Below, one piece after another: positions 1 through 64,000 of a stretch of 64,000 nucleotides of DNA (within the stretch, counting starts at the first letter, position 1; each line of letters begins with the position of its first letter). The DNA is from Heterodontus francisci (taxonomy: Eukaryota), in contig NC_090378.1 in assembly GCF_036365525.1 (NCBI RefSeq), forward strand, positions 124,791,593 to 124,855,592. Reading direction: 5' to 3'. The translations under genes and the position numbers were made by a program. The notes beneath the pieces are model-generated. The model had not been told where the DNA came from, searched no databases, and saw nothing but the letters and a program-made list of their open reading frames with translations.

Positions 1-3000
1 TACATAATATATAATAATGGACACACAGTCCCACCTCCTGTAATGACACATCCCACAGTTATATATAATATATAATAATGGACATGCAGTCCCACCTCCT
101 GTACTGACACATCCCACAGTTATATATTATATATAATAATGGACATGCAGTCCCAAATCCTGGACTGACACATCCCACAATTATATATAATATATATTAG
201 TGGACACACAGTCCCACCTCCTGTACTGACACATCCCACAGTTATATATAATATATAATAATGGACATGCAGTCCCACCTCCTGTAATGACACATCCCAC
301 AGTTATATATAATATATAATAATGGACACACAGTCCCACCTCCTGCAATGACACATCCCACAGTTTTATATAAAATATAATAATGGACAAACAGTCCCAC
401 ATCCTGTACTGACACATCCCACAGTTATATATCATATATAATAATGGAAACAAAGTCCCACCTCCTGTACTGACACATCCCACAGATATATATAATAAAT
501 AATAATGGACACACATTCCCACCTCCTGCACTGACACATCCCACAGTTATACATAATATGTAAAAATGGACACACAGTCCCACCTCCTGTACTGACACAT
601 CCCACAGTTACATATAATTTATAATACTGGACACAAAGTCCCACCTCCTGTACTGTCACATCCCACAGTTATATATAATATAATATAATGGACAGACAGT
701 CCCACCTCCTGTACTGACACATCCCACAGTAATATATAATATATAATAATGGACACACAGTCCCACCTCCTGCACTGACACATCCCAAAGTTATGTATAA
801 TATATAATAATGGACACACAGTCCCACCTCCGGTACTGACACGTCCCACAGTTATATATAATATATAATAATGGACACACAGTCCCACCTCCTGCACTGC
901 AACATCCCACAGTTATATATAATATATAATAATGGACACACAGTCCCACCTCCTGTACTGACACATCCCACAGTTATATATAATATTTAATAATGGACAC
1001 AGAGTCCCACCTCCTGTATTGACACATCCCACAGTTATATATAATAAATAATAATTGACACACAGTCCCACCTCCTGTAATGACACATCCCACAGTTATA
1101 TATAATATATAATAATGGACACACAGTCCCACCTCCTGTTTTGATACATCCCACAGTTATATATAATAAATAATAATTGACACACAGTCCCACCTCCTGT
1201 AATGACACATCCCACAGTTATATATAATATATAATAATGGACACACAGTCCCACCTCCTGTATTGACACATCCCACAGTTATATATAATAAATTATAATG
1301 ACACACAGTCCCACCTCCTGTACTGACACATCCCACAGTTATATATAATATATAATAATGGACACACAGTCCCACCTCCTGTATTGACACATCCCACAGT
1401 TATATATAATAAATAATAATTGACACACAGTCCCACCTCCTGTAATGACACATCCCACAGTTATATATAATATATAATAACGGACACACAGTCCCACCTC
1501 CTGTATTGACACATCCCACAGTTATATATAATAAATAATAATGGACACACAGTCCCACCTCCTATACTGACACATCCCAAAGTTATATATAATATATAAT
1601 AATGGACACACAGTCCCACCTCCTGTACTGACACGTCCCACAGTTATATATAATATATAATAATGGACACACAGTCCCACCTCCTGTACTGACACATCCC
1701 ACAGTTATATATAATATATAATAATGGACACACAGTCCCACCTCCTGCAATGACACATCCCACATTTATATATAATAAATAATAATGGAAACACAGTCCC
1801 ACCTCCTGCACTGACACATCCCACAGTTATATATAATATATAATAATGGACACACAGTCCCACCTCCTGCACTGACACATCCCACAGTAATATATAATAT
1901 ATAATAATGGACACACATTCCCACTTCCTGCACTGACACATCCCAAAGCTATGTATAATATATAATAATGGACACACAGTCCCACCTCCAGTACTGACAC
2001 GTCCCACAGTTATATATAATATAAAATAATGGACACACAGTCCCACCTCCTGCACTGCAACATCCCACAGTTATATATAATATATAATAATGGACACACA
2101 GTCCCACCTCCTGTACTGACACATCCCACAGTTATATATAATATATAATAATGGACACACAGTCCCACCTCCTGTATTGACACATCCCACAGTTATATAT
2201 AATAAATAATAATTGACACACAGTACCACCTCCTGTAATGACACATCCCACAGTTATATATAATGTATAATAATGGACACACAAGTCCCACCTCCTGTAT
2301 TGACACATCCCACAGTTATATATAATAAATAATAATGGACACACAGTCCCACCTCCTATACTGACACATCCCACAGTTATATATAATATATAATAATGGA
2401 CACACAGTCCCACCTCCTGTACTGACACATCCCACAGTTATAGATAATATGTAAAAATGGACACACAGTCCCACCTCCTGTACTGACACATCCCACAGTT
2501 ATGTATAATATATAATAATGGACACACAGTCCCACCTCCTGTACTGACACATCCCACAGTTATAGATAATATGTAAAAATGGACACACAGTCCCACCTCC
2601 TATACTGACACATCCCACAGTTATATATAATATGTAAAAATGGACACACAGTCCCACCTCCTGTACTGACACATCCCACAGTTATGTATAATATATAATA
2701 ATGGACACACAGTCCCACCTCCTGCAATGACACATCCCACATTTATATATAATATATAATAATGGACACACAGTCCCACATCCTGGACTGACACATCCCA
2801 CAGTTATATATTATATATAATAATGGACACACAGTCCCACCTCCTTTACTGACACGTCCCACAGTTATATATAATATATAATAATGGACACACAGTCCCA
2901 CCTCCTGTACTGACACGTCCCACAGTTATATATAATATATAATAATGGACACACAGTCCCACCTCCAGTCAGGACACATCCCAAAGTTATATATAATATA

Positions 3001-6000
3001 TTATAATGGACAAACAGTCACACCTCCTGCACTGACATACCCCACAGTAATATATAATATATAATAATGGACACACAGTCCCACCTCCTGTCATGGCATA
3101 TCCCACAGTTATATATAATATATAATAATGGACACACAGTCCCACCTCCTGGACTGACACATCCCTCAGTTATATATAATATACAATAATGGACACACAA
3201 TCCCACCTCCTGTAATGACACATCCCACAGTTATATATAATATATAATAAAGGACACACAGTCCCACCTCCTGCAATGACACATCCCACAGTTATATATA
3301 AAATATAATAATGGACAAACAGTCCCACATCCTGTACTGACACATCCCACAGTTATATATTATATATAATAATGGAAACCAAGTCCCACCTCCTGTACTG
3401 ACACATCCCACAATTATATATAATATATAATAATGGACACACAGTCCCACCTCCTGTACTGACACATCCCACAATTATGTATAATATATAATAGTGGACA
3501 CACTGTCCCACCTCCTGTAATGACACAACCCACAGTTATATATAATATATAATAATGGACACACTGTCCCACCTCCTATACTGACATATCCCACTGTAAT
3601 ATATAATATATAATAATGGACACACAGTCCCACCTCCTGTGCAGACACATTCCACAGTTATATATAATATATAATAATGGACACACAGGCCCAACTCCTG
3701 TACTGACATAATGCACAGTTATATACAATATATAATAATAGACACACAGTCCCAACTCCTATACTGACATATCCCACTGTAATATATAATATATAATAAT
3801 GGACACACCGTTCCACCTCCTGTCCAGACACATCCCACAGTTATGTATAATATATTATAATGGACAGACAGTCCCACCTCCTGTACAGACACATCCCACA
3901 GTTATATATAATATATAATAATGGACAGACAGTCCCACATCCTGTACTGACACATCCCACAATTATATATAATACATATTAGTGGACAGACAGTCCCACC
4001 TCCTGCAATGACATATCCCACATTTATACATAATATATAATAATGGACACACAGTCCCACCTCCTGTAATGACACATCCCACAGTTATATATAATATATA
4101 ATAATGGACATGCAGTCCCACCTCCTGTACTGACACATCCCACAGTTATATATTATATATAATAATGGACATGCAGTCCCAAATCCTGGACTGACACATC
4201 CCACAATTATATATAATATATATTAGTGGACACAAAGTCCCACCTCCTGTACTGACACATCCCACAGTTATATATAATATATAATAATGGACATGCAGTC
4301 CCACCTCCTGTAATGACACATCCCACAGTTATATATAATATATAATAATGGACAAACAGTCCCACATCCTGTACTGACACATCCCACAGTTATATATCAT
4401 ATATAATAATGGAAACAAAGTCCCACCTCCTGTACTGACACATCCCACAGTTATACATAATATGTAAAAATGGACACACTGTCCCACCTCCTGTACTGAC
4501 ACATCCCACAGTTATACATAATATGTAAAAATGGACACACAGTCCCACCTCCTGTACTGACACATCCCACAGTTATATATAATATAATATAATGGACAGA
4601 CAGTCCCACCTCCTGCACTGACATACACAACAGTAATATATAATTTATAATAATGGACACAAAGTCCCACCTCCTGTACTGTCACATCCCACAGTTATAT
4701 ATAATATAATATAATGGACAGACAGTCCCACCTCCTGCACTGACATACACAACAGTAATATATAATATATAATAATGGACACACAGTCCCACCTCCTGTG
4801 CAGACACATCCCACAGTTATATATAATATATAATAATGGACACACAGTCCCACCTCCTGGAAGGACACATCCCACAATTATGTATAATATATAATAGTGG
4901 ACACACTGTCCCACCTCCTGTAATGACATATCCCACTGTAATATATAATATATAATAATGGACACACAGTCCCACCTCCTGTGCAGACACATTCCACAGT
5001 TATATATAATATATAATAATGGACACACAGTCCCACCTCCTGTACTGACACATCCCACAGTTATATATAATTTATAATAATGGACATAAAGTCCCACCTC
5101 CTGTACTGACATCATGCACAGTTATATATAATATATAATAATGGACACACCGTTCCACCTCCTGTCCAGACACATCCCACAGTTATATATAATATATAAT
5201 AATGGACAGACAGTCCCACCTCCTGTACTGACACATCCCACAGTTATATATAATAAATAATAATGGACACACAGTCCCACCTCCTGTACTGACACATCCC
5301 ACAGTTACATATAATTTATAATAATGGACACAAAGTCCCACCTCCTGTACTGTCACATCCCACAGTTATATATAATATAATATAATGGACAGACAGTCCC
5401 ACCTCCTGCACTGACATACACAACAGTAATATATAATATATAATAATGGACACACAGTCCCACCTCCTGTGCAGACACATCCCACAGTTATATATAATAT
5501 ATAATAATGGACACACAGTCCCACCTCCTGCACTGACACATCCCAAAGTTATGTATAATATATAATAATGGACACACAGTCCCACCTCCGGTGCTGACAC
5601 GTCCCACAGTTATATATAATATATAATAATGGACACACAGTCCCACCTCCTGCACTGCAACATCCCACAGTTATATATAATATATAATAATGGAAACACA
5701 GTCCCACCTCCTGTACTGACACATCCCACAGTTATATAGAATATTTAATAATGGACACACAGTCCCACCTCCTGTATTGACACATCCCACAGTTATATAT
5801 AATAAATAATAATTGACACACAGTCCCTCCTCCTGTAATGACACATCCCACAGTTATATATAATATATAATAATGGACACACAGTCCCACCTCCTGTATT
5901 GACACATCCCACAGTAATATATAATATATAATATTGGACACACAGTCCCACCTCCTGTATTGACACATCCCACAGTTATATATAATAAATAATAATTGAC

Positions 6001-9000
6001 ACACAGTCCCACCTCCTGTAATGACACATCCCACAGTTATATATAATATATAATAACGGACACACAGTCCCACCTCCTGTATTGACACATCCCACAGTTA
6101 TATATAATAAATAATAATGGACACACAGTCCCACCTCCTATACTGACACATCCCACAGTTATATATAATATATAATAATGGAGACACAGTCCCACCTCCT
6201 GTATTGACACATCCCACAGTTATATATAATAAATAATAATGGACACACAGTCCCACCTCCTATACTGACACATCCCACAGTTATATATAATATATAATAA
6301 TGGACACACAGTCCCACCTCCTGCAATGACACATCCCACATTTATATATACTAAATAATAATGGAAACACAGTCCCACCTCCTGCACTGACACATCCCAC
6401 AGTTATATATAATATATAATAATGGACACACAGTCCCACCTCCTGCACTGACACATCCCAAAGTTATGTATAATATATAATAATGGACACACAGTCCCAC
6501 CTCCAGTACTGACACGTCCCACAGTTATATATAATATATAATAATGGACACACAGTCCCACCTCCTGCACTGCAACATCCCACAGTTATATATAATATAT
6601 AATAATGGACACACAGTCCCACCTCCTGTACTGACACATCCCACAGTTATATATAATATATAATAATGGACACACAGTCCCACCTCCTGTATTGACACAT
6701 CCCACAGTTATATATAATAAATAATAATTGACACACAGTCCCACCTCCTGTAATGACACATCCCACAGTTATATATAATGTATAATAACGGACACGCAGT
6801 CCCACCTCCTGTATTGACACATCCCACAGTTATATATAATAAATAATAATGGACACACAGTCCCACCTCCTATACTGACACATCCCACAGTTATATATAA
6901 TATATAATAATGGACACACAGTCCCACCTCCTGTACTGACACGTCCCACAGTTATATATAATATATAATAATGGACACACAGTCCCACCTCCTGTACTGA
7001 CAAATCCCACAGTTATACATAATATGTAAAAATGGACACACAGTCCCACCTCCTGTACAGACACATCCCACAGTTATATATAATATATAATAATGGACAC
7101 ACAGTCCCACCTCCTGTACTGACACGTCCCACAGTTATATATAATATATAATAATGGACACACAGTCCCACCTCCTGTACTGACACATCCCACAGTTATA
7201 CATAATATATAATAATGGACACACAGTCCCACCTCCTGCAATGACACATCCCACATTTATATATAATATATAATAATGGACACACAGTCCCACATCCTGG
7301 ACTGACACATCCCACAGTTATATATTATATATAATAATGGACACACAGTCCCACCTCCTTTACTGACACGTCCCACAGTTATATATAATATATAATAATG
7401 GACAAACCGTCCCACCTCCTGTACTGACACGTCCCACAGTTATATATAATATATATGAAGGAAACACACTCCCACCTCCTTTACTGACACGTCCCACAGT
7501 TATATATAATATATAATAATGGACACACAGTCCCACCTCCTGTCATGTCATATCCCACAGTTATATATAATATATAATAATGGACAAACCGACCCACCTC
7601 CTGTACTGACACGTCCCACAGTTATATATAATATATATGAAGGAAACACAGTCCCACCTCCTGTACTGACACATGCCACAGTTATATATAATATATAATA
7701 ATGGACACACAATCTCACCTCCTGTAATGACACGTCCCACAGTTAAATAAAATATATAATAATGGACACACAGTCCCACCTCCTGCAATGACACATCCCA
7801 TAGTTATATAAAACATAAAATATTGGACACACAGTCCCACCGCCTGTACTGACACATCCCACAGTTATATATTATATATAATAATGGACACACAGTCCCA
7901 CCTCCTGGACTGACACATCCCACAGTTATATATAATATATAATAATGGACACACAGTCCCACCTCCTGTACTGACACATCCCACAGTTATATACAATATA
8001 TAATAATGGACGCACAGTCCCACCTCCTGGACTGACACATCCCACAGTGATATATAATATATAATAATGGACACACAGTCCCACCTCCTGTACTGACACA
8101 TCCCACAGTTATATACAATATATAATAATGGACGCACAGTCCCACCTCCTGGACTGACACATCCCACAGTTATATATAATATATAATAATGGACACACAG
8201 TCCCACCTCCTGTACTGACACGTCCCACAGTTATATATAATATATAATAATGGACAGACAGTCACACCTCCTGTACTGACACATCCCACAGTTATATATA
8301 ATATATAACAATGAACACACAGTCCCACCTCCTGTACTGACATGTCCCACAGTTATATATAATATATAATAATGGACACACAGTCCCACCTCCTGTATTG
8401 ACACATCCCACAGTTATATATAATATCTTATAATAGACACACAGTCCGACTTCCTGCACTGACATACCCCACAGTTATATATAATCTATAATAATGGACA
8501 CACAGTCCCACCTCCTGCAATGACACATCCCACAGTTATATGTAATATATAATAATGGACACACAGTCCCACTTCCTGTCATGACACATCCCACAGGTAT
8601 TTATAATATATAATAATGGACACACAGTCCCACCTCCTGTACTGACACATCCCACAGTTATATATAATATATAATAATGGACACACAGTCCCACTTCCTG
8701 TAATGACACATCCCACAGGTATTTATAATATATAATAATGGACACACAGTCCCACCTCCTGTATTGACACGTCCCACAGTAAGAGATAATATATCATAAT
8801 GGTCACACATTCCCACTTCCTGGACTGACACGTCCCACAGTTATATATAATATATAATAATGGACAGACCGTCCCACCTCCTGCACTGACACATCCCACA
8901 GTTATATATAATATATTATGATGGACAGACAGTCCCACCTCCCGCACTGACACATCCCACAGTTATATATAATATATAATAATGGACACACAGTCCCACC

Positions 9001-12000
9001 TCCTGTACTGACACATCCCACAGTTAAATATTATATATAATAATGGACACACAGTCCCACCTCCATCACTGACACATCCCACAGTTATGTATAATAATGG
9101 ACACACAGTCCCACCTCCTGTACTGACACATGCCACAGTTATATATAATATATAATAATGGACACACAGTCCCACATCCTGTACTGACACATCCCACAGT
9201 TAAATATTATATATAATAATGGACACACAGTCCCACCTCCATCACTGACACATCCCACAGTTATGTATAATAATGGACACACAGTCCCACCTCCTGTACT
9301 GACACATGCCACAGTTATATATAATATATAATAATGGACACACAATCCCACCTCCTGTAATGACACGTCCCACAGTTATATATAATATATAATAATGGAC
9401 ACACAGTCCCACCTCCTGCAATGACACATCCCATAGTTATATAAAACATAAAATATTGGACACACAGTCCCACCTCCTGTACTGACACATCCCACAGTGA
9501 TATATAATATATAATAATGGACACACAGTCCCACCTCCTGTACTGACACATCCCACAGTTATATACAATATATAATAATGGACACACAGTCCCACCTCCT
9601 GTACTGACACATCGCACAGTTATATATAATATATAATAATGGACACACAGTCCCACCTCCTGTACTGACACGTCCCACAGTTATATATAATATATAATAA
9701 TGGACAGACAGTCACACCTCCTGTACTGACACATCCCACACTTACATATAATATATCACAATGAACACACAGTCCCACCTCCTGTACTGACATGTCCCAC
9801 AGTTATATATAATATATAATAATGGACACACAGTCCCACCTCCTGTATTGACACATCCCACAGTTATATATAATATATTATAATAGACACACAGTCCGAC
9901 CTCCTGCACTGACATATCCCACAGTTATATATAATCTATAATAATGGACACACAGTCCCACCTCCTGCAATGACATATCCCACAGTTATATATAATATAT
10001 AATAATGGACACACAGTCCCACTTCCTGTAATGACACATCCCACAGGTATATATAATATATAATAATGGACACACAGTCCCACCTCCTGTACTGACACAT
10101 CCCACAGATATATATAATATATAATAATGGACAGACCGTCCCACCTCCTGCACTGACACATCCCACAGTTATATATAATATATTATGATGGACAGACAGT
10201 CCCACCTCCTGTACTGACACATCTCACAGTGATATATAATATATAATAATGGACACACAGTCCCACCTCCTGTACTGACACATCCCACAGTTATATATAA
10301 TATATAATAATGGACACACAGTCCCACCTCCTGTATTGACACATCCCACAGTTATATATAATAAATAATAATTGACACACAGTCCCACCTCCTGTAATGA
10401 CACATCCCACAGTTATATATAATATATAATAACGGACACACAGTCCCACCTCCTGTATTGACACATCCCACAGTTATATATAATAAATAATAATGGACAC
10501 ACAGTCCCACCTCCTATACTGACACATCCCACAGTTATATATAATATATAATAATGGACACACAGTCCCACCTCCTGTATTGACACATCCCACAGTTATA
10601 TATAATAAATAATAATGGACACACAGTCCCACCTCCTATACTGACACATCCCACAGTTATATATAATATATAATAATGGACACACAGTCCCACCTCCTGC
10701 AATGACACATCCCACATTTATATATAATAAATAATAATGGACACACAGTCCCACTTCCTGCACTGACACATCCCACAGTTATATATAATATATAATAATG
10801 GACACACAGTCCCACCTCCTGTACTGACACATCCCACAGTTATATATAATATATAATAATGGACACACAGTCCCACCTCCTGCACTGACACATCCCAAAG
10901 TTATGTATAATATATAATAATGGACACACAGTCCCACCTCCAGTACTGACACGTCCCACAGTTATATATAATATATAATAATGGACACACAGTCCCACCT
11001 CCAGTACTGACACATCCCACAGTTATATATAATATATAATAATGGACACACAGTCCCACCTCCTGTATTGACACATCCCACAGTTATATATAATAAATAA
11101 TAATTGACACACAGTCCCACCTCCTGTAATGGCACATCCCACAGTTATATATAATGTATAATAATGGACACGCAGTCCCACCTCCTGTATTGACACATCC
11201 CACAGTTATATATAATAAATAATAATGGACACACAGTCCCACCTCCTATACTGACACATCCCACAGTTATATATAATATATAATAATGGACACACAGTCC
11301 CACCTCCTGTACTGACACGTCCCACAGTTATATATAATATATAATAATGGACACACAGTCCCACCTCCTGTACTGACACATCCCACAGTTATATATAATA
11401 TATAATAATGGACACACAGTCCCACCTCCTGCAATGACACATCCCACATTTATATATAATATATAATAATGGACACACAGTCCCACATCCTGGACTGACA
11501 CATCCCACAGTTATATATTATATATAATAATGGACACACAGTCCCACCTCCTTTACTGACACGTCCCACAGTTATATATAGTATATAATAATGGACAAAC
11601 CGTCCCACCTCCTGTACTGACACGTCCCACAGTTATATATAATATATATGAAGGAAACACAGTCCCACCTCCTTTACTGACACGTCCCACAGTTATATAT
11701 AATATATAATAATGGACACACAGTCCCACCTCCTGTCATGTCATATCCCACAGTTATATATAATATATAATAATGGACAAACCGACCCACCTCCTGTACT
11801 GACACGTCCCACAGTTATATATAATATATATGAAGGAAACACAGTCCCACCTCCTGTACTGACACATGCCACAGTTATATATAATATATAATAATGGACA
11901 CACAATCCCACCTCCTGTAATGACACGTCCCACAGTTAAATAAAATATATAATAATGGACACACAGTCCCACCTCCTGCAATGACACATCCCATAGTTAT

Positions 12001-15000
12001 ATAAAACATAAAATATTGGACACACAGTCCCACCGCCTGTACTGACACATCCCACAGTTATATATTATATATAATAATGGACACACAGTCCCACCTCCTG
12101 GACTGACACATCCCACAGTTATAAATAATATATAATAATGGACACACGGTCCCACCTCCTGCACTGACACATCCCACAGTTATATATCATGTATAATAAT
12201 GGACACACAGTCCCACCTCCTGTACTGACACATCCCACAGTGATATATAATATATAATAATGGACACACAGTCCCACCTCCTGTACTGACACATCCCACA
12301 GTTATATACAATATATAATAATGGACGCACAGTCCCACCTCCTGTACTGACACATCCCACAGTTATATATAATATATAACAATGAACACACAGTCCCACC
12401 TCCTGTACTGACATGTCCCACAGTTATATATAATATATAATAATGGACACACAGTCCCACCTCCTGTATTGACACATCCCACAGTTATATATAATATCTT
12501 ATAATAGACACACAGTCCGACTTCCTGCACTGACATACCCCACAGTTATATATAATCTATAATAATGGACACACAGTCCCACCTCCTGCAATGACACATC
12601 CCACAGTTATATGTAATATATAATAATGGACACACAGTCCCACTTCCTGTCATGACACATCCCACAGGTATTTATAATATATAATAATGGACACACAGTC
12701 CCACCTCCTGTACTGACACATCCCACAGTTATATATAATATATAATAATGGACACACAGTCCCACTTCCTGTCATGACACATCCCACAGGTATTTATAAT
12801 ATATAATAATGGACACACAGTCCCACCTCCTGTATTGACACGTCCCACAGTGATATATAATATATAATAATGGACACACAGTCCCACTTCCTGTCATGAC
12901 ACATCCCACAGGTATTTATAATATATAATAATGGACACACAGTCCCACTTCCTGGACTGACACGTCCCACAGTTATATATAATATATAATAATGGACACA
13001 CAGTCCCACCTCCTGTACTGACACATCCCACAGGTAAATATTATATATAATAATGGACACACAGTCCCACCTCCATCACTGACATATCCCACAGTTATAT
13101 ATAATATATAATAATGGACACACAGTCCCACATCCTGTACTGACACATCCCACAGGTAAATATTATATATAATAATGGACACACAGTCCCACCTCCATCA
13201 CTGACACATCCCACAGTTATGTATAATAATGGACACACAGTCCCACCTCCTGTACTGACACATGCCACAGTTATATATAACATATAATAATGGACACACA
13301 ATCCCACCTCCTGCAATGACACATCCCATAGTTATATAAAACATAAAATATTGGACACACAGTCCCACCTCCTGTACTGACACATCCCACAGTTATATAT
13401 AATATATCATAATGGACACACAGTCCCACCTCCTGCAATGACACATCCCATAGTTATATAAAACATAAAATATTGGACACACAGTCCCACCTCCTGTACT
13501 GACACATCCCACAGTGATATATAATATATAATAATGGACACACAGTCCCACTTCCTGTACTGATACATCCCACAGTTATATACAATATATAATAATGGAC
13601 ACACAGTCCCACCTCCTGTACTGACACATCGCACAGTTATATATAATATATAATAATGGACACACAGTCCCACCTCCTGTACTGACACGTCCCACAGTTA
13701 TATATAATATATAATAATGGACAGACAGTCACACCTCCTGTACTGACACATCCCACACTTACATATAATATATCACAATGAACACACAGTCCCACCTCCT
13801 GTACTGACATGTCCCACAGTTATATATAATATATAATAATGGACACACAGTCCCACCTCCTGTATTGACACATCCCACAGTTATATATAATATATTATAA
13901 TAGACACACAGTCCGACCTCCTGCACTGACATATCCCACAGTTATATATAATCTATAATAATGGACACACAGTCCCACCTCCTGCAATGACATATCCCAC
14001 AGTTATATATAATATATAATAATGGACACACAGTCCCACTTCCTGTAATGACACATCCCACAGATATATATAATATATAATAATGGACAGACCGTCCCAC
14101 CTCCTGCACTGACACATCCCACAGTTATATATAATATATTATGATGGACAGACAGTCCCACCTCCTGTACTGACACATCCCACAGTGATATATAATATAT
14201 AATAATGGACACACAGTCCCACCTCCTGTACTGACAGATCCCACAGTTATGTACAATATATAATAATGGACACACAGTCCCACCTCCTGTACTGACACAT
14301 CCCACAGTTATATATAATATATAATAATGGACAGACCGTCCCACCTCCTGCACTGACACATCCCACAGTTATATATAATATATTATGATGGACAGACAGT
14401 CCCACCTCCTGTACTGACACATCCCACAGTGATATATAATATATAATAATGGACACACAGTCCCACCTCCTGTACTGACACATCCCACAGTTATATACAA
14501 TATATAATAATGGACACACAGTCCCACCTCCTCTTCTGACATTTCCCACAGTAAGAGATAATATATCATAATGGTCACACAGTCCCACCTCCTGAACTGA
14601 CACGTCCCACAGTTATATATGATACATAATAATGGACAGACCGTCCCACCTCCTGCACTGACACATCCCACAGTTATATATAATGTATTATGAAGGACAG
14701 ACAGTCCCACCTCCTGTACTGACACATCCCACAGTGATATATAATATATAATAATGGACACACAGTCCCACCTCCTGTACTGACACATCCCACAGTTATA
14801 TACAATATATAATAATGGACACACAGTCCCACCTCCTGTACTGACACATCCCACAGTTATATATAATATATAATAATGGACACACAGTCCCACCTCCTGT
14901 ACTGACACGTCCCACAGTTATATATAATATATAATAATGGACAGACAGTCACACCTCCTGTACTGACACATCCCACACTTACATATAATATATAACAATG

Positions 15001-17477
15001 AACACACAGTCCCACCTCCTGTACTGACATGTCCCACAGTTATATATAATATATAATAATGGACACACAGTCCCACCTCCTGTATTGACACATCCCACAG
15101 TTATATATAATATATAATAATGGACACACAGTCCCACCTCCTGTATTGACACATCCCACAGTTATATATAATATATAATAATGGACAGACAGTCACACCT
15201 CCTGTACTGACACATCCCACACTTACATATAATATATAACAATGAACACACAGTCCCACCTCCTGTACTGACATGTCCCACAGTTATATATAATATATAA
15301 TAATGGACACACAGTCCCACCTCCTGTATTGACACATCCCACAGTTATATATAATATATAATAATGGACAGACAGTCACACCTCCTGTACTGACACATCC
15401 CACACTTACATATAATATATAACAATGAACACACAGTCCCACCTCCTGTACTGACATGTCCCACAGTTGTATATAATATATAATAATGGACACACAGTCC
15501 CACCTCCTGCACTGACATACCCCACAGTGATATATAATCTATAATAATGGACACACAGTCCCACCTCCTGCAATGACATATCCCACAGTTATATATAATA
15601 TATAATAATGGACACACAGTCCCTCTTCCTGTAATGACACATCCCACAGGTATATATAATATATAATAATGGACACACAGTCCCACCTCCTGCACTGACA
15701 CATCCCACAGTTATATATAATATATTATGATGGACAGACAGTCCCACCTCCTGTCATGACATATCCCACAGTTATATATAATATATAATAATGGACACAC
15801 AGTCCCACATCCTTTACTGACACATCCCACAGTTATATATTATATATAATAATGGACACACAGTCCCACCTCCTGCACTGACACATCCCACAGTTATATA
15901 TAATATATCATAATGGACACACAGTCCCACCTCCTGTACTGGCACATCCCACAGTTATATGTAATATATAATAATGGACACACAGTCCCACCTCCTGTAC
16001 TGACACGTCCCACAGTTACATATAATATATAATAATGGACACACAGTCCCACCTCCTGTACTGACACATCCCACAGTTATATATAGTACATTATAATGGA
16101 CTCACAGTCCCACTTCCTGTAATGACACATCCCACAGTTATATATAGTACATTATAATGGACTCACAGTCCCACCTCCTGTACTGACACATCCCACAGTT
16201 ATATATAATATATAATAATGGACTCACAGTCCCACCTCCTGTACTGACACATCCCACAGTTATATATAATATATAATAATGGACACACAGTCCCACCTCC
16301 TCTTCCGACATATCCCACAGTTATATATAATATATAAGAATGGACACACAATCCCACCTCCTGTAATGACACATCCCACAGTTATATATAATATATAATA
16401 ATGGACACACAGTCCCACCTCCTGTATTGACACGTCCCACAGTTATATATAATAAATAATAATGGCCACACAGTCCCACCTCCTGTACTGACACATCCCA
16501 CAGTTATATATAATATATTATAATGGACAGACAATCCCACCTCCTGCACTGACATACCCCACAGTAATATATAATATATAATAATGGACACACAGTCCCA
16601 CTTCCTGTCATGACATATCCCACAGTTATATATAATATATTATAATGGACAGACAATCCCACCTCCTGCACTGACATACCCCACAGTAATATATAATATA
16701 TAATAATGGACACACAGTCCCACTTCCTGTCATGACATATCCCACAGTTATATATAATATATAATAATGGACACACAATCCCACCTCCTGTACTGACACG
16801 TCCCACAGTTATATATAATATATATGAAGGAAACACAGTCCCACCTCCTGTACTGACACATGCCACAGTTATATATAATATATAATAATGGACACACAAT
16901 CCCACCTCCTGTAATGACACGTCCCACAGTTATATATAATATATAATAATGGACACACAGTCCCACCTCCTGCAATGACACATCCCATAGTTATATGTAA
17001 CATATAATATTGGACACACAGTCCCACCTCCTGTACTGACACATCCCACAGTTATATATAATATATAATAATGGACACACAGTCCCACCTCCTGTACTGA
17101 CACATCCCACAGTTATATATAATATATAATAATGGACACACATTCCCACCTCCTGTACTGACACATCCCACAGTTATATGTAACATATAATATTGGACAC
17201 ACAGTCCCACCTCCTGTACTGACACATCCCACAGTTATATATAATATATAATAATGGACACACAGTCCCACCTCCTGTACTGACACATCCCACAGTTATA
17301 TATAATATATAATAATGGACACACATTCCCACTTCCTGTACTGACACATCCCACAGTTATATATAACATATAATATTGGACACACAGTCCCACCTCCTGT
17401 ACTGACACGTCCCACAGTGAAATATAATATATAATAATAGACACACAGTCCGACCTCCTGCACTGACATACCCCACA
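1..17477. repeat. 61-bp tandem satellite (~285 units, continues beyond left edge)
   Basis: Consensus CACAGTTATATATAATATATAATAATGGACACACAGTCCCACCTCCTGTACTGACACATCC repeats head-to-tail from base 1 to an abrupt junction with RTE sequence at ~17477 (cccacag|ggagaacagc). Confidence 0.98.
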
Positions 17478-19810
17478 GGGAGAACAGCATGTCAATGGTC
17501 GATCTCTCTGCATAAAAGCCACACTGTGCCTCAGGGTAGACGCGCTCGGCCAGCTTCTGGAGCCTGTTCAGAGCGACTCGAGCAAAGACTTTCCCCACTA
17601 TGCTGAGCAGGGAGATTCCACGGTAGTTGTTGCAGTCGCCGCGGTCACCTTTGTTTTTATAGAGGGTGATGATATTGGCATCGCGCATGTCCTGGGGTAC
17701 TGCTCCCTCATCCCAGCACAGGCATAGCAGTTCATGTAGTGCTGAGAGTATAGCAGGCTTGGCACTCTTGATTATTTCAGGGGTAATGCTGTCCTTCCCA
17801 GGGGCTTTTCCGCTGGCCAGAGAATCAATGGCATCACTGAGTTCCGATTTGGTTGGCTGTATGTCCAGCTCATCCATGACTGGTGGAGGCTGAGCTGCAT
17901 TGAGGGCAGTCTCAGTGACAGCATTCTCCCTGGAGTACAGTTCTAGGTAGTGCTCAACCCAGCGGTCCATCTGTTTGCGTTGGTCAGTGATTATGTCCCC
18001 CGATTTAGATTTGAGGGGGGCGATCTTCTTGATGGTTGGCCCAAGAGCTCTCTTCATGCCATCATACATTCCTCTGATGTTTCTGGTGTCTGAGGTCAGC
18101 TGAATATGACTGCATAGGTGTTGCCAGTCGTCATTTGCGCAACACCTAGCTGTTCTTTGTGCAGTACTTCTGGCTGCTTTATGTGCTGCGGATGTTAAAT
18201 CGCTGGGGGCTTTCTTGTAGTTCAACAGTGCAATGCGCTTAGCGGCTATGACAGGTTCCAGCTCTTCATTATGAGATTGAAACCAGTCTGCATTTCTCTT
18301 CGCACTTTTGCCGTAGGTGGTCAAAGCTGACTCAGATGGCGTCTCTGATGTGGGCCCACTTGGTCTCAGCATCCCCTGTGGGAGTGTTTTGAAGGGCTGT
18401 TACAAGTGAATTTAGAAATTTTTGTAACAGCTGTGGGTGAGAAATTCTGCGCGGGTGGCCCTTCAGCTTGGAATGATGCAACTTCTTTGGTCTGAATCTA
18501 ACCTTGCTGCACACCAGGGAGTGGTCGGTGTCGCAGTCTGCACTGTGGAAGCTGCGTGTGATTTGAACACTGTTTAAGGCGGCTCGCCTTGTGACAATGA
18601 GGTCTAGCTGGTGCCAACGACGCGATCTTGGGTGCCTCCATGAAACCTGGTGACAGGGTTTAGTGTGAAAGAACGAGTTGGTGATGCAGAGGTTATGATA
18701 GGTACACAACTCAAGCAGTCTCTGCCCGTTCTCATTCATCCTTCCAACGCCATAGCGCCCAAGGCAGGAGGACCATGAGTCATGGTCGGCACCAACCCTG
18801 GCATTGAAGTCCCCCAGCAGGAATAGGTGTTCGGTGTTGGGGATGCTGCTAATGATGTTATGGAGTTGTTCATAGAACTGGTCTTTAGCTTCAGGTGGGG
18901 AGCAGAGTGTTGGAGCATAGATGCTGAGTATGTGTACTGGACCAGAGGTGGTGAGCAGTCGGATGGACAGTATGCGTTCCGAGCCATTTGAGGGAGGCTC
19001 TATCATGCTGAGCCAGGAGTTTCTGATGGCGAAGCCCACTCCATGCTGTCTTGGTTCTTCAGGATCCCTGCCCTGCCAGAAGAAGGTGTAGTCTTGCTCT
19101 GTTAGAGATCCGCTCGCAGGGAGGCGTGTCTCCTGAAGTGCTGCAATGTCCACATTGAATCTACTGAGCTCGTTGTTAATGATGGCGGTCTTCCGAGAAT
19201 CGTTGATTTGTGTAAGGTCTTCCGACAGGCCAGGACACACAGTTCTGACGTTCCAGCTTGCAAAACGAAGGGCTGGTACCTTCTTTCCTTTTTTCATGTT
19301 GTTTGGTGCGGTGTATCAGTCCACCTTTCGGGCAATGACCCTGAGCTCCAAGCACCCATTGAAGCAGGCAGACTGTGGCGGGACAGAACCTTATTGAACT
19401 GGGGCTGCCCGGTTTGAGGCGGGCAGTAGCTGTCCAGTGAGGTGCGATGACCTCTCCCACCGACAAAGGCAACCCGTGGCGCCCAGTTTCTATGCCAATT
19501 TATCTGGACTTATAACCCGTAACTGCTGCCTTCCGTGTTGTGTCAGTCGCTGTGAGGCAACTATGGAGTGACCTCTCCATGGCGCATGCCTGGGCAAGTT
19601 TATGGAGGTTGAGAGTTGCCCAGTCGTCAAAACCCCCCTCTCGGCCTTTCTGGTGGGGTCCAAAGGAGTGCAGGACACGACGTTTGGCACCAGTATGGCT
19701 GCAGGAACTGCCGGAAACATGCCAAAGGTGACACATGACCGCCTACGGGGTTCCGCTCCGGATTATCTGTTAGGGTTTACTCCCTTAGCCTTGGTCTCTC
19801 CTGAGACAGG
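17478..19810 (-). mobile_element. RTE-clade LINE, 5' UTR + APE endonuclease + N-terminal RT, 3'-truncated and frameshifted
   Basis: ORF 18332-19297 has APE motifs (FASWNVRT, DIAALQETRL, LLGDFNARVG, DTDHSLV). ORF 17296-18372 has RT N-terminal motifs (GKAPGKD, NYRGISLLSIVGKVFARV, PEAQCGF, STIDMLFSL) then runs into satellite. The frame shifts near 18335 (gcc atc tga gtc, consistent with a 2-bp deletion). About 500 bp of upstream UTR-like sequence extends to ~19810. Confidence 0.9.
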
Positions 19811-19829
19811 TGTAGGGCCCCTACACAGG

Positions 19830-20060
19830 TGTAGGATGGTGCCGGTGGGAGGAGGGGATGCAAGGGGGAGGGGTAGAGGGAGGGGGTGGGGGGGGGTTGC
19901 AGGGGAAGGGTGTGCGGGGTGAAGATGGTGCGAGGGGGGGGGGCGGGCTGGGACGGGGTTGTGAGGGGGTGAGCTGAGAGGGTGGAGCAGGGAAGGGGAC
20001 GGGGGGGGTGGAAGGGGGGTAAAGGGCGGGGGGGGGGGAAGCTGGTGCAGGTGGGAAGAA
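19830..20060 (+). repeat. G-rich low-complexity tract (G-quadruplex-prone)
   Basis: Many runs of 3-12 G separated by short loops, e.g. GGGGGAGGGGTAGAGGGAGGGGGTGGGGGGGGG. Confidence 0.8.
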
Positions 20061-20249
20061 AGTAAACTGATCAAATTAAACCATGACGTTATGTTCACTA
20101 TCCACTACACCCCCCTGCCCCTGTGGTGCCCACTGCTCATTGAAGGCTTCAGTTGTTCCTCGAACACTCCATGTGCACATATGAAGAGATGCTGAAAATG
20201 TTTTCATCGAATTGGGATTCCAACTCTCCCGAGCACTGCTGCATGCAGC

Positions 20250-20470
20250 TCAGACACAGCGAGACACAGAAACAGTGAGAGGCAGAATGTGAGAGAGATA
20301 CAGATGGAGGGAGAGACAGAATGAGTGAGAGAAGGTGGGAGAGGGACAGGGAGGCATAGAGGCACAGAGACACACACACAGACATTGAGAGAGAGACAGA
20401 CGGAAAGAGACACTCACATCCACACACACACAACGGGAGACACGCAGGCAATGAGAGACAAACACAGACT
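20250..20470. repeat. Degenerate (GA)n/(CA)n microsatellite, left part
   Basis: GAGA/CACA-rich simple sequence; the same type resumes at 22605 after the CR1 insertion. Confidence 0.8.
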
Positions 20471-22604
20471 TTGAAAAAAAATGATAGAATTATAGAATGG
20501 TTACAGCACAGAAGAAGGCCATTCAGGCCATCATTTCTGTGCTGGATCTCTGAAAGAGCAATTCACCTCGTGACACTCCGGCACCTTCTCCCCGTCATCC
20601 TGCACATTCTTCCTTTTAGGAGAATAATCCAATTCCCTTTTGAATGCATCAATTGAACCTGCCTCCACCACACTCTCAGGCAGTGCATTCCAGATCCTAA
20701 CTACTCCCTGTGTGAAAAAGTTTCTCCTCATGTCACCATTGCATCTTTTGCCAATTACCTTAAATCTCTGCCCTCTGGTTCTCGATCCTTCCACCAATGG
20801 TAATAGTTTCTCCCTATCTACTCTGTCCAGAGCCCTAATGATTTTGAATACCCCCATCAAATCTCCTCTCAACCTTCTCATCTCCAAGGAAACAGTCCCA
20901 GCTTCTCCAATTTATCCACATAACTATCCCTGGAATGATTCTTGTGAATCCTTTCTGCACCCTCTCTAATGCCTTCACTTCCTTCCTAAATTGTGGCACC
21001 CAGAACTGGACACAGTCCTCCAGTTGAGGCTGAACTAGTGTTTTATACAAGTTTAACATAACCTCCTTGCTCTTGTACTCTGTGCCCCTATTAATAAAGC
21101 CCAGGATACTGTATGCTTTATTAACCTCTCTCTCAACCTGTCCTGCCACCTTCAATGACTTATGCACATCTGCACTTAGGTCCCTCTGCTCCTGTACCCC
21201 CTTTAGAATTATACCCTTTATTTTATATTGTCTCTCCGCATTCTCTCTACCACATCACACTTCTCTGCATTTAAATTTGATCTGCCACTTGTCAGCCCAT
21301 TCCACCAACCTGTCTGTATCCTTTTGAAGTTCTGCACTGTCTTCCTCACAGTTCACATACTTCCAAGTTTTGTATCATCTGCAAATTTTGAAATTGTGCC
21401 CTGCACACCAAGGTCTAGGTCATTAATATATATTAGGAAAAGCAAGGATCCCAACACTGATCCCTGAGGAACTCCACTACAAACCTTCCTCCAGCCAGAA
21501 AAATATCCATTAACTACTCTCTTTTTCCTGTCACTCAGCCAATTTTGTATCCATGTTGCTATCATCCCTTTTATTCCATGAGCTATAACTTTGCTCACCA
21601 GTCTGTTGTGTGGCACTGTATCAAACACCTTTTGAAAGTCCATGTACACAACATCAACAACATTGTACTCATCAACTCTCTCTGTTACCTCATCAAAAAA
21701 CTCCAGCAAGTTAGTTAAACATGATTTGCCCTGAACAAATCAATGCTGGCTTTCCTTAACTAACTTGCACTTGTCCATGTGACTATTAATCTTGTCCCGA
21801 ATTATTCTTTCTAGAAGTTTCCCCACCACTGATGTTAAACTGACTGGCTTGACATTGCTGGGCTTATCTTTGCACCCTTTTTTGAACAAGGGTGTCACAT
21901 TTACAATTCTCCAATCCTCTGCCACCATCCCTGAGTTTAACGAAGACTGTAAAATTATGGCCAGTGGCTCTGCAATTTCCACTCTCACTCCCTCAGTATC
22001 CTTGGGTGCATCTCATCCGGTCCTGGTGTTTAATCCACTTTAAGTACAGACAGCCTATCCAATAACTCCTCTTTATCAATTTTAAACCCATCTGGTGTCT
22101 GAATTACCTTCTCTTTCACTATGACCTGTGCAGCATCTTCTCGCTTGATAAAGACAGATGGAAAGTATTCATTTCATACCTCAGCCTTGCTCCTACCTCC
22201 ATGTGTAAATCCCCTTTTTGGTCCCTAATCGCCCCAATACACCTTTTACCACCCTTTTACTATATACATGCTGATACAAGATTTCTGGATCCGCTATTGT
22301 ATTGGCTGCCAGTCTCTTTTCATTCTCTCTCTTTTCTTTTTGCTTTTTAAATTTCCCTCTGAGCCTTCTACATTCAGCCTGGCTCTCGGTTGTATAATCC
22401 TCCTGACATTTATCAGAAACACACTTTTTCTTCTTCATCTTAACCCTCTCTTTTGTCATCCAGGGAGCTCTGGATTTGTTTGCCCTGTGTTTCCCCTTCA
22501 TGGAAATACACCTTGGTTTTGCCCGAACTATCTCTGCTTTAAAAGCAGCCCATTGTTCAGTTACAGTTTTCCAATTTATCTGGGTCAGATCCATTCTTAC
22601 CCAA
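20471..22604 (-). mobile_element. CR1 LINE fragment (3' part of ORF2 + 3' tail), decayed
   Basis: Fragmented ORFs 21740-21988 (PEDWR-like ANVTPLFKKG), 21353-21709 ([26 protein letters not shown]), 20835-21167 (LYKTLVQPQLE, ALERVQ), 20531-20887 (RRLRGDL, FFTQGVVRIWNALP), plus a CR1-type 3' tail near 20480. Confidence 0.92.
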
Positions 22605-22859
22605 AGAGAGAGAGAGACACAGGGGCACACACCGGGAAGTAAACACAGAGAGAGACACACACAAATACAGATGGAGAGACAGACACACACAGAGGCACAC
22701 ACCGAGAAGGAAACACAGAGAGAGAGACACACACAAATACAGATGGAGAGACAGACACACACAGAGGCACAACCGGGAAGGAAAGATAGAGAGAGACACA
22801 CACAGTGACAGTGAGAGACAGTGAGAGGGTGAGAGTGAGTGAGTGAAACAGAGAGCAGA
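22605..22859. repeat. Degenerate (GA)n/(CA)n microsatellite with a ~72-bp internal duplication, immediately 5' of the J RSS
   Basis: AAACACAGAGAGAGACACACACAAATACAGATGGAGAGACAGACACACACAGAGGCACA occurs twice, at ~22641 and ~22711. Confidence 0.8.
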
Positions 22860-22898
22860 GGATATTGTACAGCCCCTGCACTGGAAGCTGTCAGTGTG
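22860..22898 (+). promoter_or_regulatory. Recombination signal sequence (23-bp spacer) 5' of IgL J
   Basis: Nonamer GGATATTGT (22860-22868; consensus GGTTTTTGT, 7/9), exactly 23-nt spacer (22869-22891), heptamer CAGTGTG (22892-22898; consensus CACTGTG, 6/7) abutting the J coding end. Confidence 0.88.
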
Positions 22899-22933
22899 GT
22901 TAACGTTCGGTAAAGGAACCAAGCTCAGACTGA
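22899..22933 (+). CDS. IGLJ: Immunoglobulin light-chain J segment (LTFGKGTKLRL), unrearranged
   Basis: G TTA ACG TTC GGT AAA GGA ACC AAG CTC AGA CTG A|GTAAGT: canonical FGxGTKL motif, preceded by a 23-RSS and followed by a consensus phase-1 splice donor at 22934. Confidence 0.95.
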
Positions 22934-23464
22934 GTAAGTAAACCTCAATCCTCCGTTATTAATCCTTTAAATACTGAAACATTCTAAAACACAAATGCTG
23001 AATAGTGGAAGGTGTTCGTCAGGAGCTGCAGTCAATGAAATGGTTCATTGAAGAGCACTGTGTATGACAGGGTGCCCAGCTGTATTTCTTTAGTTACATT
23101 CCCCCTTTAACCAGCAAGATATAAGTAACCAACTTTTACCGAGTGTGTAGAGGAGATCTGGACGTTTGCAGACTGTGGTCACATTCCTGCTCCATGGAGT
23201 GAAATCCCTCACTAGACTCCTGCCAGTCTCAGTGTGAGCTCTGGGTCTCTGTCACAGTCTCTGATATAACTGATCTCAGCACCAGCACAGTGAGACACCG
23301 AGGTCCCACCTTCCCCAGCTTTAACTCTGCTCTGTCCACTCCCTGCTTATCTCTTGTCAAAGTTCTGATGACAAACAGTGACAGCAGGGCTCCCAATCCA
23401 GTGGCTTCAGTGTCCCAGGGTTTTGGGGAGACTCTCAGTTGCTTTGTCTTTGGGTGAAGTTCAG

Positions 23465-23670
23465 GCCAATATTTATCTCTGAACCGACATTGCTAAAAAT
23501 GCTCATTTACCTCATTGCTGTTTGTGGGATCTTGCTGTGCACAAATTGTCTGCCACATTTCCTACATTCCAACAGTGACTGCTCTTTAAACAAGTCCTTC
23601 ATTGTCTGTAAATGACTTTGGGAGGTCCTGAGGTGTGAAATACTCGATATAAATACAAGTCTTTCTTTTA
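23465..23670 (+). mobile_element. SINE fragment (3' half; same family as 24080-24432, DeuSINE/SacSINE1-like)
   Basis: Shares GGCCAATATTTATC...TGTGGGATCTTGCTGTGC...CTTTGGGA.GTCCTGAGGTGT...ATAAATACAAGTC with the copy at 24080-24432/27241-27267. Family name is from recall. Confidence 0.6.
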
Positions 23671-24079
23671 TTTTTATTAACCGGGAGCTCCCACAATACC
23701 CTGTTGATTAAAGCTGAACCCAGCAGAAAATCCACAGAAAACTGACTAATGTTTGTCTGATTTGTCTGTGTGTTTATTAGACATGACTGAGCAGATAGCA
23801 AGAGTTTCAGCAGCAACAAAGGTGTTACTCTAGTGCCCCTCCCACTTTCCCCATCGACTTACAAAATACTTACGGGGAAAGGGCTCAGCACCTGCCATCG
23901 ACTGGTTAAATGTCACCCCTCTAGACTACAGGTCTCCCGCAATCTGCTCTCCATCTCTCTCCTGAAGGCACTATCTCTGGCTGGGGCACAGCTCCACCCT
24001 CCCCAAGTGGCCTCATTCCTCCAAGTGTGAGCCGGGAGGTTGAGAATGGCAGGCTATTCGACTGTGAGGTTTTAGTGTT

Positions 24080-24432
24080 GCCTCAGTGGGTAGCACTCTC
24101 ACCTCTGAGTCAGAATGTCGTGGCTTCAGGTCCCACTCCAGAGACTGGAGCACATAATCCAGGCTGACACTGCAGTGCAGTATTGAGGGAGTGCTGCACT
24201 GTCAGAGGTGCTGTCTTTCAGATGAGACAAACTGACGTCTGCCCTCTCAGGTGGATGTAAAGGATCCCACTGCGCTATTAGAAGAGCAGGGGAATTCTCC
24301 TCGGTGTTCTGGACAATGTTTATCACTCAACCAACATCATTGAAAATCAGATTATCTGCTCATTATCACTCTGCACGGTGGGATCTTGCTGTGCATAATT
24401 GGCCATAAAACACTTTGGGACATCCTGAGGTG
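24080..24432 (+). mobile_element. tRNA-derived SINE (DeuSINE/SacSINE1-like); tail displaced to 27241-27267 by a LINE insertion
   Basis: tRNA-like head GCCTCAGTGGGTAGCACTCTC...TTCAGGTCCCACTCCAG and body CAGTGCAGTATTGAGGGAGTGCTGCACTG. It ends at CATCCTGAGGTG, and the expected continuation (..AGGCACTATAGAAATGCAAGTC) is at 27241. Confidence 0.65.
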
Positions 24433-27240
24433 TTTTTTTTTTCTCGTTATTTTTTATTCATTCATGGGATGTGGCCGTCGCTGGCCAGGCCAGCATTTAT
24501 TGACCATCCCTAATTGCCCTTGGGAAGGTGGTGGTGAGCTGCCTTCTTGAACCGCTGCAGTCCATTTGGGGTTTGGTAAACCCACAGTGCTGTTAGGAAG
24601 GGAGTTCCAGGATTTTGACCCAGCGACAGTGAAGGAACGGCGATATAGTTCCAGGTCAGGATGGTGTGTGACTTGGAGGGGAACTTGCAGGTGGTCGTGT
24701 TCCCATGTATGTGCTGCCCTTGTCCTTCTAGTTGGTAGAGGTCGCAGGTTTCGAAGGTGCTGTCTAAGGAGCCTTGGTGCGTTGCTGCAGTGCATCTTGT
24801 AGATGGTACACACTGCTGCCAATGGACGTCAGTGGTGGAGGGAGTGAATGTTTGTGGATGGGGTGCCAATCAAGCAGGCTGCTTTGTCCGAGATGGTGTT
24901 GAGCTTCTTGAGTGTTGTTGGAGCTGTACCCATCCAGGCAAATGGAGAGTATTCCATCACACTCCTGACTTGTGCCTTGTAGATGGTGGGCAGGCTTTGG
25001 GGAGTCAGGAGGTGAGTTACTCGCCTCAGCATTCCTAGCCTCTGACCTGCTCTTGTAGCCATGGTATTTATATGGCTACTCCAGTTCAGTTTCTGGTCAA
25101 TGGTAACCACTAGGATGTTGATAGTGGGGGATACAGCAATGGTAATGCTGTTGAATGTCAAGGGGAGATGGTTAGATTCTCTCTTGTTGGAGATGGTCAT
25201 TGCCTGGCACTTATGTGGCATGTCTTACTAATTTGATTGAGTTTTTTGAGGAAGTGATGAAGATGATTGATGAGGGAAGGGCAGTGGATGTTGTCTATAT
25301 GGACTTCAGTAAAGCCTTTGACAAGGTCCCACATGGCAGACTGGTGCAAAAGGTGAAGTCACACGGGATCAGAGGTGAGCTGGCAAGATGGACACAGAAC
25401 TGGCTCGATCATAGAAGACAGAGGGTAACAGTGGATGGGTGTTTTTCTGAATGGAGGGATGTGACTAGTGGTGTTCCGCAGGGATCAGTGCTGGGACCTT
25501 TGCTGTTTGTAGTATATATAAATGATTTGGAGGAAAATGTAGCTGGTCTGATTAGTAAGTTTGCGGACGACACAAAGGTTGGTGGAGTTGCGGATAATGA
25601 TGAGGACTGTCAGAGGATACAGCAAGATTTAGATCGGTTGGAGACTTGGGTGGAGAAATGGCAGATGGAGTTTAATCCGGACAAATGTGAGGTAATGCAT
25701 TTTAGAACGTCTAATGCAGGTGGGAGGTATACAGTAAATGGCAGAACCCTTAGGAGTATTGACAGTCAGAGAGATCTGGGCGTACAGGTCCACAGGTCAC
25801 TGAAAGTGGCAACGCCCATCGATAAGGTAGTCAAGAAGGCATACGGCATGCTTGCCTTCATCGGTCAGGGCATAGAGTATAAAAATTGGCAAGTCATGCT
25901 GCAGCTGATCAGAACCTTAGTTAGGCCACACTTAGAATATTGCGTACAATTCTGGTCGCCACACTACCAGAAGGACGTGGAGGCTTTGGAGAGGGTACAG
26001 AGGAAGCTTACCAGGATGTTGCCTGGTCTGGAGGGCATTAGCTATGAGGAGAGGTTGGAAAAACTCAGATTGTTTTCACTGGAACGATGGAGGTGGAGGG
26101 GCGACATGATAGAGGTTTACAAAGCTAAGAGTGGCATGGACAGAGTGGATAGTCAGAAGCTTTTTCCCAGGGTGAAAGAGTCAGTTACTAGGGGACATAG
26201 ATTTAAGATGCGAGGGGCAAAGTTTAGAGGGGATGTGCGAGGCAGGTTTTTTACACAGAGGGTGGTGAATGCCTGGAACTTGCTGCCAGGAGAGGTAGTG
26301 GAAGCAGATACGATAGCGACGTTTAAGAGACATCTTGACAAATACATGAATAGGGAGGGAATAGAGGGATATGGGCCTCAGAAGTGCAGAAGGTGTTAGT
26401 TTAGGCAGGCATCAAGATCGCGCTTGGCTTGGAGGGCTGAATGGCCTGTTCCTGTGCTGTACTGTTCTTTGTTCTTTGTTGTTTGTTCGAATGTTACTTG
26501 CCACTTATTAGCCCAAGCCTGGATATTGTCCAGGTCTCGCTGCATTTCTACACGGACTGCTTCAGTATCTCAGGAGTCACGAATGGTGCTGAACATTGTG
26601 CAATTATCCGCGAACATCCCCACTTCTGGCCTTATGATTGAAGGAAGGTCATTGATGAAGCAGCTGAAGATGGTTGGGCCTAGGACACTACCCTGAGGAA
26701 CTCCAGCAGTGATGTCCTGGAGCTCAGATGATTGACCTCCAACAACCACAACCATCTTCCTTTGTGCTCGGTATGACTCCAGCCAGTGGAGGGTTTTCCC
26801 TCTGATTCCCATTGACTCCAGTTTTGCTAGGGCTCCTTGATGCCATATTCGGTCAAATGCTGCCTTGCTGTCAAAGGCAGTCACTCTCACCTCACCTCTT
26901 GAGTTCAGCCCTTTTGTCCATGTTTGAACCAAGGCTGTAATGAGGTCAGGAGCTGAGTGGCCCTGGCGGAACCCAAACTGAGCGTCACTGAGCAGGTTAT
27001 TGCTAAGCAAGTGCCGCTTGATGGCACTGTTTATGACACCTTCCATCACTTTACTGATGATAGAGAGTAGACTGATGGGGTGGTAATTGGCCGGGTTGGA
27101 TTAGTCCTGCTTTTTGTGTACAGGACATACCTGGGCAATTTTCCACATTGCAGGGTAGATGCCAGTGTTGTAGCTGTACTGGAACAGCTTGGCAAGTGGC
27201 GTGGCAAGTTCTGGAGCACAGGTCTTCAGTACTATTGCCG
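24433..27240 (-). mobile_element. CR1/L2-group non-LTR retrotransposon (RT and 3' end), 5'-truncated, split by a CR1 at 25221-26487
   Basis: ORFs 26570-27049 ([33 protein letters not shown]) and 24829-25221 (TIDQKLNW, TIYKAQVRSVMEYS), with a T-rich tail at 24433. The two halves join seamlessly (..TGTGGCA | CGAATGTTAC..). Confidence 0.88.
25221..26487 (+). mobile_element. CR1 LINE, 5'-truncated, with an uninterrupted ~390-codon RT C-terminal ORF
   Basis: ORF 25200-26399: [72 protein letters not shown]. 3' tail GGGCTGAATGGCCTGTTCCTGTGCTGTAC + (TGTTCTT)n. Confidence 0.95.
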
Positions 27241-27267
27241 GTAACAGGCACTATAGAAATGCAAGTC

Positions 27268-28189
27268 ATTCTTTGAGGTTGGAGGCTCCTGATCCTGACC
27301 CTCGCCAATTGTCCGCATACTCTCACCTTCCAGGGGTCATTGGATCATTCGGAGCAGTGACCCTGCCTGACCCCAGTCCACTGAGACTAATTATAGCCTC
27401 ACCCTTGACCTCACCCCAGTGCTGGGCAGGAAGGTTTTTAATGAAATCTAGAACGTTCTACACTGCCACCCAACATGAATCCTTTCTGAAGTGTGTTGAT
27501 AAGTGAGACCCCCACTATCAACAGCGTAGGGGCTACCATTGACCAGAAACTGAACCGGAGTAGCCATATAAATACCGTGGCTACAAGAGCAGGTCAGAGG
27601 CTAGGAATCCTGAAGCAATTAACTCACCTCATGACTTCCCAAAGCCTGTCCACCATCTACAAAGCACAAGTCAGGATTGTGATGGAATGCTGTCTACTTG
27701 CCTGGATGGGTGCATCTCCAACAACACTCAAGAAGCTCGACACCATCCAGGACAAAGCAGCCCGCTTGATTGACACCCCATCCACAAACATTCACTCCCT
27801 CTACCACCGACGTACATTGGCAGCAGTGTGTACCATCTACAAGATGCACTGCAGCAACGCACCAAGACACCTTAGACAGCACCTTCCAAACCCGCGACCT
27901 CTACCAACTAGAAGGATAAGGGCAGCAAATACATGGGAACACCACCATCTGCAAGTTCCCCTCCAAGTCACACACCATCCTGACTTGGAACTATATCGCC
28001 GTTCTTTCACTGTCGCTGGGCCAAAATCCTGGAACTCCCTTCCTAACAGCACTGTGGGTATACCTACCTCAAATGGACTGCAGCGGTTCAAGAAGGCAGC
28101 TCACCACCACCTTCTCAAAGGGCAATTAGGGATGGGCAATAAATGCTGGCCTAGCCAGTGACAATTTATCCCATGAATAAATTTTAAAA
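27268..28189 (+). mobile_element. Second copy of the CR1/L2-group LINE 3' end (27500-28189) with ~230 bp of unrelated 5' sequence, flanked by an 11-bp direct repeat
   Basis: ORF 27493-28161 matches the minus-strand ORFs at 24454-25221. AAATGCAAGTC occurs at 27257-27267 and 28190-28200. Confidence 0.85.
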
Positions 28190-30486
28190 AAATGCAAGTC
28201 TGCTCCAGTGTTCTCGGAGAAAGTTCTCCGGATGTGTGTGTGATCTGAGATTTGTTAACACTGAGCCTGTTTCCTCCAGATAGACTGATCTATAGTTCGA
28301 GCTTCCTGTCAGGTTAACAGTGTCTTAAAGGGACACTGAGTCTTTAAACACTCTTACTATTAACCATTTCAGTGCTGAATTGGTGATTAACCTTCATTAG
28401 AGACGTTTAAACAGAGAAATATAGAAAGATTTGTGGTGCAGATGAGGCCATTCGGCCCATGGTGTCCATGCCAGCTGAAAATGAGCTAACCAGCCTAATC
28501 CCACTTTCCAGTTCTTATTCCTGCAAGTTTCAGCACCTCAAGTGCATATCCAAGTGTTTTTTAAATGTAATGAGTGTTTCTGCCTCTACCACCCTTTCAG
28601 GCAGTGAGTTCCAGACCCCCAACACCCTCTGGGTGAAAAAAGTACTCCTCAAATCACCTCTCATCCTTCCACCAATTAATTTAAATCTATGCCGCTGGGT
28701 TATTGACCTCTCTGCTGCGGGAAATAGGTCCTTCCTATCCACTCTATCTAGGCCCCTCATAATTTTATACACCTCAATTAAATCTTCCCCTCAGTCACCT
28801 CCGTTCCAAAGATAACAAGCCCAGCCATTCCAATCTTTCCTCATTGCTAAAGTTTTCCATTCCTGGCAACATCCTCGTAAATCTCCTCTGTACCCCCTCT
28901 TGTTTGATCACATCCTTCCTGTAATGTGGTGACCAGCACTGTACACAGTTTTCTAGCTGTGGACTAACTAGTGTTTTATACAACTCTGAGGAATCTCTTT
29001 GTTCTTATACTCTAGGCATCAGCCAGTAAGGGCAAGTATCCCATATGCCTTCTTAACCACCTCATCTAGCAGTCCTGCTACCTCAGAGATCTGTGGACAG
29101 GTACTCCAAGGTCCCTCAGTTCCTCTACACTTCTCAGTATCCTAGCATTTATTGTATATTGCTTTGCCTTGTTTGTCCTCCCCAAATGCATTACCTCACA
29201 TTTCTCCACATTAAATTCCATTCTCCATTTTCTGCCCACCTGACCAGTCTACAGCTCTCCTCCTCACAGATAACCACAAGGCCAATGTTTGTATCATCTG
29301 CAAACATCTTAATCATCAGTCTAAATCATTGATATATATTATAAACAGCAGGGAACCCAGTAATGAACCCTGCAGAACCCCACTGAAAACAGCCTTCCAC
29401 TAACAATAACAGCCATTGACAATAAACCTTTGCTTCCTGTCACTAAGTCAATTTTGGATCCAATTTCCCATGGATCCCATGGGCTTTTAATTTTCTGACC
29501 AATCTGCCATGTGGGATCTTATCAAAGGCCTTGCTAAAATCCATGTAGACTATATCAAACATGCTGCCCTCATTGACACTCCTTGTAACCTCTTCTAGAA
29601 ATGTAATCGTTAGTCAGACACAAACTTCCCTTAACAAATCCATGCTGACTGTCCTGAATTAATCCCGTGTTTCTCTAAATGATGGTTTTTACTGTCTCTC
29701 AGAACTTTTTCCAATAATTTTCCCACTGCCGAGGTTATGCTGACTGATCTGTAATTACTTGGTCCATCCATTCTTTCCTTTTTAAACAACAGTACAACAT
29801 TAGCAGTCCTCCAGTCCTCAGGTACCATGCCTTTAACCAGAGAGAATTGGAAAATGAGGATCAGAGCCTCCGCTATTTCTTCCATTGCTTCCTTTGCAGC
29901 CTGGGATATATTTCACCTGGGCCTGGTGATTTATCCATTTTCAAGGATGTGAAACACCTTAATATTTCCTCCCTCACTAAGTTTATCCCATCCAAGATTT
30001 CACACTCCTCCTCCTTAACTACAATGTCTGCTTTGTCACTCTCTGTGAAAAAAGGCACAAAGTATTCATTCAGAAACATGTCCATATCCTCCGCCTCCAC
30101 ACACAGGTTAGGTTTTTGGACTCTAATTGTCGCTGTTCTTTCCTTCGTAATCCTCTTGCTCTTTATGTATTTATTAAACATCTTTGGATTTTCCTTGATT
30201 TTATTTGCCAATATTTTTTCATGTCCTCTCTTTGCTTCCCTAATTTCCTTTTCAATTTCATTGCTGAACTTTCTCTACTCTTCTAGGCTTTCTGCAGTTT
30301 CTCAGTATCCGATATAAGTTTCCCATTTGTCCCTTATCCTACTGCGTATGCTCTTTGACATCCGGGGGAAATCGAGATTTGGGAGTCCCACCGTTTTTCT
30401 ATTTGAGAACTATTTGTTCTGAGGCCTCACTATCTCCTGCTTCAATGCCTCCCACTGCTCTCACACTGATTTACCTCCAGGCTACT

Positions 30487-30865
30487 GGGGAAGTGGTGGC
30501 GTAGTGGTAATATCACTGGACTCGTACTTAAGAACCCAAACTAATGCTTTAGGGACACAGCTTTGAACCCCACCACGTCAGATGAAAACATTAGAATGCA
30601 ATTAATAAACATCTGGAATTAAAAGCTCATCTGATGGTGACCATGAAACCATTGTCAATCATTGTAAAAACCCATCTGGTTCACTAATGTCCTTTCGGGA
30701 AGGAAATCTGCTGTCCTTACCTGGTCTGGCCTACATGTGACTCCAGACCAACAGCAATCTGGTTGACCCTTAAAATGCCCCTCAGTTCAAGGACAATTAG
30801 GGATGAACAATAAATGCTGGCCTAGCCAGCGATACCCACATCCCATGAGCAACTTAAAAAAAATT
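30487..30865 (+). mobile_element. tRNA-headed SINE whose 3' tail matches the CR1/L2-group LINE
   Basis: Head GTGGTGGCGTAGTGGTAAT...TTTGAACCCCACCA (A/B-box-like); tail CAATTAGGGATGAACAATAAATGCTGGCCTAGCCAGCG..CCACATCCCATGA plus A-run; second copy on the minus strand at 48263-48660. Confidence 0.75.
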
Positions 30866-31299
30866 AACAAAAAGCTGTTTCCAGTCTAATTCTGACAAAT
30901 CACATCTCAGCTTAGTAAAATTGGCCTTTCCCCAGTTTAAAACTTTTACTCTTGGTCCATCTTTAACCTTTTCTATAACTGCTCTAAATCTAACTGAATT
31001 ATAATCACTGCCACTAAAACACTCTCACATTGATCCCCTTCCACCTGCCCAGATTCATTCCTGAAAACTAAGTCCAGAACTGTATCTTCTCTTGTTGGTC
31101 TTTCTACTGATGAGAAAAGTTCTCCCGAATGTATTTTAGGAATTCTGCGCCCTCTGCACCTTTTATACTGAATTTATCCCAGTTAATATTTGGAAAGTTG
31201 AAATCCCCTCCTATTACTGGCCTGTTGTTTCTGCACTTTTCAGTAATTTGCCGACACATTTGCTCTTCTCTCTCCCTCTGACTGTTTGAGGGTCTATAG

Positions 31300-31950
31300 C
31301 AGGAGTCTGGAACCTGCGGCTCCGGAGACACATGTGACTCTTTAACAGCTCATTTACAGCTGCCAACCTTTTCCAGTTGGATCACATTAACATGAAAAAG
31401 GCCGAAAAAATTCAGTCAAGGAAAGTAAACTGTGTTTTTATTGTGGGGATAAAAGGCTAATCATTATGTTGTACTTTATAGTTTCAAATGATTATTTAAA
31501 TGAAAAGCATCATCATTGTCTAAATGAACTTGTTTGAGTGGTACAGCTTCCATTGGAGGAACAGCTTTTATGTTTGTGACCATTATTGTTTCTAATATCA
31601 CTGAGATGATAAATTATTCTGCTATTACAAACTTCTTTTTTATTACGAGAATCAATAGCTGCAAAAATTGTCTTAATTCTGCAGTTAAAGTTGGGTTTTA
31701 AGATGACTTTACTGACAAAATTATATTTTTAAAAAATCAAAAAAACACAATAATTCAGAGTGAAACCTATTCTGATTTTGACTTTTTTTCTTTTGATACA
31801 TAAATTCAATACATGTATTTTATTTATTATATATACAAAGTGTGCATTCTACCAGAGACACTTGTCAATTTAGAAGGTATTTGGTTTAGAAATGCTGAAT
31901 TTTGGTCTTGACGCTCCCAGTAGTTTTTATTTTAGGTAATATTTTTGAAA
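31300..31950. mobile_element. hAT-like non-autonomous DNA transposon (MITE) relic, AT-rich
   Basis: Starts CAGGAGTCTGGAACCTGCGGCTCCGGAGACACATGTGACTCTTT, resembling hAT/Charlie-type termini from recall, and interrupts otherwise collinear CR1 endonuclease sequence. The right TIR is not identifiable. Confidence 0.45.
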
Positions 31951-32303
31951 AAGGTCTCTTCCTTTTTTATCCCCCTCTCTATCCCATCTGAAAACCCAGT
32001 ATCAGGATCATTGAGCTGCCATTCCTGCCCTTCTTTAAGCCATGTTTCAGTAATTCCTACGATATCATACTTCCAAGAGCAGTCCAACATAATTTAACCA
32101 TCAGAACATCAAACCACCCAGTGTCATCGTATTTTAGACTAAACTTAGCAAGTGAGGCAAAAAAGAAGCAAATTAAGAATCAGTGATGCTCATTTCTAAT
32201 GATTCAACACCAGCCGTAGTTCATCAACCCAGCTGTCTGTTATCTGATGTGACATATCCAAACACGGAAACACCTACAGAAACATACGCATAAATATACA
32301 CAT

Positions 32304-32444
32304 TTTATCTGCAGCACCCGTGGAAGAGTCTGTCACTCTAGAATTGGCCTTTATAGCCACTCCAGGTGCTGCTGCACAAACCACTGACCACCTCCAGGCG
32401 CTTACCCATTGTCTCTCGAGACAAGGAGGCCAAAGAAGAAGAAG
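32304..32444 (+). mobile_element. Very short 5'-truncated RTE LINE 3' end with (GAA)n tail and 11-bp TSD
   Basis: Encodes ICSTRGRVCHSRIGLYSHSRCC (RTE C-terminal Cys/His motif), ends GGCCAAAGAAGAAGAAG, and is flanked by AATATACACAT at 32293-32303 and 32445-32455. Confidence 0.85.
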
Positions 32445-32925
32445 AATATACACATAGAACACACAAATATACACACAGAACACATAATTATACACACAGA
32501 ACACACAAATATATGCAGAGAACACACAAATATATACAGAGAACACACCAATATACACACTGAACACACAAATATATACAGAGAATACACAAACATATAC
32601 AGAGACTATGCAAATATATACAGGACATACAAATATAGAGACAGAACACACAAATATACAGAGAGAACACACCAATAACGGAACATAGAAATATACAGAG
32701 AGAACACACCAATATACACACAGAACACACAAATATACAGAGAGAACACACCACTATACACATAGAACACACAAATATACTAAGAGAACACACAAATATA
32801 CACAAAGAACACACAAATACACATGAAGAACACACAAGTATACATAGAGAATGCCTAAATGTACACAGGGAACACAAAAATATATACCTAGAACACATAA
32901 ATACACACAAAACACACAAACATGC
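32445..32925. repeat. Degenerate ~20-24-bp minisatellite (AGAACACACAAATATACACAG) just upstream of the C-exon acceptor
   Basis: About 21 imperfect tandem units ending ~30 bp before the splice acceptor. Confidence 0.85.
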
Positions 32926-32956
32926 AGTGATTAACAGTCTTTCTCTTCTCTTTCAG

Positions 32957-33285
32957 GCCGAGAGAAGTCTCAGCCCACACTGACCCTGCTGCCCCCCTCC
33001 CTCGAGCAGGTCAAGGCCAAGGGCACTGCCACCCTGGTATGCCTTGTCAATCACTTCTATCCCGATGAAGTGGGGGTGGAGTGGAAGAAGGATGGTGCAG
33101 CCATTTCAGCCGGGGTTCAGACCAGCAACTACCTGCGAGCTTCGGACAGCACCTACAGTGTCAGCAGCCTGCTGACCCTCTCTGGGTCCGAATGGGAGTC
33201 CAACGCCCGCTTCTCCTGTGCCCTCACCCACGAGACCCTCTCCTCTCCCCTCAGTAAGAGTGTCAGCAGATCAGAATGTGTGTAG
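32957..33285 (+). CDS. IGLC: Immunoglobulin light-chain constant exon (C1-set), intact; probably elasmobranch type I / NS5 / sigma-cart isotype
   Basis: Polypyrimidine tract + TTTCAG acceptor (32956), phase-1 join to J gives S-REKSQPTLTLLPPSLEQVKAKGTATLVCLVNHFYPDEVGVEWKKDGAAISAGVQTSNYLRASDSTYSVSSLLTLSGSEWESNARFSCALTHETLSSPLSKSVSRSECV*. Both domain Cys (33040, 33217), the core Trp, FYP, YSVSSLLTL and the penultimate inter-chain Cys (33277) are present. Isotype is from recalled similarity to horn shark type I chains plus the J-23 RSS. Confidence 0.96.
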
Positions 33286-33441
33286 AGTGTTAGAGACAGT
33301 CCGCAGAGGAGACACAACTTTAAATATAACAGGGGTGAACTGGGAGGATAAAGGTCATTGTCAGCACGGAATTTCAACTCTCTTCCTTCTCGTGACTGGG
33401 TCTGAGACACTTCTGAGGATCAGGGGTTAAGGCACGAAATT

Positions 33442-34870
33442 GGGACAGTGTAGAGGGAGCTTTACTCTGCATCTAACCCGTACTGTACCTGCCCTGGGAG
33501 TGTTTAATGGGGACAGTGTAGAGGGATCTTTACTCTGTATCTAACCCGTACTGTACCTGCCCTGGGAGTGTTTGATGTGGACAGTGTAGAGGCAGCTTTA
33601 CTCTGTATCTAACCCGTACTGTACCTGCCCTGGGAGTGTTTAATGGGGACAGTGTAGAGGGATCTTTACTCTGTATCTAACCCGTACTGTACCTGCCCTG
33701 GGAGTGTTTGATGTGGACAGTGTAGAGGCAGCTTTACTCTGTATCTAACCCGTACTGTACCTGCCCTGGGAGTGTTTGATTGGACAGTGTAGAGGGAGCT
33801 TTACTCTGTATCTAACCCGTACTGTACCTGCCCTGGGAGTGTTTGATTGGACAGTGTAGAGGGAGCTTTACTCTGTATCTAACCCGTACTGTACCTGCCC
33901 TGGGAGTGTTTGATTGGACAGTGTAGAGGGAGCTTTACTCTGTATCTAACCCGTACTGTACCTGCCCTGGGAGTGTTTGATTGGACAGTGTAGAGGGAGC
34001 TTTACTCTGTATCTAACCCGTACTGTACCTGCCCTGGGAGTGTTTGATTGGACAGTGCAGAGGGAGCTTTACTCTGTATCTAACCCCGTACTGTACCTGC
34101 CCTGGGAGTGTTTGATTGGACAGTGTAGAGGGAGCTTTACTCTGTATCTAACCCGTACTGTACCTGCCCTGGGAGTGTTTGATTGGACAACGTAGAGGGA
34201 GCTTTACTCTGTATCTAACCCGTACTGTACCTGCCCTGGGAGTGTTTAATGGGGACAGTGTAGAGGGATCTTTACTCTGTATCTAACCCGTACTGTACCT
34301 GCCCTGGGAGTGTTTGATGTGGACAGTGTAGAGGCAGCTTTACTCTGTATCTAACCCGTACTGTACCTGCCCTGGGAGTGTTTAATGGGGACAGTGTAGA
34401 GGGATCTTTACTCTGTATGTAACCCGTACTGTACCTGCCCTGGGAGTGTTTGATGTGGACAGTGTAGAGGCAGCTTTACTCTGTATCTAACCCGTACTGT
34501 ACCTGCCCTGGGAGTGTTTGATTGGACAGTGTAGAGGGAGCTTTACTCTGTATCTAACCCGTACTGTACCTGCCCTGGGAGTGTTTGATTGGACAGTCAG
34601 AGGGAGCTTTACTCTGTATCTAACCCGTACTGTACCTGCCCTGGGAGTGTTTGATTGGACAGTCAGAGGGAGCTTTACTCTGTATCTAACCCGTACTGTA
34701 CCTGCCCTGGGAGTGTTTGATTGGACAACGTAGAGGGAGCTTTACTCTGTATCTAACCCCGTACTGTACCTGCCCTGGGAGTGTTTGATTGGACAACGTA
34801 GAGGGTGCTTTACTCTGTATCTAACCCGTACTGTACCTGCCCTGGGAGTGTTTGATTGGACAATGTAGAC
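33442..34870. repeat. 59-60-bp minisatellite (~24 units) between the IgL stop codon and the first poly(A) signal
   Basis: Unit GGACAGTGTAGAGGGAGCTTTACTCTGTATCTAACCCGTACTGTACCTGCCCTGGGAGTGTTTGATT, highly homogeneous. Confidence 0.97.
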
Positions 34871-35157
34871 TCGTGATGCCAAGTAAAACCTCACTAAGAT
34901 GCTGAAGACTGTCAGCTGAGCTAAAATAATGTGAACCTCAGAAGTCGCCGCTCAGTAAACCAGACCTCCTTCCTGCTCACTCTGCAGTTACAATTTAAAG
35001 TTTAGTCTCTGTTTAAAGCGACAGGATTCTGATGTTATTGAGAAAATCTCCACAACTGTTTTAATAAACCTTCATTCCCCCTGTGAACTTCTCCAGCTTC
35101 CTCTCGCTGGGCTCTTTATTCAAGTCTTTTCTCTGTAAATGTAAATCTGTAAAAGGT

Positions 35158-35163
35158 AATAAA
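35158..35163 (+). terminator. Candidate polyadenylation signal for the IgL C transcript
   Basis: AATAAA followed ~20-35 nt later by GT-rich TGTCTCGGGAGTGTTTT. Alternatives are at 35063 and 35278; none is seen between 33285 and 35062. Confidence 0.55.
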
Positions 35164-35568
35164 CATTAAGAATATTCAGTAAATGTCTCGGGAGTGTTTT
35201 AGAAATGTCCCACCTTCCTGTCAGTCGATTGGCTGCATTTCAGCAAGTGGATCTAATAATTGGCTGGTTGACCTGTCAATAAACTATCAATCACCAGCAC
35301 ATCAGCAGAAAATTTAGTTCAAAGCCAATTATCAATCATTTAAAAATGAATGGTTTTATTTCGAATTCCTTGTGATTACAAGATTAAAAACATGGGGAAC
35401 TGAGGGGACAGAGACACTAATCACTAAACATTGTGATGCCAGTTAATAAGGACATAAAAGAATCAAGTCAAGCATGAGGATTTATTTCCAGCGGATAGAA
35501 TTGAAAACCAGAGAAATTATGTTAAATTTGTATAGAATCTTGGTAAGGCCACACTTGACATACTCCGA

Positions 35569-37369
35569 TGTAATGACCAGGTGAGAAAGGTGTCTAGGGG
35601 TCCCTCTCAGCCTTCACCTGGTCTTACTGTAAAATAGTTTAATTTTAAACACACCCTGTTTTTAGCTCCTCCCCACCCCCCCCCCCCCGCCCCCCCCGGG
35701 TGAATCCTTGTTCACCGCTTTCCAATTATAAGGCAAAAAAAACAGCACAAACAGGTTTTCTTAGGTTTAAAGACGAAAGATTGAAATTTATTAAACTTGA
35801 AGTGAAACTCTAATTCGGTTAACGCCTACGGATACACGATGCACCCACGCCAGCATGCATATACGATACACACATGCAAATAGAGACAGAAAAGAGCAGA
35901 AGAAATAAAGTGGAAAAGTTTAAGACAATATCTGAAGAGTTTTTGTTACAGTTCTTCAAGCTCATTGTAGAGTCCTTGATTGCAGGTAGATCTTGCTTTT
36001 CGTTGGGGCCCAGTATTCTTCTAAAACCTTGTTCACTGTTGGAGACTTTTCTTTCTTGGGGTTCATTTGTCTTCAATGGATTCAGAGGCTTGTGCAAAAG
36101 AGATAGGAGCAGACAGGAGAGAGATCTCAGTCCAGGAGCAAACAGACACACTCAGTTCAAACTGTTTGTACGATTCAGAAAACCTCAGGTTGCCAAGCAG
36201 GTTAGTCATGTGACTAACTGGTCTGACCATGTCTCGGCTCTGTAGATTGTATCATCTTATCATATATAGGATGATATAGATGGGCTGGTAAGATGGACAG
36301 AGCAGTGGAAAATGGCATTTAATCCTGAGAAGGGTGAGGTGATGCACTTTGGGAGGACTAACAAGGCAAGGGAATATACAATGGGTGGTAAGACCCTAGG
36401 AAGTATAGAAAGTCAGAGGGATCTTGGTGTACTTGTCTGAGCACTGAAGGCAGAAGTACAGGTAGATAAGGTGGTTAGGAAGGCATATGGGATACTTGCC
36501 TTTATTCGTCGAGGCATAGAATATAAGAGCAGGGAGGTTATGTTGGAGCTGTATAAAATGTTAGTTAGGCCACAGCTGGAGTACTGTGTACAGTTCTGGG
36601 CACCACATTACAGGAAGGATGTGATTGCACTGGAGAGGGTGCAGAGAAGATTCACCAGGATGCTGCCTGGGCTGGAGCATTTCAGCTATGAAGAGAGACT
36701 GAAAAGGCGAGGGTTGTTTTCCTTACAAAAGAGAAGGCTGAGGGGGGACATGATTGAGGTATTAAAAATTATGAGGGGCATTGATAGGTTAGATAGGAAG
36801 AAACTTTTTCCCTTGGTGGAGGGGTTAATAACTAGGGCTATAGATTTAAGGTAAGGGGCAGGAGGTTTAGAGGGGATTTGAGGAAAATGATTTTCACCAG
36901 GAGGGTGGTTGGAATCTGGAACACACTGCCCCTGAAGAGGTGGTAGAGGCAGGAACCCTTGCAACATTTAAGAAGTATTTAGATGAGCACTTGAAACACC
37001 ATAGCATACAAGGCTACAGGCCACGTGCTGGAAAATAGGATCAGAATAGTTAGGTGCTTGATGGCTGGCATGGACACGAAGGGCCGAAGGGCCTGTTTCT
37101 GTGCTGTATAATTCTATGACTCTATCTTAGCAGGGCCTGGAATGCTCCTCTTACACACAATACCTGGTGATCAAAGTGCATTGTGGGTTGAATGTGTCAG
37201 GGAATGGCTGATTGTCCTTCCAATCACCGTCTGTTAATATGCAAATGTCTTTTCCAGCCATGGCTGATCCGCTTAACAAGTCATTTCCTTGCTGCAGCAA
37301 CAATTTAAAATCAATGTTCATGACAAAATTAATGTGCCTCATTCTTGGCAGGTGGGGGGCAGTACGACA
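35569..37369 (-). mobile_element. Solo LTR (~930 bp net), TG...CA termini, 4-bp TSD CCGA, split by a CR1
   Basis: CCGA(35565-35568)|TGTAATG...TACGACA|CCGA(37370-37373). A minus-strand AATAAA near 35790 suggests the orientation. A 4-bp TSD is typical of Gypsy/ERV1-type integrases. Confidence 0.8.
36260..37123 (+). mobile_element. 5'-truncated CR1 LINE nested in the solo LTR
   Basis: ORF 36471-36854 (LVRPQLEYCVQFWAP, ALERVQRRFTRMLPGL, RRLRGDMIEV), tail GGGCCGAAGGGCCTGTTTCTGTGCTGTATAATTCTATGACTCT, possible TSD ATCTTA (36254-36259 / 37124-37129). Confidence 0.9.
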
Positions 37370-38025
37370 CCGAACAGTTCTGGTCTCCATGTTATCAAAA
37401 TGAGATAGAGGGTCTGGAGAAGTTGCAAAACAGATTGACGAGGAAGAGACCAGAACTGAGATGATGTGCTGATCAGGAAAGGCTGAACAGGCTGGGGAAC
37501 TTTCTCTAGAACTGAGGAGGCTGAGGATTGATCTAATGGAGGTCTTTAAAAATATGAAGAGGTTTGATAGGGTAGGTCAGGAAAAGATGCATCCACTTAT
37601 GGGTGAGACCAGAACTCTTGGCCGTGAATATAGGATAATCACCAATAAATCTGATAGGTAATTCAGGAGGAACAACTCTGAGAGATAGCATGAGTGTTAA
37701 ATAACAGGTTTTATTGTTATTTCTTTGGACAGAAAACGTTATATACCAGAATTTCATTGTTTTTTAGTCAATGACCTCCTGATTTTAGTTTGAGTTAAAC
37801 AAAACTCTCCTGAAACATTTTTGAATTTAAGGAACATTTCTTTGTAAAAAAAAAAGCATTATTTTTGAACATTGAGGTAATTTGTTTGAATGAGCATTGA
37901 TGTTCAAGACTTATGTTTGGGACTGTATAAGTTCGCAAACAAAATAGTGCAATAGATTTTCAATTCTTCATTTCTTTTAGATGTTGGGGATGACAGGAGC
38001 TGGTTCGGAAAATAGAGAAAGGATG

Positions 38026-38753
38026 TTTTTTTTTATTTGTTCATGGGATGTGGGCGTCGCTGGCCAGCATTTATTGCCCATCCCTAATTGCCCTTGAGAA
38101 GGTGGTGGTGAGCTGCCTTCTTGAACTGCTGCAGTCCTTGTGATGTAGGTACACCCACAGTGCTGTTAAGAAGGGAGTTCCAGGATTTTGATCCAGCGAC
38201 AGTGAAGGAACGGCGATATAGTTCCAAGTCAGGATGGTGTGTGACTTGGAGGGGAACTTGCAGGTGGTGGTGTTCCCATGTATTTGCTGCCCTTGTCCTT
38301 CTAGTTGGTAGAGGTCGTGGGTTTGGAAGGTGCTGTCTAAGGAGCCTTGGTGCATTGCTGCAGTGCATCTTGTAGATGGTACACACTGCTGTCACTGTGC
38401 GTTGGTGGTGGAGGGAGTGAATGTTTGTAGATGGGGTGCCAATCACGTGGGTTGCTTTGTCTTGGATGGTGTCGAGCTTCTTGAGTGTTGTTGGAACGGC
38501 ACCCATCCAGGCAAGTGGAGAGTATTCCATCACAATCCTGACTTGTGCCTTGTAGATGGCTTTGGGGAGTCAGGAGGTGAGTTACTCGCCGCAGGATTCC
38601 TAGCCTCTGACCTGCTCTTGTAGCCACGGTATTGATATGGCTACTCCAGTTCAGTTTCTGGTCAATGGTAACCCCCAGGATGTTGATAGTGGGGGATTCA
38701 GTGATTGTAATGCTGTTCAATGTAAAGAGGGGATGGTTCGATTCTCTCTTGTT
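38026..38753 (-). mobile_element. Third 5'-truncated copy of the CR1/L2-group LINE 3' end
   Basis: ORFs 38084-38533 and 38337-38912 are closely similar to 27493-28161 and 24454-25221. Confidence 0.9.
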
Positions 38754-38904
38754 CAAGACAGAGATGTAAAAGAAACTGTCGGCGTGTTGGGCGAAACTCT
38801 GATGATGGAAACATGGGGGAGATTGGGAACAGGGGCTTTGAAAGTCGCCAAAAGGCAGTTTTAATTCCAAATCTCTTGGGTTGACAGGATGGTATGAACT
38901 TGTT

Positions 38905-41900
38905 TCCCTCAATACTGCCCGCTCCCTGCTCCCTCCAATACTACCAGCTCGTTATTCCCTCCAAAAGCCAGCTCCCTACTCCCTCCAAAATCAGCTCCCT
39001 GTTACCTCCAATACTGCCAACTCCCTGTTCCCTCTAATACTGCCAGCTCCCTGTTCCCTCCAATACTGCCAGCTCCCTGTTCCCTCCAATACTGCCAACT
39101 CCCTGTTCCCTCCAATACTGCCAGCTCCCTGTTCCCTCCAATACTGCCAGCTCCCTGTTCCCTCCAATACTGCCAACTCCCTGTTCCCTCCAATACTGCC
39201 AGCTCCCTACTCGCTCCAAAATCAGCTCCCTGTTCCCTCCAATACTGCCAGCTCCCTGTACCCTCCAATACTGCCAGCTCCCTGTACCCTCCAAGACTGC
39301 CAGCTCCCTACTCCCTCCAAAATCAGCTCCCTGTTACCTCCAATACTGCCAGCTCCCTGTTCCCTCTAATACTGCCAGCTCCCTGTTCCCTCCAATGCTG
39401 CCAACTCCCTGTTCCCTCCAATACTGCCAGCTCCCTACTCGCTCCAAAATCAGCTCCCTGTTCCCTCCAATACTGCCAGCTCCCTGTACCCTCCAATACT
39501 GCCAGCTCCCTGTACCCTCCAATACTGCCAGCTCCCTGTTCCCTCCCATACAGCCAACTCCCTGTACCCTCCAATACTGCCAGCTCCCTATTCCCTCCAA
39601 AACTGCCAGTTTCCTGTTCCCTCTAATACTGCCAGCTCCCTATTCCCTCCAATACTGCCAGTTCCCTGTTCCCTCCAATACTGCCAGCTCCCTATTCCCT
39701 CCAATACTGCCAGTTCCCTGTTCCCTCTAATACTGCCAGCTCCCTGTTCCCTCCAATACAGCCAACTCCCTGTTCCCTCTAATACTGCCAGCTCCCTGTA
39801 CCCTCCAATACTGCCATCTCCCTGTACCCTCCAATACTGCCAGCTCCCTATTCCCTCCAAAACTGCCAGTTTCCTGTTCCCTCTAATACTGCCAGCTCCC
39901 TGTACCCTCCAATACTGCCAGCTCCCTATTCCCTCCAATACTGTCAGTTCCCTGTTCCCTCCAATACTGCCAGTTCCCTGTTCCCTCCAATACTGCCAGC
40001 TCGCTATTCCCTCCAATACCGTCAGTTCCCTGTTCCCTCCAATACTGCCAGTTCCCTGTTCCCTCCAATACTGCCAGTTCCCTGTTCCCTCTAATACTGC
40101 CAGCTCCCTGTACCCTCCAATACTGTCAGCTCCCTGTTCCCTCCAATACTGCCAGCTTCCTGTACCCTCTAATACTGCCAGCTCCCTAATCCCTCCAAAA
40201 CTGCCAACTCCCTGTTCCCTCTAATACTGCCAGTTCCCTGTTCCCTCCAATACTGCCAGCTCCCTACTCGCTCCAAAATCAGCTCCCTGTTCCCTCCAAT
40301 ACTGCCAGCTCCCTGTTCCCTCCAATACTGCCAACTCCCTGTTCCCTCTAATACTGCCAGCTCCCTGTTCCCTCCAATACTGCCAACTCCCTGTTCCCTC
40401 TAATACTGCCAGCTCCCTGTACCCTCCAATACTGCCAACTCCCTGTTCCCTCTAATACTGCCAGCTCCCTGTACCCTCCAATACTGCCAGCTCCCTGTAC
40501 CCTGCAATACTGCCAGCTCCCTGTTCCCTCCAATACAGCCAACTCCCTGTTCCCTCTAATACTGCCAGCTCCCTGTACCCTCCAATACTGCCATCTCCCT
40601 GTACCCTCCAATACTGCCAGCTCCCTATTCCCTCCAAAACTGCCAGTTTCCTGTTCCCTCTAATACTGCCAGCTCCCTGTACCCTCCAATACTGCCAGCT
40701 CCCTGTTCCCTCCAATACTGCCAGTTCCCTGTTCCCTCCAATACTGCCAGTTCCCTGTTCCCTCTAATACTGCCAGCTCCCTGTACCCTCCAATACTGCC
40801 AGCTCCCTATTCCCTCCAATACTGTCAGTTCCCTGTTCCCTCCAATACTGCCAGTTCCCTGTACCCTCCAATACTGCCAGCTCCCTATTCCCTCCAATAC
40901 CGTCAGTTCCCTGTTCCCTCCAATACTGCCAGTTCCCTGTTCCCTCCAATACTGCCAGTTCCCTGTTCCCTCTAATACTGCCAGCTCCCTGTACCCTCCA
41001 ATACTGTCAGCTCCCTGTTCCCTCCAATACTGCCAGCTTCCTGTACCCTCTAATACTGCCAGCTCCCTAATCCCTCCAAAACTGCCAACTCCCTGTTCCC
41101 TCTAATACTGCCAGTTCCCTGTTCCCTCCAATACTGCCAGCTCCCTACTCCCTCCAAAATCAGCTCCCTGTTCCCTCCAAAACTGCCAACTCCCTGTTCC
41201 CTCTAATACTGCCAGCTCCCTGTACGCTCCAATACTGCCAGCTCCCTGTTCCCTCCAAAACTGCCAACTCCCTGTTCCCTCTAATACTGCCAACTCCCTG
41301 TTCCCTCCAAAACTGCCAACTCCCTGTTCCCTCTAATACTGCCAGCTCCCTGTACCCTCCAATACTGCCAGCTCCCTGTACCCTCCAATACTGCCAGCTC
41401 CCTGTTCCCTCCAAAACTGCCAACTCCCTGTTCCCTCTAATACTGCCAGCTCCCTGTACCCTCCAATACTGCCAGCTCCCTGTTCCCTCCAAAACTGCCA
41501 ACTCCCTGTTCCCTCCAATACTGCCAGCTCCCTGTACCCTCCAATACTGCCAGCTCCCTGTACCCTCCAATACTGCCAGCTCCCTATTCCCTCCAAAACT
41601 GCCAGTTCCCTGTTCCCTCTAATACTGCCAGCTCCCTTTACCCTGCAATACTGCCAGCTCCCTGTTCCCTCCAATACTGCCAACTCCCTGTTCCCTCCAA
41701 TACTGCCAGCTCCCTACTCGCTCCAAAATCAGCTCCCTGTTCCCTCCAATACTGCCAGCTCCCTGTACCCTCCAATACTGCCAGCTCCCTGTACCCTCCA
41801 ATACTGCCAGCTCCCTACTCCCTCCAAAATCAGCTCCCTGTTACCTCCAATACTGCCAGCTCCCTGTTCCCTCTAATACTGCCAGCTCCCTGTTCCCTCC

Positions 41901-44900
41901 AATGCTGCCAACTCCCTGTTCCCTCCAATACTGCCAGCTCCCTACTCGCTCCAAAATCAGCTCCCTGTTCCCTCCAATACTGCCAGCTCCCTGTACCCTC
42001 CAATACTGCCAGCTCCCTGTACCCTCCAATACTGCCAGCTCCCTGTTCCCTCCCATACAGCCAACTCCCTGTACCCTCCAATACTGCCAGCTCCCTATTC
42101 CCTCCAAAACTGCCAGTTTCCTGTTCCCTCTAATACTGCCAGCTCCCTATTCCCTCCAATACTGCCAGTTCCCTGTTCCCTCCAATACTGCCAGCTCCCT
42201 ATTCCCTCCAATACTGCCAGTTCCCTGTTCCCTCTAATACTGCCAGCTCCCTGTTCCCTCCAATACAGTCAACTCCCTGTTCCCTCTAATACTGCCAGCT
42301 CCCTGTACCCTCCAATACTGCCATCTCCCTGTACCCTCCAATACTGCCAGCTCCCTATTCCCTCCAAAACTGCCAGTTTCCTGTTCCCTCTAATACTGCC
42401 AGCTCCCTGTACCCTCCAATACTGCCAGCTCCCTATTCCCTCCAATACTGTCAGTTCCCTGTTCCCTCCAATACTGCCAGTTCCCTGTTCCCTCCAATAC
42501 TGCCAGCTCGCTATTCCCTCCAATACCGTCAGTTCCCTGTTCCCTCCAATACTGCCAGTTCCCTGTTCCCTCCAATACTGCCAGTTCCCTGTTCCCTCTA
42601 ATACTGCCAGCTCCCTGTACCCTCCAATACTGTCAGCTCCCTGTTCCCTCCAATACTGCCAGCTTCCTGTACCCTCTAATACTGCCAGCTCCCTAATCCC
42701 TCCAAAACTGCCAACTCCCTGTTCCCTCTAATACTGCCAGTTCCCTGTTCCCTCCAATACTGCCAGCTCCCTACTCGCTCCAAAATCAGCTCCCTGTTCC
42801 CTCCAATACTGCCAGCTCCCTGTTCCCTCCAATACTGCCAACTCCCTGTTCCCTCTAATACTGCCAGCTCCCTGTTCCCTCCAATACTGCCAACTCCCTG
42901 TTCCCTCTAATACTGCCAGCTCCCTGTACCCTCCAATACTGCCAACTCCCTGTTCCCTCTAATACTGCCAGCTCCCTGTACCCTCCAATACTGCCAGCTC
43001 CCTGTACCCTGCAATACTGCCAGCTCCCTGTTCCCTCCAATACAGCCAACTCCCTGTTCCCTCTAATACTGCCAGCTCCCTGTACCCTCCAATACTGCCA
43101 TCTCCCTGTACCCTCCAATACTGCCAGCTCCCTATTCCCTCCAAAACTGCCAGTTTCCTGTTCCCTCTAATACTGCCAGCTCCCTGTACCCTCCAATACT
43201 GCCAGTTCCCTGTTCCCTCCAATACTGCCAGTTCCCTGTTCCCTCCAATACTGCCAGTTCCCTGTTCCCTCTAATACTGCCAGCTCCCTGTACCCTCCAA
43301 TACTGCCAGCTCCCTATTCCCTCCAATACTGTCAGTTCCCTGTTCCCTCCAATACTGCCAGTTCCCTGTACCCTCCAATACTGCCAGCTCCCTATTCCCT
43401 CCAATACCGTCAGTTCCCTGTTCCCTCCAATACTGCCAGTTCCCTGTTCCCTCCAATACTGCCAGTTCCCTGTTCCCTCTAATACTGCCAGCTCCCTGTA
43501 CCCTCCAATACTGTCAGCTCCCTGTTCCCTCCAATACTGCCAGCTTCCTGTACCCTCTAATACTGCCAGCTCCCTAATCCCTCCAAAACTGCCAACTCCC
43601 TGTTCCCTCTAATACTGCCAGTTCCCTGTTCCCTCCAATACTGCCAGCTCCCTACTCCCTCCAAAATCAGCTCCCTGTTCCCTCCAAAACTGCCAACTCC
43701 CTGTTCCCTCTAATACTGCCAGCTCCCTGTACGCTCCAATACTGCCAGCTCCCTGTTCCCTCCAAAACTGCCAACTCCCTGTTCCCTCTAATACTGCCAA
43801 CTCCCTGTTCCCTCCAAAACTGCCAACTCCCTGTTCCCTCTAATACTGCCAGCTCCCTGTACCCTCCAATACTGCCAGCTCCCTGTACCCTCCAATACTG
43901 CCAGCTCCCTGTTCCCTCCAAAACTGCCAACTCCCTGTTCCCTCTAATACTGCCAGCTCCCTGTACCCTCCAATACTGCCAGCTCCCTGTTCCCTCCAAA
44001 ACTGCCAACTCCCTGTTCCCTCCAATACTGCCAGCTCCCTGTACCCTCCAATACTGCCAGCTCCCTGTACCCTCCAATACTGCCAGCTCCCTATTCCCTC
44101 CAAAACTGCCAGTTCCCTGTTCCCTCTAATACTGCCAGCTCCCTTTACCCTGCAATACTGCCAGCTCCCTATTCCCTCCAAAACTGCCAGTTCCCTGTTC
44201 CCTCTAATACTGCCAGCTCCCTGTACCCTGCAATACTGCCAGCTCCCTTTTCCCTCCAAAACTGCCAGTTCCCTGTTCCCTCTAATACTGCCAGCTCCCT
44301 GTACCCTCCAATACTGCCAGCTCCCTGTACCCTCCAATACTGCCAGTTCCCTGTTCCCTCTAATACTGCCAGCTCCCTGTACCCTCCAATACTGCCAGCT
44401 CCCTGTACCCTCCAATACTGCCAGCTCCCTATTCCCTCCAAAACTGCCAGTTCCCTGTTCCCTCTAATACTGCCAGCTCCCTGTACCCTCCAATACTGCC
44501 AGCTCCCTATTCCCTCCAAAACTGCCAGTTCCCTGTTCCCTCTAATACTGCCAGCTCCCTGTACCCTCCAATACTGCCAGCTCCCTATTCCCTCCAAAAC
44601 TGCCAGTTCCCTGTTCCCTCTAATACTGCCAGCTCCCTGTACCCTCCAATACTGCCAGCTCCCTATTCCCTCCAAAACTGCCAGCTCCCTATTCCCTCCA
44701 ATACTGTCAGTTCCCTGTTCCCTCCAATACTGCCAGTTCCCTGTTCCCTCCAATACTGTCAGTTCCCTGTTCCCTCCAATACTGCCAGTTCCCTGTTCCC
44801 TCCAATACTGCCAGCTCCCTATTCCCTCCAATACTGCCAGTTCCCTGTTCCCTCCAATACTGCCAGCTCCCTATTCCCTCCAATACTGCCAGTTCCCTGT

Positions 44901-46998
44901 TCCCTCCAATACTGCCAGCTCCCTATTCCCTCCAATACTGTCAGTTCCCTGTTCCCTCCAATACTGCCAGTTCCCTATTCCCTCCAATACTGTCAGTTCC
45001 CTGTTCCCTCCAATACTGCCAGCTCCCTATTCCCTCCAATACTGTCAGTTCCCTGTTCCCTCCAATACTGCCAGTTCCCTGTTCCCTCCAATACTGTCAG
45101 TTCCCTGTTCCCTCCAATACTGCCAGTTCCCTGTTCCCTCTAATACTGCCAGCTCCCTATTCCCTCCAATACTGCCAGTTCCCTGTTCCCTCCAATACTG
45201 CCAGTTCCCTGTTCCCTCCAAAACTGCCAGCTCCCTATTCCCTCCAATACTGTCAGTTCCCTGTTCCCTCCAATACTGCCAGTTCCCTATTCCCTCCAAT
45301 ACTGTCAGTTCCCTGTTCCCTCCAATACTGCCAGCTCCCTATTCCCTCCAATACTGTCAGTTCCCTGTTCCCTCCAATACTGCCAGTTCCCTGTTCCCTC
45401 CAATACTGTCAGTTCCCTGTTCCCTCCAATACTGCCAGTTCCCTATTCCCTCCAATACTGTCAGTTCCCTGTTCCCTCCAATACTGCCAGTTCCCTATTC
45501 CCTCCAATACTGTCAGTTCCCTGTTCCCTCTAATACTGCCAGCTCCCTATTCCCTCCAATACTGCCAGTTCCCTGTTCCCTCCAATACTGCCAGTTCCCT
45601 GTTCCCTCTAATACTGCCAGCTCCCTGTACCCTCCAATACTGTCAGCTCCCTGCTCCCTCCAAAACTGCCAGCTCCCTGTTCCCCCCAATACTGTCAGCT
45701 CCCTGTACCCTCCAATACTGTCAGCTCCCTGTACCCTCTAATACTGCCAGCTCCCTGCTCCCTCCAAAACTGCCAGCTCCCTGTTCCCCCCAATACTGTC
45801 AGCTCCCTGTACCCTCCAATACTGTCAGCTCCCTGTACCCTCCAATACTGACAGCTCCCTGTTCCCTCCAATACTGCCAGTTCCCTGTTCCCTCTAATAC
45901 TGCCAGCTCCCTGTACCCTCCAATACTGTCAGCTCCCTGCTCCCTCCAAAACTGCCAGCTCCCTGTTCCCCCCAATACTGTCAGCTCCCTGTACCCTCCA
46001 ATACTGTCAGCTCCCTGTACCCTCTAATACTGCCAGCTCCCTGTACCCTCCAAAACTGCCAGCTCCCTGTTCCCCCCAATACTGTCAGCTCTCTGTACCC
46101 TCCAATACTGTCAGCTCCCTGTACCTTCCAATACTGCCAGCTCCCTGTACCCTCCAATACTGCCAACTCCCTGCACCCTCCAATACTGCCAACTCCCTGC
46201 ACCCTCCAATACTGTCAACTCTCTACTCCCTTCAATACTGCCAGCTCCCTGTTCCCTCCAATACTGCCAGCTCCCTGTTCCCTCCAATATGCCAACTCCT
46301 GTACCCTCCAATACTGTCAACTCTCTGCTCCCTTCAATACTGCCAGCTCCCTGTTCCCTCCAATATGCCAACTCCCTGTACCCTCCAATACTGCCAACTC
46401 TCTGCACCCTCCAATACTGTCAACTCTCTGCTCCCTTCAATACTGCCAGCTCCCTGTTCCCTCCAATACTGCCAGCTCCATGCACCCTCCAATACTGCCA
46501 GCTCCCTGTTCCCTCCAATATGCCAACTCCTGTACCCTCCAATACTGCCAGCTCCATGCACCCTCCAATACTGCTAGCTCCCTGTTCCCTTCAATACTGC
46601 CAGCTCCCTGTTCCCTCCAATACTGCCAGCTCCATGCACCCTCCAATACTGACAGCTCCCTGTTCCCTCCAATATGCAAACTAAATGTACCCTCCAATAC
46701 TGCCAGCTCCCTGTACCCTCCAATACTGCCAGCTCCATGCACCCTCCAATACTGACAGCTCCCTGTTCCCTCCAATATGCAAACTAAATGTACCCTCCAA
46801 TACTGCCAGCTCCCTGTACCCTCCAATACTGCCAACTCCCTGCACCCTCCAATACTGCCAACTCCCTGCTCCCTTTAATACTGCCAGCTCCCTGCTTCCT
46901 CCAATACTGCCAACTCCCTGCTCCCTCCAATACTGCCAGCTCCCTGCACCCGCCAATACTGCCAACTCTCTGCTCCCTTCAATATTGCCAGCTCCCTC
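38905..46998. repeat. 26-bp tandem satellite (~310 units), strongly C-rich on + strand
   Basis: Unit CTCCAATACTGCCAGCTCCCTGTTCC with variant 23-bp units (CTCCAAAATCAGCTCCCTGTTCC). Confidence 0.98.
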
Positions 46999-47580
46999 TG
47001 GTCAGAGACTCACGTCAGGATCAAACATGACACCAAGTTTGCTCACTGTCTGCTTCAGCAGCAGACAATTTCCAGTTGTCACTAAGCAGTCCCACTGTTT
47101 TCCAGTTATTGATCCTAGATTTAATCTGAATCTTTTTTCTATTGATAGTTTCTTGGAGTGAGCAATATCTCAGGAAGTTGGAGGGAGGGAAGTTGATTCA
47201 TCACCACACTCACTGGCACTGGAGAAATGTCACTGGGGTCACAAAGCAGATCTGGTGGGTCATGAACCCCGGGGAGTTATTTTCGGGAAAGGGTGAAACC
47301 AGGCACTAAGTGGATGCAGTGTGAAGAAGAAATATCTGTTTGAAAGTCTGGATTTAGTCCACATTTTGGGACTAATTGGTGATTCCCATGATTTAAACGT
47401 GCCTCCAGCTGCTAAAAGAGACTCCTGCATGTCTAACACCCAAGCACTGATAAGCAGCAATCTTCCTGGAGATGTATATGTAGCCAGCACTCAACCACTT
47501 CCATTGAAGGAGTGGAGTGTGCTGGCTGTGAGAGAAACAAGCATTGCAGGATGGCTCAGTGAATGAGGGAGAGGGTTCAC

Positions 47581-47790
47581 AGGTTCTCAGATGTGACCCT
47601 GGAGGTCCTGATGGAGGAGGTCCAGAGGAGGAGGGATGTTCATCAACCACAGTGGGGAAGGAGGTCACAGAGGTAGATAATGCAGTGCATATGAAAGGAG
47701 ATCACCCAGGAAGTGACAGCCAGGAGCACTGCCCCCCGGACATGGCTCTGGTGTTGCAAGAAATTCAATGACTTGACACGATTGGTCAAG
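47581..47790 (+). pseudogene. Myb/SANT-like DNA-binding exon relic of a PIF/Harbinger transposon
   Basis: The frame from 47581 reads RFSDVTLEVLMEEVQRRRDVHQPQWGRRSQR*IMQCI*KEITQEVTARSTAPRTWLWCCKKFNDLTRLVK followed by a GTAAGG donor. This matches the RFS..LE.L..EV / W.EI...V / RT..QC.KKFNDL pattern; two in-frame stops. Confidence 0.65.
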
Positions 47791-48262
47791 GTAAGGTCTC
47801 ACAAACACAATGCAGAATAACTGCACCACCACCAGCAACACAACCTCAACACACTGCATCCACCATCTAAATATACACTGGTATTCACACAGCCCACACT
47901 ACTGCATCCTTCACAGGCACAACTCACATTTCAGATACATCTCACATGTGGGGCATCTCACACACACACACGCATATACAAAGCTACCAGTATCCTACAA
48001 CAACAGCTTGTACTTGGATAGTGCCTTTAACATAATAAAGCTCAAGGTGCATCACAGGAGAGCTATAAAGCAAAATTTGACACGGAGCTACCTAAGGAAA
48101 TATTAGGGCAGGTGACCAAAAGCTTGGTCAAAGAGGTAGGTTTCAAGGAGCATCTTAAAGGAGGAAAGTGAGGTGGAGAGGTGTTGGGAGGGAATTCCAG
48201 GGCTTAAAGCCTTGGCAGCTGATATAATGACCACCAATGGTGGAGCAATAAAGATCAGGGAC

Positions 48263-48660
48263 TTTTTTTATTCTTTCATGGGATGTGGGCGTCATTAGTA
48301 AGGCCAGCAACTGTTGCCCATCCCGAATTGCCCTTGACAACTGAATGGCTTGCTCGGCCATTTCAGAGGGCAGTTAAGAGTGAACCACATTGCTGTGGGT
48401 CTGGAGTCACATGTCGGCCAGACCAGGTAAGGATGGCAGATTTCCTTCCCTGAAGGGCCAATGGTTCCCTAAAGTGAAGCAGGTAAGTTTTTACAACAAT
48501 CGATGATAGTTTCATGGCACCATTAACTGAGCCTAGCTTTCAATTCCAGATTTTTATGAACTAATTGAGTTTTATTAATTAATTGAATTTAAATTCCACC
48601 AACTGCCATGAACAATTGCCTGGATTATTGGTCCAATGACATCGCCACTGGGCCACCTCT
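48263..48660 (-). mobile_element. SINE, second copy of the 30487-30865 family
   Basis: Reverse complement of CTGGAGTCACATGT.GGCCAGACCAGGTAAGGA.GGCAGATTTCCTTCCC and of the CCACATCCCATGA tail seen at 30690-30850. Confidence 0.75.
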
Positions 48661-49243
48661 CTGCAAGGTGAAGGCCATGTTCCCCAGCTGGTCAGACACA
48701 GCCCTGACCGGTGCTCAAAAAAGGAGGGTCTTGGTGGCTTTACCCCCAAGCGGGTTCACGACCTCGTTGTGACATTTAAGTCCTGTCAGCTCCATGATCT
48801 CAAACCTTGCAGCACTTTATGTGTTTGGTGGTGACACATATAATATAAAATCAGGGATGCTCAAGATGCCAGAATTAGAGGAGTGCAGAGATCTCAGAGG
48901 ATAGTAGGGCTGGAGGAAATTACAGAGGGAAGCAAACAATGAGGAGTTATAACATCAAGGCTTTGATTAACCCGGAGCCAATGGATGTGAACGAGGAGAG
49001 GCGGTGATGAGGGAATGGGACACAGGCAGCAGAGTTTTGGATGACCACCAGATTAAAAAAGGTTAAATGTGAGAAGTCTTCCAGGAGTGCATTCGAATAG
49101 TTAAGTCTGGAGGTGATAAACTCATAGATGAAGGTTTCAGCAGCAGATGAGGTGAGACAGGAACAGACTCAGTCAACGTCATGGAGGTGGAAATATGCAA
49201 CCTTAACAATGGTCCAAAAGCATAGTCGGAAGCTTACCCCAGA

Positions 49244-49612
49244 GGGCAGCACAGTGGCGCAGTGGTTAGCACCGCAGCCTCACAGCTCCAGCGACCCGGG
49301 TTCAATTCTGGGTACTGCCCGTGCGGAGTTTGCAAATTCTCCCTGTAACCGCGTGGGTTTCCGCCGGGTGCTCCGGTTTCCTCCCACAGCCAAAAACTAG
49401 CAGGTTGATAGCTAAATTGGCCATTGTAAATTGCCCCTAGTGCAGGTAGGTGGTAGGGAAATTGAGGGAAGGAGTGGGTGCGTTAGGAATATGGGATTAG
49501 TGTAGGATAAGTATAAATGGGTGGTTGATGGTCGGCACAGACTCGGTGGGCCAAAGGGCCTGTTCCAGTGCTGTATCTCTAAATAAAATAAAAATAAATA
49601 ACAAAATAAAAT
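49244..49612 (+). mobile_element. HE1-like tRNA-derived V-SINE, full length
   Basis: A box GTGGCGCAGTGG, B box GGTTCAATTC, V-domain-like GCGTGGGTTTCCGCCGGGTGCTCCGGTTTCCTCCCACA, CR1-like tail GGGCCAAAGGGCCTGTTCCAGTGCTGTATCTCT + (TAAAA)n. Confidence 0.85.
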
Positions 49613-49706
49613 GTATCACCAACATTGCAAACAGTCACAAAGCTGCCAGGGAGAGGGATGGAGTCTGTAGAGAGGCAATGGAATTTCAAGCGGGGATCGA
49701 AGACAT

Positions 49707-52700
49707 TGTGTTACCCAGTACTGTCTGTAGGTGAGTGTCTCTGAGTGTGGGTGTGTTACCCAGTACTGTCTGTAGGTGAGTGTCTCTGAGTGTGGGTGTG
49801 TTACCCAGTACTGTCTGTAGGTGTGTGTCTCTGAGTGTGGGTGTGTTACCCAGTACTGTCTGCAGGTGAGTGACTCTGAGTGTGGGTGTGTTACCCAGTA
49901 CAGTCTGTAGGTGTGTGTCTCTGAGTTTGAGTGTGTTACCCAGTACTGTCTGTAGGTGAGTGTCTCTGAGTGTGGGTGTGTTACCCAGTACTGTCTGTAG
50001 GTGTGTGTCTCTGAGTGTGGGTGTGTTACCCAGTACTGTCTGTAGGTGTGTGTCTCTGAGTGTGGGTGTGTTACCCAGGACTGTCTGTAGGTGTGTGTCA
50101 CTGAGTGTGGGTGTGTTACCCAGTACTGTCTGTAGGTGAGTGTCACTGAGTGTGGGTGTGTTACCCAGTACTGTCTGCAGGTGTGTGTCTCTGAGTGTGG
50201 GTGTGTTACCCAGTACTGTCTGTCGGTGTGTGTCACTGAGTGTGGGTGTGTTACCCAGGACTGTCTGTAGGTGTGTGTCACTGAGTGTGGGTGTGTTACC
50301 CAGTACTGTCTGTAGGTGTGTGTCTCTGAGTGTGGGTGTGTTACCCAGTACTGTGTGTAGGTGTGTGTCACTGAGTGTGGGTGTGTTACCCAGTACTGTC
50401 TGTAGATGGGTGTCTCTGAGTGTGGGTGTGTGTCTCTGAGTGTGGGTGCGTTACCCAGTACTGTCTGTAGGTGTGTGTCACTGAGTGTGGGTGTGTGTCT
50501 CTGAGTGTGGGTGTGTTCCCCAGTACTGTCTGTAGATGGGTGTCTCTGAGTGTGGGTGTGTGTCTCTGAGTGTCAGTGTGTTATCCAGTACTATCAGTAG
50601 GTGTGTGTCTCTGAGTATGAGTGTGTTACCCAGTACTATCTGTAGATGTGTGTCTGCGACTGTTACCCAGAGGAGTCTGTCGGTGTGTATTTCTGAGTTT
50701 GGGTGTGACTGTTACCCAGTACTGTCTGCAGATGAGTGTCTCGGAGTGTGAGTGTGTTACCCAGTACTGTCTGTAGGTGTGTGTCTCTGAGTCTGAGTGT
50801 GTTACCCAGTACTGTTTGCAGATGTGTGTCTGCGACTGTTACCCAGAGGAGTCTGTCGGTGTGTATTTCTGAGTTTGGGTGTGACTGTTACCCAGTACTG
50901 TCTGTAGATGAGTGTCTCTGAGTGTGAGTGTGTTACCCAGTACTGACTGCAGGTATGTGTCTCTGAGTGTGAGTGTGTTACCCACAAATGTCTGTAGGTG
51001 TGTGTGTCTGAGTGTGGGTGTAATACCCAGTACTGTCTGTAGGTGTGTGTCTCTGAGTGTGAGTGTGTCACCCAGTACTGTCTGTAGGAGTGTATCTCTG
51101 AGGGTTGGTGTGTTACCCAGTATTGTCTGTAGGTGTGTGTCTCTGAGTGTGAGTGTGTTTCCCAATACTATCTGTAGGTGTGTGTCTCTGAGTATGAGTG
51201 TCTTACCCAGTACTATCTGTAGGTGTGTGACTGTGGGTATGAATGTTACCCAGTACCGTCTGTAGGTGGGTATCTCTGAGTGTGGGTGCGACTGTTACCC
51301 AGTACTGTCTGTCGATGTGTGTCTCTGAGTGTGGGGGTGTTACCCAGAATGACTGTAGGTGTGTGTCTCTGAGTATGAGTGTGTTACTCAGTACTGTCTG
51401 TAGATGTGTGTCTCTGAATGTGGGTGTATTACCCAGTACTGTCTGTACGTGAGTCTGTCTCTGAGTCTGAGTGTGTTACCCACTACTGTCTGTAGATGTG
51501 TATCTCTGAGTGTGGGTGTGTTACCCAGACTGAATGTAGGTTTGTGTCTCTGAGTGTGAGTGTGTTACCCAGTACCGTCTGTAGACGATTGTCTCCGAGT
51601 GTGAGTGTGTTACCGAGTACTGTCTGTAGATGCGTATCGCTGAGTGTGGGAGTGTTACCCAGACTGACTGAAGGTGTGTGTTTCTGAGTGTGAGTGTGTT
51701 ACCTAGTACTGTCTGGAGGAGTGTGTCTCTGAGTGCGGGTTGTCACCCTGTACTGTCTGTAAGTGTGTGTCTCTGAGTTTGGGTGTGTTACCCAGTACTG
51801 TCTGCAGATGAGTGTCTCTGAGTGTGGGTGTGTAACCCAGAATGACTGTAGGTGAGTGTGTCTGAATGTTGCTGTGTTACCCAGTACTGTCTGTAGATGT
51901 GTGTCTCTGAGGGTGGGTGTGTTACCCAGTACAGTCTGCAGATGTGTTACTCTGAGTGTGGGTGTGTTACACAGTACTGTCTGCAGATGTGTGTCTCTGA
52001 GTGTGGGTGTGTTACACAGTACTGTCAGTAGATGTGTATCTCTGAGTGTGGGTGTGTTACACAGTACTGTCTGCAGATGTGTGTCTCTGAGTGTGGGTGT
52101 GTTACCCAGTACTGTCTGTAGATGTGTGTCTCTGAGTGTGGGTGTGTTACCCAGTACTGTCTGTAGATGTGTGTCTCTGAGTGTGGGTGTGTTACCCAGT
52201 ACTGTCTGCAGATGTGTTACTCTGAGTGTGGGTGTGTTGCCTAGTACTGTCTGTAGGTGAGTGTGTCTGAATGTTGCTGTGTTACCCAGTACTGTCTGTA
52301 GATGTGTGTCTCTGAGGGTGGGTGTGTTACCCAGTACTGTCAGTATGTGTGTGTCTCTGAGTGTGAGTGTGTCACCCAGTACTGTCTGTAGGTGTGTCTC
52401 TCTGAGTGTGGGTGTGACTGTTACCCAGTACTGTCTGTAGGTGTGTGTATCTGAGTGAGGGTGTGTTACCCAGTACTGTCTGTAGATGTGTCTCTCTGAG
52501 TGTGGGTGTGTTACCCAGTACTGTCTGTAGGTGTGTGTCTCTGAGTGTGAGTGTGTCACCCAGTACTGTCTGTAGGAGTGTATCTCTGAGGGTTGGTGTG
52601 TTACCCAGTATTGTCTGTAGGTGTGTGTCTCTGAGTGTGAGTGTGTTTCCCAATACTATCTGTAGGTGTGTGTCTCTGAGTATGAGTGTCTTACCCAGTA

Positions 52701-55700
52701 CTATCTGTAGGTGTGTGACTGTGGGTATGAATGTTACCCAGTACCGTCTGTAGGTGGGTATCTCTGAGTGTGGGTGCGACTGTTACCCAGTACTGTCTGT
52801 CGATGTGTGTCTCTGAGTGTGGGGGTGTTACCCAGAATGACTGTAGGTGTGTGTCTCTGAGTATGAGTGTGTTACTCAGTACTGTCTGTAGATGTGTGTC
52901 TCTGAGTGTGGGTGTATTACCCAGTACTGTCTGTACGTGAGTCTGTCTCTGAGTCTGAGTGTGTTACCCACTACTGTCTGTAGATGTGTATCTCTGAGTG
53001 TGGGTGTGTTAACCAGACTGAATGTAGGATTGTGTCTCTGAGTGTGAGTGTGTTACCCAGTACCGTCTGTAGACGATTGTCTCCGAGTGTGAGTGTGATA
53101 CCGAGTACTGTCTGTAGATGCGTATCGCTGAGTGTGGGTGTGTTACCCAGACTGACTGTAGGTGTGTGTTTCTGAGTGTGAGTGTGTTACCCAGAATTGT
53201 CTGTCGGTGTGTGTATCTGAGTGTGAGTGTGTTACCTAGTACTGTCTGGAGGAGTGTGTCTCTGAGTGCGGGTTGTCACCCTGTACTGTCTGTAAGTGTG
53301 TGTCTCTGAGTTTGGGTGTGTTACCCAGTACTGTCTGCAGATGAGTGTCTCTGAGTGTGGGTGTGTAACCCAGTACTGTCTGTAGATGTGTGTCTCTGAG
53401 TGTGGGTGTGTTACCCAGTACTGTCTGTAGGTGTGTGTCTCTGAGTGTGGGTGTGTTACCCAGTACTGTCTGCAGGTGAGTGACTCTGAGTGTGGGTGTG
53501 TTACCCAGTACTGTCTGTAGATGTGTGTCTCTGAGTTTGAGTGTGTTACCCAGTACTGTCTGTAGGTGAGTGTCTCTGAGTGTGGGTGTGTTACCCAGTA
53601 CTGTCTGTAGGTGTGTGTCTCTGAGTGTGGGTGTGTTACCCAGTACTGTCTGTAGTTGTGTGTCTCTGAGTGTGGGTATGTTACCCAGGACTGTCTGTAG
53701 GTGTGTGTCACTGAGTGTGGGTGTGTTACCCAGTACTGTCTGTAGGTGTGTGTCACTGAGTGTGGGTGTGTTACCCAGTACTGTCTGTAGGAGTGTATCT
53801 CTGAGGGTTGGTGTGTTACCCAGTATTGTCTGTAGGTGTGTGTCTCTGAGTGTGAGTGTGTTTCCCAATACTATCTGTAGGTGTGTGTCTCTGAGTATGA
53901 GTGTCTTACCCAGTACTATCTGTAGGTGTGTGACTGTGGGTATGAATGTTACCCAGTACCGTCTGTAGGTGGGTATCTCTGAGTGTGGGTGCGACTGTTA
54001 CCCAGTACTGTCTGTCGATGTGTGTCTCTGAGTGTGGGGGTGTTACCCAGAATGACTGTAGGTGTGTGTCTCTGAGTATGAGTGTGTTACTCAGTACTGT
54101 CTGTAGATGTGTGTCTCTGAGTGTGGGTGTATTACCCAGTACTGTCTGTACGTGAGTCTGTCTCTGAGTCTGAGTGTGTTACCCACTACTGTCTGTAGAT
54201 GTGTATCTCTGAGTGTGGGTGTGTTACCCAGACTGAATGTAGGATTGTGTCTCTGAGTGTGAGTGTGTTACCCAGTACCGTCTGTAGACGATTGTCTCCG
54301 AGTGTGAGTGTGTTACCGAGTACTGTCTGTAGATGCGTATCGCTGAGTGTGGGTGTGTTACCCAGACTGACTGTAGGTGTGTGTTTCTGAGTGTGAGTGT
54401 GTTACCCAGAATTGTCTGTCTGTGTGTGTATCTGAGTGTGAGTGTGTTACCTAGTACTGTCTGGAGGAGTGTGTCTCTGAGTGCGGGTTGTCACCCTGTA
54501 CTGTCTGTAAGTGTGTGTCTCTGAGTTTGGGTGTGTTACCCAGTACTGTCTGCAGATGAGTGTCTCTGAGTGTGGGTGTGTAACCCAGTACTGTCTGTAG
54601 ATGTGTGTCTCTGAGTGTGGGTGTGTTACCCAGTACTGTCTGCAGGTGTGTGTCTCTGAGTGTGGGTGTGTTACCCAGTACTGTCTGCAGGTGAGTGACT
54701 CTGAGTGTGGGTGTGTTACCCAGTACTGTCTGTAGGTGTGTGTCTCTGAGTTTGAGTGTGTTACCCAGTACTGTCTGTAGGTGAGTGTCTCTGAGTGTGG
54801 GTGTGTTACCCAGTACTGTCTGTAGGTGTGTGTCTCTGAGTGTGGGTGTGTTACCCAGTACTGTCTGTAGGTGTGTGTCTCTGAGTGTGGGTGTGTTACC
54901 CAGGACTGTCTGTAGGTGTGTGTCACTGAGTGTGGGTGTGTTACCCAGTACTGTCTGTAGGTGTGTGTCACTGAGTGTGGGTGTGTTACCCAGTACTGTC
55001 TGCAGGTGTGTGTCTCTGAGTGTGGGTGTGTTACCCAGTACTGTCTGTCGGTGTGTGTCACTGAGTGTGGGTGTGTTACCCAGGACTGTCTGTAGGTGTG
55101 TGTCACTGAGTGTGGGTGTGTTACCCAGTACTGTCTGTAGGTGTGTGTCTCTGAGTGTGGGTGTGTTACCCAGTACTGTGTGTAGGTGTGTGTCACTGAG
55201 TGTGGGTGTGTTACCCAGTACTGTCTGTAGATGGGTGTCACTGAGTGTGGGTGTGTGTCTCTGAGTGTGGGTGCGTTACCCAGTACTGTCTGTCGGTGTG
55301 TGTCACTGAGTGTAGGTGTGTTACCCAGTACTGTCTGTAGGTGTGTGTCACTGAGTGTGGGTGTGTTACCCAGTACTGTCTGCAGGTGTGTGTCTCTGAG
55401 TGTGGGTGTGTTACCCAGTACTGTCTGTCGGTGTGTGTCACTGAGTGTGGGTGTGATACCCAGGACTGTCTGTAGGTGTGTGTCACTGAGTGTGGGTGTG
55501 TTACCCAGTACTGTCTGTAGGTGTGTGTCTCTGAGTGTGGGTGTGTTACCCAGTACTGTGTGTAGGTGTGTGTCACTGAGTGTGGGTGTGTTACCCAGTA
55601 CTGTCTGTAGATGGGTGTCTCTGAGTGTGGGTGTGTGTCTCTGAGTGTGGGTGCGTTACCCAGTACTGTCTGTCGGTGTGTGTCACTGAGTGTGGGTGTG

Positions 55701-58700
55701 TGTCTCTGAGTGTGGGTGTGTTCCCCAGTACTGTCTGTAGATGGGTGTCTCTGAGTGTGGGTGTGTGTCTCTGAGTGTGGGTGTGTTACCTAGTTCTGTC
55801 TGTAGGTGTGTGTCACTGAGTGTGGGTGTGTTCCCCAGAGCTGTCTGTAGGTGTGTGTCTCTGAGTGTCAGTGTGTTATCCAGTACTATCAGTAGGTGTG
55901 TGTCTCTGAGTATGAGTGTGTTACCCAGTACTATCTGTAGATGTGTGTCTGCGACTGTTACCCAGAGGAGTCTGTCGGTGTGTATTTCTGAGTTTGGGTG
56001 TGACTGTTACCCAGTACTGTCTGCAGATGAGTGTCTCGGAGTCTGAGTGTGTTACCCAGTACTGTTTGCAGATGTGTGTCTGCGACTGTTACCCAGAGGA
56101 GTCTGTCGGTGTGTATTTCTGAGTTTGAGTGTGACTGTTACCCAGTACTGTCTGTAGATGAGTGTCTCTGAGTGTGAGTGTGTTACCCAGTACTGACTGC
56201 AGGTATGTGTCTCTGAGTGTGAGTGTGTTACCCACAAATGTCTGTAGGTGTGTGTGTCTGAGTGTGGGTGTAATACCCAGTACTGTCTGTAGGTGTGTGT
56301 CTCTGAGTGTGAGTGTGTCACCCAGTACTGTCTGTAGGAGTGTATCTCTGAGGGTTGGTGTGTTACCCAGTATTCTCTGTCGGTGTGTGTCACTGAGTGT
56401 GGGTGTGTTACCCAGGACTGTCTGTAGGTGTGTTTCACTGAGTGTGGGTGTGTTACCCAGTACTGTCTGTAGGTGTGTGTCTCTGAGTGTGGGTGTGTTA
56501 CCCAGTACTGTGTGTAGGTGTGTGTCACTGAGTGTGGGTGTGTTACCCAGTACTGTCTGTAGATGGGTGTCTCTGAGTGTGGGTGTGTGTCTCTGAGTGT
56601 GGGTGCGTTACCCAGTACTGTCTGTAGGTGTGTGTCACTGAGTGTGGGTGTGTGTCTCTGAGTGTGGGTGTGTTCCCCAGTACTGTCTGTAGATGGGTGT
56701 CTCTGAGTGTGGGTGTGTGTCTCTGAGTGTGGGTGTGTTACCTAGTTCTGTCTGTAGGTGTGTGTCACTGAGTGTGGGTGTGTTCCCCAGAGCTGTCTGT
56801 AGGTGTGTGTCTCTGAGTGTCAGTGTGTTATCCAGTACTATCAGTAGGTGTGTGTCTCTGAGTATGAGTGTGTTACCCAGTACTATCTGTAGATGTGTGT
56901 CTGCGACTGTTACCCAGAGGAGTCTGTCGGTGTGTATTTCTGAGTTTGGGTGTGACTGTTACCCAGTACTGTCTGCAGATGAGTGTCTCGGAGTATGAGT
57001 GTGTTACCCAGTACTGTCTGTAGGTGTGTGTCTCTGAGTCTGAGTGTGTTACCCAGTACTGTTTGCAGATGTGTGTCTGCGACTGTTACCCAGAGGAGTC
57101 TGTCGGTGTGTATTTCTGAGTTTGGGTGTGACTGTTACCCAGTACTGTCTGTAGATGAGTGTCTCTGAGTGTGAGTGTGTTACCCAGTACTGACTGCAGG
57201 TATGTGTCTCTGAGTGTGAGTGTGTTCCCCACTACTGTTTGGAGGTGTTTGTCTCTGAGTGTGAGTGTGTTACCCACAAATGTCTGTAGGTGTGTGTGTC
57301 TGAGTGTGGGTGTAATACCCAGTACTGTCTGTAGGTGTGTGTCTCTGAGTGTGAGTGTGTCACCCAGTACTGTCTGTAGGAGTGTATCTCTGAGGGTTGG
57401 TGTGTTACCCAGTATTGTCTGTAGGTGTGTGTCTCTGAGTGTGAGTGTGTTTCCCAATACTATCTGTAGGTGTGTGTCTCTGAGTATGAGTGTCTTACCC
57501 AGTACTATCTGTAGGTGTGTGACTGTGGGTATGAATGTTACCCAGTACCGTCTGTAGGTGGGTATCTCTGAGTGTGGGTGCGACTGTTACCCAGTACTGT
57601 CTGTCGATGTGTGTCTCTGAGTGTGGGGGTGTTACCCAGAATGACTGTAGGTGTGTGTCTCTGAGTATGAGTGTGTTACTCAGTACTGTCTGTAGATGTG
57701 TGTCTCTGAGTGTGGGTGTATTACCCAGTACTGTCTGTACGTGAGTCTGTCTCTGAGTCTGAGTGTGTTACCCACTACTGTCTGTAGATGTGTATCTCTG
57801 AGTGTGGGTGTGTTACCCAGACTGAATGTAGGTTTGTGTCTCTGAGTGTGAGTGTGTTACCCAGTACCGTCTGTAGACGATTGTCTCCGAGTGTGAGTTT
57901 GTTACCGAGTACTGTCTGTAGATGCGTATCGCTGAGTGTGGGTGTGTTACCCAGACTGACTGTAGGTGTGTGTTTCTGAGTGTGAGTGTGTTACCCAGAA
58001 TTGTCTGTCGGTGTGTGTATCTGAGTGTGAGTGTGTTACCTAGTACTGTCTGGAGGAGTGTGTCTCTGAGTGCGGGTTGTCACCCTGTACTGTCTGTAAG
58101 TGTGTGTCTCTGAGTTTGGGTGTGTTACCCAGTACTGTCTGCAGATGAGTGTCTCTGAGTGTGGGTGTGTAACCCAGAATGACTGTAGGTGAGTGTGTCT
58201 GAATGTTGCTGTGTTACCCAGTACTGTCTGTAGATGTGTGTCTCTGAGGGTGGGTGTGTTACCCAGTACAGTCTGCAGATGTGTTACTCTGAGTGTGGGT
58301 GTGTTACACAGTACTGTCTGCAGATGTGTGTCTCTGAGTGTGGGTGTGTTACACAGTACTGTCAGTAGATGTGTATCTCTGAGTGTGGGTGTGTTACACA
58401 GTACTGTCTGCAGATGTGTGTCTCTGAGTGTGGGTGTGTTACCCAGTACTGTCTGTAGATGTGTGTCTCTGAGTGTGGGTGTGTTACCCAGTACTGTCTG
58501 CAGATGTGTTACTCTGAGTGTGGGTGTGTTGCCTAGTACTGTCTGTAGGTGAGTGTGTCTGAATGTTGCTGTGTTACCCAGTACTGTCTGTAGATGTGTG
58601 TCTCTGAGGGTGGGTGTGTTACCCAGTACTGTCAGTATGTGTGTGTCTCTGAGTGTGAGTGTGTCACCCAGTACTGTCTGTAGGTGTGTCTCTCTGAGTG

Positions 58701-61700
58701 TGGGTGTGACTGTTACCCAGTACTGTCTGTAGGTGTGTGTATCTGAGTGAGGGTGTGTTACCCAGTACTGTCTGTAGATGTGTCTCTCTGAGTGTGGGTG
58801 TGTTACCCAGTACTCTCTGTAGGTGTGTGTTTCTGAGTGTGAGTGTGTCACCCAGTACTGTCTGTAGGAGTGTATCTCTGAGGGTTGGTGTGTTACCCAG
58901 TATTGTCTGTAGGTGTGTGTCTCTGAGTGTGAGTGTGTTTCCCAATACTATCTGTAGGTGTGTGTCTCTGAGTATGAGTGTCTTACCCAGTACTATCTGT
59001 AGGTGTGTGACTGTGGGTATGAATGTTACCCAGTACCGTCTGTAGGTGGGTATCTCTGAGTGTGGGTGCGACTGTTACCCAGTACTGTCTGTCGATGTGT
59101 GTCTCTGAGTGTGGGGGTGTTACCCAGAATGACTGTAGGTGTGTGTCTCTGAGTATGAGTGTGTTACTCAGTACTGTCTGTAGATGTGTGTCTCTGAGTG
59201 TGGGTGTATTACCCAGTACTGTCTGTACGTGAGTCTGTCTCTGAGTCTGAGTGTGTTACCCACTACTGTCTGTAGATGTGTATCTCTGAGTGTGGGTGTG
59301 TTACCCAGACTGAATGTAGGTTTGTGTCTCTGAGTGTGAGTGTGTTACCCAGTACCGTCTGTAGACGATTGTCTCCGAGTGTGAGTTTGTTACCGAGTAC
59401 TGTCTGTAGATGCGTATCGCTGAGTGTGGGTGTGTTACCCAGACTGACTGTAGGTGTGTGTTTCTGAGTGTGAGTGTGTTACCCAGAATTGTCTGTCGGT
59501 GTGTGTATCTGAGTGTGAGTGTGTTACCTAGTACTGTCTGGAGGAGTGTGTCTCTGAGTGCGGGTTGTCACCCTGTACTGTCTGTAAGTGTGTGTCTCTG
59601 AGTTTGGGTGTGTTACCCAGTACTGTCTGCAGATGAGTGTCTCTGAGTGTGGGTGTGTAACCCAGAATGACTGTAGGTGAGTGTGTCTGAATGTTGCTGT
59701 GTTACCCAGTACTGTCTGTAGATGTGTGTCTCTGAGGGTGGGTGTGTTACCCAGTACAGTCTGCAGATGTGTTACTCTGAGTGTGGGTGTGTTACACAGT
59801 ACTGTCTGCAGATGTGTGTCTCTGAGTGTGGGTGTGTTACACAGTACTGTCAGTAGATGTGTATCTCTGAGTGTGGGTGTGTTACACAGTACTGTCTGCA
59901 GATGTGTGTCTCTGAGTGTGGGTGTGTTACCCAGTACTGTCTGTAGATGTGTGTCTCTGAGTGTGGGTGTGTTACCCAGTACTGTCTGCAGATGTGTTAC
60001 TCTGAGTGTGGGTGTGTTGCCTAGTACTGTCTGTAGGTGAGTGTGTCTGAACGTTGCTGTGTTACCCAGTACTGTCTGTAGATGTGTGTCTCTGAGGGTG
60101 GGTGTGTTACCCAGTACTGTCAGTATGTGTGTGTCTCTGAGTGTGAGTGTGTCACCCAGTACTGCCTGTAGGTGTGTCTCTCTGAGTGTGGGTGTGACTG
60201 TTACCCAGTACTGTCTGTAGGTGTGTGCATCTGAGTGAGGGTGTGTTACCCAGTACTGTCTGTAGATGTGTCTCTCTGAGTGTGGGTGTGTTACCCAGTA
60301 CTGTCTGTCGGTGTGTGTATCTGAGTGAGGGTGTGTTACCCAGTACTGTCTGTAGATGTGTCTCTCTGAATGTGGGAGTGTTACCCAGTACTGTCTGTAG
60401 ATGTGTATCTCTGAGTGTGAGTGTGTCACCCAGTATTGTCTGTCGGTGTGTCTCTCTGAGTGTGGGTGTGTTACCCAGTGCTGTCTGTAGGTGTGTGTAT
60501 CTGAGTGAGGGTGTGTTACCCAGTACTGTCTGTAGATGTGTCTCTCTGAGTGTGGCTGTGTTACCCAGTACTGTCTGTAGGTGTATCTCTGAGTGTGAGT
60601 GTGTCACCCAGTACTGTCTGTAGGTGTGTCTCTCTGAGTGTGGGTGTGTTACCCAGTACTATCAGGAGGTGTGTGTCTCTGAGTATGAGTGTGTTACCCG
60701 GTACTATCTGTAGGTCTGTGAGTGTGGGTATGGCTGTTACGCAGTACTGTCAGCAGATCTTTGTCTCTGAGGGTGGGTGTGTTACCCAGTACTGTCTGCT
60801 GATGTGTATCTCTGGGTGTGGGTGTGTTACACAGTACTGTCAGTAGATGTGTATCTCTGAGTGTGGGTGTGTTGCACAGTACTGTCTGCAGATGTGTGTC
60901 TCTGAGTGTGGGTGTGTTACCCAGTACTGTCTGTAGATGTGTGTCTCTGAGTGTGGGTGTGTTACCCAGTACTGTCTGCAGATGTGTTACTCTGAGTGTG
61001 GGTGTGTTGCCCAGTACTGTCTGTAGGTGAGTGTGTCTGAATGTTGCTGTGTTACCCAGTACTGTCTGTAGATGTGTGTCTCTGAGGGTGGGTGTGTTAC
61101 CCAGTACTGTCAGTATGTGTGTGTCTCTGAGTGTGAGTGTGTCACCCAGTACTGTCTGTAGGTGTGTCTCTCTGAGTGTGGGTGTGACTGTTACCCAGTA
61201 CTGTCTGTAGGTGTGTGTATCTGAGTGAGGGTGTGTTACCCAGTACTGTCTGTAGATGTGTCTCTCTGAGTGTGGGTGTGTTACCCAGTACTGTCTGTAG
61301 GTGTGTGTCTCTGAGTGTGAGTGTGTCACCCAGTACTGTCTGTCGGAGTGTATCTCTGAGGGTTGGTGTGTTACCCAGTATTGTCTGTAGGTGTGTGTCT
61401 CTGAGTGTGAGTGTGTTTCCCAATACTATCTGTAGGTGTGTGTCTCTGAGTATGAGTGTCTTACCCAGTACTATCTGTAGGTGTGTGACTGTGGGTATGA
61501 ATGTTACCCAGTACCGTCTGTAGGTGGGTATCTCTGAGTGTGGGTGCGACTGTTACCCAGTACTGTCTGTCGATGTGTGTCTCTGAGTGTGGGGGTGTTA
61601 CCCAGAATGACTGTAGGTGAGTGTGTCTGAATGTTGCTGTGTTACCCAGTACTGTCTGTAGATGTGTGTCTCTGAGGGTGGGTGTGTTACCCAGTACAGT

Positions 61701-64000
61701 CTGCAGATGTGTTACTCTGAGTGTGGGTGTGTTACACAGTACTGTCTGCAGATGTGTGTCTCTGAGTGTGGGTGTGTTACACAGTACTGTCAGTAGATGT
61801 GTATCTCTGAGTGTGGGTGTGTTACACAGTACTGTCTGTAGGTGTGTGTGTCTGAGTGTGGGTGTAATACCCAGTACTGTCTGTAGGTGTGTGTCTCTGA
61901 GTGTGAGTGTGTCACCCAGTACTGTCTGTAGGAGTGTATCTCTGAGGGTTGGTGTGTTACCCAGTATTGTCTGTAGGTGTGTGTCTCTGAGTGTGAGTGT
62001 GTTTCCCAATACTATCTGTAGGTGTGTGTCTCTGAGTATGAGTGTCTTACCCAGTACTATCTGTAGGTGTGTGACTGTGGGTATGAATGTTACCCAGTAC
62101 CGTCTGTAGGTGGGTATCTCTGAGTGTGGGTGCGACTGTTACCCAGTACTGTCTGTCGATGTGTGTCTCTGAGTGTGGGGGTGTTACCCAGAATGACTGT
62201 AGGTGTGTGTCTCTGAGTATGAGTGTGTTACTCAGTACTGTCTGTAGATGTGTGTCTCTGAGTGTGGGTGTATTACCCAGTACTGTCTGTACGTGAGTCT
62301 GTCTCTGAGTCTGAGTGTGTTACCCACTACTGTCTGTAGATGTGTATCTCTGAGTGTGGGTGTGTTACCCAGACTGAATGTAGGATTGTGTCTCTGAGTG
62401 TGAGTGTGTTACCCAGTACCGTCTGTAGACGATTGTCTCCGAGTGTGAGTGTGTTACCGAGTACTGTCTGTAGATGCGTATCGCTGAGTGTGGGTGTGTT
62501 ACCCAGACTGACTGTAGGTGTGTGTTTCTGAGTGTGAGTGTGTTACCCAGAATTGTCTGTCTGTGTGTGTATCTGAGTGTGAGTGTGTTACCTAGTACTG
62601 TCTGGAGGAGTGTGTCTCTGAGTGCGGGTTGTCACCCTGTACTGTCTGTAAGTGTGTGTCTCTGAGTTTGGGTGTGTTACCCAGTACTGTCTGCAGATGA
62701 GTGTCTCTGAGTGTGGGTGTGTAACCCAGTACTGTCTGTAGATGTGTGTCTCTGAGTGTGGGTGTGTTACCCAGTACTGTCTGTAGGTGTGTGTCTCTGA
62801 GTGTGGGTGTGTTACCCAGTACTGTCTGCAGGTGAGTGACTCTGAGTGTGGGTGTGTTACCCAGTACTGTCTGTAGGTGTGTGTCTCTGAGTTTGAGTGT
62901 GTTACCCAGTACTGTCTGTAGGTGAGTGTCTCTGAGTGTGGGTGTGTTACCCAGTACTGTCTGTAGGTGTGTGTCTCTGAGTGTGGGTGTGTTACCCAGT
63001 ACTGTCTGTAGGTGTGTGTCTCTGAGTGTGGGTGTGTTACCCAGGACTGTCTGTAGGTGTGTGTCACTGAGTGTGGGTGTGTTACCCAGTACTGTCTGTA
63101 GGTGTGTGTCACTGAGTGTGGGTGTGTTACCCAGTACTGTCTGCAGGTGTGTGTCTCTGAGTGTGGGTGTGTTACCCAGTACTGTCTGTCGGTGTGTGTC
63201 ACTGAGTGTGGGTGTGTTACCCAGGACTGTCTGTAGGTGTGTGTCACTGAGTGTGGGTGTGTTACCCAGTACTGTCTGTAGGTGTGTGTCTCTGAGTGTG
63301 GGTGTGTTACCCAGTACTGTGTGTTGGTGTGTGTCACTGAGTGTGGGTGTGTTACCCAGTACTGTCTGTAGATGGGTGTCACTGAGTGTGGGTGTGTGTC
63401 TCTGAGTGTGGGTGCGTTACCCAGTACTGTCTGTCGGTGTGTGTCACTGAGTGTAGGTGTGTTACCCAGTACTGTCTGTAGGTGTGTGTCACTGAGTGTG
63501 GGTGTGTTACCCAGTACTGTCTGCAGGTGTGTGTCTCTGAGTGTGGGTGTGTTACCCAGTACTGTCTGTCGGTGTGTGTCACTGAGTGTGGGTGTGTTAC
63601 CCAGGACTGTCTGTAGGTGTGTGTCACTGAGTGTGGGTGTGTTACCCAGTACTGTCTGTAGGTGTGTGTCTCTGAGTGTGGGTGTGTTACCCAGTACTGT
63701 GTGTAGGTGTGTGTCACTGAGTGTGGGTGTGTTACCCAGTACTGTCTGTAGATGGGTGTCTCTGAGTGTGGGTGTGTGTCTCTGAGTGTGGGTGCGTTAC
63801 CCAGTACTGTCTGTAGGTGTGTGTCACTGAGTGTGGGTGTGTGTCTCTGAGTGTGGGTGTGTTCCCCAGTACTGTCTGTAGATGGGTGTCTCTGAGTGTG
63901 GGTGTGTGTCTCTGAGTGTGGGTGTGTTACCTAGTTCTGTCTGTAGGTGTGTGTCACTGAGTGTGGGTGTGTTCCCCAGAGCTGTCTGTAGGTGTGTGTC
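49707..64000. repeat. 45-bp tandem satellite (~315 units, continues beyond right edge), GT-rich on + strand
   Basis: Unit GTTACCCAGTACTGTCTGTAGGTGTGTGTCTCTGAGTGTGGGTGT. Confidence 0.98.

What the first reader, a model, noticed from the sequence alone, without database searches (positions are those of the whole stretch)
17478..33285. V-less (orphan) immunoglobulin light-chain J-C unit with intact coding and splice signals
Seen: one unrearranged J with a 23-RSS, perfect donor and acceptor, and a stop-free C exon retaining every structural residue including the Cys that bonds to heavy chain. I find no V exon, leader or 12-RSS in 22.8 kb upstream, only CR1, microsatellite, RTE and satellite. Established: cartilaginous-fish IgL genes are V-J-C miniclusters in which V lies close to J or is germline-joined. 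Inference, three options: (a) V was pushed >22 kb away by repeat expansion, giving an unusually long V-J interval; (b) V was deleted, leaving a young pseudogene or a J-C acceptor for inter-cluster rearrangement; (c) the unit is expressed as a J-C chain, the architecture of the mammalian surrogate light chain lambda5, which I am not aware has been described in sharks.
Basis: partly seen in the sequence, partly recalled or inferred. Interest (0 to 1): 0.8.

Follow-up and report, generated by a model that had tools for sequence, protein, structure and literature searches.

The report
Kappa J-C half, V off-window
This is the intact J segment and constant exon of a shark antibody kappa light-chain gene whose V segment is not in the window, most likely because a giant tandem repeat that fills the V-J gap runs off the window's left edge, not because V is missing.

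Summary
The window has one germline J with a 23-RSS (22860-22898), J coding at 22899-22933 with a GTAAGT donor, a 10,023-nt intron full of retroelements, and an intact C1-set exon (32957-33285). No V, leader or credible 12-RSS exists anywhere in the 64 kb on either strand.

The class is kappa (type III/NS4), not type I/NS5. The best hits are Heterodontus francisci kappa chains at 94% and 90% identity.

The "orphan" reading is not supported. The first 17.5 kb of the window is a 61-bp satellite with co-oriented heptamer-like motifs, and it runs off the left edge. This scan has already noted, on other DNA of the same chromosome piece, at least ten kappa V genes followed 2-6 bp after their 12-RSS by 15-52 kb of a 61-base satellite. 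In one followed-up case J lay 51 kb away. I could not see that V.

The C exon is under purifying selection (dN/dS 0.19). Against full function, letters specific to this copy are rare or absent in two RNA-type runs where the family is very deep, so the copy is weakly used at best. A V-less remnant stays possible (about 0.25). A lambda5-like chain is unlikely.

The parts
4..17478 (+). 61-bp satellite, about 286 units, running off the left edge of the window; presumed filler of the V-J interval
   Evidence: TRF: period 61, 286.9 copies, 90% matches. CACAGT occurs 448 times on + and 0 times on -. CACAGTT occurs in 217 places. Ten units pass as weak 23-RSS look-alikes.
17479..19297 (-). Non-LTR retrotransposon fragment (endonuclease plus the start of RT), cut off inside RT at the satellite edge
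   Evidence: Pfam Exo_endo_phos 3.1e-12 and RVT_1 4.4e-05, below Pfam's own cut-off. The satellite ends at 17478 with no remnant beyond it.
20531..21988 (-). Further retroelement RT fragments between the satellite and J
   Evidence: ORFs; RVT_1 6.9e-15 for 21353-21709.
22193..22859 (.). GA/CA-rich simple and 72-bp repeats directly upstream of the J RSS
   Evidence: TRF row 22605-22804; ORF translations rich in CVSLSL; sequence read.
22860..22898 (+). J-side 23-RSS: nonamer GGATATTGT, 23-nt spacer, heptamer CAGTGTG
   Evidence: The translated spacer and heptamer (PLHWKLSVW) are identical to those read through in the H. francisci gene model P0026.
22899..22933 (+). J-kappa coding segment (..LTFGKGTKLRL plus the first base of a Ser codon)
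   Evidence: 20 of 22 residues match P0026 positions 119-140.
22934..32956 (+). J-C intron, 10,023 nt, donor GTAAGT, acceptor ..ctctttcAG; holds several RT fragments and a 21-bp repeat (32445-32920)
   Evidence: RVT_1 1.6e-23 for 25200-26399 and 1.4e-21 for 26570-27049.
32957..33285 (+). C-kappa exon, 108 full codons plus a split Ser codon, stop TAG
   Evidence: C1-set 1.6e-23. 94.4% identity to H. francisci XP_067894067.1/P0004 and 89.8% to cDNA P0017. dN/dS 0.19.
33286..33442 (+). Start of the 3' UTR, shared at 95% or more with the highly expressed kappa family
   Evidence: Family depth above 1e6 in X1 and X2 across 33227-33428. No AATAAA on + before 35063.
33443..34869 (+). 68-bp tandem array (21 copies, 96% alike) inside or just after the 3' UTR
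   Evidence: Its unit is abundant in all four runs, also where kappa is shallow, so it is a dispersed repeat (bin 33429-33500).

Best explanation
The region is the J-C half of an ordinary, rearranging Ig kappa (type III/NS4) V-J-C cluster of a horn-shark-type genome. Its V segment with a 12-RSS most likely lies to the left of the window, at the far end of the 61-bp satellite that fills the first 17.5 kb. Shown here: the J, its 23-RSS, the splice sites and the C exon are intact. The C exon has evolved under purifying selection. The window holds no V. The satellite runs off the edge. Inferred: V is there, and RAG joins the V 12-RSS to this J 23-RSS by deletion, cutting out the satellite and the retroelement fragments (more than 22.8 kb). 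The V promoter would then drive a VJ-intron-C transcript spliced at 22933/32957. The copy appears to be little used in the RNA-type runs examined. That would fit a weak nonamer, a long interval or a defective V.
For: (1) J, RSS, donor, acceptor and C exon are intact. (2) Isotype is kappa: 94.4% to H. francisci kappa model P0004/P0026 and 89.8% to cDNA P0017. A 23-RSS on J is the kappa arrangement (recalled). (3) The translated J-RSS spacer and heptamer are identical to those of a V-bearing H. francisci model, P0026. (4) The satellite at 4-17478 has period 61, runs off the left edge, and has heptamer-like CACAGT 448 times on + and 0 times on -. (5) Scan notes on the same chromosome piece report intact kappa V genes followed 2-6 bp after the 12-RSS by 15-52 kb of a 61-base, RSS-like, co-oriented satellite: s1-872197, 873563, 872822, 871829, 872058, 873564, 872057, 874325. 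(6) dN/dS is 0.19 against the P0004-type C, with 6 nonsynonymous and 10 synonymous changes, binomial p=0.0016. Five of the six replaced residues are states seen in the kappa sequences of other sharks or of unnamed sources in the alignment. (7) An exact 80-nt contig at 32957-33036 carries the copy's letters at 32989, 33002, 33003 and 33007. It starts exactly at the acceptor with 13 unmatched letters before it, as a spliced RNA would, at depth 163 (X1). A 62-nt exact contig has depth 83 (X2).
Against: Identity of the satellite with the V-J filler rests on period and motif description, not on an alignment; the look-up by sequence was blank. Copy-specific letters are rare or missing in X1/X2: the window's A at 33039 has depth 0 of 216,538 (X1) and 0 of 216,767 (X2). 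No contig carries the window's own T-C-A at 33047-33049. A at 33108 has about 224 of 408,502. The contig with the window's G33186/A33192 (Glu78 codon) has depth 31-36, against 0.6-0.9 million for the family nearby. The exact spliced piece may come from a paralog that shares that stretch. The retroelement at 17479 is cut on its 3' (RT) side by the satellite edge, so a rearrangement happened at that border. The nonamer has two mismatches in its A-tract.
Confidence: 0.65

Rival explanations
1. V-less remnant: the cluster lost its V, or V is crippled. The J-C is a young, still intact relic that is not rearranged, or only rarely through joins with another cluster's V.
For: No V in 64 kb. Copy-specific letters are absent or at no more than about 0.1% of family depth in two RNA-type runs. 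An intron-exon contig (32914-32983, 2 differences, depth 81) and intron contigs (depth 22-33) have about the same depth as the copy-specific exon contigs (31-163), as unspliced or sterile RNA would give. A broken retroelement at the satellite border shows a past rearrangement.
Against: The satellite upstream is the kind that, per scan notes, starts right behind an intact V. There are no stops or frameshifts. dN/dS is 0.19. RSS and splice sites are kept. Contigs drop rare variants and the RNA donor may differ from the genome donor, so holes prove little (tool's own caveat). Intron contigs lie on retroelement sequence and may come from elsewhere.
Confidence: 0.25
2. The J-C unit is expressed by itself as an invariant J-C chain, analogous to the mammalian surrogate light-chain component lambda5.
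For: J and C are intact, and a cryptic acceptor (..ttgtacAG|CCC) sits at the nonamer-spacer border. Gene models of paralogs read through that same stretch (P0026). A spliced contig starts at the C acceptor.
Against: The J reading frame has two stops within 31 codons upstream of the J motif and no Met. No leader exon was found. The RSS is retained. The unit is kappa, not lambda. Reviews state that no lambda5/VpreB is known in fish and that promoters sit at V segments only (PMC5192425 and PMC9614664, passages). Expression of the copy is at most trace.
Confidence: 0.03
3. Assembly artefact: the satellite and the J-C region were joined wrongly, so the apparent neighbourhood is not real.
For: Satellites of tens of kb are hard to assemble. 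The junction at 17478/17479 cuts a retroelement.
Against: The same satellite-beside-J arrangement is noted in other windows (s1-874060, s1-872190). There are no N runs in the window.
Confidence: 0.04

Closest known systems
Shark Ig kappa (type III / NS4) V-J-C miniclusters, e.g. nurse shark NS4 split genes (Lee et al. 2000, PMC2193156; passages read)
   Same: One J with an RSS, one C exon, a kappa-type C sequence, the FGKGTKLRL J motif, and a phase-1 J-C splice. High similarity to H. francisci kappa chains.
   Different: Published split NS4 genes have a V-J spacer of about 500 bp (502-524 bp). Here no V lies within 22.8 kb upstream, and 17.5 kb or more of that is satellite. The J-C intron is 10 kb and loaded with retroelements.
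Satellite-swollen kappa clusters noted earlier by this scan in the same genome (s1-872190, s1-872913, s1-872058 and others)
   Same: A 61-bp satellite with co-oriented heptamer-like motifs next to kappa gene segments on the same chromosome piece.
   Different: Most of those windows show the V end, and two are noted to show both ends (one of them followed up). This window shows only the J-C end, with an extra 5.4 kb of retroelement and simple repeat between the satellite and J. Sameness of the satellite was judged by description only.
Mammalian lambda5 (IGLL1), the J-C-like part of the surrogate light chain
   Same: J-like plus C-like coding parts without a V.
   Different: lambda5 has its own leader and unique exon and no RSS (recalled), is lambda-related (PMC9614664), and is reported to have arisen in eutherians (PMC9614664, passages). 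Here the RSS is intact, the isotype is kappa and no leader is seen.

Membership tests
Cartilaginous-fish Ig kappa (type III/NS4) cluster | C1-set constant exon of kappa type with the C-terminal Cys | tested here: met
   Pfam C1-set 1.6e-23. 94.4% to H. francisci 'immunoglobulin kappa light chain-like' and 85% to the nurse shark chain P0010. SEC-V end.
Cartilaginous-fish Ig kappa (type III/NS4) cluster | Germline J with FGXG motif, RSS with 23-nt spacer, and splice donor | tested here: met
Cartilaginous-fish Ig kappa (type III/NS4) cluster | Leader-V exon with 12-RSS upstream of J in the same cluster | tested here: inconclusive
   None in the 64-kb window, but the upstream satellite runs off the window edge. 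The sequence to the left could not be read (closed).
Cartilaginous-fish Ig kappa (type III/NS4) cluster | Expressed as rearranged VJ spliced to C | tested here: inconclusive
   The family is very deep in X1/X2. An exact contig starts at the acceptor with 13 unmatched letters (depth 163/83), but other copy-specific letters are absent or at depth 31-36. The runs are contigs and their RNA status is a guess.
lambda5/IGLL1-like surrogate light chain | Own leader and unique N-terminal exon giving an open frame into the J-like part, with no RSS | tested here: not met
   The RSS is retained. There are stops and no Met in the J frame upstream. A far upstream spliced leader was not excluded.
lambda5/IGLL1-like surrogate light chain | Lambda-related J-C and a VpreB partner | tested here: not met
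   The sequence is kappa. VpreB was not searched for. Reviews report none in fish.
Decayed pseudogene | Stops, frameshifts, lost signals, or neutral substitution pattern | tested here: not met
   Open exon, intact signals. dN/dS 0.19, p=0.0016. A very young pseudogene cannot be told apart.

The most novel reading that the evidence does not exclude
The J-C unit really has no V of its own, yet is kept intact by selection. It would then serve as an acceptor for V segments of neighbouring kappa clusters (joins between clusters across satellites), or give J-C transcripts with a role of their own. In a bolder version, the co-oriented heptamer-like satellite units themselves engage RAG and set how often this J is used.
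Probability: 0.07. Interest if true: 0.75.

Novelty: new variant of a known kind. Interest (0 to 1): 0.3.

Why it matters
As an orphan J-C gene it would bear on how sharks test heavy chains without a surrogate light chain. The evidence points instead to a window-edge effect. What remains of interest is the architecture. Published split shark kappa genes have V and J about 0.5 kb apart, whereas here at least 22.8 kb, mostly a 61-bp satellite with heptamer-like motifs, precedes J. This adds the J-side view to a pattern the scan has already noted at the V side of many kappa clusters in this genome. If this copy's low share in RNA holds up, these clusters offer a natural test of whether V-J distance, or a satellite full of RSS-like heptamers, lowers recombination frequency.

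Tried and rejected

I looked for notes on the neighbouring window and for other J-C-only notes: nothing.

I looked for a protein model carrying this exact C. There is none among the hits (3 of 14 candidates passed, length range 59-189 aa) or (24 of 69 passed, 82-260 aa). Longer models were not searched.

Type I/NS5 as the class: rejected, since all strong hits are kappa.

Long-decayed pseudogene: rejected on dN/dS.

Literature searches found nothing in the held library on satellites in shark V-J intervals (1 paper, unrelated), on horn shark genome Ig loci (2 papers, unrelated by their listings) or on orphan shark IgL units (12 of 131 listed, none on this). Subscription papers (Rast 1994, Fleurant 2004, Iacoangeli 2017; recalled) were not seen. 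Supplements were not opened.

I did not test assembly contiguity or DNA runs. I did not lay reads on the J region.
Full report
What is there. The window has no N. An FGKGT motif in a J-like setting lies at 22906-22920. Reading the DNA gives these parts:
- nonamer GGATATTGT at 22860-22868
- a 23-nt spacer at 22869-22891
- heptamer CAGTGTG at 22892-22898
- J coding at 22899-22933 (LTFGKGTKLRL plus one base)
- donor GTAAGT at 22934-22939

A scan for heptamer, 11-13 or 22-24 nt spacer and nonamer, with at most 1, 2 and 3 (total) mismatches, found this as the only hit oriented like a J-side RSS: it was the 1 hit on the minus strand. The 12 hits on the plus strand are 10 weak 23-spacer look-alikes inside the satellite and 2 hits inside simple repeats.

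The C exon follows a pyrimidine tract and AG at 32955-32956. It runs from 32957 to 33285 in phase 1 and ends in TAG. It scores as Pfam C1-set at E=1.6e-23 and keeps both domain cysteines, the tryptophan and the C-terminal SEC-V. The split codon A+GC gives Ser, as in the H. francisci chains (..KLRLSREKSQPT..). The J-C intron is 10,023 nt. I did not build or search a joined J+C model; the two exons were handled apart.

Which light chain. The C exon alone found 3 proteins among 14 candidates. A second search with the C domain of P0001, allowing lengths of 82-260 aa, gave 24 of 69 candidates, nearly all named 'immunoglobulin kappa light chain-like' from sharks. By BLASTP the window's C is 94.4% identical (6 of 108 residues differ) to H. 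francisci XP_067894067.1 (P0004) and to its cluster mate XP_067894095.1 (P0026). It is 89.8% identical to the H. francisci cDNA product WKK30311.1 (P0017) and 77-89% identical over the full C domain to the 18 other full-length matches, shark kappa chains and unnamed fragments (74-89% in four partial matches). So the unit is kappa, also called type III or NS4 (naming from PMC5192425, passages), not type I/NS5. The genome is horn shark or a very near relative; this rests on those identities and on earlier scan notes, since no tool named the window's source.

No V in the window. tblastn with 25 proteins hit only J and C, apart from chance rows with E above 1e-6 on repeats. The same held for P0026. 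A profile HMM built from 20 kappa V domains, run with all filters off against 1585 six-frame pieces, gave a best E of 1.

What lies upstream. Positions 4-17478 are one 61-bp satellite with 286.9 copies at 90% matches, and it begins at the window's first bases. Its CACAGT motifs are all on the plus strand: 448 against 0. No piece of it recurs right of 17478. From 17479 to 19297 a non-LTR retroelement lies on the minus strand (Exo_endo_phos 3.1e-12; RVT_1 4.4e-05, below Pfam's cut-off). Its RT is cut off at the satellite edge, which is the 3' side of the element, so that border was remodelled after the insertion. More RT fragments follow at 20.5-22.0 kb, and GA/CA-rich repeats run from 22193 up to the nonamer. 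The intron holds further RT fragments.

Why 'orphan' is probably a window effect. Earlier notes of this scan, on the same chromosome piece 0.3 to 6.4 Mb before this window, describe at least ten intact kappa V genes. Their 12-RSS is followed after 2-6 bp by 15-52 kb of a 61-base satellite with co-oriented, RSS-like heptamers. What I tested is that my satellite fits them in period, orientation and motif, and that it leaves the window on the side where V should be. I could not align the satellites (blank), nor read leftward (closed).

Published split NS4 genes of the nurse shark have V-J spacers of 502-524 bp (PMC2193156, passages). So 22.8 kb without V looks alarming by the textbook, but not by this genome's own standard.

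Is the unit healthy? The 512-nt contig of run X3 (and the 771-nt contig of X19) differs from the window at 16 exon sites and 3 UTR sites, and it encodes exactly the P0004-type residues. Of the 16 exon differences, 6 are nonsynonymous steps and 10 synonymous. With 243 nonsynonymous and 81 synonymous sites, dN is 0.025, dS is 0.135 and dN/dS is 0.19. The binomial p for so few nonsynonymous changes is 0.0016. This measures the whole path between two paralogs or orthologs, so a recent loss of function would not show.

Five of the six replaced residues (Leu11, Leu15, Gln17, Val30, Asn31) occur in kappa sequences of other sharks or of unnamed sources in the alignment. The block SLEQVKAK..CLVNHFYP is shared with Chiloscyllium P0022. 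Only Glu78 is private to this copy.

RNA-type evidence. The look-up of sequencing runs listed 22 runs, none on record as RNA; the best shares were 0.60 and 0.48 (X1 and X2, one sample). I laid X1, X2, X3 and X19 on 30500-33500. All four are Logan contigs, so depth is only a rough figure. In X1 and X2 summed depth is 0.25-1.8 million over the exon and UTR and 0-70 over most of the intron. That marks them as RNA and shows the kappa family is very highly expressed.

For this copy:
- An exact contig at 32957-33036 carries the window's letters at 32989, 33002, 33003 and 33007. It begins at the acceptor with 13 unmatched letters, at depth 163 (X1).
- An exact 62-nt contig has depth 83 (X2).
- Contigs with the window's G33186/A33192 have depth 31 (X1) and 36 (X2).

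Against this copy:
- At 33039 the window's A has depth 0 of 216,538 (X1) and 0 of 216,767 (X2).
- At 33047-33049 no contig has the window's three letters.
- At 33108 the window's A has about 224 of 408,502 (X1).
- At 33339 the window's A has about 8,594 of 1,018,034 (X1).
- A contig across the intron-exon border (32914-32983, 2 differences) has depth 81. Intron contigs, partly on retroelement sequence, have depth 22-33.

So this exact copy is at most a trace component (about 0.1% or less) of kappa RNA in these runs, and the exact pieces could come from paralogs that share them. The tool warns that contigs drop rare variants and that holes prove nothing, and the RNA donor may not be the genome donor. 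I treat this as a modest point for a weakly used or unused cluster.

Weighing the readings.
- Main reading (0.65): the J-C half of a satellite-swollen kappa cluster, with V off-window.
- V-less or V-crippled remnant (0.25).
- lambda5-like chain (0.03). The RSS is kept. The J frame has two stops and no Met in the 31 codons before the motif. The isotype is kappa. Reviews report no lambda5/VpreB in fish and promoters only at V (PMC5192425 and PMC9614664, passages).
- Misassembly (0.04, untested).

Novelty and score. The unit is a member of a known gene family. Its architecture departs from the published 0.5-kb V-J spacing: at least 22.8 kb without V, mostly satellite, and a 10-kb intron. I found nothing on that in the held library (listings and passages only, subscription papers and supplements unseen). 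The scan has already reported the pattern from the V side on other DNA of this genome. This window adds a J-side example and a hint of low usage. Interest 0.3.

Noticed in passing
window 4-17478: Every CACAGT in the 61-bp satellite is on the plus strand (448 against 0), and 217 places read CACAGTT followed by an A/T-rich stretch. That is the orientation of a V-side RSS heptamer. Ten units pass a loose 23-RSS scan.
   Followed up: partly
window 17478/17479: A minus-strand LINE fragment is cut on its 3' (RT) side exactly where the satellite ends. This is the opposite of the usual 5' truncation (recalled), so the satellite border was remodelled after the insertion.
   Followed up: partly
window 32986-33051 (C exon codons 10-31): The N-terminal third of the C domain carries SLEQVKAK..CLVNHFYP, shared with a divergent Chiloscyllium kappa-like protein (P0022). 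The rest of the exon and the 3' UTR are close to the main horn shark type, with 3 differences in 183 UTR bases against 16 in 329 exon bases. This may be a mosaic from gene conversion, or a minor C-kappa subtype.
   Followed up: partly
window 33443-34869: A young 68-bp tandem array (21 copies, 96% alike) starts 157 nt after the stop codon. The first plus-strand AATAAA after the stop is at 35063, so this copy's 3' UTR may be stretched by about 1.4 kb. The unit is abundant in all four runs, also where kappa is shallow.
   Followed up: partly
window 38904-46997 and 49707-63972: Two more large satellites lie downstream of the C exon: 26-bp units (313 copies) and 45-bp units (more than 300 copies, running to the right edge). 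The J-C island is flanked by satellites on both sides.
   Followed up: no
proteins P0001 and P0002: Two shark kappa light-chain fragments (rearranged V-J-C, cDNA-like) are filed in public databases under Aeromonas veronii and Salmonella enterica. They are presumably contamination of bacterial assemblies.
   Followed up: no
protein P0026 against window 22873-22938: The RefSeq model XP_067894095.1 reads from the V end straight into the translated J-RSS spacer and heptamer (..TDTPLHWKLSVWFTFGKG..). It therefore describes a germline, unrearranged splice form using a cryptic acceptor at the nonamer-spacer border, not a real light chain. The same acceptor sequence is present in this window.
   Followed up: partly
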